DNA of 64,000 nucleotides. Origin: Promethearchaeia archaeon. Lineage in GTDB: Archaea; Asgardarchaeota; Lokiarchaeia; Sigyniarchaeales; SOKP01. The notes below the pieces were generated by a model. It was given only the letters and a program-made list of their open reading frames with translations. It did no database searches and was not told the DNA's origin. The DNA is taken from NCBI GenBank assembly GCA_029856045.1, contig JAHQWG010000025.1, positions 32,001 to 96,000 of the forward strand, given 5' to 3'. The translations under genes and the position numbers were made by a program. Positions 1-64,000 of the stretch are shown here, piece after piece. The number at the start of each line of letters is the position of its first letter. The first letter of the stretch is position 1.

Positions 1-770
1 ATTTCTTGATTAATTGCTAATTTTTTCTCTTCAATTTCCCTTATATCAGTGCGAATAGAATTAATTTTTACAATCAATAAAGCTTTTTCCGTATTTTTTT
101 GTTCCTTATCTAAACGTTGATAATCTAGTGCATCATTTTTTTCAGACTCAAGATTGGTCAATTGAATAGAAACTTCGTTTAAAAGAATAGTAATACGAGA
201 TATGTTTTCTTCAACTTTTTCCAGCTGTTTTACTGCGCTTTCCTTTTTTTCATTATAAGATGCAATCCCAGAAATTTCATCAATTAAAATGCGTCTTTCC
301 AAATTGGTCATATTTATTATTCGAAATAACTCTCCCTGTAATATCAGATTCGTAGAATTTGGAATAAGATTACATAAATCCATTAAATCTTGTAAATCCC
401 TTCTGGTTGTTCGTTTTCTATTAATATAATAATTACCATTGCCTTTAATATCAATTTTTCTTGAAATAATTACATCTTTACTATCAATAGGAATTTTTCC
501 ATCAGAATTATCGAAAATAATATCAACTTGTGCAAAATTAGAGGGATTCTTCTCAACAGAACCCCCATTACATATTAAATCCCTCACGTTTTTTACTCTC
601 ATTTTGTTTCCTGATAATTCGCCAAGAGCAAAAACGAAAGCATCTAATATATTAGATTTTCCTGATCCATTAATCCCTACAATTGCGGAAAATCCCTTAT
701 CAAAGTATATTATAGTTCTATTTCGAAAACTTTTAAAACCTTGACATATCATTGATTTAATATATGCCAT
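1..770 (-). CDS. smc: SMC chromosome segregation protein, N-terminal part (runs off the window edge; not in the ORF track)
   Basis: Manual translation from ATG at 770: MAYIKSMICQGFKSFRNRTIIYFDKGFSAIVGINGSGKSNILDAFVFALGELSGNKMR... Contains GFKSF, Walker A GINGSGKSN, Q-loop LILQGE, EISGIASY and the start of a coiled coil. Confidence 0.95.
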   Translation of the reverse strand, partial: MAYIKSMICQGFKSFRNRTIIYFDKGFSAIVGINGSGKSNILDAFVFALGELSGNKMRVKNVRDLICNGGSVEKNPSNFAQVDIIFDNSDGKIPIDSKDVIISRKIDIKGNGNYYINRKRTTRRDLQDLMDLCNLIPNSTNLILQGELFRIINMTNLERRILIDEISGIASYNEKKESAVKQLEKVEENISRITILLNEVSIQLTNLESEKNDALDYQRLDKEQKNTEKALLIVKINSIRTDIREIEEKKLAINQE

Positions 771-1007
771 TTTTTAACCCATAGATGAAAGATGTTGATA
801 TTAAAACTGATTTTTTCAAAAAAATATCTAGATATATTTCTAAATAATACAGAAAATTATCAAATAGAATAACATCCACGTAATATGAATGAATAGCTAA
901 CTTTAATTGACTTTATTTATAACTAATCTATTGAAAATAGGATATATCATTAATATAAGGAAAATAAGTAATTATTTTTAAGTGATTAAATTTTAAGTTA
1001 GTGAATT

Positions 1008-3302
1008 CTACACTTCTCTTCGTATTTCTTCTATCACAATAGCATATTTTTCAAGTAGTTTTATTAATTTCTTATTATCAGGAACGCTCTTTAATTTTTT
1101 TTCGTATTCTGGATAATATTTAATTAATTTATTATATAAAGAATTTAGAGATTCTTGTAAATCATTTTCTTTTTTGAAATTTTTAGAAATTGATTTTAAT
1201 GCATCTAAATGTTTTGGTTGTTCTAGGCAAGAAATTAATTTTTTATAATAGAGAATTATAATTTTTGAGTATTCTTCGGGATGGAAATTAACTAAATAAT
1301 CATCAATATCAAAATCCCAATGTGGTATAAAACTTATATATTTATCAACAGGATTTTCTTTATTATCTAAAAGATTTAATTCAAGATTTGATTTATTTAA
1401 CTTTTCCAATAAAGGATATAAAATACCGGGACTAACTTTTGTTTCTTGTTCAATTATTGGTGCAATGTCAGAGATTAATAGTCTATATTCTGGGTATTGT
1501 TCAGGGTTTTCAATCCGATATATATATTCGTTTTTAATTAAATTAATAATTTCATCTTCAAGAATCATATCACGTTCTTTTACAAATGAGACAGTTCTAT
1601 CCTTTATGGATTCAGTATGTTCTTGTTCCGATATAAGTTTTTTTGAAAAATCAGTTGAGAGAGATTGAATGAATTTATCTGAAGCTTTTTCTTTATCAAT
1701 TTTTTTTTGAAGTTGCATTGTATCACCAGGTTGCTTCTGAAGGGATTCTACTAGTTGTTCTGATAAATAATGTCTTGCTTTTTTAGCAGCTTTTCCTTTC
1801 TTTTGAAATTTTTCGGTAATTGAAGTGAATTCAGCATATTTTCTTTCTGTACCTTCTTTTTCTTGTCGGATTATTACTCTAAAATCAACTTTTTTATCAT
1901 CAATTTTGCGAATAATTGAATAAACAATTCCCTTAGATAATTGGGATGCCTTTATTAATTCAATTTCAATTAGATCAATTGGAAAGGCTTCACCCCTTCG
2001 AATAAATTCATTCCTCAAAATTTTTAATATTGTTTCTATACTTTTTTCTTCTTCTTTAACAATCTCTTTTTGAATTCGCATAAACATTGAAGTTTCATGA
2101 GGTTTTAAGTAATAAACTAAAATAGTTAATCCTAATAAGAAAATCATAATAATTGAAATTAGATAACGATCATGCGCTAATAATTCTGAAAATCCACCAA
2201 TTTCTTGGTTTGGAGCGCTAGTAGCTACAGCGAATCGTGATATGGTTTGTCCTAAAACACAAGCTAGAAAAAACATTATTAAACCATCTTTTTTAAAGAA
2301 TAAAATTCGCCATCCCAGAGTAGTACCAATTTTTCGTATTATTCTTACTAAAAATATCATTGAAATAATAAATTCAAAGAAAAATAGGTATCCGATTACA
2401 TTTGAAGCTCCACCAAAAGCTCCTTTTAACGCATCTGATGTTTCTGGTAGAAGAATTGTATATAATGTCACTTGGTAAATTTGATAAAAAAATATGAAAA
2501 AAACAATTATAGCAAATGTAAAATTATCAAATAATCCCGCTCTTCTGGTTTCTGCCCGCTTTCTAGTAAGAACGAATTCAATAATTATGAATACAATAGT
2601 TGTAATCAGTGAAATATATATTAATGGCATTACTCTTTTCATTTCAATCAGATAAACTTCAATTGATCCTATTGGATTTATAGTTCCCAAGAAATCTAGA
2701 GTGAGAAAAACAATAAAAGCTCTAAAAGACCAAGATATAATCACTAAAATTCCTAAAATTAGAAATGGAATTAAAAAGATTGCAAAATTTCTTATAACTG
2801 AATATTTTGCAACTACTTTTGCCTCAATTTTAGTAGAAAATTTTCTTGAATATGTATAAAATCTTGAACTTTGTAAAAATAGCCAGATCATCGCTAACAT
2901 TAAAAGAAAGCTCATATAATTTAATTGAAATATGGTGTCTATTAAGAAAAATAGAAAATAACATCCTGTAATTAATCCGAAAAAAATACCTATCTGCTTA
3001 ATAACAGTATTTTTTTCAAATATAAATTGCCTTATTTTATCCACGCTAAATAATATAGAGAGTGAAAAAAAAAATAAAATTAATGCATTTCCAAAAATAA
3101 AAGGGTTTCCAAACATCATAATTTGGAAAAAAAGATTATCTGGATTATTGATATTAAAAAAAATCATAAAAGAAAAATATAAAAAAATTCCAAATAATCC
3201 CCAAAATTTTTTTCCATAATAAGATTTTGGAGGTTCTTTCCCTTTTACATAAATCTCTTTATTAAAAATGACTTTTTTAAGATTTAAATAAATATTTTTC
3301 AT
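1008..3302 (-). CDS. Hypothetical polytopic membrane protein (about 10 TM segments) with a large soluble C-terminus containing two winged-helix-like repeats
   Basis: 764-aa ORF. The first ~400 aa are alternating hydrophobic helices; the C-terminal half is charged and carries an internal repeat. Confidence 0.8.
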   Translation of the reverse strand: MKNIYLNLKKVIFNKEIYVKGKEPPKSYYGKKFWGLFGIFLYFSFMIFFNINNPDNLFFQIMMFGNPFIFGNALILFFFSLSILFSVDKIRQFIFEKNTVIKQIGIFFGLITGCYFLFFLIDTIFQLNYMSFLLMLAMIWLFLQSSRFYTYSRKFSTKIEAKVVAKYSVIRNFAIFLIPFLILGILVIISWSFRAFIVFLTLDFLGTINPIGSIEVYLIEMKRVMPLIYISLITTIVFIIIEFVLTRKRAETRRAGLFDNFTFAIIVFFIFFYQIYQVTLYTILLPETSDALKGAFGGASNVIGYLFFFEFIISMIFLVRIIRKIGTTLGWRILFFKKDGLIMFFLACVLGQTISRFAVATSAPNQEIGGFSELLAHDRYLISIIMIFLLGLTILVYYLKPHETSMFMRIQKEIVKEEEKSIETILKILRNEFIRRGEAFPIDLIEIELIKASQLSKGIVYSIIRKIDDKKVDFRVIIRQEKEGTERKYAEFTSITEKFQKKGKAAKKARHYLSEQLVESLQKQPGDTMQLQKKIDKEKASDKFIQSLSTDFSKKLISEQEHTESIKDRTVSFVKERDMILEDEIINLIKNEYIYRIENPEQYPEYRLLISDIAPIIEQETKVSPGILYPLLEKLNKSNLELNLLDNKENPVDKYISFIPHWDFDIDDYLVNFHPEEYSKIIILYYKKLISCLEQPKHLDALKSISKNFKKENDLQESLNSLYNKLIKYYPEYEKKLKSVPDNKKLIKLLEKYAIVIEEIRREV

Positions 3303-3464
3303 TTTTATTTAGAGTTCTTTATTATTTAATCCCTTAACTAAATAAATTCACATATATTGATAATACAATCTAAATTTAATAATATAATATTTAATTTCTG
3401 GTTTAATTAAAATATTTTATAACTAAAAAATTTAATAGCCTTTTAAATTTAAATAAGATTGGAA

Positions 3465-3626
3465 ATGAAGATAGCAGTCTCTGGAAAAGGTGGAACAGGT
3501 AAAACACTTATTGCAGGAACACTAGCTAGATTATTTGCTCAAGATGGTTATAAGGTTCTAGCGATTGATAATGACTCATCAATCTTAACTTACATTTTGT
3601 ATGTATACATACTAATTATTCACTAA
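3465..3626 (+). pseudogene. Truncated duplicate of the cooC 5' end (39 homologous codons, then unrelated sequence and a stop)
   Basis: Translates as MKIAVSGKGGTGKTLIAGTLARLFAQDGYKVLAIDNDSS-ILTYILYVYILIIH*, versus MKIAVAGKGGTGKTLIAGTLARLFAQDGYKVLAIDNDSSM... at 4241. Confidence 0.92.
3492..3562 (+). repeat. 71-bp perfect direct repeat, copy 1 (copy 2 at 4268-4338)
   Basis: ggaacaggtaaaacacttattgcaggaacactagctagattatttgctcaagatggttataaggttctagc occurs at both positions, 776 bp apart. Confidence 0.95.
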
Positions 3627-3675
3627 TAAACTTCTTAATTCTTTAGGAACATTTTATCAATTATTATTATCTTTT

Positions 3676-4089
3676 TTATCTATTATCATTGAAAGGATGA
3701 TTCTTTAATATTTCTCTAATTTCTTCTTCTAGTTTTTTCGAAAAATCAGAATTTATGTTCTTCATAAACTCTAATTGTTTCCTAAAAAGCTCTCTCCTAA
3801 AATCTTGATTATTTACTCTATTCTTTACTTCATAATCACATGCCATCTGAAATGTAACATCATTAAATATCCAGTAAAGAAGTTCATTCAAATTTTGAGT
3901 TGTACTTCTTTCCCACTCTATTCCTCGTTCTACGACAACATAATGGTAATTTTTTTTATCTACTTCTATATGAGGATTACCAAAATCTCTGGTGCTACCA
4001 AATGTAGGAAGTAGATCTCTAGGAGCATTAATAATTCTAGCTATATCTGTTGTCTTTTTTCTTATGGTTGCTAAAGATAATATCTTCAT
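3676..4089 (-). CDS. Imm63-family polymorphic toxin immunity protein (orphan)
   Basis: PHIEVD..YHYVVVERG.E.ER.TT.NL.ELLYWIF.DVTF.MA.DYE..NR...DFRR.LF.KQLE matches the Imm63 family pattern as I recall it. Confidence 0.8.
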   Translation of the reverse strand: MKILSLATIRKKTTDIARIINAPRDLLPTFGSTRDFGNPHIEVDKKNYHYVVVERGIEWERSTTQNLNELLYWIFNDVTFQMACDYEVKNRVNNQDFRRELFRKQLEFMKNINSDFSKKLEEEIREILKNHPFNDNR

Positions 4090-4240
4090 AATTTGATTAT
4101 TTTATAAATTAATACTCTTTAATTAGAATATTCAATTATAAAATTTTATAATTAAAAAATTTAATATCCTTTTATATTTAAATAAACTTTCTGCTTTCTG
4201 AAAATAGGTAGTAGAATCATAATTAACAGCGGCATTAGAA

Positions 4241-5038
4241 ATGAAAATTGCAGTGGCTGGTAAGGGAGGAACAGGTAAAACACTTATTGCAGGAACACTA
4301 GCTAGATTATTTGCTCAAGATGGTTATAAGGTTCTAGCTATTGATAATGATTCATCTATGAATTTAAGTTATTCTTTAGGGATTGATGAATATATCCGTC
4401 AAAAGATAGTCCCAATAAAAGAAATGCTTGATCTTATAGAACAAAGAACGGGACAAAGACCTGGTGCAGCAAGTGGGGGGATATATAATATAAACCCTAA
4501 AGTTTCCGATATTCCTGATAAATATAAAATCTATGGACCTGATGGAGTTCAATTGCTTGTTGTTGGTTCAATTGAGGAACCAGCCACGGGATGTCTTTGC
4601 CCGGAAAATGTATTAATTAGAACTCTTCTTTATAATCTTTTTGTGCAAAGAAATGAAGCAATAATTGTGGATTTTGAAGCTGGATTAGAACATTTGGGAA
4701 GAGGTACTGGTAAGGGAATAGAGATCATGCTTATTGCAACAGAACCGTCAATAAAGTCAATAGAATTAACTCAACATATACTAAAATTGTCAAAAGGATT
4801 AGGAGTAAAAAACAATTTAATTGTATTGAATAAAATTATAGACAAAGCAGAATTAGAGATTATTACTAAAAAATTGAAAGAAATTGGATTAAATTCATTT
4901 CATGTTATTCCTTTTGACCCAGAAATTGGAAAAGCTGATTTAGAGGGGATTGCATCACTTGATTTTAATCCAAACTCAAAAGCCATTCTATCTATTCGAG
5001 ATTTATTTGGAAAATTAAAAGAATTCAAAAAAAATTAA
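4241..5038 (+). CDS. cooC: CooC/AcsF-type nickel-insertion ATPase (CO dehydrogenase / acetyl-CoA synthase maturation)
   Basis: Deviant Walker A GKGGTGKT, metal-binding GCLCP, and DFEAGLEHLGRGT signature. Confidence 0.92.
   Translation: MKIAVAGKGGTGKTLIAGTLARLFAQDGYKVLAIDNDSSMNLSYSLGIDEYIRQKIVPIKEMLDLIEQRTGQRPGAASGGIYNINPKVSDIPDKYKIYGPDGVQLLVVGSIEEPATGCLCPENVLIRTLLYNLFVQRNEAIIVDFEAGLEHLGRGTGKGIEIMLIATEPSIKSIELTQHILKLSKGLGVKNNLIVLNKIIDKAELEIITKKLKEIGLNSFHVIPFDPEIGKADLEGIASLDFNPNSKAILSIRDLFGKLKEFKKN
4268..4338 (+). repeat. 71-bp perfect direct repeat, copy 2 (inside intact cooC)
   Basis: Identical to 3492-3562. Confidence 0.95.
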
Positions 5039-5093
5039 TAGTAAAAAATTTATATATGAAAATTTGATTTTACAATATAGGGAAAATTTTTTT

Positions 5094-5357
5094 ATGAGCG
5101 AAGATAATTTAAAAATCCAAGAATATGTCAGAAAAGCGATAGAACTCTTATGTCAAAAGAACTTTTCAGATGTAGTTATATTAAGCTCTTATAAAATCAA
5201 TTCCGTTTTAAGAGAGTATTTTGGTGTAGATATTAAAGTGGATAGAATTGGTCGAATGCTTGCGAATATTGCCAAGCAAAATCAGTTAAAAAGACTTAAA
5301 ACAAATATTCCCAAATATTCCCTAAAGATCTCTCGTTTATCAAAACTTAAATTCTAG
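5094..5357 (+). CDS. Small basic hypothetical protein, possibly winged-helix; likely start is the ATG of MSEDN rather than the TTG at 5064
   Basis: ~87 aa with a helix-helix-helix-strand pattern (SYKINSVLREYFG...VDRIGRMLANIAKQNQLKRL..IPKYSL). Confidence 0.55.
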   Translation: MSEDNLKIQEYVRKAIELLCQKNFSDVVILSSYKINSVLREYFGVDIKVDRIGRMLANIAKQNQLKRLKTNIPKYSLKISRLSKLKF

Positions 5358-5379
5358 ATCTACCGAATTAAAAAAGAAG

Positions 5380-6795
5380 TTATATTTTTTTTACTTTCTT
5401 AATAGATTTTTGTAATGTTTCTAATTGAGAGGCCAATTTTTCAGTTTGTTCATTAATTACAGATAATCCATCCGAGATATTATTAATTTCCTCATTTAAG
5501 ATCTCGTTGAATTTGGTTGATATTGTATTAACTTTCTGATTTATTCCCGATATTGTTTTTTCCGTATTTTCATTTGAATTATTAACAATTTCAGTTTGTT
5601 TATTTACATCTTGAGTGATTTTTTCTTGAATTTTTTCCAAATCCTTAAAAATTTTTGAATTTTGTTTTATTTTTTCTCCAATTTCATTAATTTTTTGAGT
5701 AATATTCTCATTGATAATCTTGACAATGTCTTCAACGATAAGATCGATGTTCTCATTAATTTCTTTTGTAAGTTCAATTTCAGAATCTAATCTTTCTTGT
5801 ACTTGGTTTTTAATTTCCAACTTAAATTCTTCCATTTGAGTTGATAAGGTCTTTTCAAACCATTCTTCTACTTTTTTAATACCTAAATTTATTGAATTCT
5901 GCATAGTAGAAATAGTATTAGCTATAAAAGCTGAACTTTTTGAAGTACCAACTGTAATATCATGCGTCCATTTATTTATTTTGTCTTGAAATGTTGGTAA
6001 AAAATTGTCTTTAAGTTCTTGGGTGCCCTTCATATAACCATCTATAGTAGGCTTTAAGGGAGATTTCTCTTTTATTTCAACAATCTCTCCTTCAGTAGGT
6101 TTAGGAATTTCTTGAAGGTCTCCAATTTCATCATACTCTTTTATTATAATGGGACTTTCTTTTTGGGATTCTTCAACTAGATTTTTAATAATTTTGAAAA
6201 AATCTAAGGATTTTGAAGGCTCGAGTTCAACAACGATTTCATGATAATCACTTTTTTCACCTAATTGATAATTATCTAATCTGAAAGACTTAAACCCAAA
6301 AGAATCTTTTTTTCCCATTAGTGAATGATCAAATACAACTGCAAAGGCATCGGGTGTTCCTTCCTTTTGCCAAAATAAATGGTTTTTAATATCCATATTT
6401 GTAAAAATTAACCCTAATCTCGGGTGGCTATGATACCAACCAATTATAGACATTTTCTTTTCATTGGCCTCTTTATCAATAGAAGTAAATTTCTTGTAAT
6501 CTAGCTCATTAAATTCGACATCCATACCTGATCCATGATTTACCGGAACAGCTTCATAACAAATTAGATCTTTTCCTTTTTCTGCCTTTTTTCCGATACA
6601 AACACCTAGAGCTTCTACGCTTTTCTCAAGACCTTCGTTACCGAAGCGTAAAACATGAGAAATCATAGCAATATAAGCATCTGATTTTATTATTACTTTT
6701 CCTTCATGTGAAAAATCTTTATCAACTACTTTATCTTGAGAAAATCTTTTGCCAGGTGGCTTAAGTCCATTACTCGGAGGTGGTTCTGGAGACAT
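5380..6795 (-). CDS. MPN/JAB (Mov34) domain protein with long C-terminal coiled coil; JAMM Ser replaced by Thr
   Basis: EALGVCIG (catalytic Glu) and GWYHSHPRLGLIFTNMD (HxH-x7-T-x2-D), followed by ~220 aa of heptad-like sequence. Confidence 0.9.
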   Translation of the reverse strand: MSPEPPPSNGLKPPGKRFSQDKVVDKDFSHEGKVIIKSDAYIAMISHVLRFGNEGLEKSVEALGVCIGKKAEKGKDLICYEAVPVNHGSGMDVEFNELDYKKFTSIDKEANEKKMSIIGWYHSHPRLGLIFTNMDIKNHLFWQKEGTPDAFAVVFDHSLMGKKDSFGFKSFRLDNYQLGEKSDYHEIVVELEPSKSLDFFKIIKNLVEESQKESPIIIKEYDEIGDLQEIPKPTEGEIVEIKEKSPLKPTIDGYMKGTQELKDNFLPTFQDKINKWTHDITVGTSKSSAFIANTISTMQNSINLGIKKVEEWFEKTLSTQMEEFKLEIKNQVQERLDSEIELTKEINENIDLIVEDIVKIINENITQKINEIGEKIKQNSKIFKDLEKIQEKITQDVNKQTEIVNNSNENTEKTISGINQKVNTISTKFNEILNEEINNISDGLSVINEQTEKLASQLETLQKSIKKVKKI

Positions 6796-6798
6796 TTT

Positions 6799-8214
6799 TT
6801 AAGAACCTCCTTGATTTTTATCATTGATATCTTTTAATTTTTGAATATTATTAGACACTGTATCTAAGATTGAAATAGTAGAATCTAAAGAACTAATAGA
6901 ATCTTCTTGCTTCTTTTTAATTTCATTAATCTCCTTTATTAAAGGCTTTAGAGTTTTTTCTAATTGTTTTTTAATCTTTTCCGTGTTTGAATCTATTTCT
7001 TGCACCGTTTCATTACTTAGTTGATTAATTTTCCTGGAAACCTCATCAATTAATTTAGTATTTTGAATTATATGATTAGAGTTATTCTCATAACTAGATT
7101 TTAATGAAGTAAATTTTTGTTTACTGTTATTGATTAATGAATTTGTTTCATTAATTATTGCATTTATTTGTTCTGTGAATATTTTAGATGTATTCGATTC
7201 AATAGTATCTTTTAGTTGGTGGATTGAATTTTTTAATGCGGTTTTATTAATATCTAATGTATCTAATTTATCATCAATATATGTTTCCATATCTCTAAAT
7301 ATATCCATAATTGCAAATTTAGTCCAAGTGTGTAATTCCCTCAGACCAATTGATAGGTTATTCTTTAAGGTTATTAGATTTTCTCTAGTTTTTAGATTGA
7401 TATCAGTTGTTAATTTAGTCGTTTTTTGACCCCATTGGTTTAGATATCTAAATAATGGTTCAAAGAACGAATAAATAAATTTTGAAATACCATCATTCAA
7501 TGATTGCAATAATACCATTAAATTTAAATCAGGTTGTTTTGCCATAATTTGACTTTGACTGGGAATAGAAATTTCTCCAAAGATATCTGGAGTTTCATTA
7601 ATTTCTAAAATGACAGGTTCTTTTTTATGAATGTTATCTATTAAATTTTTAATTTCATGATAAAATCCAATATTATCAGGAGGTTCCACAACAAATTTTA
7701 CCTCATGATAACTAGTTGGTATTTCCGTAAAAGAAGGTTTATCTAATCGAAAAATTTTAAAACCCATATTTCCTTGCTTCTCTAATAGTTCATGATCGAA
7801 GACAATTCCAATTGCACTGGGATTTGGATTTTGAAATCCTAATTGATTTATGAGGTCAACTGCTGAAAAAAAGACGCCTAGACCAGGATGAGAGTGGTAC
7901 CAACCAACGGAAAACCACCCCTTATCAGCAACCTCTTGATCTACACTTGCAAAAGCTATATAATCGGCTTCTGCAAATTGTACTTCAATTTGACCTCCAT
8001 GATTTATTGGAATCGCATCTCTAACTATAACATCTTTAATTTCTCCAGAACCTTCTAATTCTCCTAATAACACACCCATACATTCACGGTAATTATCAGG
8101 ATCCTTAATTTTTGAACCAAACCGTAAAACATGAATAAGCATTTTATAATAAGCTAATGGTTTAATGATTACCTTCGAGTTATCAATGAAATTTTGCTTT
8201 TGTGTGTGTGCCAT
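6799..8214 (-). CDS. Rpn11/CSN5-like MPN+ (JAMM) metalloprotease with long C-terminal coiled coil
   Basis: ECMGVLLG and GWYHSHPGLGVFFSAVD (intact JAMM), followed by a coiled-coil C-terminus. Confidence 0.92.
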   Translation of the reverse strand: MAHTQKQNFIDNSKVIIKPLAYYKMLIHVLRFGSKIKDPDNYRECMGVLLGELEGSGEIKDVIVRDAIPINHGGQIEVQFAEADYIAFASVDQEVADKGWFSVGWYHSHPGLGVFFSAVDLINQLGFQNPNPSAIGIVFDHELLEKQGNMGFKIFRLDKPSFTEIPTSYHEVKFVVEPPDNIGFYHEIKNLIDNIHKKEPVILEINETPDIFGEISIPSQSQIMAKQPDLNLMVLLQSLNDGISKFIYSFFEPLFRYLNQWGQKTTKLTTDINLKTRENLITLKNNLSIGLRELHTWTKFAIMDIFRDMETYIDDKLDTLDINKTALKNSIHQLKDTIESNTSKIFTEQINAIINETNSLINNSKQKFTSLKSSYENNSNHIIQNTKLIDEVSRKINQLSNETVQEIDSNTEKIKKQLEKTLKPLIKEINEIKKKQEDSISSLDSTISILDTVSNNIQKLKDINDKNQGGS

Positions 8215-8411
8215 ATTTAAAACTTCTTAATTAATTAATCTCATTTTAATTTTCCTATACCAATATTATTTTTTGAGTTTTTATAATATTATCCAAATTC
8301 AATTATTATTCCAATTAGCTGTGTTTAATAAAAATTTAATATTAATTTTAAGGATATTATTTAGATTTATAACACCGAAAGTTAATATTAAAAAAAACTT
8401 TAAAAAGAGTA

Positions 8412-9089
8412 TTAATTGTAGTCCTTGAATTCCTTTCCACAACTTGGGCAATGCTTTATCTGAAATCCACAGAAAGGACAAAAAATCTTTCCCAAAGTTT
8501 GTTTTTTTAAATCTTCTGTTTCAGCAGTATCTTTAGATGGAATCTTGGGAAGTTCTTTCTCAGTTGAAATTATTTTAGGAGCTTCTTCTTGAATAATTGA
8601 TTCTTTTTCAACATTAAGTTTTTTAGAAATTGCTTTAGCTTTTGTTCTTTGGAGAAAGTGTTCACGTTCCGATAATTCCGGAATATGTTCTTTAACCCAC
8701 CCTTGAGCTTTAACCCTTTTTAATTCTGATTCTGGAACTTTCTCTAACTGTACTTCCTTTATTTCTTGAATTGGAGCTATAACTTTCTTCTTATCTTTAT
8801 TCTCCTTTGCCTGTCTCAATAAAAATTGAGTTGTTTTCATGATTTGATGAGGATTGATATTTGGGATTGCAACTGTTTTGAGGACCCAACTAACGATATG
8901 ATTTCCATTAGGTATATCTTGGTCTACATTGTCGTAAATATAAGAATCTATAATTGTATCTTTTCCTTTCATTAATCTAGATGCCCATTTTTCATTAATC
9001 ATTCCTAATTGTAATCTGTAGGAAGTCCCAGCAATTCCAAGCTGAGAAGTGAGTGGTTCAAAATCTTTTTCTGACATGATTTTACCCAA
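8412..9089 (-). CDS. Hypothetical protein with C-terminal zinc ribbon
   Basis: C-terminal CPFCG..IKHCPSCG; globular N-terminal region and a charged linker. Confidence 0.75.
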   Translation of the reverse strand: MGKIMSEKDFEPLTSQLGIAGTSYRLQLGMINEKWASRLMKGKDTIIDSYIYDNVDQDIPNGNHIVSWVLKTVAIPNINPHQIMKTTQFLLRQAKENKDKKKVIAPIQEIKEVQLEKVPESELKRVKAQGWVKEHIPELSEREHFLQRTKAKAISKKLNVEKESIIQEEAPKIISTEKELPKIPSKDTAETEDLKKQTLGKIFCPFCGFQIKHCPSCGKEFKDYN

Positions 9090-9405
9090 AATGAATTTTA
9101 TTAATGATATAAATTATTTTTCTATTTTTATAATTTATTCAAAATTATTATATCTTTATAATTTTTGACTGAAATTTTGTTTATGTTTAAATATAAAATT
9201 GATGAAATTTTTTAATATTAAAATTCTCTATAGTTGTTGATATTTTACAGAAATGATATTTTTTATATTATGTCGATTCTCTCCTTATATTTAAAAAGAA
9301 TATTCCCCTAAATGTTAATGCTACAATAAATATTCTTAAATATTGTGGAACTTCTAAAATCAATGGAATTAAAAAGAATAATTTGTATTTTTATTAAGGG
9401 AGAGT

Positions 9406-12400
9406 ATGAAAAAATTGGAAGATTTTAATGAAAATGATGAGGATTTCAGTTTAATCGATTTATACCCAAAATATGTAATCAATTCTAAAGGAATACTTAA
9501 GGATTTTGATATAGCATATGTAGCAAGATCAATTAATAGAGAAACCGGATTGGAATTAGAAACTTGCGAAGTAATTGCTCAGGAGGTTCTACGAAAAATA
9601 ATCGGGCAAGGGTTAAAAAGAGTTTCTACCAATTATATTAGGGAGATAGTATGCCTTGAATTAACTGCAAGAGGATTAGAAAAATTTAGAAACATTTATG
9701 CTCGTTATATTAACATTAGTATGACCAAATTCTCTTTAGATGTGGATTTCATTGAAAAATTTAAAGAAATTCATCCAAAATGGGGTCCCTTAGGTTATAT
9801 TACTTATAAGAGAACTTATGCAAGATATATCGAAAAAGAAAATCGAAAAGAAGAATTCTGGGAAACACTGAAAAGGGTTGTTGAAGGATGTTTCTCAATT
9901 CAAAAAGAGCATTGTGTAAAATTAGGATTACCTTGGAATGAAGATAAAGCTCAAAAATCTGCTCAAATAATGTTTCAAAAAATGTGGAATTTTAAATTTA
10001 TTGCTCCAGGTCGTGGATTATGGATAATGGGAACCCCATTTATTGACCGACACGGAAGTATGGCCCTTAATAATTGCGGTTTTGCCTCAACTGAGGATAT
10101 TGATATTAAAGGGACGATTCCATTTGAATGGACAATGGATGCATTAATGCTGGGTGTTGGTGTTGGATTTGACACAAAAGGGGCAGGAAAAATAATTATT
10201 AAGAAACCTAAAAAAGATGATTTTCTATTTCGCATTCCAGATAGCAGAGAAGGATGGGTTGAAGCACTAAAATATACTTTAGAGGCATATTTTTTTGAAA
10301 AAACCATACCAAAATTGGATTATTCCTTAATAAGACCGGCGGGGGAATTAATTAGAGGATTTGGAGGAATCGCCTCTGGACCAGAACCGCTTGAAAAAAT
10401 GATTGAAAACATTAAAGATCTTTTAAACCAACGTATTGGAGATAAACTTCGTTCAACAGATATAGTCGATATCATGAATTTTATTGGCAAATGCGTAGTT
10501 GCCGGGAATGTCCGCCGGAGTGCTGAAATAGCCCTTGGAGATATAAATGATACGGAATTTATAACTATGAAGCAAGATAAGGAGAAATTAACGTCCCACC
10601 GCTGGGCGAGTAATAATTCAATATTTGCAAAAATAGGTATGGACTATTCATTTGTGGCTGAACAAATTGCAAAAAATGGTGAGCCAGGTGTATTATGGTT
10701 AGAAAATTCAAGAGCTTATTCAAGAATGGCTGAACCCCCCGATTATAAAGACAAAAAAGTGGCTGGTGTAAATCCTTGTATTACAGGAGATACTTTAATA
10801 GCGGTTGCAGATGGTCGGAACGCTGTATCAATTAAGCAGTTAGCTGAAAAAGGATTGGATGTACCTGTTTATTGCAGGGACAATAATGGCAGAATTGTTA
10901 TAAGAATAATGCGGAATCCAAGAATTACAAGGATAAATGAAGAAATATATGAAGTCAAATTAGATGATGGAAGTCAAATAAAATGTACGGGTGATCATAA
11001 ATTCATTTTAAAAGATATGAGCGAAAAGGAAGCTAAAGATTTACGAAAAGGTGACTCCCTTATGATTATGGCAAAATGGCAAACATCTTGGGATGAAATG
11101 ATGGGAAGTGAGCGTAAGGAGAAAAAAACAATTTATTGGATGATAAATGACGGGAGAAAAAATATTTTTGAACATACATTTATTTTTGAGTCGTATTATA
11201 ATAAAAAGGTACCTAAGAACCATGTAATACACCATAAGGATAACATTGGAACTAATAATGATATAAAAAACCTGGAGATGATGTCGAAGGAAGAACATGA
11301 TTTATTACATGATATATCTGGCGATAAAAACCCAATGCGACGATGGTGGAGCAAGGCTTCGAAAGAGGAGAAAAGGAGATATAGAGAGAGTATGTCGAGA
11401 GCGGTTTCTGGGGAAAAAAACCCACGATATTCGGGATATTCAGATGATTTGATATATAATGAAATGGTTAATTTAATTAAACGGAATGGAGCACCATTAT
11501 CTAGCGGAATATGGAGAAAGCATGCAAAAAAGATTGGAATGCCATTTACATCCCCAAGATGGGGTCATACTCAAACTCCTACTAATTTAATGAAACGTGC
11601 TAATATTGAGTGTGGGTATGAATATCAAAAAGATCCTGTTTCTAGAAGGGAATACAATAGATTTATTAAGCTATTAAAAAGTTCTGACTTAAAACTATCT
11701 TTTGAAAAAGGTATAATTTATGTAGAAAAAAAATGTGAGGGATGTGGAAATTCATTTAAGATAAAATATTCTAATAGAGAACAAGCTTATTGTTCAAGAC
11801 CTTGCTTATTACGATCAATACATGATAAAGGACAAGAAGCTCTTAAGAAGAAATATAAAAAAATTCGAAAAAAAAAGCAAGAGTTGATTTTTAAATTATT
11901 AATTAAGGAAATTTCTTTAAAGAAAAAAATTCCTTCAAAACACGATTTCCTGAAAATTTTAAGAGAGAATGGAATTGCTGACTTTCGAAGTGCTGGTATG
12001 TCTGATAGTTATGCGTACATCCTCGATCAAATTACTGAGAACTTTAAAACAATTAAAGTAGATTCTAAAAAATTATCGCGTGATGAAGGCTATGCAAAAT
12101 TAGTTGCTAGTAGATGGATTGAAAATGGAGTAAATTATAACCATAAAATCGTATCTGTCAAGAAGATTGGAATAGGAAATGTCTTTAATGGAACGGTGGA
12201 TGAATTTCATAATTTTGGAATTGTTTTAGATGAGAAAAAGACTAAATCTGAAAGAATTAAATTGGAAATAATATTTACAGCGAATTGTGGAGAACAGAGC
12301 CTTGAATCATATGAGCTATGCTGCTTGGTGGAGTCCTTTCCTTCAAATCATGAATCCTACGAGGAGTTTCAAGATACGCTAAAATATGCATATCTTTATG

Positions 12401-13176
12401 CAAAATCAGTTACTTTATTAAATACACATTGGAAGCAAACAAATGCAATTATGGGCAAAAACAGAAGAATTGGCACTTCCCAATCGGGAATAATTAATGC
12501 CTTTATTAAACATGGGCGTAGGGAAATATTTAAATGGTGTGAAAAAGGTTACAAATACTTAAAGGAGTTGGATTCAAAATATTCAGATTGGCTAACTACC
12601 CCTAAGTCAATTAAGATGACTTCAATAAAGCCCAGTGGCAGTGTAAGTTTACTTCCGGGAGTAACTCCAGGAATACATTATCCGCATTCTGAATATTACA
12701 TACGTAGGATTCGCTTTAATGAAAATTCAGATTTGCTTCCATTTCTTAGAGAAGCCGGATATGAAATTCACACAGATAAATACTCTCCCAACACAAGCGT
12801 TGTAGAATTCCCTATTCATGAGGAATATTTTGAAAGGGCAAAGAAAGACGTATCGATGTGGGAACAGTTAGAAAATGCTGCTGCATACCAGAAATATTGG
12901 GCTGATAATCAAGTGTCCATCACAGTTACTTTTAAAGAAAAAGAAGCAAAAGAGATTAAAGTTGCTTTAGAAATATTCGAAGATAAGTTGAAAGGAGTTA
13001 CATTCCTTCCCTTGAATGAACACGGTTATGAACAAGCTCCTTATGAAGAAATTACACAAGAACAGTATCATGAAATGAAATCGAAATTAAAACCACTCAA
13101 CCTGAGTACAGTTAAAAGTGAAGCACTGGGTGAAAGATTTTGTGATGCAGATTTCTGTGAGATTAAATTCAAATGA
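9406..13176 (+). CDS. nrdJ: Class II (adenosylcobalamin-dependent) ribonucleotide reductase, monomeric RTPR-like, with N-terminal ATP-cone and one intein
   Basis: YKRTYAR, PGRGLW, LNNC, GVGVGFD, VVAGNVRRSAE, NP|CGE split by the intein, KPSGSVS, DNQVSITV and C-terminal CDADFC cysteine pair. Confidence 0.95.
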   Translation: MKKLEDFNENDEDFSLIDLYPKYVINSKGILKDFDIAYVARSINRETGLELETCEVIAQEVLRKIIGQGLKRVSTNYIREIVCLELTARGLEKFRNIYARYINISMTKFSLDVDFIEKFKEIHPKWGPLGYITYKRTYARYIEKENRKEEFWETLKRVVEGCFSIQKEHCVKLGLPWNEDKAQKSAQIMFQKMWNFKFIAPGRGLWIMGTPFIDRHGSMALNNCGFASTEDIDIKGTIPFEWTMDALMLGVGVGFDTKGAGKIIIKKPKKDDFLFRIPDSREGWVEALKYTLEAYFFEKTIPKLDYSLIRPAGELIRGFGGIASGPEPLEKMIENIKDLLNQRIGDKLRSTDIVDIMNFIGKCVVAGNVRRSAEIALGDINDTEFITMKQDKEKLTSHRWASNNSIFAKIGMDYSFVAEQIAKNGEPGVLWLENSRAYSRMAEPPDYKDKKVAGVNPCITGDTLIAVADGRNAVSIKQLAEKGLDVPVYCRDNNGRIVIRIMRNPRITRINEEIYEVKLDDGSQIKCTGDHKFILKDMSEKEAKDLRKGDSLMIMAKWQTSWDEMMGSERKEKKTIYWMINDGRKNIFEHTFIFESYYNKKVPKNHVIHHKDNIGTNNDIKNLEMMSKEEHDLLHDISGDKNPMRRWWSKASKEEKRRYRESMSRAVSGEKNPRYSGYSDDLIYNEMVNLIKRNGAPLSSGIWRKHAKKIGMPFTSPRWGHTQTPTNLMKRANIECGYEYQKDPVSRREYNRFIKLLKSSDLKLSFEKGIIYVEKKCEGCGNSFKIKYSNREQAYCSRPCLLRSIHDKGQEALKKKYKKIRKKKQELIFKLLIKEISLKKKIPSKHDFLKILRENGIADFRSAGMSDSYAYILDQITENFKTIKVDSKKLSRDEGYAKLVASRWIENGVNYNHKIVSVKKIGIGNVFNGTVDEFHNFGIVLDEKKTKSERIKLEIIFTANCGEQSLESYELCCLVESFPSNHESYEEFQDTLKYAYLYAKSVTLLNTHWKQTNAIMGKNRRIGTSQSGIINAFIKHGRREIFKWCEKGYKYLKELDSKYSDWLTTPKSIKMTSIKPSGSVSLLPGVTPGIHYPHSEYYIRRIRFNENSDLLPFLREAGYEIHTDKYSPNTSVVEFPIHEEYFERAKKDVSMWEQLENAAAYQKYWADNQVSITVTFKEKEAKEIKVALEIFEDKLKGVTFLPLNEHGYEQAPYEEITQEQYHEMKSKLKPLNLSTVKSEALGERFCDADFCEIKFK
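10777..12285 (+). mobile_element. Intein (503 aa) with HNH-type homing endonuclease, in the NPC active-site motif of NrdJ
   Basis: Block A CITGDTLIAVADG, block B CTGDHKF, HNH HVIHHKDNIGTNNDIKNL, NUMOD3-like SGDKNPM and SGEKNPRY, block F VFNGTVDEFHNF, C-terminus IFTAN followed by Cys. Removal restores AGVNP-CGEQSLESYELC. Confidence 0.93.
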
Positions 13177-13317
13177 ATTAACATGAAATATCATTCAATT
13201 ATTAAAAAGTCAAGAGATTTTAGACAAATATTATTAAGTTTATTAAGTAAATAATCTTAATAATTGTGAAATACCAATACTTATTATATTACAATATAAA
13301 GAAAAGGTTGAAAGATA

Positions 13318-14592
13318 ATGGTAAAAATTATTCATCTTGCAGATACTCATCTTGGTTTTCGATTAAGAAAGAACTTTAAAAATGACTGGTTTAAATTTGG
13401 TGAAATTCGATGGTATGAAAATGATTTTTATAAGAGATGGGATGATTTTTTTAATTATTGTATTGATAATAAGGATAATATCGATTTTATAGTTCATTCG
13501 GGAGATATTTTCCATACTCCATTCGGAGAAAATCCATTTCCACCACCAGAACCGGCAAGAGAAGTTGTCGTTAAAAGCTTAAAAATTTTTTTTAAAGAAA
13601 CTGAAAATAAAATTCCCATTATCTTAATTGATGGTAATCATGGTATTTATCAAGGATATAGATATTCAATTATGGACAGCATTACTTCCATCTTTCCAAA
13701 ACTCCATTATTTTTCCGTCTGGGACTTAAAACATGCAATAACTAATACTCAACAATTAACTTTAGAATTTCCAGATAAAAGCACTCGATTTTATTTGTTT
13801 CCTTATTTTGAATTTACTCTAAACAATGATATTAAAGTTGAATATGATAAATGGATTGAAAAACAAAGACCTAAAGAGGATATAGTCGAGATTGCTGTAG
13901 TTCATGGATCTGATGTCGATAAAACACTTCACGAGAAATTAAAATCATTCAATTACTCATACATTGCATTAGGCCATGAACATAACCAAAGAAAAATTTC
14001 CGGTAATGCTTATTATTCAGGATCATTTGTACCACTTAATTTTGATGAGGTAAATATTTCAAACGGGTATTTAGAAGTTATAATTGAAAAAAATAAGAAA
14101 CCCGTGGTCAAGAATCATATTTTCGAGAAAAATCGTGCTTTTGAAGAAATTGATATAGAAGTAGACCCATCAACTACAAGTAATTCAATATTTTCTACCA
14201 TAGAAGAAAAAATTGAACCATTTAAGACCCAAAAATGGGAAGGGGTTTCTGCCGCTCGATTAAAAATTAATTTTAGAGGTAATATTTCTCTTACAAGTTT
14301 TTGGAATTTAAGCGAAGAATTAAGATCATTTCAGTCTAAAGTTATTAATGAAGGGAATTATAATATTTTACAACTTATTATCGACTGGCATGAAGTTTCG
14401 AAAGATTTGGGTGATGAGTTAGCTCCTGAAATCATAGAAGAATACGTATTAAGTAATCCTAAAGAGGAATTTCTGGAATATATTCACGGAAAAATTAAGC
14501 CAGCTGAAGGGTATAATGTAGATTTATTAGCAGAAATCGCAATAGAAGCAATTGAAACATCTTTAAAAAAATTTGGCGGAGAAACTGATTGA
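13318..14592 (+). CDS. mre11: Mre11/SbcD-like DNA repair nuclease
   Basis: Calcineurin-like motifs HLADTHLG, HSGDIFH, DGNH, VVHG, LGHEH, YSGS; overlaps the start of rad50. Confidence 0.88.
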   Translation: MVKIIHLADTHLGFRLRKNFKNDWFKFGEIRWYENDFYKRWDDFFNYCIDNKDNIDFIVHSGDIFHTPFGENPFPPPEPAREVVVKSLKIFFKETENKIPIILIDGNHGIYQGYRYSIMDSITSIFPKLHYFSVWDLKHAITNTQQLTLEFPDKSTRFYLFPYFEFTLNNDIKVEYDKWIEKQRPKEDIVEIAVVHGSDVDKTLHEKLKSFNYSYIALGHEHNQRKISGNAYYSGSFVPLNFDEVNISNGYLEVIIEKNKKPVVKNHIFEKNRAFEEIDIEVDPSTTSNSIFSTIEEKIEPFKTQKWEGVSAARLKINFRGNISLTSFWNLSEELRSFQSKVINEGNYNILQLIIDWHEVSKDLGDELAPEIIEEYVLSNPKEEFLEYIHGKIKPAEGYNVDLLAEIAIEAIETSLKKFGGETD

Positions 14593-16694
14593 GAATCAAA
14601 AAAGTGGAATTTAAAAATTTCAAATGTTTTCCAGATTTAATACTTCCTGAAAGAGAAGACGAGAATTTCTCTGAAGGTTTATTTTTAATACAAGGGACAA
14701 CTCCTGAGAGGTCAAATAGTTTCGGGAAAACAAGTTTTGTTGAAGGAATTCTTTTTGGCTTGTTTGGACCGAAAAGCACAATTTTATCAATCAATAATTT
14801 AATTACTTTTGGACAAGAAAAAGGAGAGATAAAGATAATATTTGAGCTCGACGGTATCGATTATATGATACAAAGATTATTGAATAGAACGAGTTCAAGT
14901 GGTTCCCAAAAATTAAGAACTTATATAAGAGTTAATAATAATTGGAAATCCGACAACACGATTAATATTGAGGAATTAATAGAGATAAAGAGAGAACAAG
15001 CATTACAAACAGCTTTTGTAAAACAAGGTCAAATAGAGAGTTTGGCATCAGCTAGTCCAGCGAAATTACGGGATTTAATAATAGATTTATTTCGTTTAAA
15101 TATTGTTGATTATGCTTCAGATTATCTTAAGAATATGAATAAAGTTGCAATAAATCGGATAAAAGCTATAAATAAAAATTATATTTCTCCTTCAGAAATT
15201 GATAAAAATATTAATAAAAAAGAACAGCAATTAGCAGAAAATAGCATAGACCTTAAAAATAATTTCACAAAAATCGATACGTTAAAAACTCAGTTAAAGA
15301 ACTTGCCTGATAAGGGAAAATTAATTGAACTTAATGAAATTAAGGAAAAAATTAAACAAGGTATTGGCAAAATTGAGGTATTCTTAGAACAATTAGCCAA
15401 TAAATTAAAAACTTTAAGCTCAGATGATAATATCCAAGAGTCCAATATTGATCATTTTATAAAAACAAAAGAAAATGAAATCACTAAATTAGAAAGTAAT
15501 AAAGATACACTGTCAGAAGCATTAAAAAAAGTTCTTTCAGAAATGAATAAGAAAAAGGGAATTATTTCACAGATTGAAAAAAACAAAAGTAAAATAAGTA
15601 AAAATTTTAATTTTAAAGGAGGAAAGCAAATAGCTAAGTGTCCAACTTGTACAAGAGAGATAAGTTTTCATGATGCTCAAGAGATTATAAATCACTATGA
15701 CAGTGAGATTAATAATTTAAAAAATGATATAAATAAATTAAAACCAAATTTGGGAGAATTAGAAAATAAAAAAGGAGATATCGAAAATAGGTTGGATTAC
15801 TTAAAATCAACTCATAGAAACCTGCAAGAGATTAAAGATATTTACATAAAAAAGAAGAAATATGAAGTAGAGATAGAAAATAATAGATTAGAGAACTTAA
15901 AATTATTAAAAAAATTTAATACATCAACAGAGAAGGAATTTTTAGAAAAATTTAATGTTAAAAATATCGATCAATTAAGAGAAAAAATAATCAAAATCGA
16001 TGGTGAAATAAATTCCCTAATACAAGTAAATAAGAGAATCGAAAGTGAAAATAATTATTTAAAGAATGAAATCCAGGAGCTCAAATTAAAAAAGGAGAAT
16101 ATGATCAAACTTCGAGATGAAAGAGAACAGCTAGAGACGAAAATTAAGCATATTGATAAAAATAAAGAATTAGTAAAAGGATTCATAACAGAATATATGG
16201 TTGAAAAGAGACTAATCCATAATATCCAATATGAAACTAAAAGATTTCTAAAATATTTTTCAGGTGGTCAATACTCCAATCTAAATTTAACAAGCATTGA
16301 TAAAGGACGTGGAATAAAAATTGATGTATTTGATGAATTTAGCCAAACTATTAAAGATATTGATTTTCTTAGTGGAGGAGATAAAGTTGCTCTTGGATTT
16401 GCTTTAAGAATGGGGATCTCAGAGTTAATGACAAAAATCAGACCAACCAAAAATTCTCCAAAGAAAAATCCTAAAATTGATTTTATGATTTTAGATGAAC
16501 CATTAGCAGCATTAGATAAAGATCGTAGAACACAAGTATTAACAACTCTTGAAAGTCAAAAAGATTTTAATCAAATATTTTTAATTACACACACAAATAT
16601 ACCAGAAGAAATTAAGCCAAATTTTATAAAAATCGCTAAAAATTTTGAAAATGGGCTAAGTTCGGCCATTTATATAGATAAAGAAAAAAATTAA
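14589..16694 (+). CDS. rad50: Rad50/SbcC-like ABC ATPase with central zinc hook
   Basis: NFKCF, atypical Walker A ...NSFGKTS, Q-loop VKQGQI, CPTC hook at aa 351, signature LSGGD, Walker B ILDEP, H-loop LITH. Confidence 0.9.
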   Translation: MRIKKVEFKNFKCFPDLILPEREDENFSEGLFLIQGTTPERSNSFGKTSFVEGILFGLFGPKSTILSINNLITFGQEKGEIKIIFELDGIDYMIQRLLNRTSSSGSQKLRTYIRVNNNWKSDNTINIEELIEIKREQALQTAFVKQGQIESLASASPAKLRDLIIDLFRLNIVDYASDYLKNMNKVAINRIKAINKNYISPSEIDKNINKKEQQLAENSIDLKNNFTKIDTLKTQLKNLPDKGKLIELNEIKEKIKQGIGKIEVFLEQLANKLKTLSSDDNIQESNIDHFIKTKENEITKLESNKDTLSEALKKVLSEMNKKKGIISQIEKNKSKISKNFNFKGGKQIAKCPTCTREISFHDAQEIINHYDSEINNLKNDINKLKPNLGELENKKGDIENRLDYLKSTHRNLQEIKDIYIKKKKYEVEIENNRLENLKLLKKFNTSTEKEFLEKFNVKNIDQLREKIIKIDGEINSLIQVNKRIESENNYLKNEIQELKLKKENMIKLRDEREQLETKIKHIDKNKELVKGFITEYMVEKRLIHNIQYETKRFLKYFSGGQYSNLNLTSIDKGRGIKIDVFDEFSQTIKDIDFLSGGDKVALGFALRMGISELMTKIRPTKNSPKKNPKIDFMILDEPLAALDKDRRTQVLTTLESQKDFNQIFLITHTNIPEEIKPNFIKIAKNFENGLSSAIYIDKEKN

Positions 16695-16721
16695 TTATAT
16701 AAAAATATTGAGTGAAAAAAA

Positions 16722-18479
16722 ATGATAATTAATATAAATGCATTAGAGAGAGTTATTGAACTTAATATTGAACAATATTATCCTGTTCATAGTTATATAA
16801 AATTAGATTGCCCGAAAGATAAACCCAAATATACTATTTTATGTATGAACCAGCAAGTTATGACTGTCGAAGAATATATTGAATTAAGACGTCAAACTGC
16901 AAATATTGAAATCAACGAATATTTAATAAAATTGCTTCAGACGGGATTAAAATATGTCTTATTCGCAGCACCTATCCTTTTAATAGATCATGAAAAAGAA
17001 ATGAAAGAGTTGAAAAAAACTAAACCTGATAAGAATAATTATGTGATGAAACGAAATGTACTCATTGAAATTGAAAAGCTTATGCAAGGTGGTGTGTTAT
17101 CTCCCCATACTTCAGAAATTTCTGAAGATCAAAGTGATATACCAGTTCTATTGGAAAATATTTTTCCTCAATCAAATGGGGTCTTTATTGGGCGTTTATT
17201 GTATGATAAAACAAATGTATATATTCCAATCAAGTCATTACCGGTTCATTTAGGAATTATTGGAACGACAGGAGCAGGGAAATCTAATTTAATGCAAGTT
17301 ATGATTAATGGAGCAGTTGATCATAATTTAGAAGTAAAAACTAAGAATTTAACTAATATTCCATTAGTTTCTTCACTTGCAATAGACCCACATGATGAAT
17401 ATGCTTTGGGACCAGAAGGGAGGGGATTATATCACCTTGTTAATTTATTAGATTTAAAAATTAGAAATGATATTTTTGGTTCTTTTTTCTATTTATATCC
17501 AAGGGGGACAAGAATTCAAAGCATATTATCTCCTTTTTCTTTAGAATGTGTTATAAATTACGAGGAAATAACTCCTTTGGATGTATTAAATGTTCAAAGT
17601 TTTACTGGGGTACAATCTGAAGTTATGGAAGCAGAGTATTTTGTTGCTCATGATGATTGGATTGAAGATATATTAACCGGTACTTTAACCTCATCTGGAC
17701 ATCATGATGCTTCTATAGCTGCTGTACGAAGAAGATTACGTCCTATTGAAAGATCTAATATTTTTCAGCCCCAATCAGCGAATAGTTCAACCTTGCCTGA
17801 AATTATTTACGCTTTGGAAAGTGGTAAAACTTTAGATTTTAATTGTTCCTTGTTAAGTGATTTTGAAATGTTTCTTTTTAATACAGTTGTGGCAAGAACA
17901 ATTTTCAATATTAGGAAAGCGCTAAAAGCATCAGCTACTATGACTGATTTTAAGGCTCAATTATTCTCTCGTTTGCCCAACTCGTTCGTTAAAAGTTATG
18001 AAAATAAATTGAACATATATATTACCAAAGGAAACGAAGTTAAAGATCCAACAGATATGCCAATTGTAGTTTTTACAATCGAAGAAGCTCCCTCTATACT
18101 CAACCCAGATTTGATGAGGGGCCCAAATATCTTCAAAGATATAGCAAGACAAGGAAGAAAATTTCATATTTCATTGGCTGTGATTAGTCAACAGATTTCT
18201 ACATTAGATAATGCAATAATTTCAAATCTTAACACATATATTGATTTACCTGTTGGTAGTGATAAAGAGAGAAGAGGGCTTATTGATAATGCTTCAAGCT
18301 CAATCCAGATAAATGATCTTAAATCTTTGGAGGGGACATTAGGCGTTTCAATAATAAACGGAAATTGGCTTACAAAATTTCAAAAGATCATTATTCCAAG
18401 ATATAAAGATCATTTTGAAGAAAATAAAGCAAAATATAGTAGATATAAATCAATAGGTACGAAGACTCCCTTGATTTAA
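16722..18479 (+). CDS. herA: HerA-like helicase/translocase
   Basis: HLGIIGTTGAGKSN, IDPHDEY, IEEAP, ARQGRKFHI and ISQ motifs; context with mre11 and rad50. Confidence 0.88.
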   Translation: MIININALERVIELNIEQYYPVHSYIKLDCPKDKPKYTILCMNQQVMTVEEYIELRRQTANIEINEYLIKLLQTGLKYVLFAAPILLIDHEKEMKELKKTKPDKNNYVMKRNVLIEIEKLMQGGVLSPHTSEISEDQSDIPVLLENIFPQSNGVFIGRLLYDKTNVYIPIKSLPVHLGIIGTTGAGKSNLMQVMINGAVDHNLEVKTKNLTNIPLVSSLAIDPHDEYALGPEGRGLYHLVNLLDLKIRNDIFGSFFYLYPRGTRIQSILSPFSLECVINYEEITPLDVLNVQSFTGVQSEVMEAEYFVAHDDWIEDILTGTLTSSGHHDASIAAVRRRLRPIERSNIFQPQSANSSTLPEIIYALESGKTLDFNCSLLSDFEMFLFNTVVARTIFNIRKALKASATMTDFKAQLFSRLPNSFVKSYENKLNIYITKGNEVKDPTDMPIVVFTIEEAPSILNPDLMRGPNIFKDIARQGRKFHISLAVISQQISTLDNAIISNLNTYIDLPVGSDKERRGLIDNASSSIQINDLKSLEGTLGVSIINGNWLTKFQKIIIPRYKDHFEENKAKYSRYKSIGTKTPLI

Positions 18480-18505
18480 ATAGTTAAACAAAAAGTGGAT
18501 TATTT

Positions 18506-19669
18506 GTGGGATTAAAAAAATATAAATTAATAGAATTAGAAGAATCACTGAAAAAGGCAGAATTACCCGCTCAAATAGAAGAATTAAAAAAAGAACACGT
18601 TCAGTGGACCAAGGAAAAAAAAGAATTAAGAGATAAATATAAAGAAGAACTTGAAAAAGAAAAAACAGATATTATTATTAAACAAATGAAGCATAAGCCT
18701 ATTAAAGGCGTAGATGAAACATTTTTTAAGCAAGGAGGGTTATTAATTGGATTTGATGAAAGTCAAAATTCAAAGATTGGCACTTATGCAAGAGTTTCAT
18801 GCTTTAAATTCGGAGAAAGTCAGGTAAGTTATGAAGATAGTAGATATAAATATAGAGATTATATGTATGAGCCATTATTTGGATATTTAGAAGATAGCTA
18901 TCAAAAAATTAAAATTTATACTGATGCAATAGAATATTTTGTGAAAAATTTAGAAGATGAATTCAAAGGAACCTTTTTGAAACATTCAGTTACCGAAATA
19001 AGAAAATGGTATGAAAAAGTATTTCCCGTGGAAACAGGATTAGAATGGAAACATAATTTACCTTCTGTAGGTCATGTTGCTGATCGTATTAGAACAGCAG
19101 ATGAATTATTATGTACCGTTATAAGAATGAAACAAATTAAGACTGAATTTCCAGATCGAGATATTATATTTTTAGGAGATGGTATTAGTGCTTTTAGACC
19201 TCATATTTTTCCCCCAATTCATTTTGTTCAATTTTTTCTTAAATTTCTCAAGGAATATAAATTAAAATATTATACTTTTTCAAAAACTTGTAGATTACGT
19301 GAAAAAGATACTGGTGTTTTTATTTTACCCGTGTTTTCTAAAATTATTGAAAAAGATCCATTTATAGTAGAGATACCACAAAAACATTCAGTAAGCAACT
19401 CTCACCTTGTAAGATTGATAAAAAGAGATATGCCTGCCTTGAGATTTGACGTCCCAAGAGAGATTGATTTAAGTGGAGCAATTGCAATTGTTAAAAAGAT
19501 TATTCCACTTTCTCCACTTGGCTATCCATTATGTCTAGAGCACGCTCATAATGCAGGTAGATTGACGAATTTGGAATGGAGAATATTAGATATTAAATTT
19601 AGAGGTGCTCAAGAAGATCCTAGAACTAAAAATTTAGTTTCAAATTTAAGAAAATATGTTCTACCTTAA
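18506..19669 (+). CDS. nurA: NurA-like 5'-3' nuclease
   Basis: IGFDES, FLGDG, FSKT, LRFD and C-terminal GYPLCLEHAH; directly downstream of herA. Confidence 0.8.
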   Translation: MGLKKYKLIELEESLKKAELPAQIEELKKEHVQWTKEKKELRDKYKEELEKEKTDIIIKQMKHKPIKGVDETFFKQGGLLIGFDESQNSKIGTYARVSCFKFGESQVSYEDSRYKYRDYMYEPLFGYLEDSYQKIKIYTDAIEYFVKNLEDEFKGTFLKHSVTEIRKWYEKVFPVETGLEWKHNLPSVGHVADRIRTADELLCTVIRMKQIKTEFPDRDIIFLGDGISAFRPHIFPPIHFVQFFLKFLKEYKLKYYTFSKTCRLREKDTGVFILPVFSKIIEKDPFIVEIPQKHSVSNSHLVRLIKRDMPALRFDVPREIDLSGAIAIVKKIIPLSPLGYPLCLEHAHNAGRLTNLEWRILDIKFRGAQEDPRTKNLVSNLRKYVLP

Positions 19670-19850
19670 AAAAGAAGTCTTTCTTTCTCAAAAGTATTGA
19701 ATAACCTTAAGATAGAATAAAAATTAAAAATTTGATTCATAAATCATTTTTAAATAATGAGATAAATATCGTTTGGTTTATAAGGAATTACAAAAAATAA
19801 AAAATGAAATTTTCAAGAATTCATAATTTACAACTTAAAAGGTATTAGAA

Positions 19851-21008
19851 ATGGGGAAAAAACCAATTACCGCAAAAAAATCTACCCCTCCGAAAAAAGA
19901 TTCCACTCAGACTAATAAAGAACAAGTAAATAACACCAAAACTCCCGAAAAAAGGAAAATTACTACTAAAGGCTCCATAAACAAAAAGAAATCAACTTCT
20001 ACAAAAAAAAAGGAACCCAAGGAAAAATTAAATTCCTTAAAAATTCTTAAAAAATCTCCATATTTAAAACACTCAACCTCCGTTCAAAAAAATAAAAAAG
20101 TACTTACTTTGAAAGAACTTTTTGAAAATAATCTCGTTGATAAAAAGGAAAATAAAATGGAGATTATTTTAACTGGGCAATATCAAAAAGTAATTGAATT
20201 GATAATGGAAACAGATGCAGCTAATTTAACTCCAATATTGGTTGGGCCACCTGGTGTTGGTAAAACAACATTATGCAGATATTATGCTCAAATAAGGGCT
20301 GAGATAACTGGAAATGATTCTTTTGAATGGTTAACATTTGATGAATCAACTAAACCATCTCATTTAGTAGGTTCTTTTAATCCAGCGATAACAATTCAAA
20401 AGGGATTCTTGTTTGATGCTTTCAATCCCGGTCCACTTACAAAAGCGATGTTGATGGGTGGAGTGTTTCTTGCAAATGAAATTAATAGAGCAACGGAATA
20501 CACTCAAAATTCTTTATTAGAACCATTGGAAGAAAGAATGATTTCTATTCCTCATATTGGACGAATAAAAGCATCACCTGGTTTTTTCTTTATTGGGGCA
20601 ATGAATCCATCGGAATTGGTAGGTACACATCGACTTGGAGAAGCGCTAAAGGATCGTTTTAATGTTTGGATAGAACTTGATTATCCCAAGAAACAGACGG
20701 AGATAAAAATAATCGAGCATAATAACCCATACTTTAAAATTGAAGAGGGTTTATTGGAAAAAATATATTTACTTGTTAATCGAACGCGAACTCACCATCA
20801 GATTCAGATTCCAGCAAGCCTAAGGAGTGGTATTACAATGGCTCGGCTTACTGGTATCAATATCTCAAAAAATCAAAAATTGAATTCAAATAAAATTTTG
20901 GGAGAAGTGGCAAATTATGTTTTAGCTGGATCTATTCAACCTAAACCTGGTATTAAAGCAAAAGATATCGTCAGAAGTATTATTACTCAAGTTATTGGAA
21001 CTTCTTAA
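19851..21008 (+). CDS. MoxR-family AAA+ ATPase with Lys-rich low-complexity N-terminal tail
   Basis: GPPGVGKT, PGPLTKAM, Walker B variant LANEINR, AMNP, ALKDRF, LDYP, sensor II SLR. Confidence 0.9.
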   Translation: MGKKPITAKKSTPPKKDSTQTNKEQVNNTKTPEKRKITTKGSINKKKSTSTKKKEPKEKLNSLKILKKSPYLKHSTSVQKNKKVLTLKELFENNLVDKKENKMEIILTGQYQKVIELIMETDAANLTPILVGPPGVGKTTLCRYYAQIRAEITGNDSFEWLTFDESTKPSHLVGSFNPAITIQKGFLFDAFNPGPLTKAMLMGGVFLANEINRATEYTQNSLLEPLEERMISIPHIGRIKASPGFFFIGAMNPSELVGTHRLGEALKDRFNVWIELDYPKKQTEIKIIEHNNPYFKIEEGLLEKIYLLVNRTRTHHQIQIPASLRSGITMARLTGINISKNQKLNSNKILGEVANYVLAGSIQPKPGIKAKDIVRSIITQVIGTS

Positions 21009-21042
21009 TTAAAAAATTGCAATGATCAAAAAAGGATAAAAA

Positions 21043-23607
21043 ATGGTATTATTTCCTGAAAATCCAGTGACGTTTTCAATTAAATTAATTCGAACGTTAA
21101 GAGATTCCCCGAAATGTTCGAATAAACCTTCACTTCGTCAAGCTATCGCGATTTGTAGACTTATTTTATCGAGATTTATGTATAGAGGTCGTTGTGATAT
21201 TGAAGATTTCGTAGAAATCGCAGTTATAACTAGCCCATTAGAAAATCAGGAATTGGTTAGAAAAATTGCAATAGAACTTTTTACATATAGAGATGATTCA
21301 AAGAAAAACACCATGAAAGATTTATTAGACAATTCTGAATTATTAAGTGATAAAAAAGCTAGCTCACTTATTGACGATGAAATGGATGAATTAAGCGATT
21401 TGGAAAAAGTGTTCGATGATTTAGAATATTTAAAAAATAATTTAGAAGCACTTGAGGATTTAAAATTAGATCAAAAGGAAGATTCAACATTTGATGACCT
21501 ATTTAATAATTACGAGAAATTTTTAGAGGAACAACCGTATAAAACTGCTTTAAATGTTGTAGAAAATAAAGAAACTTTTAACTCTAAAAATTTAAATGAT
21601 TTAAACTCACTCCTTGAACGCGCAAAAGAAATTATAAATGAGAAAATAAATAATTTGGAACCAGAGGATATTGGCGCCGCTAAAAATTTAGAGATGCTAG
21701 ACGAGATAGTTGATAAAGTGAAAAAACCTCAAGAAAAATTAGTTTCAGAATATGCAAAAGATAATGACCTTGAAAAATTTTGTGAATCTTTGGAAGATAT
21801 TTTTCAAAATAATTTTGAAGAGGGATTAAATGCATTAGATTTTGCGTTAAAATCTGAATTATTAGATACCAATTCACAAAAAGATGCTAAGAATGTATTA
21901 GAAAGAAAAATGTCTGAGATGGGTAGAAATGTAAATGATTTATTTAATGCGTCAAAAACTTTGGGGACTAAAATAGATTTAGATGAAAATGAGCTAGGTG
22001 AGATTTTAAAAAATAGTTCTGATTTACCCTTTGAAGAAACTTATCAAAATATTAAGAATTTTGACCAATATTTTGGAGGAAATCTATGCGATCAATATTT
22101 AGACAATTTATCTAATAATATAGCTCAAATTGATAATGATGAAAATATTCGAGATGAATTAATTAAAAACCCAAGTAAAATTCCTGGATGGAGAAAGATG
22201 GTAGATAAACTTATTGATAAAGAGACCGAACAAATTTATAATGATTACCAAAATTCTCCAAGCTTACCTATTCAACTCAAAAATTATGCAGATAATTTAA
22301 TTAAATCACAATTAGATTGTACTGAAATGCATTGTAGAACCCAACTAGGTAATAAAATTTCTGATTTGGTTAACAAAACTGTAGAGTCTTCACCAGATAA
22401 AGAATATTTAAAAAATATTGTAAAAAGTTTTGAAAATATGGGTTATATCCCAGATATTGATGCTATTAAAGAGACTGGGAAAAAATTAAATATGACTGAG
22501 GAAGAAATATTAAACCTAATACAGCCAAATTTTCGATATCTTAAAAAAGAAGTGGAAAGAAACGAAGGTTCTTATGAGGAATATAAAAATCTTATTAATC
22601 ATATAGACCTTAGTCCCTCTCAAGTTAATCAACTAGTTAATTCCGCTGTAGGAGGAGATTCGCCGAATTTGGAAGTACTGACAGCTTTATGTGAAAATCA
22701 TCTTGGAAATGTAATAAATGCTGCAGAAAAACTAGGAGAACAAGCTCTTGAAAATGTTTTATCAGCTATAGGTGCTGGAGGTGGGCTAGATCTCTTAGAA
22801 CAATGGTATTTATCTAGACATAATATTTCACCTAGAGTTAGGAATAAAATAAAGGAATTGATAAGAGAGATAATGATTGATTTGGGTATTAAATGCGCTA
22901 ATTCATTTATTGGAAGTGCAAATGCGGGACCTTTGGTTGAAAATGTTGTCATTCCATATACAATTGGAGATGATTTCGAACTAATTGATTTAGAAGATAC
23001 TATAAATAACTTAATGGAATCGGGAAAAAATGTAGAAATGATTTCTAATGATGATTTTTTAGTTCATAAAACTTCTCAAGGCCTTAGAAATTTGGTACTT
23101 GAATTAGATATTAGTGGAAGTATGTCAGGAGATAAATTAGCTTATATGGCATTATGTGTAGTTATGTTAGTATATGCATTCAAACCTGAAGAAATCGCGT
23201 TAACATTTTTTGAATCTAATACACATAAGCTTAAGGATCTCGACGAAGAAGTAGATATAGAAGAGGTTGTTGATGAATTATTGGAGATTCGTGCACGAGG
23301 TGGAACTTGTATTCATTCTGCGTTAAATTGGGCAAATCTTCAATTTGAAAAGAAAGCTAGATCTAAAGTAAATATCAATATTCTTTTTACAGATGCTGAT
23401 GTTTTCGATTTTTCCAACTCAATGGAAGAGCTCGAAAAATTAAAGGAAAAGGATGTAAGGTTTGTAATGGTAGTTCCTAAATTTGGATATTCTCCAGTTA
23501 TGGCAAAAAAAATGGTTGATGCTGCAGATGGCGTTTTATTGACATTAAATCAGTGGAGAGATTTTCCGAAATTAATCTCTCAAATTATAACAAACCAGAT
23601 GTTGTAA
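21043..23607 (+). CDS. Large acidic helical protein with C-terminal VWA domain (MoxR partner) and N-terminal AAA-lid-like segment
   Basis: MIDAS ELDISGSM, RGGT, FTDAD; directly downstream of the MoxR ATPase. Confidence 0.88.
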   Translation: MVLFPENPVTFSIKLIRTLRDSPKCSNKPSLRQAIAICRLILSRFMYRGRCDIEDFVEIAVITSPLENQELVRKIAIELFTYRDDSKKNTMKDLLDNSELLSDKKASSLIDDEMDELSDLEKVFDDLEYLKNNLEALEDLKLDQKEDSTFDDLFNNYEKFLEEQPYKTALNVVENKETFNSKNLNDLNSLLERAKEIINEKINNLEPEDIGAAKNLEMLDEIVDKVKKPQEKLVSEYAKDNDLEKFCESLEDIFQNNFEEGLNALDFALKSELLDTNSQKDAKNVLERKMSEMGRNVNDLFNASKTLGTKIDLDENELGEILKNSSDLPFEETYQNIKNFDQYFGGNLCDQYLDNLSNNIAQIDNDENIRDELIKNPSKIPGWRKMVDKLIDKETEQIYNDYQNSPSLPIQLKNYADNLIKSQLDCTEMHCRTQLGNKISDLVNKTVESSPDKEYLKNIVKSFENMGYIPDIDAIKETGKKLNMTEEEILNLIQPNFRYLKKEVERNEGSYEEYKNLINHIDLSPSQVNQLVNSAVGGDSPNLEVLTALCENHLGNVINAAEKLGEQALENVLSAIGAGGGLDLLEQWYLSRHNISPRVRNKIKELIREIMIDLGIKCANSFIGSANAGPLVENVVIPYTIGDDFELIDLEDTINNLMESGKNVEMISNDDFLVHKTSQGLRNLVLELDISGSMSGDKLAYMALCVVMLVYAFKPEEIALTFFESNTHKLKDLDEEVDIEEVVDELLEIRARGGTCIHSALNWANLQFEKKARSKVNINILFTDADVFDFSNSMEELEKLKEKDVRFVMVVPKFGYSPVMAKKMVDAADGVLLTLNQWRDFPKLISQIITNQML

Positions 23608-23622
23608 GAATAAGTTCATAAG

Positions 23623-25995
23623 GTGATATTTATTAATCTTAAAAATAATTTGGAAAATATATCCTTGTTTAGAAGTCGAGTAATCGGTGCTCGATTAAGT
23701 AGAGGAAAAAACATTCCCAATAAAAATATTTTAAATTTTAATATTATCACGGAACCACTCATTAACATATTAGCTAATATTCAAGGTTCGGGGGATAATA
23801 TATATGTAATAAATATTTTTGAAGAAGAAGATAAAAATTTTAATATTATTCACGATTGTCCTGATTTTAAGAAAGGAAATAATTATTGCAAGCATATTGT
23901 TAAATTATTTCTTGTTCTAGATAATGAAACTTGTAAAAATATTTGCTCTAATTTTATTCATTTTACATCAGATTTTAACTCAATAAAGAAAAGTAAAGCA
24001 AATAGTTATATAATTAAATCAGAAAATTTAATTAAAGAGTCTAAATACCTTGAAGCAATTAATTATTTAAAGAGTGCTTATGAAGAATCAAAAAATTTTG
24101 AATATATTGAAAAAATTTTAGAAATAGCGAAGAAATTTGATCTGCCAGATCAATTTATTAAATACGTTAAAAAAAAGGATGAGACTGTTCAAAAACATAA
24201 AGAAGTATTTCCAAAATTTATTAATTTAATTTTTAAGAAAATAAATGAATATACATACCAAAATTTTATAGATATATTAATTAGCATACGAGAAATCTTA
24301 ATTAAATTACCAGAAAATGATGCAATTAATATATTAAAAGAAATTAAACTGGATTTATTGAAAGATCCGCTATTTAAATTTATGTTATTATACCAAATTA
24401 GTCCAAGAATTGAAATTAATAAATATTATCCCGAATTATTGAAAGAATTTCAAATTAAAGAAAAAAATGTAGAAAAAATAAACATAAAAACTATTTTGGA
24501 AGGATATTTTTCAAATTTACTTAATGAAGCAATATTAAATATGGAATCCGAAGAAGTAATTGATTCCTTTTTGAAAATTGCTGATATTTTTAGATTTACC
24601 AGTTATACAAGTATTTTAAGAAAAATAAACGATTATAAAAAGAAATTGGAAAAAATCTATTTAGAAGGCTTAAAATTAAAGCATGCATTTATAAGATCTC
24701 TTGTTATTACTAATACTAATACAGACAAACTTAGACAGATAAAGTTTAATTATAGATATAAATATCCTTCATTGATATGGGCGGGTGTTAGGAAGAAACA
24801 AGAAAAACCTTTATTTTTTTTCATATTAGAAAAGTGTGGATTCGATAAACACCATTTACAATATACCCATATCGACAATTTTATTGAAAATTTTCCGGTT
24901 TTTTCGGAAATATTTGATGGTAATAATCCCATTCCTAATAAAATTAGAACTTTTTGGGAGACTGATAAACCAAAAATAACAAATATTATTCATGAGTCCT
25001 TTTTAACTGAATTGGATTTTGAAGTAAATTATGATAACTTAGATAATTACATTTTGATTGAATGGGATTTGGCGCAGAAACCGATTTTGGGAAGTTATAT
25101 TTGTCAATTTTTTGAGGGATATTTAATTCCCGATCAAAACCATCCTTTAACTTACGAGATTAAACCCTTTGATTTAATTCTTTGTGAACATAACCCAATA
25201 ACAATTAAAGGAAATAATGTAAAGGTTTATCAACCAATAAAAAGAGTTAATGTAAAAACAGCAATTGAATTAGTCTATGCAGGTATTAGATTTATTGTTA
25301 ATTATTTGCCATTTAACGTGATACAAGATCTAAAAGATATGAAATTAGATGAAATTGATGCTTATAATCAAGTAAGTAATCAGCTTGCAAATATTTTTAG
25401 TCCAAAAAAAGAACAATTCAAAAATGCATTTAATAATTTTGTTCATAATAAAATTAGCATGGATCTCAATAAGATATATTTGAAAACTATCAAGAAATCC
25501 AATTATAAAGAAAAAGTTCTGAAAATGGTAGGATTTTATCGTTATTCTAAAATCTTTAATGAAAAAGCAGCTTTACAACCGTTTGGATTTAGTAATTTAA
25601 AGAGAAATTCTTTACAAGAGTTAAAAATGGACTTGAAAAAGTTAATCTCAAAAAAACTTACAGACGTAATAAAATTTAAAAAATTTGATCAAATTAATAT
25701 TGAAACTTTAAAAAAATTTTCAGAATTTAAAAAATGGACTGTTGGATTAATATATGAACTCAAACAACAACTTGATGAGTGTAAAATATACCAAATAACT
25801 AAAGAAGAATATGAAATACATGAATTATTCGAAACTTATTATGGGAAAGCGATTATTGGAGGGGATATTATTCTAAATCTTAAAAAAAAAGATGTAGATG
25901 GAAAAAAAAGATATTCAATTTCAAAAAAAGAGCTCTTTAAAATAATTGAAAATTTTAAATTCTTAAAAATCCAACCTCCAGAAATTATTAGCTAA
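23623..25995 (+). CDS. SWIM-like zinc finger protein with helical repeat region
   Basis: HDCPDF..GNNYCKHIVKL (SWIM CxC..CxH with the first Cys replaced by His); a TPR-like segment follows. Confidence 0.7.
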   Translation: MIFINLKNNLENISLFRSRVIGARLSRGKNIPNKNILNFNIITEPLINILANIQGSGDNIYVINIFEEEDKNFNIIHDCPDFKKGNNYCKHIVKLFLVLDNETCKNICSNFIHFTSDFNSIKKSKANSYIIKSENLIKESKYLEAINYLKSAYEESKNFEYIEKILEIAKKFDLPDQFIKYVKKKDETVQKHKEVFPKFINLIFKKINEYTYQNFIDILISIREILIKLPENDAINILKEIKLDLLKDPLFKFMLLYQISPRIEINKYYPELLKEFQIKEKNVEKINIKTILEGYFSNLLNEAILNMESEEVIDSFLKIADIFRFTSYTSILRKINDYKKKLEKIYLEGLKLKHAFIRSLVITNTNTDKLRQIKFNYRYKYPSLIWAGVRKKQEKPLFFFILEKCGFDKHHLQYTHIDNFIENFPVFSEIFDGNNPIPNKIRTFWETDKPKITNIIHESFLTELDFEVNYDNLDNYILIEWDLAQKPILGSYICQFFEGYLIPDQNHPLTYEIKPFDLILCEHNPITIKGNNVKVYQPIKRVNVKTAIELVYAGIRFIVNYLPFNVIQDLKDMKLDEIDAYNQVSNQLANIFSPKKEQFKNAFNNFVHNKISMDLNKIYLKTIKKSNYKEKVLKMVGFYRYSKIFNEKAALQPFGFSNLKRNSLQELKMDLKKLISKKLTDVIKFKKFDQINIETLKKFSEFKKWTVGLIYELKQQLDECKIYQITKEEYEIHELFETYYGKAIIGGDIILNLKKKDVDGKKRYSISKKELFKIIENFKFLKIQPPEIIS

Positions 25996-26144
25996 AATTA
26001 TAGAAGACTTTTGATCATTTTTGAACAAAATAATTTGGTTAAATTAAATTTATTTAGAAAAGTTTTTTATCTGAATTTTTAATACTCCAAATTTTAATAA
26101 GCAACAAAAAATTCTACGAACTATCCAATATTCTGATCTATTAA

Positions 26145-26942
26145 ATGAAAAGAAAAATGTCTGAAACCAAAATATTAATTCCCCGAAGTTCAGGAGGTTC
26201 TTTAAGTGCAATTCATTTTATTACCTCGAACAATTTATTTAAGGATTCAAATAAAAAAGCTCCATTTGTAATAATATGTCATGGATTCACTGGTGATAAA
26301 TATGAGTGGGGTCGCTTTACGAAAACGGCGAATATTTTGAATGATGAAGGATTTGATGCGTTGATTTTTGATTTTTCAGGTTCTGGTGAGAATCAACGAG
26401 AACTCAAATTACTTTCTAAACAAGTGAAAGACCTTGAAGATGTTTACGCATGGGTAAAACAACATGATTATTCTTGGATTGCTATTATTGGTCTTTCCTT
26501 TGGTGCTCTTACTGTATTAAATGCTAATCTTTCTGGAATAAAGACAACTATTTTTTGGGCTCCTGGCTTTAATATTAAGAGAATATTTAAAAATGGAAAT
26601 ATTGAGTTAATTGAAATCTTAAAAAATCTTAGGAAACCTCCACTTAAAATACCTTCCTCAGGTGATAATGAACCTATTTGGTTAGATTACAGTTTTATCG
26701 AAGAGATTTTAAAAATCGATATAAATACACAACTTCGAACATTTACAACTCCAGCATTGATTGTACAAGGAAAGGCTGATACTACTGTTAAGCCCATTTA
26801 TACAAGAGAATCATTTGGATATTTTCCTCGAGATGAACACCATAAAATGATTGAAATTGATAATGCAGGCCATGATTTTAAAGATGAGCATCTTATAGAA
26901 TTTATTAATGCGACCATCGATTGGCTAAAAAAATACTTATAA
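26145..26942 (+). CDS. Alpha/beta hydrolase (serine esterase/peptidase-like)
   Basis: CHGFTG, nucleophile elbow GLSFG, acid GKADTTV, His AGHDF. Confidence 0.9.
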   Translation: MKRKMSETKILIPRSSGGSLSAIHFITSNNLFKDSNKKAPFVIICHGFTGDKYEWGRFTKTANILNDEGFDALIFDFSGSGENQRELKLLSKQVKDLEDVYAWVKQHDYSWIAIIGLSFGALTVLNANLSGIKTTIFWAPGFNIKRIFKNGNIELIEILKNLRKPPLKIPSSGDNEPIWLDYSFIEEILKIDINTQLRTFTTPALIVQGKADTTVKPIYTRESFGYFPRDEHHKMIEIDNAGHDFKDEHLIEFINATIDWLKKYL

Positions 26943-27227
26943 CTAAAAAAAATAACGTGATTGAGAATAATTAAAAAAACCCATAAAAACATATAGAATT
27001 AATTTATATTTATTTTGAATCATTCTATCTTTTAAAAGTAAAAACTTCTTTGTGATATTTGCAACAAACTAATTGTTTATAGATTTAATTATAGTATGGT
27101 TCTTTATTTGATTTCTATTCCTTAAAAGATTAATTATATCTTTGATTATTGCTGAATCAAGATTTCATATTGGTTTATCGGCTTAAATTTTTAATGAATC
27201 ATTTGCAAGAGCTCTTGCATAAAATAA

Positions 27228-27818
27228 TTAAGATCTTAATTTAACGAAGATAAATAAACCTATCCCAACAATTGCAACAATTATCCCAATAAGCGGGACT
27301 AATATAAATGTGCGAAAAAAATAAGAATCATACTGAGATGGATCTTGATGCCAATAGAAATATACTTCCATATCTTTTCCTTCAAACCACATTGTACAGT
27401 AGTCTGGGTAATAATCTCCATTATAGAGCATAATTTCATACTCTCTACCTCCCCCTAGCTCATATGTCATAAAACCAATTACACCGTTTCTCTCCTTATG
27501 ACAATAACAGATATTTAAAACATCGCCATCCCCAGGATATTCTAGAAGAAAAACAGAAAAGATTGATTCATTGCCATAATTCGAAAGCCATATATTTACA
27601 GAATCATTTTGATGGTGTTTTATAATTTTGTAATAATTAAATTCCCAATCTTCAGTCCACCAAGTATGATAACAGGTATTATTAGTATCGTCTGAGATCT
27701 TAAAAGGGGGGTATAATAATGCATTATAATCTTGAAAAGTAAAGGCTTCAACATAAACAATAAATGATGTGAGTAGAGGAAAAAATAATAGTGAAATTAA
27801 ACAGATATTTCGTTTCAT
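27228..27818 (-). CDS. Secreted or surface protein with signal peptide and C-terminal TM anchor
   Basis: N-terminal MKRNICLISLLFFPLLTSFIVYVEA, aromatic-rich ectodomain, C-terminal hydrophobic helix followed by KLRS. Confidence 0.7.
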   Translation of the reverse strand: MKRNICLISLLFFPLLTSFIVYVEAFTFQDYNALLYPPFKISDDTNNTCYHTWWTEDWEFNYYKIIKHHQNDSVNIWLSNYGNESIFSVFLLEYPGDGDVLNICYCHKERNGVIGFMTYELGGGREYEIMLYNGDYYPDYCTMWFEGKDMEVYFYWHQDPSQYDSYFFRTFILVPLIGIIVAIVGIGLFIFVKLRS

Positions 27819-27890
27819 TAAATTATTTTTGTTTTTCAGATTTATAATTTATACCATATTTTTTAGGCTGAATTTTTCTTTATATAATTA

Positions 27891-28838
27891 ATGACAGTTA
27901 TTATTCCAAAAAAAGCATATTTAACAATTGTTGCATCAGCAGTTAGATTTGCTAATGCACGAATACCAAAAGATGATTGGTTGGAAGTTAGTGGTGTAGT
28001 AATTGGTAAGAATGTTGGTGATGATGTGTTAATCTCAGCCGTATATCCAATCATGCATCAAGAATTAGATAAGGATGCAGTGATTGATCAATATAAATGG
28101 AAAGATGAAGATTATGAAGCACTGTCTATAATTGATGATGAGGCATTTTCGAGAGAAGAATTCACCGTTGGATGGTTTCATAGTCACCCCGGTTTTAAAG
28201 TAATGATGTCACATATCGATATCAGAACAACATTAAGCTATCAAACAAATAATCCTTTAGCGATTTCATTAGTATTTAACCATATGAGATTAATAAAACA
28301 AATCGAATTGCCTGATAAAAAAGGAGACCCTGATATCCCTTTAGAAAACGATCCGGGTTTTAAAATTTTTCGATTAGATGAAGTAAGAGGAATTGAAGCA
28401 AGTTATCATCCTATCGATTTTAAAATAGAAGGATATGAGAGTATACAACAATTAATTCAAACAACCCAAGCTTTTGTTGTCGATGTAACAAATATACTCC
28501 CTAAAGAAGGCTTAATCGAGTCATATCAGAATCAAGTGAATAAATCAATAGAGGAATTAAATTCTCAATTAATTGGAACAGAGGAATATCTCAAAACACT
28601 TGCAAGAGAGGGAGCAACTTCGAGGATTCCAGAAGTTCTTTTGAACCAAACTAGGGATATAAATAAATTTGTTGAAAGAGTAAATAAAAAAATTGAGAAA
28701 ATGAAAGAATTCTTAGATTACTTAGAGTATAAAGAAAGAGAATTAATTTTACATCAAGTTTTAGACGTAATTAATCAATGGGAACAAAAAGTAGAAAATT
28801 TAGAAACTGATTTACGTGTATTATCTCAGAAATTTTAA
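27891..28838 (+). CDS. Third MPN+ (JAMM) protein with shorter C-terminal coiled coil
   Basis: EVSGVVIG, GWFHSHPGFKVMMSHID, GFKIFRLD. Confidence 0.9.
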   Translation: MTVIIPKKAYLTIVASAVRFANARIPKDDWLEVSGVVIGKNVGDDVLISAVYPIMHQELDKDAVIDQYKWKDEDYEALSIIDDEAFSREEFTVGWFHSHPGFKVMMSHIDIRTTLSYQTNNPLAISLVFNHMRLIKQIELPDKKGDPDIPLENDPGFKIFRLDEVRGIEASYHPIDFKIEGYESIQQLIQTTQAFVVDVTNILPKEGLIESYQNQVNKSIEELNSQLIGTEEYLKTLAREGATSRIPEVLLNQTRDINKFVERVNKKIEKMKEFLDYLEYKERELILHQVLDVINQWEQKVENLETDLRVLSQKF

Positions 28839-28971
28839 TAAATAAAATGTATATTCGCGTTCTATCTCAACTCTTTCAATGATTATTTGTATGAAAAGTT
28901 ATATAAATTATATGGGTTTTATTTTCTTAATTTAGAAGTTTTTGGACAATTATATAGCTGATTTTAACTAG

Positions 28972-31173
28972 ATGAAAAAAATCAATTTTCCTTTTACGGC
29001 GATAATAGGGCATGAAAAAATGAGAATTGCATTAATTCTCAACGTTATTGATCCTTTTATTGGAGGTGTTCTTTTATCAGGTCATCGTGGTACAGGAAAA
29101 TCTACAGCAGTCCGTTCTCTTATAGATATAATGCCCGAAATCAAAGTTATAAAAGAATGCTCTTTTAATTGTGATCCTGATTCTAATCTTGAAGATTTAT
29201 GTGAGATTTGTCTTGAAAAAGTCAAAAGTAGCAACTTTGAAGTAGAAATAAGACAGATGAAACTTGTTAATCTTCCATTAGGGGCTACAGAGGATATGGT
29301 TTGTGGAAGCTTGGACATAGAACGAGTCTTAGCGGAAGGAATAAGAAGCCTTCATGCTGGTTTATTAGCAAAAGCACATAGAGGGATTTTATATATAGAT
29401 GAGGTAAATCTTTTACAAGATCATATAGTAGATACGCTATTGGATGCTTCTGCATCAGGGGTAAACATCATTGAGAGAGAAGGAATTTCAGTAATGCATC
29501 CTTCAAGATTTATTTTAGTTGGTTCAATGAATCCAGACGAGGGAGATTTACGACCCCAGATTGCAGATCGTTTTGGTTTAGAAGTAAAAATTGTAGCACC
29601 TTCAGATCCAAAAGTAAGAGCTGAAATTACTAAAAGAGTCATAGATTTTTATGATAATCCGAAAGAATTCATTATACAATATCAAAATAACCAAAAACAA
29701 TTAAAACAGAGAATAATTCAAGCCCGAATGATATTGAAAGATGTAAAAGTTTCTGACCGAATTTTCCAATTTGTATCAGAAGTTGTAAGTGAATTAGGTA
29801 TTTTTTCACAGAGAGCTGATATTTCATTTATTCGGTGTGCTCGAGCAAATGCAGCTTTTAATAATAGAACTTATATTCTAAATGAGGATTTAGAAATTGC
29901 TTTAGATCTTGTTTTTGAGCATAGGATGGAATCAATTGATGCAACAATGACAGCAAAAGAGATAAAAGGCAAAATTATCGATGCTTATGGAAAAATTCAA
30001 GAAGCCTATGAGAACTTAGACGTTTACAAACCAAATGAAGAGACTGAAGGTCCTTTAAAATCCACTGATGAACCACAAGAGCAGTTTAAAAGAAATCCAA
30101 TAGATAAAGATAAAATTAATTTACCAGAAACTAAAGAACAAAAACTTCCTCCTCCAAAAGAAGAGGATAAAAACCATAAATATGATCCTGCAGGTGGTTG
30201 GAAAGTTAAGAGATTGCCATCTAAGGAATTTTATAATAATAGAGAAGATAAACCTATTAATTTGCAAAAATTTGCATATAAATTGGAGGATAAGATAATT
30301 TCAATTTTGAACAACATCAGAAATACTAAGAGAATATCAAATTTTGGTGGTCGAGGCGTAGGAAACAGAACAAGATTTACTTCAAGCAAAAAGGGGCATT
30401 ATAGTTCTTTCCGAAGACCACTAGAATATCCTAGAAATATAGCATTAGATGCTTCTATTAGAAGCTATTTAAAAAATTTGACCTATAATCCTACTAAAAT
30501 TGAATTTCCATTAAAATTAGATAAAACTGATATAATGGAAAAGGTTTTTGAATTTAAAGCACCTTTAGCTTTATTCTTTATTTTAGATGCTTCCGCATCT
30601 ATGTATAGTGTTTTAAAGCAAATGACAAATGTAATCGAGGCACTCCAGAGAGAAGGTTATAAGAAAAAGGATAAAATATGTATTATTATGTTCCGTGGTA
30701 AAGATGCGATTGTACTTCAAAAACCAACTGTCGCATTAAGAAATGCACTTAGTAAAATCAAAAATATTGAAGGTAAATCATATACACCCATGGCTTTTGC
30801 ACTAAATAAATGTTTGGAGATGATAAACATTGAGAAAATGAGAAACCGAAACATTTTTCCTGTCATATTTATTTGTAGCGACTGTGGTGCAAATATCTCT
30901 TATACTCATCCTGATCTAGTTGCTCAAATTGAATCAGACTATAATTTGATTACTAAGGAATTAAAAGATATTGCAAAAATTATAGCAAAAAGAAAAATAA
31001 AAGTGGTAATATTAGAACCCAGAAAATCTTGGGCTACAAAAAATTTGGGAATTCATCCATTTTCCGCAGAAGAAATAAAAAAGAATTTTAGACAATACTG
31101 TAAAGCAGATATTTTTAAATTCAATGAGATTGACCCAACCCAAACAATCCTTAAATTAAAGAGAGTTCTTTGA
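28972..31173 (+). CDS. ChlI/ChlD-like chelatase subunit (AAA+ module, Pro/acidic linker, VWA)
   Basis: FPFTAIIG, GHRGTGKST, NLPLGATED, GLLAKAHRGILYIDEVNLL, MNPDEG, DRFG, and VWA DASAS. Confidence 0.9.
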   Translation: MKKINFPFTAIIGHEKMRIALILNVIDPFIGGVLLSGHRGTGKSTAVRSLIDIMPEIKVIKECSFNCDPDSNLEDLCEICLEKVKSSNFEVEIRQMKLVNLPLGATEDMVCGSLDIERVLAEGIRSLHAGLLAKAHRGILYIDEVNLLQDHIVDTLLDASASGVNIIEREGISVMHPSRFILVGSMNPDEGDLRPQIADRFGLEVKIVAPSDPKVRAEITKRVIDFYDNPKEFIIQYQNNQKQLKQRIIQARMILKDVKVSDRIFQFVSEVVSELGIFSQRADISFIRCARANAAFNNRTYILNEDLEIALDLVFEHRMESIDATMTAKEIKGKIIDAYGKIQEAYENLDVYKPNEETEGPLKSTDEPQEQFKRNPIDKDKINLPETKEQKLPPPKEEDKNHKYDPAGGWKVKRLPSKEFYNNREDKPINLQKFAYKLEDKIISILNNIRNTKRISNFGGRGVGNRTRFTSSKKGHYSSFRRPLEYPRNIALDASIRSYLKNLTYNPTKIEFPLKLDKTDIMEKVFEFKAPLALFFILDASASMYSVLKQMTNVIEALQREGYKKKDKICIIMFRGKDAIVLQKPTVALRNALSKIKNIEGKSYTPMAFALNKCLEMINIEKMRNRNIFPVIFICSDCGANISYTHPDLVAQIESDYNLITKELKDIAKIIAKRKIKVVILEPRKSWATKNLGIHPFSAEEIKKNFRQYCKADIFKFNEIDPTQTILKLKRVL

Positions 31174-31194
31174 TCAATAATGATTTAAATTTAT

Positions 31195-32442
31195 TTGAAG
31201 ATGATTAATAAAAAAAAGAAAGTTCTTATCTCAGGTTTTAATGCTCGACCTTTATCTAAATCGTTATATAATTCAAATTATGAAGTATATGCTGTAGATT
31301 TTTTTGGAGATTCAGACTTATTTCCTTATATTAAGGATGCTTTAATTATTACTAAAGAATTGAAAACCAATTTTCAAAAATTAAAATTCATTTACAGTAA
31401 TGTTTTAACGGATTTAACCCTTCAAATGATTGAGAAATATCCCTATTTAGATTATTTAATAATAGCAAGTGGTTTAGACGATAATATTATTGGGCGAGAA
31501 AAAATTTTTAAGAAAATTAAGAAATTAAATCATCCAATTCGATATTTAGGTAATAATATAAACCAAATTATAAAGGCAAGAGATATCTTAAGTATTAATT
31601 TAATTTTAGAACAAATGGGATACAAAGTTCCTAAGACTTTAACTTTTAATTGTGATTTAATTGATAATAATCTAATAAATTATCCAATTATTTTGAAAAA
31701 AAAACAAAGCTCTGGCGGTTTAAATATTTTTAAAATTAATTCTAAAGCTCATTTATTAAGTATTGTTAAAAATAATGAAGAATTTGATGAAAATTCTGAA
31801 AATTGGTTATTTCAAGAGTACATAGATGGAATTGATGTTAGTTGCACGACGATCAGCAATGAAGTTGATGCAAAAATTATTTCAATAAATGAGCAGTTAA
31901 TTGGAAAAGAATTTTTAAATGCACCAAGTGAATTTATATATTGTGGTAACATTGTTCCTGCAGATCTTAATTTTTCTCTTCAGAATAAAATTTCAGAAAT
32001 TTCATTAAAATTAGTTAAACATCTTAACCTAATTGGAATAAATGGGTTTGATTTTGTATTAAAAAATGGATGCCCATATTTAATGGAAATAAATCCTAGA
32101 ATCCCAGGTTCGATAAATGCAGCAGAAGTTGCACTGAAAAGAAATTTAATTGATGAACATATTAATTGCTGCTTAAATCCAGATAAAGAAATTATAATTT
32201 CAAATCTAGATATTAATACTAATTTTGTCTCAAAATTTATTTATTTCGCTCCAAAGTTGATTTCTTATCACAAAATTGAGAAGTTAAAGCAAATTATTAA
32301 TGTGGAAGATATTCCAGCGCCAGGTAGAGATATTCAACCATTTGAACCATTATGTTCTATTTTATATAAAGCAGATAACTACTCAAAAGCATATAAGGGA
32401 GCATTGAGTATAGTAGAATCGATAGAATTACTGATAAAATAA
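31195..32442 (+). CDS. ATP-grasp fold ligase (COG2232-like archaeal type)
   Basis: RPLSKS, AVDFFGDSDL, KKKQSSGG, QEYIDG, NGFDF, MEINPRIPGS. Confidence 0.82.
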   Translation: MKMINKKKKVLISGFNARPLSKSLYNSNYEVYAVDFFGDSDLFPYIKDALIITKELKTNFQKLKFIYSNVLTDLTLQMIEKYPYLDYLIIASGLDDNIIGREKIFKKIKKLNHPIRYLGNNINQIIKARDILSINLILEQMGYKVPKTLTFNCDLIDNNLINYPIILKKKQSSGGLNIFKINSKAHLLSIVKNNEEFDENSENWLFQEYIDGIDVSCTTISNEVDAKIISINEQLIGKEFLNAPSEFIYCGNIVPADLNFSLQNKISEISLKLVKHLNLIGINGFDFVLKNGCPYLMEINPRIPGSINAAEVALKRNLIDEHINCCLNPDKEIIISNLDINTNFVSKFIYFAPKLISYHKIEKLKQIINVEDIPAPGRDIQPFEPLCSILYKADNYSKAYKGALSIVESIELLIK

Positions 32443-32448
32443 AAGTTT

Positions 32449-33186
32449 TTATTTATTTTCCTTGATTATTTCTTTTATTCTAGCTATATATTTACCAATT
32501 TGATCTTCTCTCCTATCTGGAATTGCTACACATAATATTCTATTATCATCAATCTGATGCACTATAATAGAACCATCTTCACTAGTAAGAATTGAATATA
32601 CAACAGTCTTTTTCAACAATACATCTGTAAGATTAAATAAAGCCGATGTAATCGCAGAGATCATAGGATCAGGCATAACTGATTGAATCTTTACAGGTAA
32701 TCCAGATCTTGTAATTATTGCTATTGATATTGCCGTTGGAATTGCTCTTTTTATCTCAACGAATATATCTTTTTTAATATATTCCGAGGTTTCGATAAAA
32801 GCAGAAACTTTAATTGCAAAATCCGTTATTTTTTTCTGATATAAACCGATTCCTTCCAATTCTGCTAATTCTCTATCTAAGAACACAGAAACGTTGATAT
32901 TATTAGCTAAGACATTTATTAATATTTCATTTTTGGCAACGGTTGTGTGATATTTTACTTTTTGGTTTAATAATTGCTTTGAAATATTTGAAGATAAAAA
33001 CATTAAACTGCTTGAAGCAGCAACTACTTCATTCGCTGATAATTTAATATCTTTTTTAAAATTAGTACTTATTATCTGACCTGTCTCCGTACCTATACTA
33101 ATACCAAGAATTGCTGAATTTTCATCCATCTCTTTTAAAATAAGGTCGTCAATTTCGCCAAGAAATTCTTTTGATTTAGAACCCAT
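32449..33186 (-). CDS. Tandem roadblock/LC7 domain protein
   Basis: Two ~120-aa units: ILGISIGTETGQIIST...VAASSSLM and AISIAIITRSGLPV...ISAITSALF. Confidence 0.78.
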   Translation of the reverse strand: MGSKSKEFLGEIDDLILKEMDENSAILGISIGTETGQIISTNFKKDIKLSANEVVAASSSLMFLSSNISKQLLNQKVKYHTTVAKNEILINVLANNINVSVFLDRELAELEGIGLYQKKITDFAIKVSAFIETSEYIKKDIFVEIKRAIPTAISIAIITRSGLPVKIQSVMPDPMISAITSALFNLTDVLLKKTVVYSILTSEDGSIIVHQIDDNRILCVAIPDRREDQIGKYIARIKEIIKENK

Positions 33187-33364
33187 GATTTTATCATAAT
33201 AATAGAGTTATATAAATCTTAGTTCTTTTATAGATAAATGATATTCTTAAAAAATGAGATTGTTGTTAACTAATGTTTAAATTGAAATACTACAATTTAT
33301 ATTATTATTTTATATTGCAATTATTAGAATATATAATTTGAACTTAGATTTGGGTTAAATAAAT

Positions 33365-34246
33365 ATGAGCAATTCTGAAATTGAAGATTTAAAACAAAAA
33401 CTTGCAGAAAAGGAAAAAGAGCTTGAAGAATTAAGGAAAACTTACAAGGAATATAAAGAGATAAGTGATTCACTCTCTGAACAGATTAAATTAAAAGATA
33501 ATCAAATCAATACTATCAGTACGACTATTAAAACCAAGGATGATTTAATAAAAACTATAAAAGATTCAATTGAATTAAAAAATTCTCAGATTGATGTATT
33601 GCAAAAAACAGTTGAAACAAAAAATAAAACGATAAATGATTTGTCTCAGCAATTAGATTCAACAATTAATGAGAGTGTTTCAAAAGAAAATGATAAAAAG
33701 ATCGCAGAATTAGAAAATGAATTAGGTAAATTAAATGAAGAATTGGCTACAACCGATGATGAAATAGAACGATTAAGTAATGAACTTGAAAATATGCAGT
33801 CTAAAGCAAGTATAACAAAAGATCTGTTCATCGATTTTACAGATATTGAAATAAATAGAGATGAAATTATAAAAAAAATGAAAGAAATATTATTAAATGC
33901 TTTACATTCAGTTTCAATTTCAAGTCCGTCAATTTCAGATCTGCAAGATTTAGATTTATATGAAGTGAAATCCTCAGTAAATATGAGGATAAGCTGTTTA
34001 ATAGATCCAAGCGTCGAAGAACATATTGACCTTTTAGAAGAGTTTGAAAGCCTTGATAATGTCAATATAAGAAGTTATGAACGTGAAGATCGGTGGCTTA
34101 TTTTTAGAGATGGAGAGGAATTATTTTTTTGCGCTGTTGGGACTAAACCTAATAATTATTTAGCTTTTTATACAAAAGATTCTGCTCATATTACATTGTT
34201 TAACAGTTTAATAATGGAAACTTGGCTAAGATCAAGAAAAATTTAG
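33365..34246 (+). CDS. Coiled-coil protein with C-terminal TrmB-middle/PLD-like domain
   Basis: ~150 aa of heptads, then ALHSVSISSP...NMRISCLID...NIRSY...LIFRDGEELFF. Confidence 0.65.
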   Translation: MSNSEIEDLKQKLAEKEKELEELRKTYKEYKEISDSLSEQIKLKDNQINTISTTIKTKDDLIKTIKDSIELKNSQIDVLQKTVETKNKTINDLSQQLDSTINESVSKENDKKIAELENELGKLNEELATTDDEIERLSNELENMQSKASITKDLFIDFTDIEINRDEIIKKMKEILLNALHSVSISSPSISDLQDLDLYEVKSSVNMRISCLIDPSVEEHIDLLEEFESLDNVNIRSYEREDRWLIFRDGEELFFCAVGTKPNNYLAFYTKDSAHITLFNSLIMETWLRSRKI

Positions 34247-34270
34247 ATTCGAAGTAGTATATATTTCATG

Positions 34271-35284
34271 TTAAGTATTTAACAATTTTTTTTTCCATTC
34301 TTCAGCTTTTTTCTTAATACTGTTTTTAAATTCAACAGTAAGTTCTCCTTTTTTTCGATTTACATTTGAAGCAACTTTTATCATATCAAATAATACTTTA
34401 TGAAATTGAACAAATGTCTTTAATAAATCAGATGTTAATTTAATTATTGAGCCTAACTGTTGGTGATTCTCAGATAAATCAATATCTATCATTAAATTAT
34501 GAAATATATCGTCCGTATTTTGCATATTTAAAATTTTCTCTGGCATTTTCTTTAATGGTTCTTTAATTTTTTTTACCTGTTCCAATTTGGGAGATAAACT
34601 TTCATCAGCTACAGTTTTAATTGGTATTTCTGCAATCTCTGGTTTTAAAGGCTTCTTTTTAATCTGGGTTGCGGATTTTGAATTTGGTTTCATCTCTTCT
34701 AATGGAGTTGCTTGAGGTTTAATTTCTTGTTGTGACTTAGAAGAAGTTTTTAATTTAGGTGCTAATTTTGGCACTGGAGTTAGATTTTTATCGGTTGATA
34801 TTGATTGTTTTAATTTCGGCAATGGAGTTAAGATAATATCTGATTCTGGCATACTTTTTGGCGCTGGGATGGGGGCTGGTTGTTCATGGGGTAATACACT
34901 TGGAGTTTTTTTTTTTTTTACAACTTTTTTTTGCATAGCCTTAGGTTTCTCTTCTAACATAGCATCTAATGCATCCAAAGCATCAGTTATATCTTGAGTT
35001 GGTTTTGAATCTTTTTTTTCTATTATAGTAGATTTAATTTCTGGCATATCTGAAACCTTTTGATTCAATTCTGTGATATCTTTTATTAGATCTGACATAC
35101 TTTGCTTATATTCATCACTTTGAATTTGAATTTCACTGATATTATCTAGAGTTTTTTGAATGGAAGTAATCGATTCATAAATCTCATTAAATTTTGATAT
35201 CAAACCTGATGCAACATCATTAAATCTATTTGAAAATTTCTCAAGAATTCCTTTTAATGTTTTTATATTATTATTTTCGGACAT
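34271..35284 (-). CDS. Hypothetical protein: N-terminal coiled coil, Pro/Lys-rich linker, C-terminal helical domain
   Basis: 337-aa ORF; the C-terminal domain aligns with that of 49301-50713. Confidence 0.78.
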   Translation of the reverse strand: MSENNNIKTLKGILEKFSNRFNDVASGLISKFNEIYESITSIQKTLDNISEIQIQSDEYKQSMSDLIKDITELNQKVSDMPEIKSTIIEKKDSKPTQDITDALDALDAMLEEKPKAMQKKVVKKKKTPSVLPHEQPAPIPAPKSMPESDIILTPLPKLKQSISTDKNLTPVPKLAPKLKTSSKSQQEIKPQATPLEEMKPNSKSATQIKKKPLKPEIAEIPIKTVADESLSPKLEQVKKIKEPLKKMPEKILNMQNTDDIFHNLMIDIDLSENHQQLGSIIKLTSDLLKTFVQFHKVLFDMIKVASNVNRKKGELTVEFKNSIKKKAEEWKKKLLNT

Positions 35285-35413
35285 AATTTATTTCACGTTT
35301 TATTATTGATTTTATCCAATTTTCATTATTCTACAAAAAATTTTTTATATTCTATTAATAGATATAAATTGAACTATAAAAATTGATCTTAGAGTAGTTT
35401 ATTTGATATAAAA

Positions 35414-35860
35414 ATGAAGCTAGATAGGAACTTTATTGGTTATGAATTTCAATCAAGTGAAATATCTATCACACGATGGGAAATTGCTCAATTTGCAAAT
35501 GCAATTAGAGATTCTAATCCAATTTATTATAATTTAAATGAAGGAAAAAAGCAGGGTTTTAAGGATATCCCATGTCCACCTACATTTTATACTAAATTTA
35601 CTTTTTCAGGGGAAAAGAATTTTTTTACTACGCTGGGAATTGATTATAAGAAATTATTAGATGGTGGTAGGGAGTATAAATATTATTCTCCATGTGTTGC
35701 GGGAGATATTATTATATATCAAACCAAAGTACAAAGCATCGATGAAAAGGAAAGTAAAAGAGGTAAAATGGATATAGTAATAGCAATTACAACAGGAAAA
35801 AATAAAGAAACTAAAGAAAAATTGTGGGACTCAATATGCACATTAATTGTATTTCATTAG
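35414..35860 (+). CDS. MaoC-like dehydratase, N-terminal-type (HadA-like) hot-dog subunit
   Basis: FANAIRDSNPIY, PCPPTF, LLDGGREY. Confidence 0.88.
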   Translation: MKLDRNFIGYEFQSSEISITRWEIAQFANAIRDSNPIYYNLNEGKKQGFKDIPCPPTFYTKFTFSGEKNFFTTLGIDYKKLLDGGREYKYYSPCVAGDIIIYQTKVQSIDEKESKRGKMDIVIAITTGKNKETKEKLWDSICTLIVFH

Positions 35861-35956
35861 GGAAAGTCTGGACAATGAAGATTTATAATTTAGAAGGTAA
35901 AACTTGAAAAAAAAAAATTGAATTTATATTAATGACATAATTTATAAAGGATTTAT

Positions 35957-36526
35957 ATGATTAAAAATAAAATCAGTCCCGGGATTTATTTATATCCAAT
36001 GCCTATTGTTATAATAGGAGCCAATGTAAAAGGTAAGGCAAACTTTATGACAATTGCATGGTGCAGTATTGTAGAACATAAACCTCCAATGATCTCGATC
36101 TCTGCGAGTAAAACTCATTACACAAATATAGGAATAAATAAGAATCAAACATTTAGTGTAAATATTCCATCTGAGGATATGGTTGAATTAACTGACTATA
36201 TCGGCTTAAAATCAGGTAGAGATATAGATAAATCAAGTTTATTTAATATTTTTTATGGAGAATTACAAACAGCACCTATGATTGAAGAAACACCAATAAA
36301 TCTTGAGTGTAAGTTAGTAAAAACAATTGATATGAATAAAGGGCACGATCTTTTTATCGGAGAAATAGTTCAAGCTTATGCTAATGAAGAATACTTAACA
36401 AATGGGATACCTGATATAAAAAAATTTTTCCCACTTGTATTTTCAATTAATGATAATAATTACTGGAAAGTTGGAGAGCATATTGGTAGAGCTTGGAGCG
36501 TAGGAAAAAAATATAATAGTAAATAG
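35957..36526 (+). CDS. Flavin reductase-like FMN-binding protein
   Basis: YPMPIVIIG, NFMTIAW, FSVNIP, G.KSGRD.DK, LECKL, HDLFIGEIV. Confidence 0.9.
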   Translation: MIKNKISPGIYLYPMPIVIIGANVKGKANFMTIAWCSIVEHKPPMISISASKTHYTNIGINKNQTFSVNIPSEDMVELTDYIGLKSGRDIDKSSLFNIFYGELQTAPMIEETPINLECKLVKTIDMNKGHDLFIGEIVQAYANEEYLTNGIPDIKKFFPLVFSINDNNYWKVGEHIGRAWSVGKKYNSK

Positions 36527-36567
36527 TTAAATGTTAATAAACTTGGAAAAAAAAATAGGTAAAAACA

Positions 36568-36987
36568 TTGAAAAATAAATTAAAGTTTGAAGAAGTTTCG
36601 GAAGGTTTAGAACTTCCAGAAGTTAAGAATGGTCCAATTTATCGACAACAACTGGTAGATTATGCATCAGCATCAGGAGATTATAATAAATTACACTATG
36701 ATGAAGGTTTCGCAAAACAGACTGGAATATCTGGATGTATTGCACATGGAATGCTTGTAATGGCTATGGTTGGAAGCTATCTTACTGACTGGGCAAAGGG
36801 TGGAATTTTAAAAAATTTTAAAATTAGGTTTGTTGGTATGACAAATGAAAATGATACTTTATCATTTACAGGAAAAGTTTTAAAAAAATATAAAGAAAAT
36901 GGCGACAATCTCGTTCAAATTGAAGTTATAAGTAAAACTCAAGATGAAAGAATTACCACCACGGGCTCTGCAATAATTGCCATATGA
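36568..36987 (+). CDS. MaoC-like (R)-specific dehydratase, catalytic (HadB-like) subunit
   Basis: Hydratase-2 motif YASASGDYNKLHYD and IAHGML. Confidence 0.9.
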   Translation: MKNKLKFEEVSEGLELPEVKNGPIYRQQLVDYASASGDYNKLHYDEGFAKQTGISGCIAHGMLVMAMVGSYLTDWAKGGILKNFKIRFVGMTNENDTLSFTGKVLKKYKENGDNLVQIEVISKTQDERITTTGSAIIAI

Positions 36988-37008
36988 TTAAGATGAAGAA
37001 AAAAAAGA

Positions 37009-37851
37009 TTAGATCAATTCGATTGAAACTTCCTCATCAAACTTTAGCATGATTATTTTTATTTCCGGATGATTTTCTTCCATATATTTAAAGAATGGTT
37101 TTAAGTTTACAGTCCAGCTAATTGGAGGGTAAAAATCATCCCAATGTATTGGAATCACAATCTTAGGTTTTAATACATCTATAATAATTCCAGCTTTTTT
37201 TGCAATATGTTTTTTACTATTTCCAGCTAAAGGAGCAAGAAAAATATCACAATTTTCATATTGTTCTAATATTTCCGGAAATTTGTGCCAAAGGCTGCCA
37301 AATGATACTATTTTTTTATTGTTGAAATAAGTACAAAATCCAAAAACTTTTCCTTTTGGAAAACCTTTTCCATAGGGTAATAATCTTTTTATTTGTTTCA
37401 GTACCTTCCATGAAAATAATTTTGATAATAGTGTTCTAGCATCAAACACAATGTGTTCTGATTTTATAGTTTCTACAGTAACTTTTTCATTAATTTTAAT
37501 TCTTTCAAAGTAATCAATAGGTTTTATATTATTCTTTCCTCTATCGGAAAGCGGGAAAGTATGTTCCTCGATAATTTTTCCTTCTGCCCAACTTATCATA
37601 TTCTCCTTAGCTGTTTCTGAGGCATAAACGGGGATATCTAATGTTTCGGCAAAAAAAGCAGCATCTACAGAATGATCAAAATGTCCATGTGTAATAAAAA
37701 TAGCGCTAATATCCTTAATATCCTCTCTTTTAGTTCTTAATATAGGGATTGATTGTTCATTTCGATAAAAAAATGGGTCGAAAAGTATATTCGTACCCTC
37801 AATATCTAAAATAAAACCGGCAGTTCCCAACCAACTAATTTTTGCTATCAT
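37009..37851 (-). CDS. Metallo-beta-lactamase fold hydrolase (UlaG-like)
   Basis: WLGTAG, DPF, THGHFDH, IPIHWD. Confidence 0.88.
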   Translation of the reverse strand: MIAKISWLGTAGFILDIEGTNILFDPFFYRNEQSIPILRTKREDIKDISAIFITHGHFDHSVDAAFFAETLDIPVYASETAKENMISWAEGKIIEEHTFPLSDRGKNNIKPIDYFERIKINEKVTVETIKSEHIVFDARTLLSKLFSWKVLKQIKRLLPYGKGFPKGKVFGFCTYFNNKKIVSFGSLWHKFPEILEQYENCDIFLAPLAGNSKKHIAKKAGIIIDVLKPKIVIPIHWDDFYPPISWTVNLKPFFKYMEENHPEIKIIMLKFDEEVSIELI

Positions 37852-37969
37852 ATACTTTTATTTATTAATTGAAATTTTATTTAATAATAATTTTTTACTT
37901 CTGGTCCTATAAAGTTTTTATGCAAATATTAAAGGAAATTATAATAAAAAGAATTTTTTAAACAAGAAA

Positions 37970-38284
37970 ATTGTTAAGAAAGAAAATGTTATTGTTGTTG
38001 GAGCGGGGATCGGCGGATTGAGTTGTGCTGCTTTATTATCCCACGGAGGACATAAAGTTGTCGTTTTAGAAAAAAATTCTTACATTGATGGTGCTTGTAG
38101 TTCTTATAAAAAACAAGGACATAGTTTTGACCGAGCTGTTCATTTATTTACTGCAGGTTTAAACGATCCCTACGGCATAATTTTAAAAAGATTTGGTCTA
38201 GATAATTTAAAATTTATAAAGGCAATCAATACTAGAACAGCAATGAAAATATATCAGAAAGAAGGTTATTTTTCAATTGATTGA
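37970..38284 (+). pseudogene. N-terminal remnant of a phytoene-dehydrogenase-like FAD oxidoreductase (left boundary approximate)
   Basis: In frame upstream of the called ORF: ENVIVVGAGIGGLSCAALL...VLEKN...GACSS...FDRAVH. No in-frame ATG nearby and a premature TGA at 38284. Confidence 0.8.
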
Positions 38285-38398
38285 ATCAAAAAATAGTCCT
38301 AAGAATTCTTATCCCATGAATATCTTTAGTCCCAATTAACTCAAAACCAAATTTTTTAAAGTTAATTTGAAAATTATAAAAAGAGAAGGGAAAAATTA

Positions 38399-38692
38399 TT
38401 ATAATTTATGATTCTGTAAAAGAATGTTAATTTTTTTAAAAAGAATCATAAAAATCAAAAGAATCAAACCACCTATTGCAAGAATATTTCCTAAAACAAT
38501 TGTATTAAAGACCCAATCAAATGGGTTGGTTAATCTAGCAGTTAACTGATAAAGCAAACTATCTGGAGGCGTTGTTTTTAACTTAAAAATCATGAAAAGT
38601 GATGCCACTTCTATTAAAATGATTCCCAATGTCATTATTCCAAAACTAAAATAAATCAAACTATTAATTATAAAATTTTTAATTGATTTCAT
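38399..38692 (-). CDS. Small two-TM membrane protein lying between the two pseudogene remnants
   Basis: 97 aa with two hydrophobic helices. Confidence 0.6.
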   Translation of the reverse strand: MKSIKNFIINSLIYFSFGIMTLGIILIEVASLFMIFKLKTTPPDSLLYQLTARLTNPFDWVFNTIVLGNILAIGGLILLIFMILFKKINILLQNHKL

Positions 38693-38819
38693 AATTTATT
38701 ATACTCATATTAAAAATTTAATTCTTTTCTAGAATTAATATATGTTTTAAAGCTAATCTAAAAGTTATAAAATAAAAATATAATAAAAAAAATTTGATAA
38801 AAACATTTTTATTCCTAAG

Positions 38820-38994
38820 ATGCTTAGCTCTCACACCTGCTCAAACAGGTAAAAATAAACTATCTTCTGTTTTACCCATCGAGGGGCTATATGTAGCTGG
38901 AATCACTGCAGGAACGGATGCTCACGGAATTGGGACGCAGCTGGCCGCGGATTCGAGCATAAAATGCACAGATTTAATTTTACATCGTTGTTAA
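38820..38994 (+). pseudogene. C-terminal remnant of the same FAD oxidoreductase type (left boundary approximate)
   Basis: ALTPAQTG...LPIEGLYVAG..AG...GIGTQLAADS resembles the phytoene-desaturase-family C-terminal FAD motif. Confidence 0.72.
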
Positions 38995-39012
38995 TATTTT
39001 TCTGATATTCTT

Positions 39013-39855
39013 TCAAAAATCAATATATTCTTTTTTTCGTTTTGTGAATCGAACCAATTGATTAAAACCGTTCCTTTTTAATTCTGATAAAACATCTTTA
39101 AACATATACCCCACTTCACTTAAAAGATGTGCATCTGAACCTAATATTATTGATATATCCAAATTGTGCATTTCTCTAATTATTTCCCAACTAGGATATT
39201 GTTCTTTTACATCTTTTCGAAATCCACCTGTATTTATCTCAATAACCATATCATTTCTCTTTATGGATTTTAAGACTTTAATTACTTTCTCAAAAATTCT
39301 ATCATGGTTTTTAGGGAATTTTCTAAATTTTTTAGGTAAATCAAAATGTGCTACTACATCGAATAAATTTGACTCCACTAAATGAAGTAGTTTATCATAA
39401 TACTGTTCGTAAATCGAATCAATATCATAATTATTATAATTTTCGATGAAATATGGGTCATCAAAACACCATGCTCCTAATCTACTCATTAAAACATGGC
39501 ATGACCCAAAAACAAAATCTAATTTATCCGAAAATTTATTTAGTGCATTTGAGATCTCTACTTCTTGCCCTTTCATATAATCAACTTCAATTCCAAGTTT
39601 TACAGAAATTTTTTCACTATACTTAACTTTTAATCTCTCTGCTTCATTAATATAATCGGTAAATTCATCCATTGTCATAGCATATTTTTCAGTTGGGATG
39701 TTTTCAGGTAAGTAATACATTGGAAAATGATCACAAAAACCAATTTCACCCAATCCAATTTTAATTGCGGCTTTAACGTAATCTTCTAAATTTCCTTCTG
39801 CATGTCTACACAGTTGATTGTGAGTGTGATAATCAGATATATGCTTTAAATTCAT
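39013..39855 (-). CDS. hisK: Histidinol-phosphatase, PHP family (HisK/HisJ type)
   Basis: DYHTH, HA, CDHFP, GIEVD, GSCH, AHFDL, EINT, GSDAH. Confidence 0.85.
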   Translation of the reverse strand: MNLKHISDYHTHNQLCRHAEGNLEDYVKAAIKIGLGEIGFCDHFPMYYLPENIPTEKYAMTMDEFTDYINEAERLKVKYSEKISVKLGIEVDYMKGQEVEISNALNKFSDKLDFVFGSCHVLMSRLGAWCFDDPYFIENYNNYDIDSIYEQYYDKLLHLVESNLFDVVAHFDLPKKFRKFPKNHDRIFEKVIKVLKSIKRNDMVIEINTGGFRKDVKEQYPSWEIIREMHNLDISIILGSDAHLLSEVGYMFKDVLSELKRNGFNQLVRFTKRKKEYIDF

Positions 39856-40002
39856 TTTATGATGCCCAAATGGTGATTTATAAAAACCTCAAAATTTGTT
39901 ATTTATTTTATAAATTTAAGAGATTAGTTAAATGTTTCAAAAACCTTCAAAAGAAAAATTAAACGAATTAAGAACTATTTAAATATTTTATTATTAATAT
40001 AA

Positions 40003-40824
40003 ATGATGAGTTCTTTTAAAGAAAAAATTTTTGATGGACCATATGAAGTTGTGGAAATTCAAATAACGAATGAAGGAAAAAAATTTCGAGGGATAATCTA
40101 TTTCCCTGATAAAAATAAATTTAAAAAACCTTTTCCCGTTATTATCTATTTTCAAGGTTTCCCTCAAATTCTTCCATTTTTTCATATAATTCAAGAACTT
40201 AAATATTTATTAAATTTAGGATTCGCTATTATCCTTGTTTATTTAAGAGGGTATAAATTTAGTGAAGGAACTATATCTATTCAGGGGCAAATTTCTGATG
40301 GTTTGAAAATAATTGATTTTCTTGAATTAATGGCAAAAAAATCTGTTATTGATAATAAATATATAAATATATTAGCTCGGGATTTTGGAGCTTTTATTTC
40401 ACTTGCGATTTCTTCAAAAATTGATAAAATAAATTATTTGGGAATTTTAAATCCAATATTAGATGTATCTAAGCATATTGAAAGTAAAAAATTTCACGAA
40501 ACTCTGAACTATATTAATAAATTTTTGCCAGGGATGATTCATGGAATAGAAAATGTAGACAAATTTATAAAAAATACAATAATAGAACTTAGAGATTATC
40601 CGATTCAAAAAATTATTTCTCATTTGAATGCCAAGAAAATTATGGTAATTCTTGGAGAAAAAGATAAAATAACACCTTTAGAGGAATTTTACAGAATTTT
40701 TAATAATTGCAATGTCTCATTTATAGAAGTAATTATTGATAAAATGGAACACGAACCTGCATTTGAGATAGAAAAAAATTTAATTGAACAAGAATTCTCA
40801 ACATTTTTTAAAGAATTAATTTAA
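40003..40824 (+). CDS. Alpha/beta hydrolase fold protein with Asp at the nucleophile elbow
   Basis: PVIIYFQGFP, LRGYKFSEG, ARDFGA elbow, GEKDKITP, MEH. Confidence 0.72.
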   Translation: MMSSFKEKIFDGPYEVVEIQITNEGKKFRGIIYFPDKNKFKKPFPVIIYFQGFPQILPFFHIIQELKYLLNLGFAIILVYLRGYKFSEGTISIQGQISDGLKIIDFLELMAKKSVIDNKYINILARDFGAFISLAISSKIDKINYLGILNPILDVSKHIESKKFHETLNYINKFLPGMIHGIENVDKFIKNTIIELRDYPIQKIISHLNAKKIMVILGEKDKITPLEEFYRIFNNCNVSFIEVIIDKMEHEPAFEIEKNLIEQEFSTFFKELI

Positions 40825-40908
40825 ATAAAAACGATTTTATTTCATTAAAAATGAATTTAATTATATTTTTCATTTTATTATTTCACTTAAAAAAGTAAAT
40901 TATTCAAA

Positions 40909-42813
40909 ATGACACAATTTGAAATACGTTTTCAACCTGATGGAAGGAGGATTAATGTAGAACAAGGAATTTCGGTTCTTGAAGCAATTAATTTAACCGG
41001 GATTGATCTTGTTTCTCTTTGCGGTGGTAAAGGAACATGTGGAAAATGCAAAATTATCATAGAAAAGGGAGAAATAAAAGAATCCTTAACAGAAAAAGAG
41101 AAAGAATTTTTGACAAAAGATCAGATTGATGAAAATTATCGATTAGCTTGTCAAATTAAGGTATTTAATGATTTGATAATAAGAATTCCTGAAGCAAGTC
41201 GAACTGGAAAACAAAGATTGCAAATTGAAGGGATTAAAGCACCGGTAAAAGTAGAACCGTTAATAAAAAAATTTTTTATACAGCTTAATAAACCTTCATT
41301 AGATGAACCCAAATCAGATGTTGATCGTTTAAATGATTATATTCTAAAAAAATTTGGAATTTCAAAATTAAAATTTAATATTGATGCATTGAAATCCCTT
41401 GGCACGGTAATTCGAGAAGATAATTATAAATTTACTGTGTGCATTTGGAATAATTCAGAAATTATAACAATAGAACCAGGAGATACTACTGAAAAAATAT
41501 TTGGCTATGCTGTAGATATTGGAACAACTAAATTAGCTGGTTATCTTATTAATTTGACCAACGGAGATGTTTTAGCAGCTGGAGGTTTGATGAACCCACA
41601 AATTCGCTTTGGAGAGGATGTAATTTCAAGAATAGCATATAAAGATCCTCAGCAAATGCATAGTGTTGTTATTGAGGGACTCAATGAACTTTTGATAGAT
41701 TTAACTAACAGAGTTTCAATTGATTTAGAAAATATTTATGAGATGACAGCAGTCGGAAATACTTGTATGCATCATATTTTCCTAAACTTAAATGCGAAGC
41801 AATTAGGTTATTCACCCTATGTCCCAGTTGTAAGAAACGGCCTAAGCATTAAAAATGATAAAATTGGAATGAAACTTAACAGATTCGGAAAAATTTATAC
41901 ACTCCCAGTTGTAGCAGGTTTTGTAGGTGCGGATACAATCGGTGTGATATTAGCCTCTGAGATATATAAACATGATGAGCTATGTATGGCTTTAGATATA
42001 GGTACAAACACTGAAGTAGTTTTGGGTAATAAAGACCGTATTTTAGCTTGTGCTTGTGCTTCAGGTCCCGCTTTTGAAGGAGCACATATTAAGTTTGGTA
42101 TGCGTGCTGCAAATGGTGCAATTGAAAAAATAAAAATAGACCCTGAAACATTAGAACCTACTTATCTTACAATTGATAATGTCAAACCTCGAGGCATTTG
42201 TGGCTCAGCAATTGTTGATATTCCTGCAGAAATGTTAAAAACCAAAATAATCAATTTAAGAGGAAAAATAAACAAGAATCTTGAATCAGATAGAATAAGA
42301 CAAGGTGATAATGGATACGAATATGTACTTGTATGGGGCAGAAATTCTTTCTCAAAGAGAGATATAACTATAAGTCAAAAAGATATTGGAGAAATAATTT
42401 TAGCAAAAGCAGCAATGCATACTGGAACAGAAATATTGATGCAAAAATTTGGGGTAAAGGATGATAATATTGATAATTTATTTATTGCAGGAGCATTTGG
42501 GACGCATATTGACATAGAAAACGCAAGAATGATTGGAATATACCCAGAGATTTCTCTTGATAAGATAAAAAGAGTAGGAAATGCTGCCGGTACTGGCTCT
42601 CGAATGTGTTTAGTTTCAAAAACAATGAGAAAGTTAGCCGAGGAGATGTCTAAAAAAATTGAGTATATTGAATTAGCAGTTCAACCTAATTTTCAAAGTA
42701 TTTTCTTAAATTCTCATTATTTACCTTATGCAGATTTGGCACGATATCCAATAACTACCAAATTTTTAAAAAAAATTGGAAATTATTCTGAAAAAAAAAT
42801 TAGAATTTTTTAA
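40909..42813 (+). CDS. Reductive activator of corrinoid proteins (RACo/AcsV-like; 2Fe-2S plus ASKHA ATPase)
   Basis: CGGKGTCGKC...RLACQ, VDIGTT, NPQ..FGEDVISRI, DIGTNTE, SGPAFEG, GICGS, AGAFG, GNAAG. Confidence 0.92.
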   Translation: MTQFEIRFQPDGRRINVEQGISVLEAINLTGIDLVSLCGGKGTCGKCKIIIEKGEIKESLTEKEKEFLTKDQIDENYRLACQIKVFNDLIIRIPEASRTGKQRLQIEGIKAPVKVEPLIKKFFIQLNKPSLDEPKSDVDRLNDYILKKFGISKLKFNIDALKSLGTVIREDNYKFTVCIWNNSEIITIEPGDTTEKIFGYAVDIGTTKLAGYLINLTNGDVLAAGGLMNPQIRFGEDVISRIAYKDPQQMHSVVIEGLNELLIDLTNRVSIDLENIYEMTAVGNTCMHHIFLNLNAKQLGYSPYVPVVRNGLSIKNDKIGMKLNRFGKIYTLPVVAGFVGADTIGVILASEIYKHDELCMALDIGTNTEVVLGNKDRILACACASGPAFEGAHIKFGMRAANGAIEKIKIDPETLEPTYLTIDNVKPRGICGSAIVDIPAEMLKTKIINLRGKINKNLESDRIRQGDNGYEYVLVWGRNSFSKRDITISQKDIGEIILAKAAMHTGTEILMQKFGVKDDNIDNLFIAGAFGTHIDIENARMIGIYPEISLDKIKRVGNAAGTGSRMCLVSKTMRKLAEEMSKKIEYIELAVQPNFQSIFLNSHYLPYADLARYPITTKFLKKIGNYSEKKIRIF

Positions 42814-42827
42814 AATGATTTCAAATC

Positions 42828-43487
42828 ATGAGGAAAATAATAAATAAATTGTATCATGTTGGAGATTCTGGTTGTTCAATTTTTATGGTAAATTCAGGAT
42901 CTGAAGGAGGTTTAGTTCTAATAGATTGCGGAATGAACATTAATTTAATTCAAAAGATTAAAAATGAGGGATTCAAGCCAAGAAATATAAAGCATTGTTT
43001 CTTGACACATTGTCACATTGATCATATCGCAGCATGCAGCGATTTATTAGCTATTGCACCAGATGTAAAATTTTATGCTCATGAATTAGATGCGGATGCT
43101 ATAGAAAATAAAGGGTTTAATAACAAAACCGCAGCTAGCTGGTATAATGTAAATTATCAACCAATTAAATTGTTCAGAAGAATTAAAGAAGTAGAAGAAG
43201 ATTTTTCTATTGGGGATTATATTTTTAAAAGTATACACACTCCTGGTCATACTCCAGGATCAATTTCTATTTATGTAAAAATGGGTGATAAAGGAGTACT
43301 ATTTGGGCAAGATATTCATGGACCTTTTATGGCAAGTTTTGGTTCGAATTTAGAGGATTATCAAAAATCTATGCAAAAATTATTAGACTTAAATGCTGAT
43401 ATTTTATGTGAAGGGCATTTCGGTGTTTTTAAACCAGCAGAAAAGGTGAGAAAATATATTAAAGATTATATGGAAAGCAATCGATGA
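42828..43487 (+). CDS. Metallo-beta-lactamase fold hydrolase (glyoxalase II-like)
   Basis: THCHIDH, TPGHTPGS, GQD, CEGH. Confidence 0.9.
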   Translation: MRKIINKLYHVGDSGCSIFMVNSGSEGGLVLIDCGMNINLIQKIKNEGFKPRNIKHCFLTHCHIDHIAACSDLLAIAPDVKFYAHELDADAIENKGFNNKTAASWYNVNYQPIKLFRRIKEVEEDFSIGDYIFKSIHTPGHTPGSISIYVKMGDKGVLFGQDIHGPFMASFGSNLEDYQKSMQKLLDLNADILCEGHFGVFKPAEKVRKYIKDYMESNR

Positions 43488-43529
43488 TTACTATGAAAAA
43501 AATTCAAAAAAAAAGAAATTTTTATTGAT

Positions 43530-44528
43530 TTATGAAGCTCGGTTAAAATCAAGAAGTGATTTATTAAAAATCAAACGTTCTATCCAAGTACTTTGAATTC
43601 TTTCGAACATTTTTTTTTCATATTTCAAATTCGAGAGATTTAGTATTTGAGCAAAGATTTCAGAAGGAATCAATATTACATTAGAGCTATTTCTTTTCTT
43701 AATTAACTCATCTAAAGATACAGGTTTATCTAATTGTACAATTTTAAGATTAGGATTAGATGTGTTGTAATATTTCTTAAATTTTCGCCAAGCATTATAG
43801 TATATATTTCGCGTATCAAAACCTTCCATATTATTTGGTCTCCCCAACTTCTTGAGATGATCTCGATATTTTCTTTTAATAAACTTAATTCTACTTTCTT
43901 CAGATTGTATTTCTCTAATTTCTCCATTAACTAATGAATTTTTATTAAATGGGATAAGAAAACCTGTATGGATCAACATAAATTTTGGTGGATAAACCTG
44001 ACCTACTGTAATTTTTGTGGATAATTCTGGATCGCTACTAGCAATTGCGAAATATTTAGTTAATTGTGCAATTTCAGCCTCTCCCACAATGGTTTTACTA
44101 AAATAAGCCTTAAGTTCAATATAACATAAATACTTTCCTTTTGTCAATAGCATATCTGGAGTATTTTGATTTAAACTAGGTTCAATTTCAATTTCATAAC
44201 TTAATTTTTTAAAGTAGTTAGAAACAATTTGCATAAGACATTCTTCACGCTGCTTCTGAGCACTTTCAGGATCTTGGCCACCAAGTTCGCTAATTATTTT
44301 CCATATGCTAAGATCATTTTTTGATTTCCAAGAGTCCTTATTAGAAGAAACTAAAGTTTTAAATACAGTATCTTGTTTGTTTTCTTTTTTGAAAAATCTC
44401 AATGCGATTTTATCTTTGACGTACCCCTTTTGATAAGTAAAAATTGTAGGAGTTCGCGGTTTATTATCCATTTTTAATCGAATTTTTTTTGAAACTGGTC
44501 GAAAACGCATTGAATCTGATTTACCCAT
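43530..44528 (-). CDS. PD-(D/E)xK nuclease-fold protein; start probably 44528 or later because the ORF-track start overlaps the PAP2 gene
   Basis: QREE...YF..L.YEIEIEP....TPDML......IELKAY...EIAQL.KY. Confidence 0.68.
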   Translation of the reverse strand: MGKSDSMRFRPVSKKIRLKMDNKPRTPTIFTYQKGYVKDKIALRFFKKENKQDTVFKTLVSSNKDSWKSKNDLSIWKIISELGGQDPESAQKQREECLMQIVSNYFKKLSYEIEIEPSLNQNTPDMLLTKGKYLCYIELKAYFSKTIVGEAEIAQLTKYFAIASSDPELSTKITVGQVYPPKFMLIHTGFLIPFNKNSLVNGEIREIQSEESRIKFIKRKYRDHLKKLGRPNNMEGFDTRNIYYNAWRKFKKYYNTSNPNLKIVQLDKPVSLDELIKKRNSSNVILIPSEIFAQILNLSNLKYEKKMFERIQSTWIERLIFNKSLLDFNRAS

Positions 44529-44589
44529 ATAAAATTTATAACTATTCATTACCAAAAAAATTATTGGAAAAAGATGAAAAAAAAATATT

Positions 44590-45453
44590 TTAATTGCTTT
44601 TGGTAGAGAAATAATATTTTTTATATAAAAAGAGAAATACAATCGAAGCCATTCCAGCCGAGAATAAAGTGTCAGAAGCATAATGGGCTCCAATTACTAT
44701 TCTACCTAACGCTTCAATAATGCCCCCAGCTATAACTATTATTGATATAAAATATTTTATTTTTTTATCTTTATTTAAGACTAAAAGAATTAATGGTAGT
44801 AACATAAATCCCATAGCAGTGTGACCTGAAGGAAATGATTGATTACCAGTATAACCTTGAGGAATATACCAGGGAGTGAATTCTGGATAACCTGGAGGTG
44901 TTAGATTCCTAAATCTTACCCTTCCCCAGAGGAGTTTGACTATCTGAACAAAAATCAAAGGATTAATTATAGCTAATAACAGTGTTATTTGTCCAAATTT
45001 TATATATGGGTGAAATTTATCTGAAGGGATTTTTTTAAAAACAAAATGTAATATTAATCCTATAACAATTCCGAGAGCAGGGATTAGAAAATATTCATAA
45101 ATTCCAATATTTAATAGATTTCCTTCTGAGACTAACTCATCAATTACTCTATATAAAAGTAAAACAATCGCAATTATGATTGTTGCAATGAAAATTATAT
45201 ATTTCCCCTTTCCTGATCTATTAACACTTCCAATAAGAACATATATACTTATAAAAACCATTATCCAACCAGGATATTCACCATAATCTGCAATAAATTT
45301 AGCCCAGATTGAATTTTCATCTACAATTCCTATAGAAATCTGGAGATCAGTGAAACCAAAAATTATAGCCAATACAATCCAGATTAAAATTATTGGGATT
45401 ACAAGTTTTCTGGCGAAACTATCTTTCCATTCCGATTCTTCTTTTTCTTCCAT
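44590..45453 (-). CDS. PAP2-family membrane phosphatase
   Basis: C1 KLLWGRVR, C2 SFPSGH, C3 GRIVIGAHYASD; multiple TM helices. Confidence 0.9.
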   Translation of the reverse strand: MEEKEESEWKDSFARKLVIPIILIWIVLAIIFGFTDLQISIGIVDENSIWAKFIADYGEYPGWIMVFISIYVLIGSVNRSGKGKYIIFIATIIIAIVLLLYRVIDELVSEGNLLNIGIYEYFLIPALGIVIGLILHFVFKKIPSDKFHPYIKFGQITLLLAIINPLIFVQIVKLLWGRVRFRNLTPPGYPEFTPWYIPQGYTGNQSFPSGHTAMGFMLLPLILLVLNKDKKIKYFISIIVIAGGIIEALGRIVIGAHYASDTLFSAGMASIVFLFLYKKYYFSTKSN

Positions 45454-45530
45454 TTATTACACTGTTAATTCCTTTTTATTGATAATTAAATCCTTCTTAA
45501 TTTAAATTATTAATGAATAATTGTATTATT

Positions 45531-46736
45531 TTAAAACAATAGTGTTATAATAATTTGATAAATTAAATTTGGATTTTTTTTTAAAATTCGGAATAAAAAT
45601 TTTAAAAAAGTAAAATTTTTTACCAATTTAAAAATTAAATTCCTTGGAAAATCCATATCTCCATATAATGAAATTATTTTTTCGATTTTTGTAGTTTTAA
45701 TAATTATAAACAAATCATCAAAGTCATCTGAATGAAAATTCTCAAAGATAATTCTAATTAAATAATTGATCTTTAATTGCTTTCCAATAGTTCGAGCACA
45801 TACTTTCTCATAATTCTTTTTTATGAAATTTTTAGAAAAACAGTTTTCTTTAAAACATTTAATTATGCATGTTGCAGCAATTTTAGATGCACTTAAAAGC
45901 ATTACTATACCTCCACCTGTAGTAGCTTTAACTTGGCATGCAGAATCTCCTAATAGAAGAATGTTATCAAATGCCATTTTATTCATCTTACCTATTGGAA
46001 TAATACCCCCTTGCTGAGAAATTTTATTTCTAACATCTATATTTAATTGGTTTAAAAAAATCTTAAATTTCTTCGAAATATTTCTTGAAGACGCTAATCC
46101 AATTCGATATATATTATTTCCTTCAGGAACAATCCATCCAAAGAGTTCCTTCCATTGAGAATCAAAATATAAATTTGTTTTATTTTCATCAAAATTTCCT
46201 TTTATTCGAATTTGAATAGCAGAAATGGTATTATTTTGAATACCTAATAATTTTCCAACAGTTGATATTGGACCATCACATGCAACTAGAATTTTTGCCG
46301 AAATTATTCTTTTTGTTGTTTTAATCTGAATTATTTTTTGGTTATTTCCTTTCAAATAGTGAAAGGTTTTAAATTTCTCATCGAGAAAATATTCAATATT
46401 TTGTTTAATGATGTTTTTTTTATAAAATAAGCGGTCTAATGCAATTCTATCGATAATATATGGTTCTTCATCACCAGATAATTCAATAGATCTACCAGAG
46501 GGACTAAAAATCTTGGCTGTTTTAACTCGATTTAAGATGATCTCTTCAGGAACATCTATCAATTGAGTTAGCTTTTTTGATATAATTCCTGCACATTGTA
46601 ATGGTATTCCAACCTCCTTATGCTCCTCAATTACTACTACATTTAAACCTGCCCTTGAAAGTAAATGTGCTAAGTAATTTCCTGCTATACTAGCCCCGAT
46701 GATACATACATCATAAATCTTGCTAAAATTATTCAT
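45531..46736 (-). CDS. Geranylgeranyl reductase family (archaeal lipid saturation)
   Basis: DVCIIGASIAG, PLQCAG, DRIALDR, FGWIVP, LLGDSACQVKATTGGGI. Confidence 0.88.
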   Translation of the reverse strand: MNNFSKIYDVCIIGASIAGNYLAHLLSRAGLNVVVIEEHKEVGIPLQCAGIISKKLTQLIDVPEEIILNRVKTAKIFSPSGRSIELSGDEEPYIIDRIALDRLFYKKNIIKQNIEYFLDEKFKTFHYLKGNNQKIIQIKTTKRIISAKILVACDGPISTVGKLLGIQNNTISAIQIRIKGNFDENKTNLYFDSQWKELFGWIVPEGNNIYRIGLASSRNISKKFKIFLNQLNIDVRNKISQQGGIIPIGKMNKMAFDNILLLGDSACQVKATTGGGIVMLLSASKIAATCIIKCFKENCFSKNFIKKNYEKVCARTIGKQLKINYLIRIIFENFHSDDFDDLFIIIKTTKIEKIISLYGDMDFPRNLIFKLVKNFTFLKFLFRILKKNPNLIYQIIITLLF

Positions 46737-46819
46737 TTTATACTTTATTTTTACTGCTAACTAAGCAAAAAATTAAGTCTAATAAAAATAGTTGATTGTA
46801 AGATAAAAATTCTTAAAAT

Positions 46820-47275
46820 TTATTCCTTTTCGAAAGCTTTTTTTCCCAGATAAATAAATAGTTCTACAATTTCAAATGTAGTCAAAGGCTTTATTAAATT
46901 AGCCATATTGAGTCGTTCGTCCACTTGCGAAAAATCCGATGTTATTAACTTTTTAATATCTTCAACATAGTCGTCCATATCTAAAAATAATATCTCAATC
47001 TTATCTACCCCAGTTAATTCTGAAATCTCTTTATCTAAATGTTTTTCAATTTCATTCAAAAGACCTAATTTATATTTAACAGGTAAATCGCAATATTTTA
47101 TCAATCGATTCATTTCATCTATAACAATTTTCAGCGTTAAATGCCAATCGGCATTATCTTTATATTGAGGGATTAAAACTTCGGAAATTATCGTTTCATA
47201 GAGGTTTTTCGGCTCTTTAGCATCAAACTCCAATTCTGTGCCGGTCGATATTTTAACTTTCTTTTTTTCTGACAT
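46820..47275 (-). CDS. Hypothetical acidic helical protein
   Basis: 151-aa ORF with protein-like composition; no motif recognised. Confidence 0.7.
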   Translation of the reverse strand: MSEKKKVKISTGTELEFDAKEPKNLYETIISEVLIPQYKDNADWHLTLKIVIDEMNRLIKYCDLPVKYKLGLLNEIEKHLDKEISELTGVDKIEILFLDMDDYVEDIKKLITSDFSQVDERLNMANLIKPLTTFEIVELFIYLGKKAFEKE

Positions 47276-47426
47276 AATTCATTCTCAATTCTTTTATCTA
47301 TAATATTTTATTAAAACACTGAAATATTAAATTAGCTTCTACCTTTTTTATTTTTAGGATTTTATCCATTGAATATAATAATAATTATAATTTTAATAAG
47401 CTACTAAAAAAAGTTTTGGAAGTATC

Positions 47427-49250
47427 ATGCCGATTTATACTGGTGGAGAAATAATAGTTAAATATTTAATTAAAGAAAAGGTTCCATATGTAGTAGGGAT
47501 CCCTGGGCACGGAAATCTCGGCCTCGTTGATGCATTTTATAAGAATAGAGATTCTATAAAAGTAATTCAACCTAAACAAGAAAATTGTGCTGTTCACTTA
47601 GCAGTTGGATATTATAGAGTTACAGGGCAACCATTAGCTGTTTTTACTTCAATTGGTCCTGGAGCTATTAATACGGCAATTGGATTGGCTGACGCATATG
47701 TCGACTCTATGCCTGTTTTAGTAATAACTGGTGATACTCATGTACATATGAGGGGTAAAGGAGTACTTCAAGAAATTGAAAGAAAAAGAGATTCAGATTT
47801 TCCTCGTATATTAGAACCATTATGTAAGCGAACTTGGCAAGTTGCAAAAGTTAATCAACTCCCAACTATAATGCAACGTGCATTTAATCATATGCTAACT
47901 GGAAGAAGGGGTCCTGTCCATATCGATTTACCGATGGATGTTCAGTCAAATTCTATTGATTGCGAAATTCCCGAACCGTTGGAAAGACGATCTATGGGTA
48001 AATTATTAGGAGATCCAGATTTAATAGAAAAATCAATTGACTTAATCAAGACATCAAAACGTCCAGTAATACTACTTGGTGGTGGCGCCGTTATGTCAGG
48101 TGCGTTTAAAGAAATAAAAACTCTTGCAGAAAAAATTGGAGCAGCCGTAATTACAACTATGATGGGAAAGAGTGCATTTCCAAATGATCATTCATTATTC
48201 GCATGGCATACTGGTTCTAAAGGAACTACTTGTGGATTAGAGTTAAGCTCTAAATCTGATATTTTGATAGCAATTGGCTGTAGATTTGCAGACCAAACTG
48301 CATCATCATATAAACAGGGCGTTAGTTTCAGCATTCCTCCAACTAAATTAATTCAAATAGACATAGATCCTTCAGAAATCGGTAAAAATTATCCGGTATC
48401 GGTAGGAATCGTAGGAGATGCCAAAGCAGTTATAAAACAATTACTGGATAAATTAAATAAACAAAATTATGGAGTAGATTATAAAAATACTTCATATTAT
48501 AGTGAGATTCAGTCTTTAAAAGACAAGTGGTTTAGGTTTTTAGATGATTTTCGAGATGATTCAAAAGTTCCTGTAATGATTTCAACCGCTTTAAAAGAAA
48601 TTCGAAAATTTTTCAAGAGAGATGCAATAATAATAACCAGTTCAGGAAATGTGCAAGCCCAAATGTTACAAGAACTCCCATTCTATGAACCTAAAACTTG
48701 CATAACAGCAGGTGGATTTTCGACGATGGGTTATACATTACCAGCAGCAATCGGTGCAAAATTAGGTGTTAATGATTTAGGAAAGTCAGAAACAGAAGTC
48801 GTTGGACTCGTAGGAGATGGTGATTTTATGATGAGCATGCAAGAATTATCAACTGTTGCTCAATTAAAACTAACTAATTTCTTCATAATAATCTTTAATA
48901 ACATGGGATGGATTGCAATAAAGGATTTACAACAAGTAGCCTACGAAGAGGAAAGAGCTTGGGCTAATGATTTCTATGATACTGATGGAAAAATTTATAC
49001 TCCGAATTTTGCAAATGTAGCGAAAGCATTCGGTTGTTATGGTGAGAGGATATCTAAAAAAGAAGAAATAATACCCACGTTAAATAAAGCCGCAGAATCA
49101 GGAAAGCCCGCTGTAATCGAGATAATGGTGAATCGTGAATTTCCATATTCTGGCTCACCTGCAGTTGGTTGGTGGGACGTACCTAAGCCAACATATCTTA
49201 AAGAACAACGTAGAAAATATGAAGAAGAGATTAAAGAAGAAAAATTATAA
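47427..49250 (+). CDS. ThDP-dependent enzyme (acetolactate synthase-like superfamily; IolD-like GHGN motif)
   Basis: GIPGHGN, QE catalytic Glu, TSIGPG, GPVHIDLP, MGYTLPAAIG, GDGDF...NN. Confidence 0.88.
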   Translation: MPIYTGGEIIVKYLIKEKVPYVVGIPGHGNLGLVDAFYKNRDSIKVIQPKQENCAVHLAVGYYRVTGQPLAVFTSIGPGAINTAIGLADAYVDSMPVLVITGDTHVHMRGKGVLQEIERKRDSDFPRILEPLCKRTWQVAKVNQLPTIMQRAFNHMLTGRRGPVHIDLPMDVQSNSIDCEIPEPLERRSMGKLLGDPDLIEKSIDLIKTSKRPVILLGGGAVMSGAFKEIKTLAEKIGAAVITTMMGKSAFPNDHSLFAWHTGSKGTTCGLELSSKSDILIAIGCRFADQTASSYKQGVSFSIPPTKLIQIDIDPSEIGKNYPVSVGIVGDAKAVIKQLLDKLNKQNYGVDYKNTSYYSEIQSLKDKWFRFLDDFRDDSKVPVMISTALKEIRKFFKRDAIIITSSGNVQAQMLQELPFYEPKTCITAGGFSTMGYTLPAAIGAKLGVNDLGKSETEVVGLVGDGDFMMSMQELSTVAQLKLTNFFIIIFNNMGWIAIKDLQQVAYEEERAWANDFYDTDGKIYTPNFANVAKAFGCYGERISKKEEIIPTLNKAAESGKPAVIEIMVNREFPYSGSPAVGWWDVPKPTYLKEQRRKYEEEIKEEKL

Positions 49251-49300
49251 ATATGAATTAAAAATAGTATGGTAAGCTTCCGCCGGTTATAGGTAATATA

Positions 49301-50713
49301 TTATTCATTAACCTTCATTTTCTTTTTTCTTTGTATCTCAGAAATCCAATCATCGATTTTTTTTATCAATTCCCGTTTTTCTTTTAACCCTAACCCTAGG
49401 TTTGCCTCCTTACGTTGATAAATGTTTGCATATTTGCTCATCTCCCACATATAATCCGATTGTAATAAAATTTTCCTAAGATTGTCCCGAGCTAGTTCAA
49501 ATGCTTTCCCGATAGATTGCATTTCAAAATCTTCTTCAATAATTTTTTTCAAGTATAAAAGAATTTCCACAATATCACCTTTTGGCGGCTGGGGAAGCGG
49601 CTTACTTTCAACCTCGCGGCTTTTCATAAGCCTTAATTCAAATTTTTCCTCTTCTTCTTTAGGTTCATCGATTTTGGGTATTTCAATTTTATCCATATCG
49701 GAAGGTTGCATGAATTCCATATGACGCTTCTTATATTCATCTGCTAGATCCAATTTTTCCTTATCATTTCTCTTGAATTGATTTGGCCATTCAATAAAAG
49801 AATCCTGGCGGTTCTCTGCAGAGAAAAATATTGATTCTTTTTGCATCTTTTTTACGATAGTTTTATCTCTATCTTTAAAAAGTTGTGGAGTTCTTGATAT
49901 CAATACTTTTGAAGCATTTTCAAGTATTGAGGATAATAAAATAGGATCATATTCGAGATTGGAATAAATTTTCTTCAAATCTAAGATAACTTCTCTAATT
50001 TTAAGGATTTCTAAGGGGGAAAAATTGTCTTTTAAGAGTTCATCTGCTCCGAAAATAATATCATCTATTCCTGCTCTTGCATTAATATAATTGCGTACTT
50101 TATTTTCATTCATTTTTTTTGATACCAAGATTTTATTGTAAAAATCCAAGTGTGTACTTAAGAGTAAATGACCATCTATATCCAATAGATACGTATCTGG
50201 TTTATGGATTTCATCCATCATATCCAAAATAATATCCTTATTTGGTATAAATACATTTCTCATTAGAGTTCCCTTAATAAATGTTTTCTGGGTATCAGAT
50301 TTGTTAGATAAGTCAATTGGGACTTTGATTACCTTTTCACTTATAATTACATCGCGATCACTCTCTAATGTAATGTTTTTCGAGGTCGCCATATGATCAT
50401 AAACAAAATCCGATAAAATTAAACCAGTCAGTTGTTTTTTATCAAGAATATACTTACCATGTTGAAGTTCAAATTTTGTGTAATAATATCCCAAACCAAA
50501 TAGAAAATGAAGCGTTCCTTTTTCAATTGTAATTGAACTTTCAATTCCGCTTAAAAAGACCAAAAAATCAGAATGGATTTTCGAGATATCTTGACTTACA
50601 TATTTACCCAATGTAGGATAACCTAATAAATCTCCCCAGCTAGGAATAATAAAGAGCATATTATTGGTAATTAACTTATCTTGCATGATTTCACTACGCG
50701 AGTTGGATTCCAC
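49301..50713 (-). CDS. Hypothetical protein with a C-terminal helical domain shared with 34271-35284
   Basis: 470-aa ORF with globular N-terminus, KPLPQPP linker and C-terminal helical domain. Confidence 0.78.
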   Translation of the reverse strand: MESNSRSEIMQDKLITNNMLFIIPSWGDLLGYPTLGKYVSQDISKIHSDFLVFLSGIESSITIEKGTLHFLFGLGYYYTKFELQHGKYILDKKQLTGLILSDFVYDHMATSKNITLESDRDVIISEKVIKVPIDLSNKSDTQKTFIKGTLMRNVFIPNKDIILDMMDEIHKPDTYLLDIDGHLLLSTHLDFYNKILVSKKMNENKVRNYINARAGIDDIIFGADELLKDNFSPLEILKIREVILDLKKIYSNLEYDPILLSSILENASKVLISRTPQLFKDRDKTIVKKMQKESIFFSAENRQDSFIEWPNQFKRNDKEKLDLADEYKKRHMEFMQPSDMDKIEIPKIDEPKEEEEKFELRLMKSREVESKPLPQPPKGDIVEILLYLKKIIEEDFEMQSIGKAFELARDNLRKILLQSDYMWEMSKYANIYQRKEANLGLGLKEKRELIKKIDDWISEIQRKKKMKVNE

Positions 50714-50927
50714 TTTTTAATTCAACTTTTGAATTAAAACATTTATTTCAAAAAGTTCAAATTAAATTATTTTTTAGTGTTTTTAAGCTTTATAGTTGCT
50801 TTGAAATTAAATTTTTATTTTGATCATAAAATTGAGTTTGCGCATATCCCAGAGTTAAGTTTATATCATTTTTTTTAGTTTTTCTTCAAATTAGAATTAG
50901 ATAAGTATAAGTTATAAAAATTTAAAT

Positions 50928-52607
50928 TTAAATTTTATAAATGGCACCGTATTTTGCGGAGGAAACGATTTTAGAATAGATACTTAAATATCCAAAATCT
51001 ATTTTTTGTTTAGGTTGCTTCCATTGACCGAGCCTTTCTTTTATCTCATCATCAGATAATCTTATTTCCAATCTTCTATTAGGAATATCAATATTAATTA
51101 AATCACCATCTTGTACAATAGCAATAGGTCCGCCTTCATATGCTTCAGGACATACATGACCTATGCACGGTCCGCGCGTAGCACCGGAATACCTACCATC
51201 GGTAATCATTGCGACTGATTTGTCTAATCCCATTCCAACAAGAATTGCAGCTGGAATAGATAATTCTCGCATTCCCGGAGAACCTTTCGGACCCTCATAT
51301 CGAATTATTAAAACATCCCCTTGTTCAATTTTTTTAGAAAATAAAGCATCTCTTAAATCTTCTTCGCATTCAAATACTTTAGCTGGACCTTTATGTTGGA
51401 GCATTTCAGGATTTACAGCACTTATTTTTACTACTGCTCCTTCGGGTGCTAAATTTCCCTTTAGTATCGCAATCCCTCCTTCGTTTGCGAGTGGGTTTTC
51501 TAATTGTCTAATAATTTCGTTTTCAATAATTTTTACTTGTTCTAAAGATTCTTTAAATATTAGATTCAAAATATTTTTTGTATTGAGATTTAATTTGGGA
51601 GTCAATTTTTTCATTAGTGACATAACACCTCCAGCCTTATGAAAATCTGTAATGTTATAATTTGAAGCTGGTTTAAATTTCGCTAAAAGAGGAACTGATC
51701 TGCTTAAGGTTTCAAAATCATCATGAGTTAATTTCCCTCCAATCTCATGCGATAAAGCACACATATGCAAGATCATATTGGTTGAGCCGCCAAATGATAG
51801 AGCAACCTTACATGCATTCCTAATTGATTCATCATTTATTAAATCCCGTGCAATAATCCCATTTTTTATTAAGTCCATTACACACCGACCAGCTTTAATA
51901 GCGATTTTAAATTGCTCAGGCTCATTTGCAGTAATCGTAGCGGTTCCAGGCAAAGATAAGCCTAATGCTTCAACAATACAAGCCATCGTAATGGCAGTTC
52001 CCATCATATTGCATGTGCCGGAGGTATAACATGTCTCTTGGGTTATCATATCTAATTGCTTTTCTGTAATTTTTCCAACATTATACATTCCAATTGCCTC
52101 TTTTATATCACATGTTACAAAAGTTTGGCCCTTGAAAAAGCCCTCTGTAAAAGTTCGAGGTTTCATTACCCCACCCGTTAAAAATGCGGTTGGAATATTA
52201 CATCTTGCAGCAGCCATCAACATTCCTGGAATAATTTTATCACAGGAGCATATCATTACCATTCCATCAAAATTATGAGCTTTTATAACGCATTCAACTG
52301 AAGAGGCAATAAGTTCTCGAGATGGTAGAATATATTTTGAGAAATTCCCGCTGTTGGCAATACCATCACATGGAGCAATTGTATTAATTTCCATGGGAGT
52401 GCCGCCTGCATCTGCAACTCCCATTTTAACATAATTACTAAGTTCTCTTAAATGAATATGACCAGGATTTATTTCAGTCCATGAATTAACTATTGCTACT
52501 CTAGGTTTTTCAAGATCTTCATCTGAATACCCACATGCATGATATAATGCTTTCTCATACACTCTTGATACATCTATTTTTGCTCTATCTTTACTCATTT
52601 TTATCAA
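50928..52607 (-). CDS. ilvD: IlvD/Edd-family dehydratase (dihydroxy-acid or sugar-acid dehydratase); likely start 52598
   Basis: [53 protein letters not shown]. Confidence 0.9.
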
Positions 52608-52709
52608 TTTAGAGAATTTTTAAATTAAAAAAAAAATTATTCATAAATATTTTAGAATCATTAAAATTAAAATATTATATAATAATTACAATAACTTTAA
52701 GGTTTTATT

Positions 52710-53834
52710 ATGGAAAGGTTAAAAGTTGGAATTATTGGTTGTGGTATGATTTTTGATTTAAATATTCTTGGCTATTTGGATAATGATGATGTAGAAATTA
52801 TATGTCTTTGTGATCGAAGGCAACGGAGAATAAAAGAAAAAATTACTAAATTCAATATTAACCCAGATATAAAGATATATAAAGATTATAAAGATATGCT
52901 CGATTCTGAAAACATCGACATATTAGAAATATTATTACCTCATAATTTGCATTGTGATGTTACCCTTTATGCAGCTAAAAGAAAAATAAAAGGTATAAGT
53001 GTTCAAAAACCAATGGCAACAACAATATCAGAATGTGATAAAATGATCAAATCTTGTAAAGATAATAACGTCAAACTAAAGATTTTTGAGAATTTCACGT
53101 TCTATCCCCCAATTTTACGCGCAAAACAACTATTAAAAGAAGGGATAATTGGGGAATTAAATTCATTTCATATAAAAACTATTGAAGCATCAAGTGGAGG
53201 ATGGAATATTCCAAAGAGCACACTGAATTGGAGACTTGCCCCAGATAGTTGTGGTGGAGGATTGGAATGCGGATCTCCGTTCATTTTTGATGATGGATAT
53301 CATAAATTTTGGCTTGCATTACATTTAATTGATGAAAAAATTGAAAAAGTTTTTGCCTGGGTAGATAGATACAATAATTTGGATATCCCAGCGTATATGA
53401 TGTGGAAATATCGTTCTCCAAAAGGTTCAAATCTTAATATGCCCCATTATGGTACCTTGGAATTTAATTTTTCTCCCGAAATGTTATTACCAAGCCCTTA
53501 TTATGCTTGTGATGAATTTATTTCAATTATAGGATCTAAAGGAATAATGTGGATCAACCAAGCAACTTCTGGAGGGAATATAATGTCAAAATCCGAAGTT
53601 TTTCCGGCGATTGTAATATTCCGAGATGGGAAAATTGAAACGATTTCAGATATGGAAAGAGATTGGAAATATGGATTCATTAATTCTACTAAACACTTTA
53701 TTGAAGTTATTAAAAATGATGGGATTCCCTTATTAACGGGCGAAGAGGGGAAATATTGTACTCAATTTGCTTTAGCCGCATTAAAATCTTCAATGGCTGG
53801 AAAAGAAATTTGTCCAGATGAAATTACTGAATAA
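52710..53834 (+). CDS. Gfo/Idh/MocA family NAD(P) oxidoreductase
   Basis: GIIGCG, LPHNLH, QKPMA, DDGYH. Confidence 0.9.
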   Translation: MERLKVGIIGCGMIFDLNILGYLDNDDVEIICLCDRRQRRIKEKITKFNINPDIKIYKDYKDMLDSENIDILEILLPHNLHCDVTLYAAKRKIKGISVQKPMATTISECDKMIKSCKDNNVKLKIFENFTFYPPILRAKQLLKEGIIGELNSFHIKTIEASSGGWNIPKSTLNWRLAPDSCGGGLECGSPFIFDDGYHKFWLALHLIDEKIEKVFAWVDRYNNLDIPAYMMWKYRSPKGSNLNMPHYGTLEFNFSPEMLLPSPYYACDEFISIIGSKGIMWINQATSGGNIMSKSEVFPAIVIFRDGKIETISDMERDWKYGFINSTKHFIEVIKNDGIPLLTGEEGKYCTQFALAALKSSMAGKEICPDEITE

Positions 53835-53901
53835 TTATGTAAATCTTATCATTGTACTTATTTAAAAAATAAAATTTTTGAAATTTACAAAATATTATTA
53901 A

Positions 53902-55086
53902 TTATTCTAAAGAAAATGGAAAAGTTCCACGAACTCTCCATATTGCTATATCATTAAAACCTAATTTTTCAGCTTGTGTCTTCTCTCCATTACAAATATC
54001 TTTTAACTTTTGCCATAAAAATGCCGATACATCTTCAATTTTTTTATTTTCTGTTATAATTTTACTGGCATCTACATCAATATTACATCCCATCCAATCA
54101 CAAGTTTTTGGGTTTCCACAGATCTTTATAACCGGCGATATTAAGTTACCCACAGGGCTGCCTCTTCCAGTTGTCATTATTATTACCTGAGCACCTGCAG
54201 CTGCCAATCCCGTCATAGATTCCACATCTAATCCGGGTTCTATCATTAACCATAATCCCTTTCCTTTTGGTTTTTCAGAATAATTTAAGATCCCTTGAAT
54301 AGATGCTTTTCCTGCCTTTGCAATCGTTCCCAACGATTTCTCTTCTATTGTACTTAGACCACCTTGAATATTACCTGGTGTGGGCTGTATTCCTCTGAAA
54401 TCGATACCTAATTTCATAATATTTTCTAAAAAATTTTCCAAAATAGATTTTATTTTCTCTGCAACTTCTTCATTATTCGCGCGTTTCATCAATAAATGTT
54501 CGGTCCCGATCCATTCAGTAAATTCTGGAAGTATCGAGGTGCCTCCTAATTTAACGATTTTATCTGATATAATTCCAACGGCTGGATTTGCTGTGATCCC
54601 TGATATCGAGTCAGACCCTCCGCATTCTAAACCTAAAACTAGATTTGAAAAATCAAACGGCTCTCGTTTAATCTCATTAGCTTCAGCTGTCATTTTTTTT
54701 CCAACTTTTATTCCTTTTTCGATGGCGGCAATTGTTCCACCTTTTATATCTTGAACATTAAAGAATTCAACTGGTTTCTTAGACCTTTTAATCTGATTTG
54801 CCAATAACTTGCTGGTAAGATTTTCACAACCTAATCCTATTATAACAACTCCATAAATATTAGGATTACTGGCAAGACCAACTAATGTACGAATAGTATA
54901 TGTTAAATCTGGACCAAATTGACCACAACCAAGAGGATGAGTAATTGCTATGGAATTTTCTAATTTGTTTGAAATTTGTTGCGCAACATTATTAACACAA
55001 ACTACAGAAGAAAGAATAGCTATTTTATTGCGAATTCCAACCAAACCTTTTGCCCGTTGATACCCTAAAAATTCATCGTTCATCAT
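53902..55086 (-). CDS. UxaA/GarD/SuyB-family dehydratase or sulfo-lyase, large subunit
   Basis: GIRN, SVVC, HPLGCGQ, GLGCE, ECGGSD, PTPGNIQGGLSTIEEKSLG, TTGRG. Confidence 0.9.
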   Translation of the reverse strand: MMNDEFLGYQRAKGLVGIRNKIAILSSVVCVNNVAQQISNKLENSIAITHPLGCGQFGPDLTYTIRTLVGLASNPNIYGVVIIGLGCENLTSKLLANQIKRSKKPVEFFNVQDIKGGTIAAIEKGIKVGKKMTAEANEIKREPFDFSNLVLGLECGGSDSISGITANPAVGIISDKIVKLGGTSILPEFTEWIGTEHLLMKRANNEEVAEKIKSILENFLENIMKLGIDFRGIQPTPGNIQGGLSTIEEKSLGTIAKAGKASIQGILNYSEKPKGKGLWLMIEPGLDVESMTGLAAAGAQVIIMTTGRGSPVGNLISPVIKICGNPKTCDWMGCNIDVDASKIITENKKIEDVSAFLWQKLKDICNGEKTQAEKLGFNDIAIWRVRGTFPFSLE

Positions 55087-55367
55087 TTTGTCTCCTCTAA
55101 ATAATGACTTTGAATATTATGAATATGAACCCAATCTCCAGCTTTTATATCTTTAATTGCAATACCAATAATTTCGCCATATTTTACTACATGATTACCC
55201 TTATTTATATTTTTTAAAGCAAACTTATGACCAAAAGGTATATCTTGTTTGATTTTAATTAAATTATCGTTTATATCAAATTCTTCATCTTGAGGAATAT
55301 TATCTAAGGATGTGGCGCAATTATCTTCAATATTCATAATAATGTATTTATTTTTCATTTTAATCAT
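55083..55367 (-). CDS. UxaA/SuyA-type SAF-domain small subunit; likely start 55358
   Basis: DNCAT, IPFGHKFAL, VVKYGEIIG, WVHIHN; 4-bp overlap with the large subunit. Confidence 0.9.
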   Translation of the reverse strand: MIKMKNKYIIMNIEDNCATSLDNIPQDEEFDINDNLIKIKQDIPFGHKFALKNINKGNHVVKYGEIIGIAIKDIKAGDWVHIHNIQSHYLEETK

Positions 55368-55448
55368 ATTTTTTATTATTAATGTAGACTTGTAAGTTTA
55401 AAAAAATAAACTACTTCAAAAATAAGAAAAAAATAATATAAATTAAGT

Positions 55449-55835
55449 TTAAATTGTTGCTATTGCATCTATTTCAATTAACATACTTTCCAAGGGCAAA
55501 TTTGAAACTTCTATAGTGGTTCTTGCCGGAAACTTTTCATCTACTCCATTTGATTCAAAAAAGCTTTTATAAGCGCTGTTCATACTTTTAAAGTTTCCCA
55601 TATTTTTCAAATATACAGTGACTTTAACAATATTTGAAACATGGGCACCTGCTGCCTCTAAAATTGTTTTTACTTTTTCAAAACCAGTCGTTGTTTGTTC
55701 AGTAATATCAGTTGTTCCGGGAGCTGCTCCTTGTCCTGATACAAATATCAAATTACCCACCTTTATAGCATGACTATATGGTCCAACTTTAGGAGTTCCC
55801 GCATCAATAACTTCTTTTTCTACCATTTTTATCAC
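55449..55835 (-). CDS. ridA: RidA/YjgF enamine-imine deaminase; likely start 55826
   Basis: GPYSHA, VSGQ, VKVTVYL, FPART (catalytic Arg), IEIDAIA. Confidence 0.9.
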   Translation of the reverse strand: MIKMVEKEVIDAGTPKVGPYSHAIKVGNLIFVSGQGAAPGTTDITEQTTTGFEKVKTILEAAGAHVSNIVKVTVYLKNMGNFKSMNSAYKSFFESNGVDEKFPARTTIEVSNLPLESMLIEIDAIATI

Positions 55836-55836
55836 T

Positions 55837-56928
55837 TTAATAATTTTTTCCTCGAGCTGATATTTCCCATTTATCTATTAATTTATCATCCTTTATAACA
55901 TTAAAAAAGTCATATAAATTTACAGTTGGACATACATGACCGGGGATTAGTTCTACCTTTTGACCAATTTCAAAAGAGTCATCTTTACCTGCTCTAAATT
56001 GACCATGCTCTTCAGTCAATAAGGTCATTTTTGATTTAGGATACTCTTTAAAAATAGGTTTTCCATCTGCAGTTGAACATGCTTTTGAACCCATATCTAA
56101 TGTAAAATTTCTTTTTCCAGTTTGATTATTAATAGTCGCTAAAATAGTAAGAGCAATCTCAAAGTTAGGAACGCATTTACTCATATGCTCATCAAAAAAA
56201 GGATACGTTCCAGGTTGAATTTCTGTTATACCGGGATATTTTCCCGCAATCATATATGTTCCAGATCCAGATGTAGTTATATATTCAATTTCAAAACCAT
56301 TTTCATTCAATAAATCTCGAGTATCAACTAACATCTTCATGCATAACTCTGTCTGTTGTTTTTTATACCCAAAATCTGTTAAATATGTTAAATGTCCTTC
56401 ATAACCCATAAACCCTACAAGCTCAAGATTAGGTAATTCTTTTATAAATTTAGCCAACTTTAATACTGACTTTCCGGGTTTAACTCCAGTTCTTCCTAGA
56501 CCTACATCAATATCAATCAAAACTTCCAATTTAACATTTACCTTATTAGCCAATTTACTTAAATCATTTATATTTTTCTTTGAATCAACACAAACCCTTA
56601 CTAAATTTTTCTTATTAATTTCTATCAGTCGTATCATCTTATTAATTTCTACAACTTCATTAGCAATTAAAATATCATTAAATCCTTTTTCTGTAAATAC
56701 CTCTGCTTCCCCAATCGTTGCGACACATATGCCACAAGCACCCGCTTCCAATTGCATTTGACCAATCTTGGGACATTTATGGGTTTTTATATGTGGTCGA
56801 AGATTAACTTTATTTTCCTTAGCAAAATTTGCCATAGTTTCAATATTTTTTACTAATTTATTATAATCAATCACTAATGCTGGAGTAGATACATTTTCAA
56901 GCCAACCTAATCCCATAATCAAATCCAC
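55837..56928 (-). CDS. DSD1/D-threonine aldolase family PLP enzyme (alanine racemase-like fold)
   Basis: TPAL, LRPHIKTHK, RTGV, YEGH, SGT, QPGTY, EEHG, PGHVCPTVNL. Confidence 0.9.
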   Translation of the reverse strand: MDLIMGLGWLENVSTPALVIDYNKLVKNIETMANFAKENKVNLRPHIKTHKCPKIGQMQLEAGACGICVATIGEAEVFTEKGFNDILIANEVVEINKMIRLIEINKKNLVRVCVDSKKNINDLSKLANKVNVKLEVLIDIDVGLGRTGVKPGKSVLKLAKFIKELPNLELVGFMGYEGHLTYLTDFGYKKQQTELCMKMLVDTRDLLNENGFEIEYITTSGSGTYMIAGKYPGITEIQPGTYPFFDEHMSKCVPNFEIALTILATINNQTGKRNFTLDMGSKACSTADGKPIFKEYPKSKMTLLTEEHGQFRAGKDDSFEIGQKVELIPGHVCPTVNLYDFFNVIKDDKLIDKWEISARGKNY

Positions 56929-57093
56929 TTCAAATATTTAAATATTATGCATAATAAATGGTTTTTAAAATTAAAGATTTTGAAATTTTATTGAATCCTT
57001 TTTTCGCATTTTAATTTTTATTAAATTTAACAAAATTTAATTGGATTTTTTAATTCTTTTCTTTATCATTGTTGAGGCATATTTATCAGAAAA

Positions 57094-58296
57094 ATGAAGG
57101 GCATTAATTATCGATTCTATCCATTATGGTACTTGGCATTTTTAAGAGTCGCTATTGGAATGATGATTGGATTGGCTACACCCTTATATTTTATTGAAGA
57201 AGGGCTAAATCCTGAGATTCTAGGCTTTCTTATCTCTGCAACCGCTTTAGCTTATTTGTTTTCACCTTTCCTTTTAAGAAATGTGCCAAAGAAAATAGGA
57301 ATAAAAAAAAGCCTTATAATTTCAATGGCTGGAACTCTAATTGTACAAATAGGATTTCAAATTTCTTTGGATCCCTTGGTAGCATTCATACTAAGATTTG
57401 CGGATGGAGTTTTTTTGGGGTTATTTTGGCCCGTTATTCAGGGTTCGATTTCTATTATTTCGACTTATGAGGGTTTACGGGAAAATAATGAGTTAAAAGA
57501 TAAAGTTATGAATCTTTATTCTATTTATTGGAATGTAGGAGGTGTTTTCAGCTATGCATTAGGCACAATTGTTTTGTTTTTTATTGAAAATGTCCTTTTA
57601 ATGTTTGATATTACCTTAATTTACGCAATAATAGGCGTTATTTTAGTTTTTGTTTTTGAAGAACCTAAATCTAATTTATCTAAAGAAAACTTTTCACTAG
57701 AACAAGAAAGATTAAAACCTAATTCTCAAAGAGAACATGTGAAATTTCCAATTTTTATTCCACTTTTTTTAATGGGAATTTATGCGCTATTACTTAGTTC
57801 AGTTGGATTGATTTATCCAGCAAAATCTGAATTTTTAGATTATGCAGTTTTTACAAATTACTTGTTCTTTTTCATCCGGCTCAGTGTGCAAGCTTTTTTA
57901 ATTTCACAAACAATGCATTTATCAATTAATTCTTTTAAGAAGATAATGCCGTACCTCATAATAACTCTGAGCCTTTGTTTATTAATATGGGGGTTAACCG
58001 AAAATCTCATTATTTTAGCAATTTTATTTGCCATTTTTGGGGTTTGTATTTCATTTTTCTACAGTTTTTCCTTCAAATTAGTAATTTTTCGCAATATTGC
58101 AGAAGATACAACAAAATATAGCATGTATTTTGAAACTGCGGCAGGTATTTGCTTCTTTATAGGACCGATATTAAGTGGTTTTTTAATTGCAATCGATTTT
58201 AACTTAGCATTTTTTATTATGTCGTTTATCTCACTTCTTAGTCTCATTATTTATCTTTCATTGAAAAATAAAATTAAAAGTGAAGAGGTTAAATAA
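57094..58296 (+). CDS. MFS transporter
   Basis: About 12 hydrophobic segments in two halves; LRFADG motif. Confidence 0.82.
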   Translation: MKGINYRFYPLWYLAFLRVAIGMMIGLATPLYFIEEGLNPEILGFLISATALAYLFSPFLLRNVPKKIGIKKSLIISMAGTLIVQIGFQISLDPLVAFILRFADGVFLGLFWPVIQGSISIISTYEGLRENNELKDKVMNLYSIYWNVGGVFSYALGTIVLFFIENVLLMFDITLIYAIIGVILVFVFEEPKSNLSKENFSLEQERLKPNSQREHVKFPIFIPLFLMGIYALLLSSVGLIYPAKSEFLDYAVFTNYLFFFIRLSVQAFLISQTMHLSINSFKKIMPYLIITLSLCLLIWGLTENLIILAILFAIFGVCISFFYSFSFKLVIFRNIAEDTTKYSMYFETAAGICFFIGPILSGFLIAIDFNLAFFIMSFISLLSLIIYLSLKNKIKSEEVK

Positions 58297-58455
58297 ACAG
58301 ATAAACAGTAAACCTAAGAAAAAGTGAAGATTAGAAATAATTTTAATTTTTAATTAGTTTTAATGAGAATTTAAAAGTAAAAGGTTTAAATATTCTTATA
58401 TTCATTTGTTAATTTATAAAAAGAATTTTAATAAAAAATAATAAAGTTGTAAATA

Positions 58456-58971
58456 ATGGGCGCTGGAAAAGGTTTAAGTATTTTAGCTGGAATTTTAATC
58501 ATAGTCGCTACTTTTGTATTATCTTGGTTTACAGTTGCTGGTCCCGAATATGCTTATGGTATTGGATTAGTAAAGAACATAATGGGAATGTTTACAGATG
58601 CTGCAACATTAGCAACTTCATGGGGGGTTGAAACATTTGTAATTTACATTGTAGCTGTTGTGTATATTTTATTCTTAATTTCTGGAATTTTAGTGCTAAT
58701 CGGGGCAAAAGTTCGCGTACTGGCAATAATAGGGGCAATTGTTCCTATATTTTTATGTTATGCGATCATAGCGGGCGCTTTAAATATTCCACCAGATTTT
58801 TATCCTTATATTTCAGTATTTCTAGACTCTGAACCTCTAGTAGCAGGAATTATTCCTTTCGATTTACCTTTAGCTCCTGCCAATGCATCGGCAACAGTAT
58901 CTCTCGGAACTTATATACTTCTTGCGGGCGGTGTTTTAGGTCTTATTGGTGGAATTATGGGTCGAGATTAA
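58456..58971 (+). CDS. Small four-TM hypothetical membrane protein
   Basis: 171 aa, highly hydrophobic, Gly-rich terminal helix. Confidence 0.75.
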   Translation: MGAGKGLSILAGILIIVATFVLSWFTVAGPEYAYGIGLVKNIMGMFTDAATLATSWGVETFVIYIVAVVYILFLISGILVLIGAKVRVLAIIGAIVPIFLCYAIIAGALNIPPDFYPYISVFLDSEPLVAGIIPFDLPLAPANASATVSLGTYILLAGGVLGLIGGIMGRD

Positions 58972-58979
58972 AAATTTAA

Positions 58980-59010
58980 AATTTATTTTTTTCATTTTTA
59001 CTTTTTGATA
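58980..59010 (+). terminator. Putative archaeal oligo-T terminator
   Basis: T tracts (atttatttttttcatttttactttttg) just after the stop, between convergent genes. Confidence 0.35.
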
Positions 59011-59031
59011 ACATTCTCTTTAGGTTAGGGT

Positions 59032-60315
59032 TTAATTGTGATGTTTATGCTTAATTTGATTCATATAGATTTTTAAAAATATAAAAATTATCAATCCAAT
59101 TGAGCAAATGAAAACCCCTGCAAAAAATGATGCTTGATAGGCAAAAACTTCTTCTCTGCCTTCACTGATCAAAAAATCAATTAGGGGTCCGGAGATAATG
59201 GTGCAAGCTAATCCCCAAGAAAGGAAAAACGTAGTGTTATATATTGCAAATAATTTAGCTCGCTTTTTTGGGGGCATTAAAGCTGAGGCAATGGTATATG
59301 ATGATGCCATAATTAAAACATCTGCAGTTCCAATTAAAAAACTTCCTGCAAATATCAACGGCAAATTCATGGAAACAGCCGTAATTATAATTGCAAGTAT
59401 GCCAATAGATGTTCCGAGGATTAAAGCAACCGCATGTCCTAATTTTTTGCTTAATAATCCTGCAAAAAATCCAATCATTATATTTGCGATTGAGCGAGTA
59501 TTTGCTATAAAACTTAGCAGAATACTATCTACTGCTAAACCAGATTCCAAAGTTAAAAATTGCGAATAAGTCGTTGCGATAGAATTCCTACCGAAATTGA
59601 TAAATATCAAGGCAATGATAAAAACTATAAAAATAGTTGTGTTGTTTTCATTATTCTTATCATTATTATTGGAGGCAATCTCCAATTTTTCTATTGGATT
59701 AATTCCACCCTCCGGAGTGAATAACATGGGAATAGTAGATATAAACATTACAAAAGATGCAACAAAAAATAACGGTCCATTCCGAAATCCTAAACCATTG
59801 TCATATAATAATCCACCGATTGAGATTCCAATTACACGCCCAACTCCTCCAAGACTAGTTAAGTTACCCATTATTCTACTTCTATCTTTAAACGGGTAGA
59901 GATCGGATAATAAAGCACTCCAACCAATATTGGACATGCTCCAAAAGATTTCTACACAAGCAAGTCCAATAATAATTACATACCCTGCAATAAATAAATC
60001 GGCTATCGATGAATGGATAAACCAAACAGAAATAGTTCCTATGCCGGCTAAAACTTCACCCATTATAATTAATGTTCTACGTCGCTGAAATTTATCAGAT
60101 ACTGGTCCCCAAACAAGGTTCTGAAAGATTACACTCATTATCATGGGAATTGTGGCGTATAAAGTTGTTTCCGTTACTGATAATTTCAGAAAATTTCTTA
60201 GATAAATTGACAAAAAAGTGTAAAATAGCCCTCGTCTAAACATTGCAAGCATTTGAAAAGAAGTTAAACCAATAAAGGTGCGTGATAATGATATTTTATG
60301 TTTTTTAATTTCCAT
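59032..60315 (-). CDS. MFS transporter
   Basis: Motif A WGPVSDKFQRRR; about 12 TM segments. Confidence 0.88.
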   Translation of the reverse strand: MEIKKHKISLSRTFIGLTSFQMLAMFRRGLFYTFLSIYLRNFLKLSVTETTLYATIPMIMSVIFQNLVWGPVSDKFQRRRTLIIMGEVLAGIGTISVWFIHSSIADLFIAGYVIIIGLACVEIFWSMSNIGWSALLSDLYPFKDRSRIMGNLTSLGGVGRVIGISIGGLLYDNGLGFRNGPLFFVASFVMFISTIPMLFTPEGGINPIEKLEIASNNNDKNNENNTTIFIVFIIALIFINFGRNSIATTYSQFLTLESGLAVDSILLSFIANTRSIANIMIGFFAGLLSKKLGHAVALILGTSIGILAIIITAVSMNLPLIFAGSFLIGTADVLIMASSYTIASALMPPKKRAKLFAIYNTTFFLSWGLACTIISGPLIDFLISEGREEVFAYQASFFAGVFICSIGLIIFIFLKIYMNQIKHKHHN

Positions 60316-60451
60316 TTTTTGTTATATTAGTTAGTGTAGTGTTGTATTTTTACTATAGTATTTTAATATTTTGGAATTTTATTTAACTTTCTCCATATAA
60401 AAAATAAAATTAAATATAATTAGAGAGTGATATTAAATAAAAATAAAAAAG

Positions 60452-60931
60452 TTGGAAAATATGGCAGAAAATCGAATTGAAATAAGTTCTTATGAACTTA
60501 TTGATAAATTTTTCACAAGAGCTTCATTATTGGTATCAATGAGTAAGGATGGAAAGCCTAATGTCATGTCAGTTCTATGGAGATCTATAGGTGAATTGTG
60601 GATGTATCCAGTAATTACCGTAGCAGTTTCACCTTCCCGCTATAGTTATGAACTCTTAACAAAAGGGATAAGAGAGTTTACATTAAACATTCCTTCAGAT
60701 AAGATAAGCTCTGCTATTGATATTTGTGGTAACTATTCGGGGAGAAATACTGATAAATTTAAACAAGCGAACTTAACCATAATTCCGGGAAAACGAGTTA
60801 AAGTTCCTACAATAAAGGATTGCATACTGAGTTATGAATGTAAAATAATTCACGAGACAGATTCAGGGAATATTGAGCCACATCATTTATTTTTTGGTGA
60901 AATTCTTGCTGTTTATGCTCTAAAGGAATAG
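60452..60931 (+). CDS. Flavin reductase-like FMN-binding protein
   Basis: PNVMS, SRYS, EFTLNIP, CG..SGR..DKF, YECK, HHLFFGEI. Confidence 0.88.
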   Translation: MENMAENRIEISSYELIDKFFTRASLLVSMSKDGKPNVMSVLWRSIGELWMYPVITVAVSPSRYSYELLTKGIREFTLNIPSDKISSAIDICGNYSGRNTDKFKQANLTIIPGKRVKVPTIKDCILSYECKIIHETDSGNIEPHHLFFGEILAVYALKE

Positions 60932-61104
60932 ATTTAAAGTATATTTTTTTTTTCAGAAATTCGAAATTATTCTTATATTAGTAATTTTCATTTACATTTT
61001 TCGAAAATTGAGTTATCAATTTAAAAAAGCTTTTTATTTTTTTTCTCAAATTATTAACTGTATTCAAAAATGAATTAAAATCTCAATAAATACAAAAAAA
61101 ATGT

Positions 61105-61941
61105 GTGATAAATATGGCAGAAGAAAAGAAATATGAGCATATTGTTATAGAAAGAGTAGCTGATGGAAACTATGCAGTTATTAGTTTGAATCGCCCAGAT
61201 AAGTTAAATGCACTCACTGCTCAAACATGTCGAGAAGTTGCCGATGCATTAGAAAGTATGGAAATGGACCCAGATGTCCGATGTGTTGTCCTTAGAGGGA
61301 CAAAAAATGTTACTAAAAAACCTGCATTCTCTTCAGGTGCTGATTTATCAGCAGGATTTGGACCCGGATTAAACCCAAAAATTCCAATGCATATGGATTA
61401 TTCGATGTTTGATCGTCATAGAAGTTATTTACGAATCGAAGCTTTTCCAAAACCATTAATAGCTGCAGTAGATGGTTACGCTTTTGGTGGTGGTTGCGAG
61501 CTTACATTAGTCTGTGATCTTGTAATTGCCAGTAAAAGAAGCTTTTTTGGATTCCCAGAAATTGTAAGAGGGATTTTTCCGGCAAATGGAGGCACTCAAA
61601 GAATGGCTAGACATATAGGACTCGCTAGAGCCAAGTGGATGATCTATACTGGTGAAAGAGTATCAGCTGAAGATATGTATGATTGGGGATATGTTTCTAA
61701 AGTTGTAGATGATGAAAAATTTGAAGTGGAAGTTCACAATTTGGCTTCAAAAATCGGAAAAGGGGCCACTACATCTTATTATTGTATAAAGAAAGCTATG
61801 AACTATGGAACTCAGGCACCTCATTATATTGGAATCAATTTTGAGCAATTAGGATTCGCCGTGAATTCTCAAGCAAGTGATGTAGTAGAAGGAGTTAATG
61901 CCTTTTTAAGGAGAAAAGAGCCTAACTTTAAAGGTATATAA
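61105..61941 (+). CDS. Enoyl-CoA hydratase/isomerase (crotonase); likely start 61114
   Basis: LNRPDKLNAL, FSSGADL, GGGCEL, FPE..RG.FP..GGTQR; both catalytic Glu positions present. Confidence 0.92.
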   Translation: MINMAEEKKYEHIVIERVADGNYAVISLNRPDKLNALTAQTCREVADALESMEMDPDVRCVVLRGTKNVTKKPAFSSGADLSAGFGPGLNPKIPMHMDYSMFDRHRSYLRIEAFPKPLIAAVDGYAFGGGCELTLVCDLVIASKRSFFGFPEIVRGIFPANGGTQRMARHIGLARAKWMIYTGERVSAEDMYDWGYVSKVVDDEKFEVEVHNLASKIGKGATTSYYCIKKAMNYGTQAPHYIGINFEQLGFAVNSQASDVVEGVNAFLRRKEPNFKGI

Positions 61942-62225
61942 GAAAATGAATAGTTCTATAAAGTAAATTTGATTTATAATATTTTTTTCCTTTTTTTTCA
62001 TTTCATCTTAATTTTTATTTTTTTCTTAAAGAGATTTAAAACGCTATTTCTTGTTAAACAGTAATTAAATTTAAGATTTTAAAAATTTCATTTTCAATTT
62101 CATTATATTTTTTGATCTTTTTAGAAATAAAATGTTAAAGATTAAAAAAAAAATAAGATATATTTATATGTCTTAAAAATAAAAAAAACTATTTTATATT
62201 CAAAAAAAAGGTTGAAATATAGAAA

Positions 62226-63401
62226 ATGGTCGATGTAAAAAATATAGTTGTAGTAGGCAGCGGTCTTATGGGCAATGGAATTGCACAAGTAAGTATAATG
62301 GCTGGCTATAATGTAACTTTAGTTGATATTAAAGATGAGTTTCTTGATAAAGCTTTTGCGAATATTGAAAAAGGTATAAAAAAATCTGAGTCTAAGGGAC
62401 AATTGGGAGAAGGGGTAACTGCTGATAGTCTTATGGCGAAATTAAAAAGAACTTTAGATTTAGCATCTGCTGTAAAGGATGCAGACTATACAATCGAAGC
62501 AGTTGTTGAAAATATGAAAGTTAAAAAAGAAGTTTTTAAAACAATAGCAGAAAATTCTCCTGCACACTGTATAATGGCAACAAACACTTCTACAATGAGT
62601 ATTACTGAGATTGCGAAAGATTGTGGAAGACCTGAAAATGTCATCGGTATGCATTTTTTTAATCCCGTTCCTTTGATGCGATGTATTGAAGTAATTGCTG
62701 GAGAGAAAAGCTCTGAAGAAGCTATGGAGACAGGAATGGCTGTTTCAAATTCATTACCTTGTTTAAGGGGGAATAGATATGTTGCTAAAGTTTTAAAAGA
62801 CAGGCCTGGATTTATCGTAAATAGAATGAACGCCCCTGGTCAAATATATTTAAGCTGGGTTTTTGATCAAGCCAAAGAGAAACAAATATCATGGAACCAA
62901 ATAGATGCTGATGGTGGGCATGCAATGCCGATGGGTCCATGCGAATTATGTGATTATGTTGGATTGGATACTATGCATCATGTAATGGAATATTATGCAG
63001 AAACACTTTCACCCAATTTTAAACCAGGAAAAGTTATCTCAGAACTAGTTGAGTCAGGAAATCTAGGTGCTAAAACTGGTAAAGGCTTTTATGATTGGTC
63101 TGGAGGAAGACCAAAAATTGACAAATCGCAAAAAGCAGGATTATTTGACCTTCAAACTATGATGGCTATTATGTTAAACGAAGGTTGTAGGATTTTAGAG
63201 GAAGGTGTAGCTTCTGGATTTAAAATCATTGATGAAGCAAACATGGCAGGTATGAATACACCTGGACCTTTTGGTGCTGGTAAAAAGAATTTCGAAGCAT
63301 GGTCAAAATTATTGGATGAAATAGCAGACAAGACGGGAAAGGAATATTTAAGGCCTTGTGAACTTATGAAGTCAGGTGGCTTCGTGAAAATGCGAAAATA
63401 A
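62226..63401 (+). CDS. 3-hydroxyacyl-CoA dehydrogenase (duplicated C-terminal domain)
   Basis: GSGLMG, EAVVE, TNTS, GMHFFNP, PGFIVNR, PMGP, G.KTGKGFY. Confidence 0.93.
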   Translation: MVDVKNIVVVGSGLMGNGIAQVSIMAGYNVTLVDIKDEFLDKAFANIEKGIKKSESKGQLGEGVTADSLMAKLKRTLDLASAVKDADYTIEAVVENMKVKKEVFKTIAENSPAHCIMATNTSTMSITEIAKDCGRPENVIGMHFFNPVPLMRCIEVIAGEKSSEEAMETGMAVSNSLPCLRGNRYVAKVLKDRPGFIVNRMNAPGQIYLSWVFDQAKEKQISWNQIDADGGHAMPMGPCELCDYVGLDTMHHVMEYYAETLSPNFKPGKVISELVESGNLGAKTGKGFYDWSGGRPKIDKSQKAGLFDLQTMMAIMLNEGCRILEEGVASGFKIIDEANMAGMNTPGPFGAGKKNFEAWSKLLDEIADKTGKEYLRPCELMKSGGFVKMRK

Positions 63402-63495
63402 ATTATTAAAAAAATATTAAAATTTTTATTCACTTCTTTTTTTTCTAATTAAACATTATTCTTATTAAATAAATATTGGAAATTGTATACAAATT

Positions 63496-64000
63496 ATGGT
63501 CGATATTAGCAATATTAAGACATTTGTAATAATTGGCGTTGGTACTATGGGTCGAGAAATTGCACAAGTAGCCCTCATGGCTGGCTTTGATAATGTTATA
63601 TTGAACGATATTGAAGAGGATGTAATGAATAGAGCTGAAGTATATATTATCAATGGACTTAAGAGGCTTGAAGCAAAAAATAAATTAGGTGAAGGAGTTA
63701 GTACCGAAATGATCATGGCAAAATTAGTAAAAGAAGCGGATTTAGTAAAGGCAGTGTCAAATGCAGATTTCGTAGTTGAAGCAGTTCCTGAAATTATGAA
63801 GATAAAACAAGAAGTATTTGAGAAATTGGGTAAATTTGCACCCGAGCACGCAATTTTAGCATCAAATTCATCAACAATGAGCATAACAAAAATAGCTGAA
63901 CAGTCAGGGAGACCTGAAAAGGTAATAGGTATGCACTTTTTTATTCCTATCGTGGTTCTTAGGCTAATTGAATTAATTAAAGGAGAAAAAACATCTCAAG
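63496..64000 (+). CDS. Second 3-hydroxyacyl-CoA dehydrogenase, N-terminal part (runs off the window edge; not in the ORF track)
   Basis: Manual translation: MVDISNIKTFVIIGVGTMGREIAQVALMAG...EAVPE...ASNSSTMSIT...GMHFFIP. Confidence 0.92.
   Translation, partial: MVDISNIKTFVIIGVGTMGREIAQVALMAGFDNVILNDIEEDVMNRAEVYIINGLKRLEAKNKLGEGVSTEMIMAKLVKEADLVKAVSNADFVVEAVPEIMKIKQEVFEKLGKFAPEHAILASNSSTMSITKIAEQSGRPEKVIGMHFFIPIVVLRLIELIKGEKTSQ

Follow-up and report, generated by a model that had tools for sequence, protein, structure and literature searches.

The window analysed here, a stretch of 64,000 nucleotides from a contig of an Asgard archaeon, carries on its minus strand two abutting genes, A and B. 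Their features are listed below with the evidence for each.

6799..8214, minus strand: gene A (P0001, 471 aa, intact MPN+), from the ORF list, Pfam, the AF2 model and Foldseek
7624..8175, minus strand: predicted MPN/JAMM domain of A, residues 14-197, from E44, H107, H109, S117 and D120
6817..7485, minus strand: predicted hendecad helical stalk of A, residues 244-466, from the single helix in the AF2 model and the hydrophobic period of 3.62-3.64
6805..6810, minus strand: Shine-Dalgarno-like GGAGGT within the last codons of A, from direct sequence reading
5380..6795, minus strand: gene B (P0002, 471 aa), paralogue of A, from the ORF list, Pfam, identity to A and clade statistics
5383..6024, minus strand: predicted hendecad helical stalk of B, about residues 258-471, from periodicity, tail length and dN/dS

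The first-pass annotation described two same-strand genes of 471 aa each, 3 bp apart, and the ORF list agrees. The TAA stop of A lies at 6801-6799 and the ATG of B at 6795-6793, leaving 3 nt (6796-6798) between the ORFs, and the GGAGGT stands 9 nt upstream of B's ATG. Both proteins match Pfam JAB/PF01398 above its curated cut-off of 22.5 bits (A 52.7 bits, B 46.8 bits), and together the ORF list, Pfam and the AF2 model of A uphold the description of abutting genes for two Rpn11-like MPN proteins that carry long helical tails. A and B are 31% identical across 457 residues, tails included (E 6e-60), and sequence comparison marks them as sister genes from a duplication within the lineage. By their conservation they are real genes rather than chance ORFs, because full-length homologues occur in 113/121 genomes of the family. 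Two 151-nt contigs from one salt-marsh metatranscriptome, with at least 99% identity, fall inside gene A (7718-8062), too little to show transcription or co-transcription or to indicate a habitat, and no further contig from that metatranscriptome matched elsewhere in 5300-9200.

The family search (threshold E<=1e-30) covered 121 genomes from a single uncultured family of Lokiarchaeia-type Asgard archaea. Matches were present in 35/36 high-quality genomes and 13/13 genera, mostly as exactly two matches. Conservation of the pair in related genomes, on which its earlier reading as a unit depended, is clear from these counts and from gene order: A precedes and abuts B in 20/21 loci read, the gap ranging from -8 to +13 nt. 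Two paralogous MPN proteins that are encoded back to back, with GGAGGT before the second, have the arrangement of subunits produced together, and the genes are probably translationally coupled. In one relative (G141) A and B are split by 6 kb; therefore strict coupling is not obligatory. Frames of 981 aa in G227 and 941 aa in G152 were considered as A-B fusions and rejected, since each consists of two separate ORFs, with a stop and a 6-nt gap between them in G227. In a sample of the phylum, full-length members occurred in only 1/27 families, and the best 80 of 137 related loci all come from metagenome-assembled genomes of uncultured organisms.

The canonical JAMM motif ascribed to A is present and complete (E ... 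HxH x7 S xx D), with E44 followed by WYHSHPGLGVFFSAVD, which contains H107, H109, S117 and D120. In B, E61 is followed by WYHSHPRLGLIFTNMD (H122, H124, T132, D135). Thr132 replaces Ser, as had been noticed, leaving the motif of this B incomplete, with the zinc triad and catalytic Glu retained; the Pro-rich N-terminus reported for B is MSPEPPPSNGLKPPG. The AF2 model of A predicts an MPN domain at residues 14-197 with pLDDT of about 90, followed by a linker (198-243) that is modelled at low confidence and is conserved. Foldseek matched this model to BRCC36, Rpn11, CSN5 and CsRpn11 at E of about 1e-12, the top structural match being BRCC36 (6gvw_B, E 8.8e-13), and superposition on Rpn11 (4o8x_B) gave a TM of 0.74. 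Apart from CsRpn11, these nearest structures are the MPN+ members of heterodimers. The best match among PDB sequences was CsRpn11 (E 1e-11; profile 59 bits), CSN5 was also among the nearest MPN sequences and folds (E about 5e-9), and the B-family profile run against PDB sequences scored 54 bits for Rpn11, 45 for CSN5 and 28 for Rpn8. Neither protein fits the model of stand-alone JAMM desampylases (HvJAMM1 type, NCBIfam NF041370; A 16.6 and B 20.6 bits, cut-off 130), and unlike those small single-domain enzymes both have 471 aa and a stalk of more than 200 residues. Ten candidate short MPN proteins found in a representative search carried JAB alone, without CSN5_C or MitMem_reg.

A linker and more than 200 aa of coiled coil had been assigned to each protein. 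The long helical tails are borne out, and the canonical heptad is not: the hydrophobic period is 3.62-3.67, that of a hendecad, rather than 3.5. Spectral power at 3.50 compared with the peak at 3.62-3.66 was 10.8 versus 137.7 in A and 6.5 versus 136.1 in B. Residues 244-466 form one unbroken helix in the AF2 model of A, about 33 nm long if straight, and the helix of each protein is predicted to comprise about 215-225 residues, or about 30 nm. Laid out in rows of 11, the tails show fixed core columns with three core positions per 11 residues; register and phase shift are common to A and B, and in both families the alignment has no indels across about 165 tail columns. The coiled coils were also thought to be matched in length, an idea that must be dropped. 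The equality at 471 aa is coincidental, B's N-terminal extension offsetting a shorter tail, and measured from a conserved Trp the tails of this genome span 211 residues in A and 196 in B. Across 21 genomes the A tail varies from 211 to 269 residues and exceeds that of B by 15-70; therefore the stalks are not simply matched. The B tail, from Trp276 to the C-terminus, has 195-199 residues in 21/21 genomes read, despite about 30% identity.

The tails resemble the peripheral stalks of rotary ATPases, which are right-handed hendecad coiled coils, in their 11-residue hydrophobic repeat, long rod and two related chains, a likeness of periodicity only. In sequence, the tail of A weakly matches the b' subunit of chloroplast ATP synthase (E 0.008). 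Tail matches to Apolipoprotein, Perilipin, ZorA and SMC-like families lie far below cut-offs, and we read them as composition and periodicity only. It is very improbable, in our judgement, that the tails are amphipathic helices of the apolipoprotein or perilipin kind, resting on a lipid or membrane surface and drawing the MPN heads to it. The 11-residue period would allow this, as would weak profile matches to apolipoprotein A-IV, apolipoprotein A-I and apolipophorin-III (E 1e-9 to 1e-4), weak Pfam matches to Apolipoprotein, Perilipin and Phasin, and a conserved multi-pass membrane protein encoded downstream. However, the hydrophobic stripe is narrow (just three positions in every 11), which fits a hendecad coiled coil rather than the broad face of a lipid-binding helix, and the tails have almost no Ala or Gly and lack Pro-punctuated 22-mers. 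The same profiles also match coiled-coil stalks (the ZorA tail, chemoreceptors, spike HR1), and composition alone can give family matches so far below cut-offs.

A and B fall into two orthologous clades in the tree, with 152 rows (SH-like support 96) and 53 rows (97), respectively, and the clades differ in the fate of the active site. The predicted zinc isopeptidase site of A is under strict conservation: E, H, H, S and D are retained in 147-149/149 sequences, and the dN/dS of the MPN part is 0.13 within the genus. In the B clade, all five JAMM residues remain in 7/51 sequences and the zinc triad in 18/51, its loss in the other 33/51 needing at least 7 changes on the tree. As judged by its dN/dS within the genus (0.36-0.41 for the whole gene, 0.22 for the tail, 0.49 for the MPN part), B is still under selection. 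The alignments thus show the predicted site of B to be dispensable across the family, with the B fold, linker motif and exact stalk length kept. The B of this genome lies on the earliest, still-intact branch of its clade, and in the early branches P0124, P0125 and P0126 the JAMM residues are fully intact. With metal ligands and catalytic Glu present and Ser changed to Thr, B in this genome and genus is, by these residues, at a pre-decay stage. The earlier suggestion that one subunit is drifting from the consensus therefore suits the relatives, across which B behaves like an MPN- partner, and does not suit this genome, in which B is not dead; since B keeps all metal ligands, the logic of an enzyme with a dead partner is not yet realised here.

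We estimate a probability of about 0.55 that A and B together make up a single stalked MPN isopeptidase complex, one subunit each, specific to one family of Lokiarchaeia-type Asgard archaea. Prediction of the A-B complex gave a score of 0.56, compared to 0.00 for the best of 3 controls, in a band in which passes are more often wrong than right unless pairing is likely beforehand; runs agreed in at least 59% of contacts, with partner pLDDT of at least 65. The mark used was reached by 58/80 solved complexes and 2/110 mismatched pairs, counts that are rough here because our own alignments were used, and at scores of 0.60 or under it was reached by only 7/80 solved complexes and by both passing mismatches. 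Only the hetero-pair was run, and a score of 0.56 cannot separate A-B from A-A or B-B and may partly reflect the model's memory of solved MPN heterodimers. The prediction thus lends weak computational support to a heteromer, which is the most economical reading of A and B, and to that degree the heterodimer proposed in the first-pass annotation survives, shorn of its matched-length stalks.

Alternatively, A and B could be separate enzymes, each with a stalk of its own that is a homodimer or higher homo-oligomer, and acting on different substrates or in different places, that are neighbours through tandem duplication and shared regulation. The metal ligands and catalytic Glu present in both proteins here, the fully intact early B branches, the 6-kb split in G141 and a complex test blind to hetero- versus homo-pairing are all compatible with this, as is the crystallisation of CsRpn11, the nearest sequence match with a solved structure, as a homodimer (PMC6043591). 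Three further MPN-plus-tail paralogues in the genome also stand alone. Separate enzymes would nevertheless leave the repeated loss of the B site, with fold, linker and exact tail length kept, hard to explain, and the near-universal abutting order of A then B, with its short gaps and Shine-Dalgarno-like GGAGGT, points to equimolar co-production. We consider separate enzymes unlikely.

In the two-subunit complex that we favour, the A and B chains would lie side by side, held by their MPN domains and by a two-stranded hendecad coiled coil of about 30 nm that is probably right-handed or straight. A would be the cutting subunit, freeing proteins of a ubiquitin-like modifier or of some other tag attached by its C-terminus, and B would position or activate A, as Abraxas does for BRCC36 and Rpn8 for Rpn11. 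The stalk, together with the linked zinc-ribbon protein c1, could anchor the catalytic head to another component or keep it at a distance from one. Given that the metal ligands and Glu of B are intact here, with Ser changed to Thr, the complex may still hold two working or half-working sites.

The neighbourhood of the pair bears on what such a complex might act upon, and its features are as follows.

8412..9077, minus strand: c1, a zinc-ribbon protein (221 aa counted from the ATG) whose gene immediately precedes A, in the same orientation, in 21/21 loci
5064..5357, plus strand: c2, 97 aa, convergent on B, no family match, conserved in 20/21 loci
1008..3302, minus strand: c3, a multi-pass membrane protein (764 aa) whose C-terminal half is soluble, in 18/21 loci
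27891..28838, plus strand: M3, a third MPN+ paralogue of 315 aa with intact JAMM and a shorter helical tail
28972..32442, plus strand: a 733-aa ChlI/ChlD-like AAA+-vWA protein and a 415-aa ATP-grasp ligase, encoded in this order after M3

The zinc-ribbon protein c1 is the third constant member of the operon, within a wider conserved neighbourhood. It has a highly conserved N-terminal domain, the motifs VPESELKRP..GW and LPxIP and a C-terminal CPxCG..CPxCG ribbon, and is separated from A by an AT-rich spacer of 197 nt. Fold searches with c1 gave a best Foldseek E of 0.16, only its own Asgard cluster in the Atlas and, with VIA-align, a best Z of 6.5 (a designed protein) followed by Z 4-4.7 for PH-like folds, values that do not rise above the noise. 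The membrane protein c3 lies downstream of the pair and runs in the same direction; it had no Pfam or NCBIfam match, and the Atlas returned its own cluster only, with structural rows at TM <= 0.21. In most relatives M3 is divergent from c1, about 0.15-0.25 kb from the c1 start and about 1 kb upstream of A, compared to about 19 kb from the pair locus in this genome. The gene order M3, AAA-vWA, ATP-grasp is conserved in relatives.

The absence of ubiquitin, E1 and E2 genes from the window, remarked on earlier, extends to its contig, which gave no PF00240, PF00179 or PF00899 match, and in none of the 21 neighbourhoods compared does such a gene accompany the pair. As possible sources of a substrate, the genome has elsewhere a ubiquitin-family gene (C34, 37.5 bits), an E2 (C47, 87 bits) and five ThiF-type E1-like genes. 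It also has Pfam PCI matches, the best at 42.8 bits on C36 from a model that fires in 4/14 control prokaryotes as well, none of them linked to the pair. What points to ubiquitin-like modifiers as the putative substrate class is the MPN type: the characterised members of the Rpn11/CSN5/BRCC36/CsRpn11 type cut after the C-terminus of ubiquitin-like proteins (PMC6043591). With no ubiquitin-like cascade in the 21 neighbourhoods, the complex could be real and serve another end, A trimming a different peptide or isopeptide tag (for example, amino-acid tails made by the ATP-grasp ligase whose gene lies beside M3) or the pair being mainly a structural spacer. Conserved neighbours of the kinds found (zinc-ribbon, membrane protein, M3 with AAA+-vWA and ATP-grasp ligase) would accord with this, and the strict stalk length of B suggests a ruler-like structural role. 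We hold this to be quite unlikely: the known specificity of the type speaks against it, the catalytic residues of A are invariant, so catalysis matters, and the ATP-grasp link is one of neighbourhood only, which this genome, with about 19 kb between the two loci, does not preserve.

BRCC36-Abraxas and BRCC36-ABRO1 are the core of the eukaryotic BRCA1-A and BRISC complexes, and MERIT40 is the vWA protein of the BRCC36 complex. A vWA protein is likewise encoded in the conserved neighbourhood of A and B; unlike MERIT40, it is fused to a ChlI-type AAA+ and linked to M3, and its tie to the pair is neighbourhood only. In BRCC36 with Abraxas or ABRO1 (KIAA0157), an MPN+ isopeptidase is joined to a paralogous MPN- scaffold, and a coiled coil after each MPN aids assembly (PMC7692841). 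Those coiled coils are short and form a four-helix bundle, whereas A and B are each predicted to have a hendecad helix of about 200-225 residues. Nor is there orthology, the B profile giving Rpn11 54 bits and the pair being confined to one archaeal family; B, unlike Abraxas, is not dead in this genome, and no UEV partner as in BRCC36 systems was found for A and B. Rpn11-Rpn8 and CSN5-CSN6 have the MPN+/MPN- logic in common with the pair, and their MPN sequences and folds are among the closest. However, they sit in horseshoes of PCI subunits with short C-terminal helices in a helical bundle, in contrast to the 30-nm stalk of A and B and their lack of a linked PCI gene. In the archaeon Caldiarchaeum subterraneum, ubiquitin is processed by CsRpn11 (PDB 6FJU/6FJV), a JAMM of the Rpn11 type (PMC6043591). 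CsRpn11 has about 200 aa, is encoded beside a Ub-E1-E2-RING operon and acts without an MPN- partner, whereas A and B are long-stalked and paralogous partners to which no ubiquitin-like cascade is linked.

We rejected the pair as a forerunner of Rpn11/Rpn8-type pairs, given that the B profile favours Rpn11 over Rpn8 (54 versus 28 bits). Profile scores and the linker and tail shared by A and B likewise speak against orthology of B to Rpn8, CSN6 or Abraxas. Because the A/B linker and tail are unique, the B profile leans to Rpn11 and the full-length members in the phylum sample come from a single family, we take the duplication to be specific to this lineage and a parallel to the eukaryotic design rather than the source of the eukaryotic complexes.

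To our knowledge, the large JAMM deubiquitinases of eukaryotes all act as MPN+/MPN- pairs, and how and why such pairs arise has so far been inferred from end states only. A 2018 study of archaeal Rpn11 (Fuchs et al.) described the MPN+/MPN- arrangement as not known in archaea (PMC6043591), and our full-text literature search, from which most subscription journals were missing, returned no description of an Asgard MPN+/MPN- pair. An MPN+/MPN--like design, encoded simply by a pair of genes, would now be present in the prokaryotes most closely related to eukaryotes, and to it is added an unusual architecture, a catalytic head predicted to sit on a stalk of about 30 nm, with the length of the B stalk strictly fixed (195-199). 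We speculate, more tentatively than for the complex itself, that this family built an active MPN with a decaying twin independently of eukaryotes, that the rigid heterodimeric hendecad stalk of ~30 nm is a molecular ruler holding the head at a fixed distance from an anchor, with c1 and c3 as candidates, and that this genus keeps the ancestral stage with two metal sites. If so, the family would offer a living series from double enzyme to enzyme and pseudoenzyme. All intermediate stages are present: the B site is intact in this genus, has lost single residues in some others and is gone altogether in still others, so that the birth of a pseudoenzyme partner can be tested with recombinant proteins.

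We propose that the paired MPN proteins A and B form a heteromeric isopeptidase in which A would do the cutting and B would provide scaffolding or activation, the heteromer being carried on a hendecad stalk about 30 nm long and built of two chains. In the ORF listing, their genes are:

6799..8214 (-), A (P0001), 471 aa, MPN domain with linker and long helical tail
5380..6795 (-), B (P0002), 471 aa, MPN domain with linker and long helical tail

This listing and the Pfam JAB model, against which both A (52.7 bits) and B (46.8 bits) score above the cut-off of 22.5, confirm the first-pass annotation's description of two co-oriented 471-aa MPN genes 3 bp apart. Its reading of the active sites is borne out by the residue positions: the JAMM motif of A is canonical (E44, H107, H109, S117, D120), and B (E61, H122, H124, D135) has Thr132 at the Ser position and a Pro-rich extension at its N-terminus. 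Each of the three genomes read from this genus has the Ser-to-Thr change. A and B are 31% identical across 457 residues, tails included (E 6e-60). Read directly, the junction runs CAA GGA GGT TCT TAA, then AAA, then ATG; GGAGGT lies within the final codons of A, and B starts 9 nt further on. This placement is typical of translational coupling, and A and B are probably coupled in this way.

In a phylum-wide sample (150 genomes), all 25 genomes from the window genome's own family gave full-length matches to A and B, and none of the 26 other families did, their matches being at the level of the MPN domain only. Across the family, 113 of 121 genomes have matches at E<=1e-30, mostly exactly two per genome, covering 35 of 36 high-quality genomes and all 13 genera. 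No cultured host appears among the best 80 of 137 related loci. The synteny comparison called for earlier finds the pair kept, with A abutting and ahead of B (gap -8 to +13 nt) in 20 of the 21 fully read loci of the family. The exception, in genome G141 (locus L039, G141:C10:42000-61900), has about 6 kb with seven ORFs between A and B; both genes are retained there, so the abutting layout can be broken without losing either. On sequence grounds, we consider it established that A and B are sister genes of lineage-specific origin whose products would be made together.

In a FastTree phylogeny of 240 sequences, with the third MPN+ paralogue M3 as root, A and its relatives form a clade of 152 rows (support 96) and B and its relatives one of 53 rows (support 97). 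All five JAMM residues are present in 147-149 of 149 A sequences, and the zinc triad in 149 of 149; the corresponding counts for B are 7 and 18 of 51, with many different substitutions at each JAMM position. An IQ-TREE phylogeny of the B clade, rooted with A, has the window's genus and P0124 branching off first, with P0125 and P0126 next. The site is intact in all of these early branches (EHHSD, but EHHTD in the window's genus), which argues for an intact enzyme as the ancestral B, a state that the window genome nearly retains. Losses, of which the G008 and G030 types are examples, are confined to a crown of 45 rows and require at least seven changes of the zinc triad. The suggestion that one subunit is drifting from the consensus thus holds for the B clade, but the window's own B is nearly intact and is best placed, by this phylogeny, as an early-branching, still-intact state. 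In this genus the proposed complex may still hold two competent sites. Substitution rates suggest that selection still acts on B:

dN/dS of A and B among three genomes of the genus (about 92% identity; underlying counts small)
Whole gene: A 0.18-0.28, B 0.36-0.41
MPN half: A 0.13, B 0.49
Tail: A 0.26, B 0.22

Alignments and trees together portray A as a protein with an invariant predicted active site, and B as one whose site is dispensable but whose fold and stalk are constrained.

Hydrophobic residues recur every 3.62-3.67 positions in both tails, in family profiles and single sequences alike, and 11-residue rows give three constant core columns over about eleven repeats. The tails contain 31% ILVFMWY and about 35% N/Q/S/T, with Ala, Gly and Pro nearly absent. 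Period, core columns and composition together point to a rod of the hendecad coiled-coil type whose hydrophobic stripe is narrow, not to a heptad coiled coil; in both tails the power at 3.50 is close to nil. The long coiled-coil tails of the first-pass annotation therefore stand as long coiled-coil-type helices, of hendecad instead of heptad type. Nor do the tails resemble a broad-faced lipid-binding helix, given the narrow stripe. Apolipoproteins, perilipin, the ZorA tail and others also give weak matches, which we attribute to periodicity and composition. The two tails share a phase shift, at about 377-388 in A and 381-403 in B, with further 11-residue repeats after it, and about 165 tail columns are free of indels in both families. 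The idea that the coiled coils are matched in length did not survive: measured from the same conserved Trp to the C-terminus in 21 genomes, the A tail spans 211-269 residues and the B tail 195-199, the latter at about 30% identity, so the equal totals of 471 aa are a coincidence. The strict length constraint falls on the B tail only (window 5380-6024 (-), loci L036-L055).

An AF2 model of A from a 63-sequence alignment (mean pLDDT 76.9) is divided as follows:

Residues 14-197, MPN domain (pLDDT about 90)
Residues 198-243, linker (low confidence)
Residues 244-466, single unbroken helix (moderate confidence)

Among solved proteins the best sequence match is the Caldiarchaeum Rpn11 homologue (6FJU, E 1e-11), ahead of Rpn11, CSN5 and BRCC36; by structure, the nearest are BRCC36 (6gvw_B, 8.8e-13), Rpn11 (4o8x_B, TM 0.74), CSN5 and CsRpn11, in that order. 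Both proteins score far below the cut-off of 130 for the haloarchaeal desampylase model (A 16.6, B 20.6). The nearest known design is BRCC36-Abraxas, in which an MPN+ and an MPN- protein are each followed by a coiled coil and the complex includes a vWA subunit (PMC7692841); Rpn11-Rpn8 and CSN5-CSN6 come next. Common descent with these pairs would account for the likeness, but the top scores of the A and B family profiles alike are MPN+ proteins, the B profile scoring higher with Rpn11 (54 bits) and CSN5 (45) than with Rpn8 (28), and the pair occurs in one family of the phylum sample. We therefore read the resemblance, from these comparisons, as convergence on a working principle. Heterodimer organisation was described as not known in archaea by Fuchs et al. 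2018 (PMC6043591), and full-text searches of a library that lacks most subscription journals turned up no later account of it.

Complex prediction with full-length A and B, each with its own alignment, gave 0.56 (runs 0.56, 0.57 and 0.54) against 0.00 for the best control, with at least 59% of contacts common between runs and partner pLDDT of at least 65. By calibration, a pass at <=0.60, the band in which this score falls, is false in the majority of cases when the guess was not already likely. Here the prior is good, as A and B are coupled paralogues with an MPN+/MPN- pattern. Part of the score may come from MPN heterodimers already solved, and homo-oligomers may fit it as well. The heterodimer proposed at first pass thus gains weak support, from a score that does not separate hetero- from homo-oligomers.

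Gene order over the 21 loci
Divergent operon: ATP-grasp, AAA+-vWA (ChlI/ChlD-like, 734 aa), M3
Main operon: c1 (zinc ribbon), A, B
c2 (97 aa): convergent on B
c3 (membrane protein, about 770 aa) and MFS transporter: downstream, same direction as the pair

The zinc-ribbon gene c1, at 8412-9077 (-), lies ahead of A in all 21 loci, and its mean column identity of 60% exceeds that of A or B. For the N-domain of about 100 aa (pLDDT 80-89), structure comparison gave no clear match; the conserved motifs of c1 are VPESELKRP..GW and LPxIP. The linkers also carry IP-containing motifs like these, ISIP in A and DLQEIP in B. The M3 operon is divergent from c1-A-B in most relatives and displaced from it in the window genome, where a block present in this genus stands between the two; the M3 trio comes after it:

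9406-13176 (+), class II (B12-dependent) ribonucleotide reductase, split by an intein that carries an HNH endonuclease domain
13318-25995 (+), Mre11-like phosphoesterase, Rad50-like ATPase, HerA helicase, 387-aa protein (possibly NurA), MoxR AAA+, 854-aa vWA protein, 790-aa orphan
27891-32442 (+), M3 (315 aa, 27891-28838), then AAA+-vWA protein, then ATP-grasp ligase, a conserved trio

The AAA+-vWA protein after M3 matches TIGR02442 at 565 bits, under that model's cut-off. From its position, the M3 protease could form a tag-removing and tag-adding pair with the adjacent ATP-grasp ligase. Between c2 and c3 (window 3676-5038) are an Imm63 homologue (PF15599, E 1.9e-22), a member of a polymorphic-toxin immunity family here in an Asgard archaeon, and a ParA/MinD-like ATPase; among the 21 loci, the former occurs in the window genome only and the latter in its genus only.

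As noted at first pass for the window, no Ubl, E1 or E2 genes are linked to A and B, here or in the other loci of the 21; elsewhere the genome has five ThiF-type genes, an E2 (contig C47), a ubiquitin family member (C34), and UFM1-like and SAMP/ThiS-like proteins. A 788-aa protein (C36:78966-79133; L063 436-2802, minus strand) matches Pfam PCI at 42.8 bits, with weaker matches on C47 and C36; because the PCI model also matches in 4 of 14 prokaryotes used as controls, the match may reflect no more than a winged helix. The genome (3.34 Mb, 55 contigs) encodes two further intact MPN+ paralogues on other stretches, a 383-aa protein whose helical tail is rich in Lys and Glu (L003 916-2067 (-)) and a 528-aa protein whose N-terminus is acidic and whose C-terminal region is TPR-like (L004 1411-2997 (+)), which with A, B and M3 make five MPN-plus-extension proteins.
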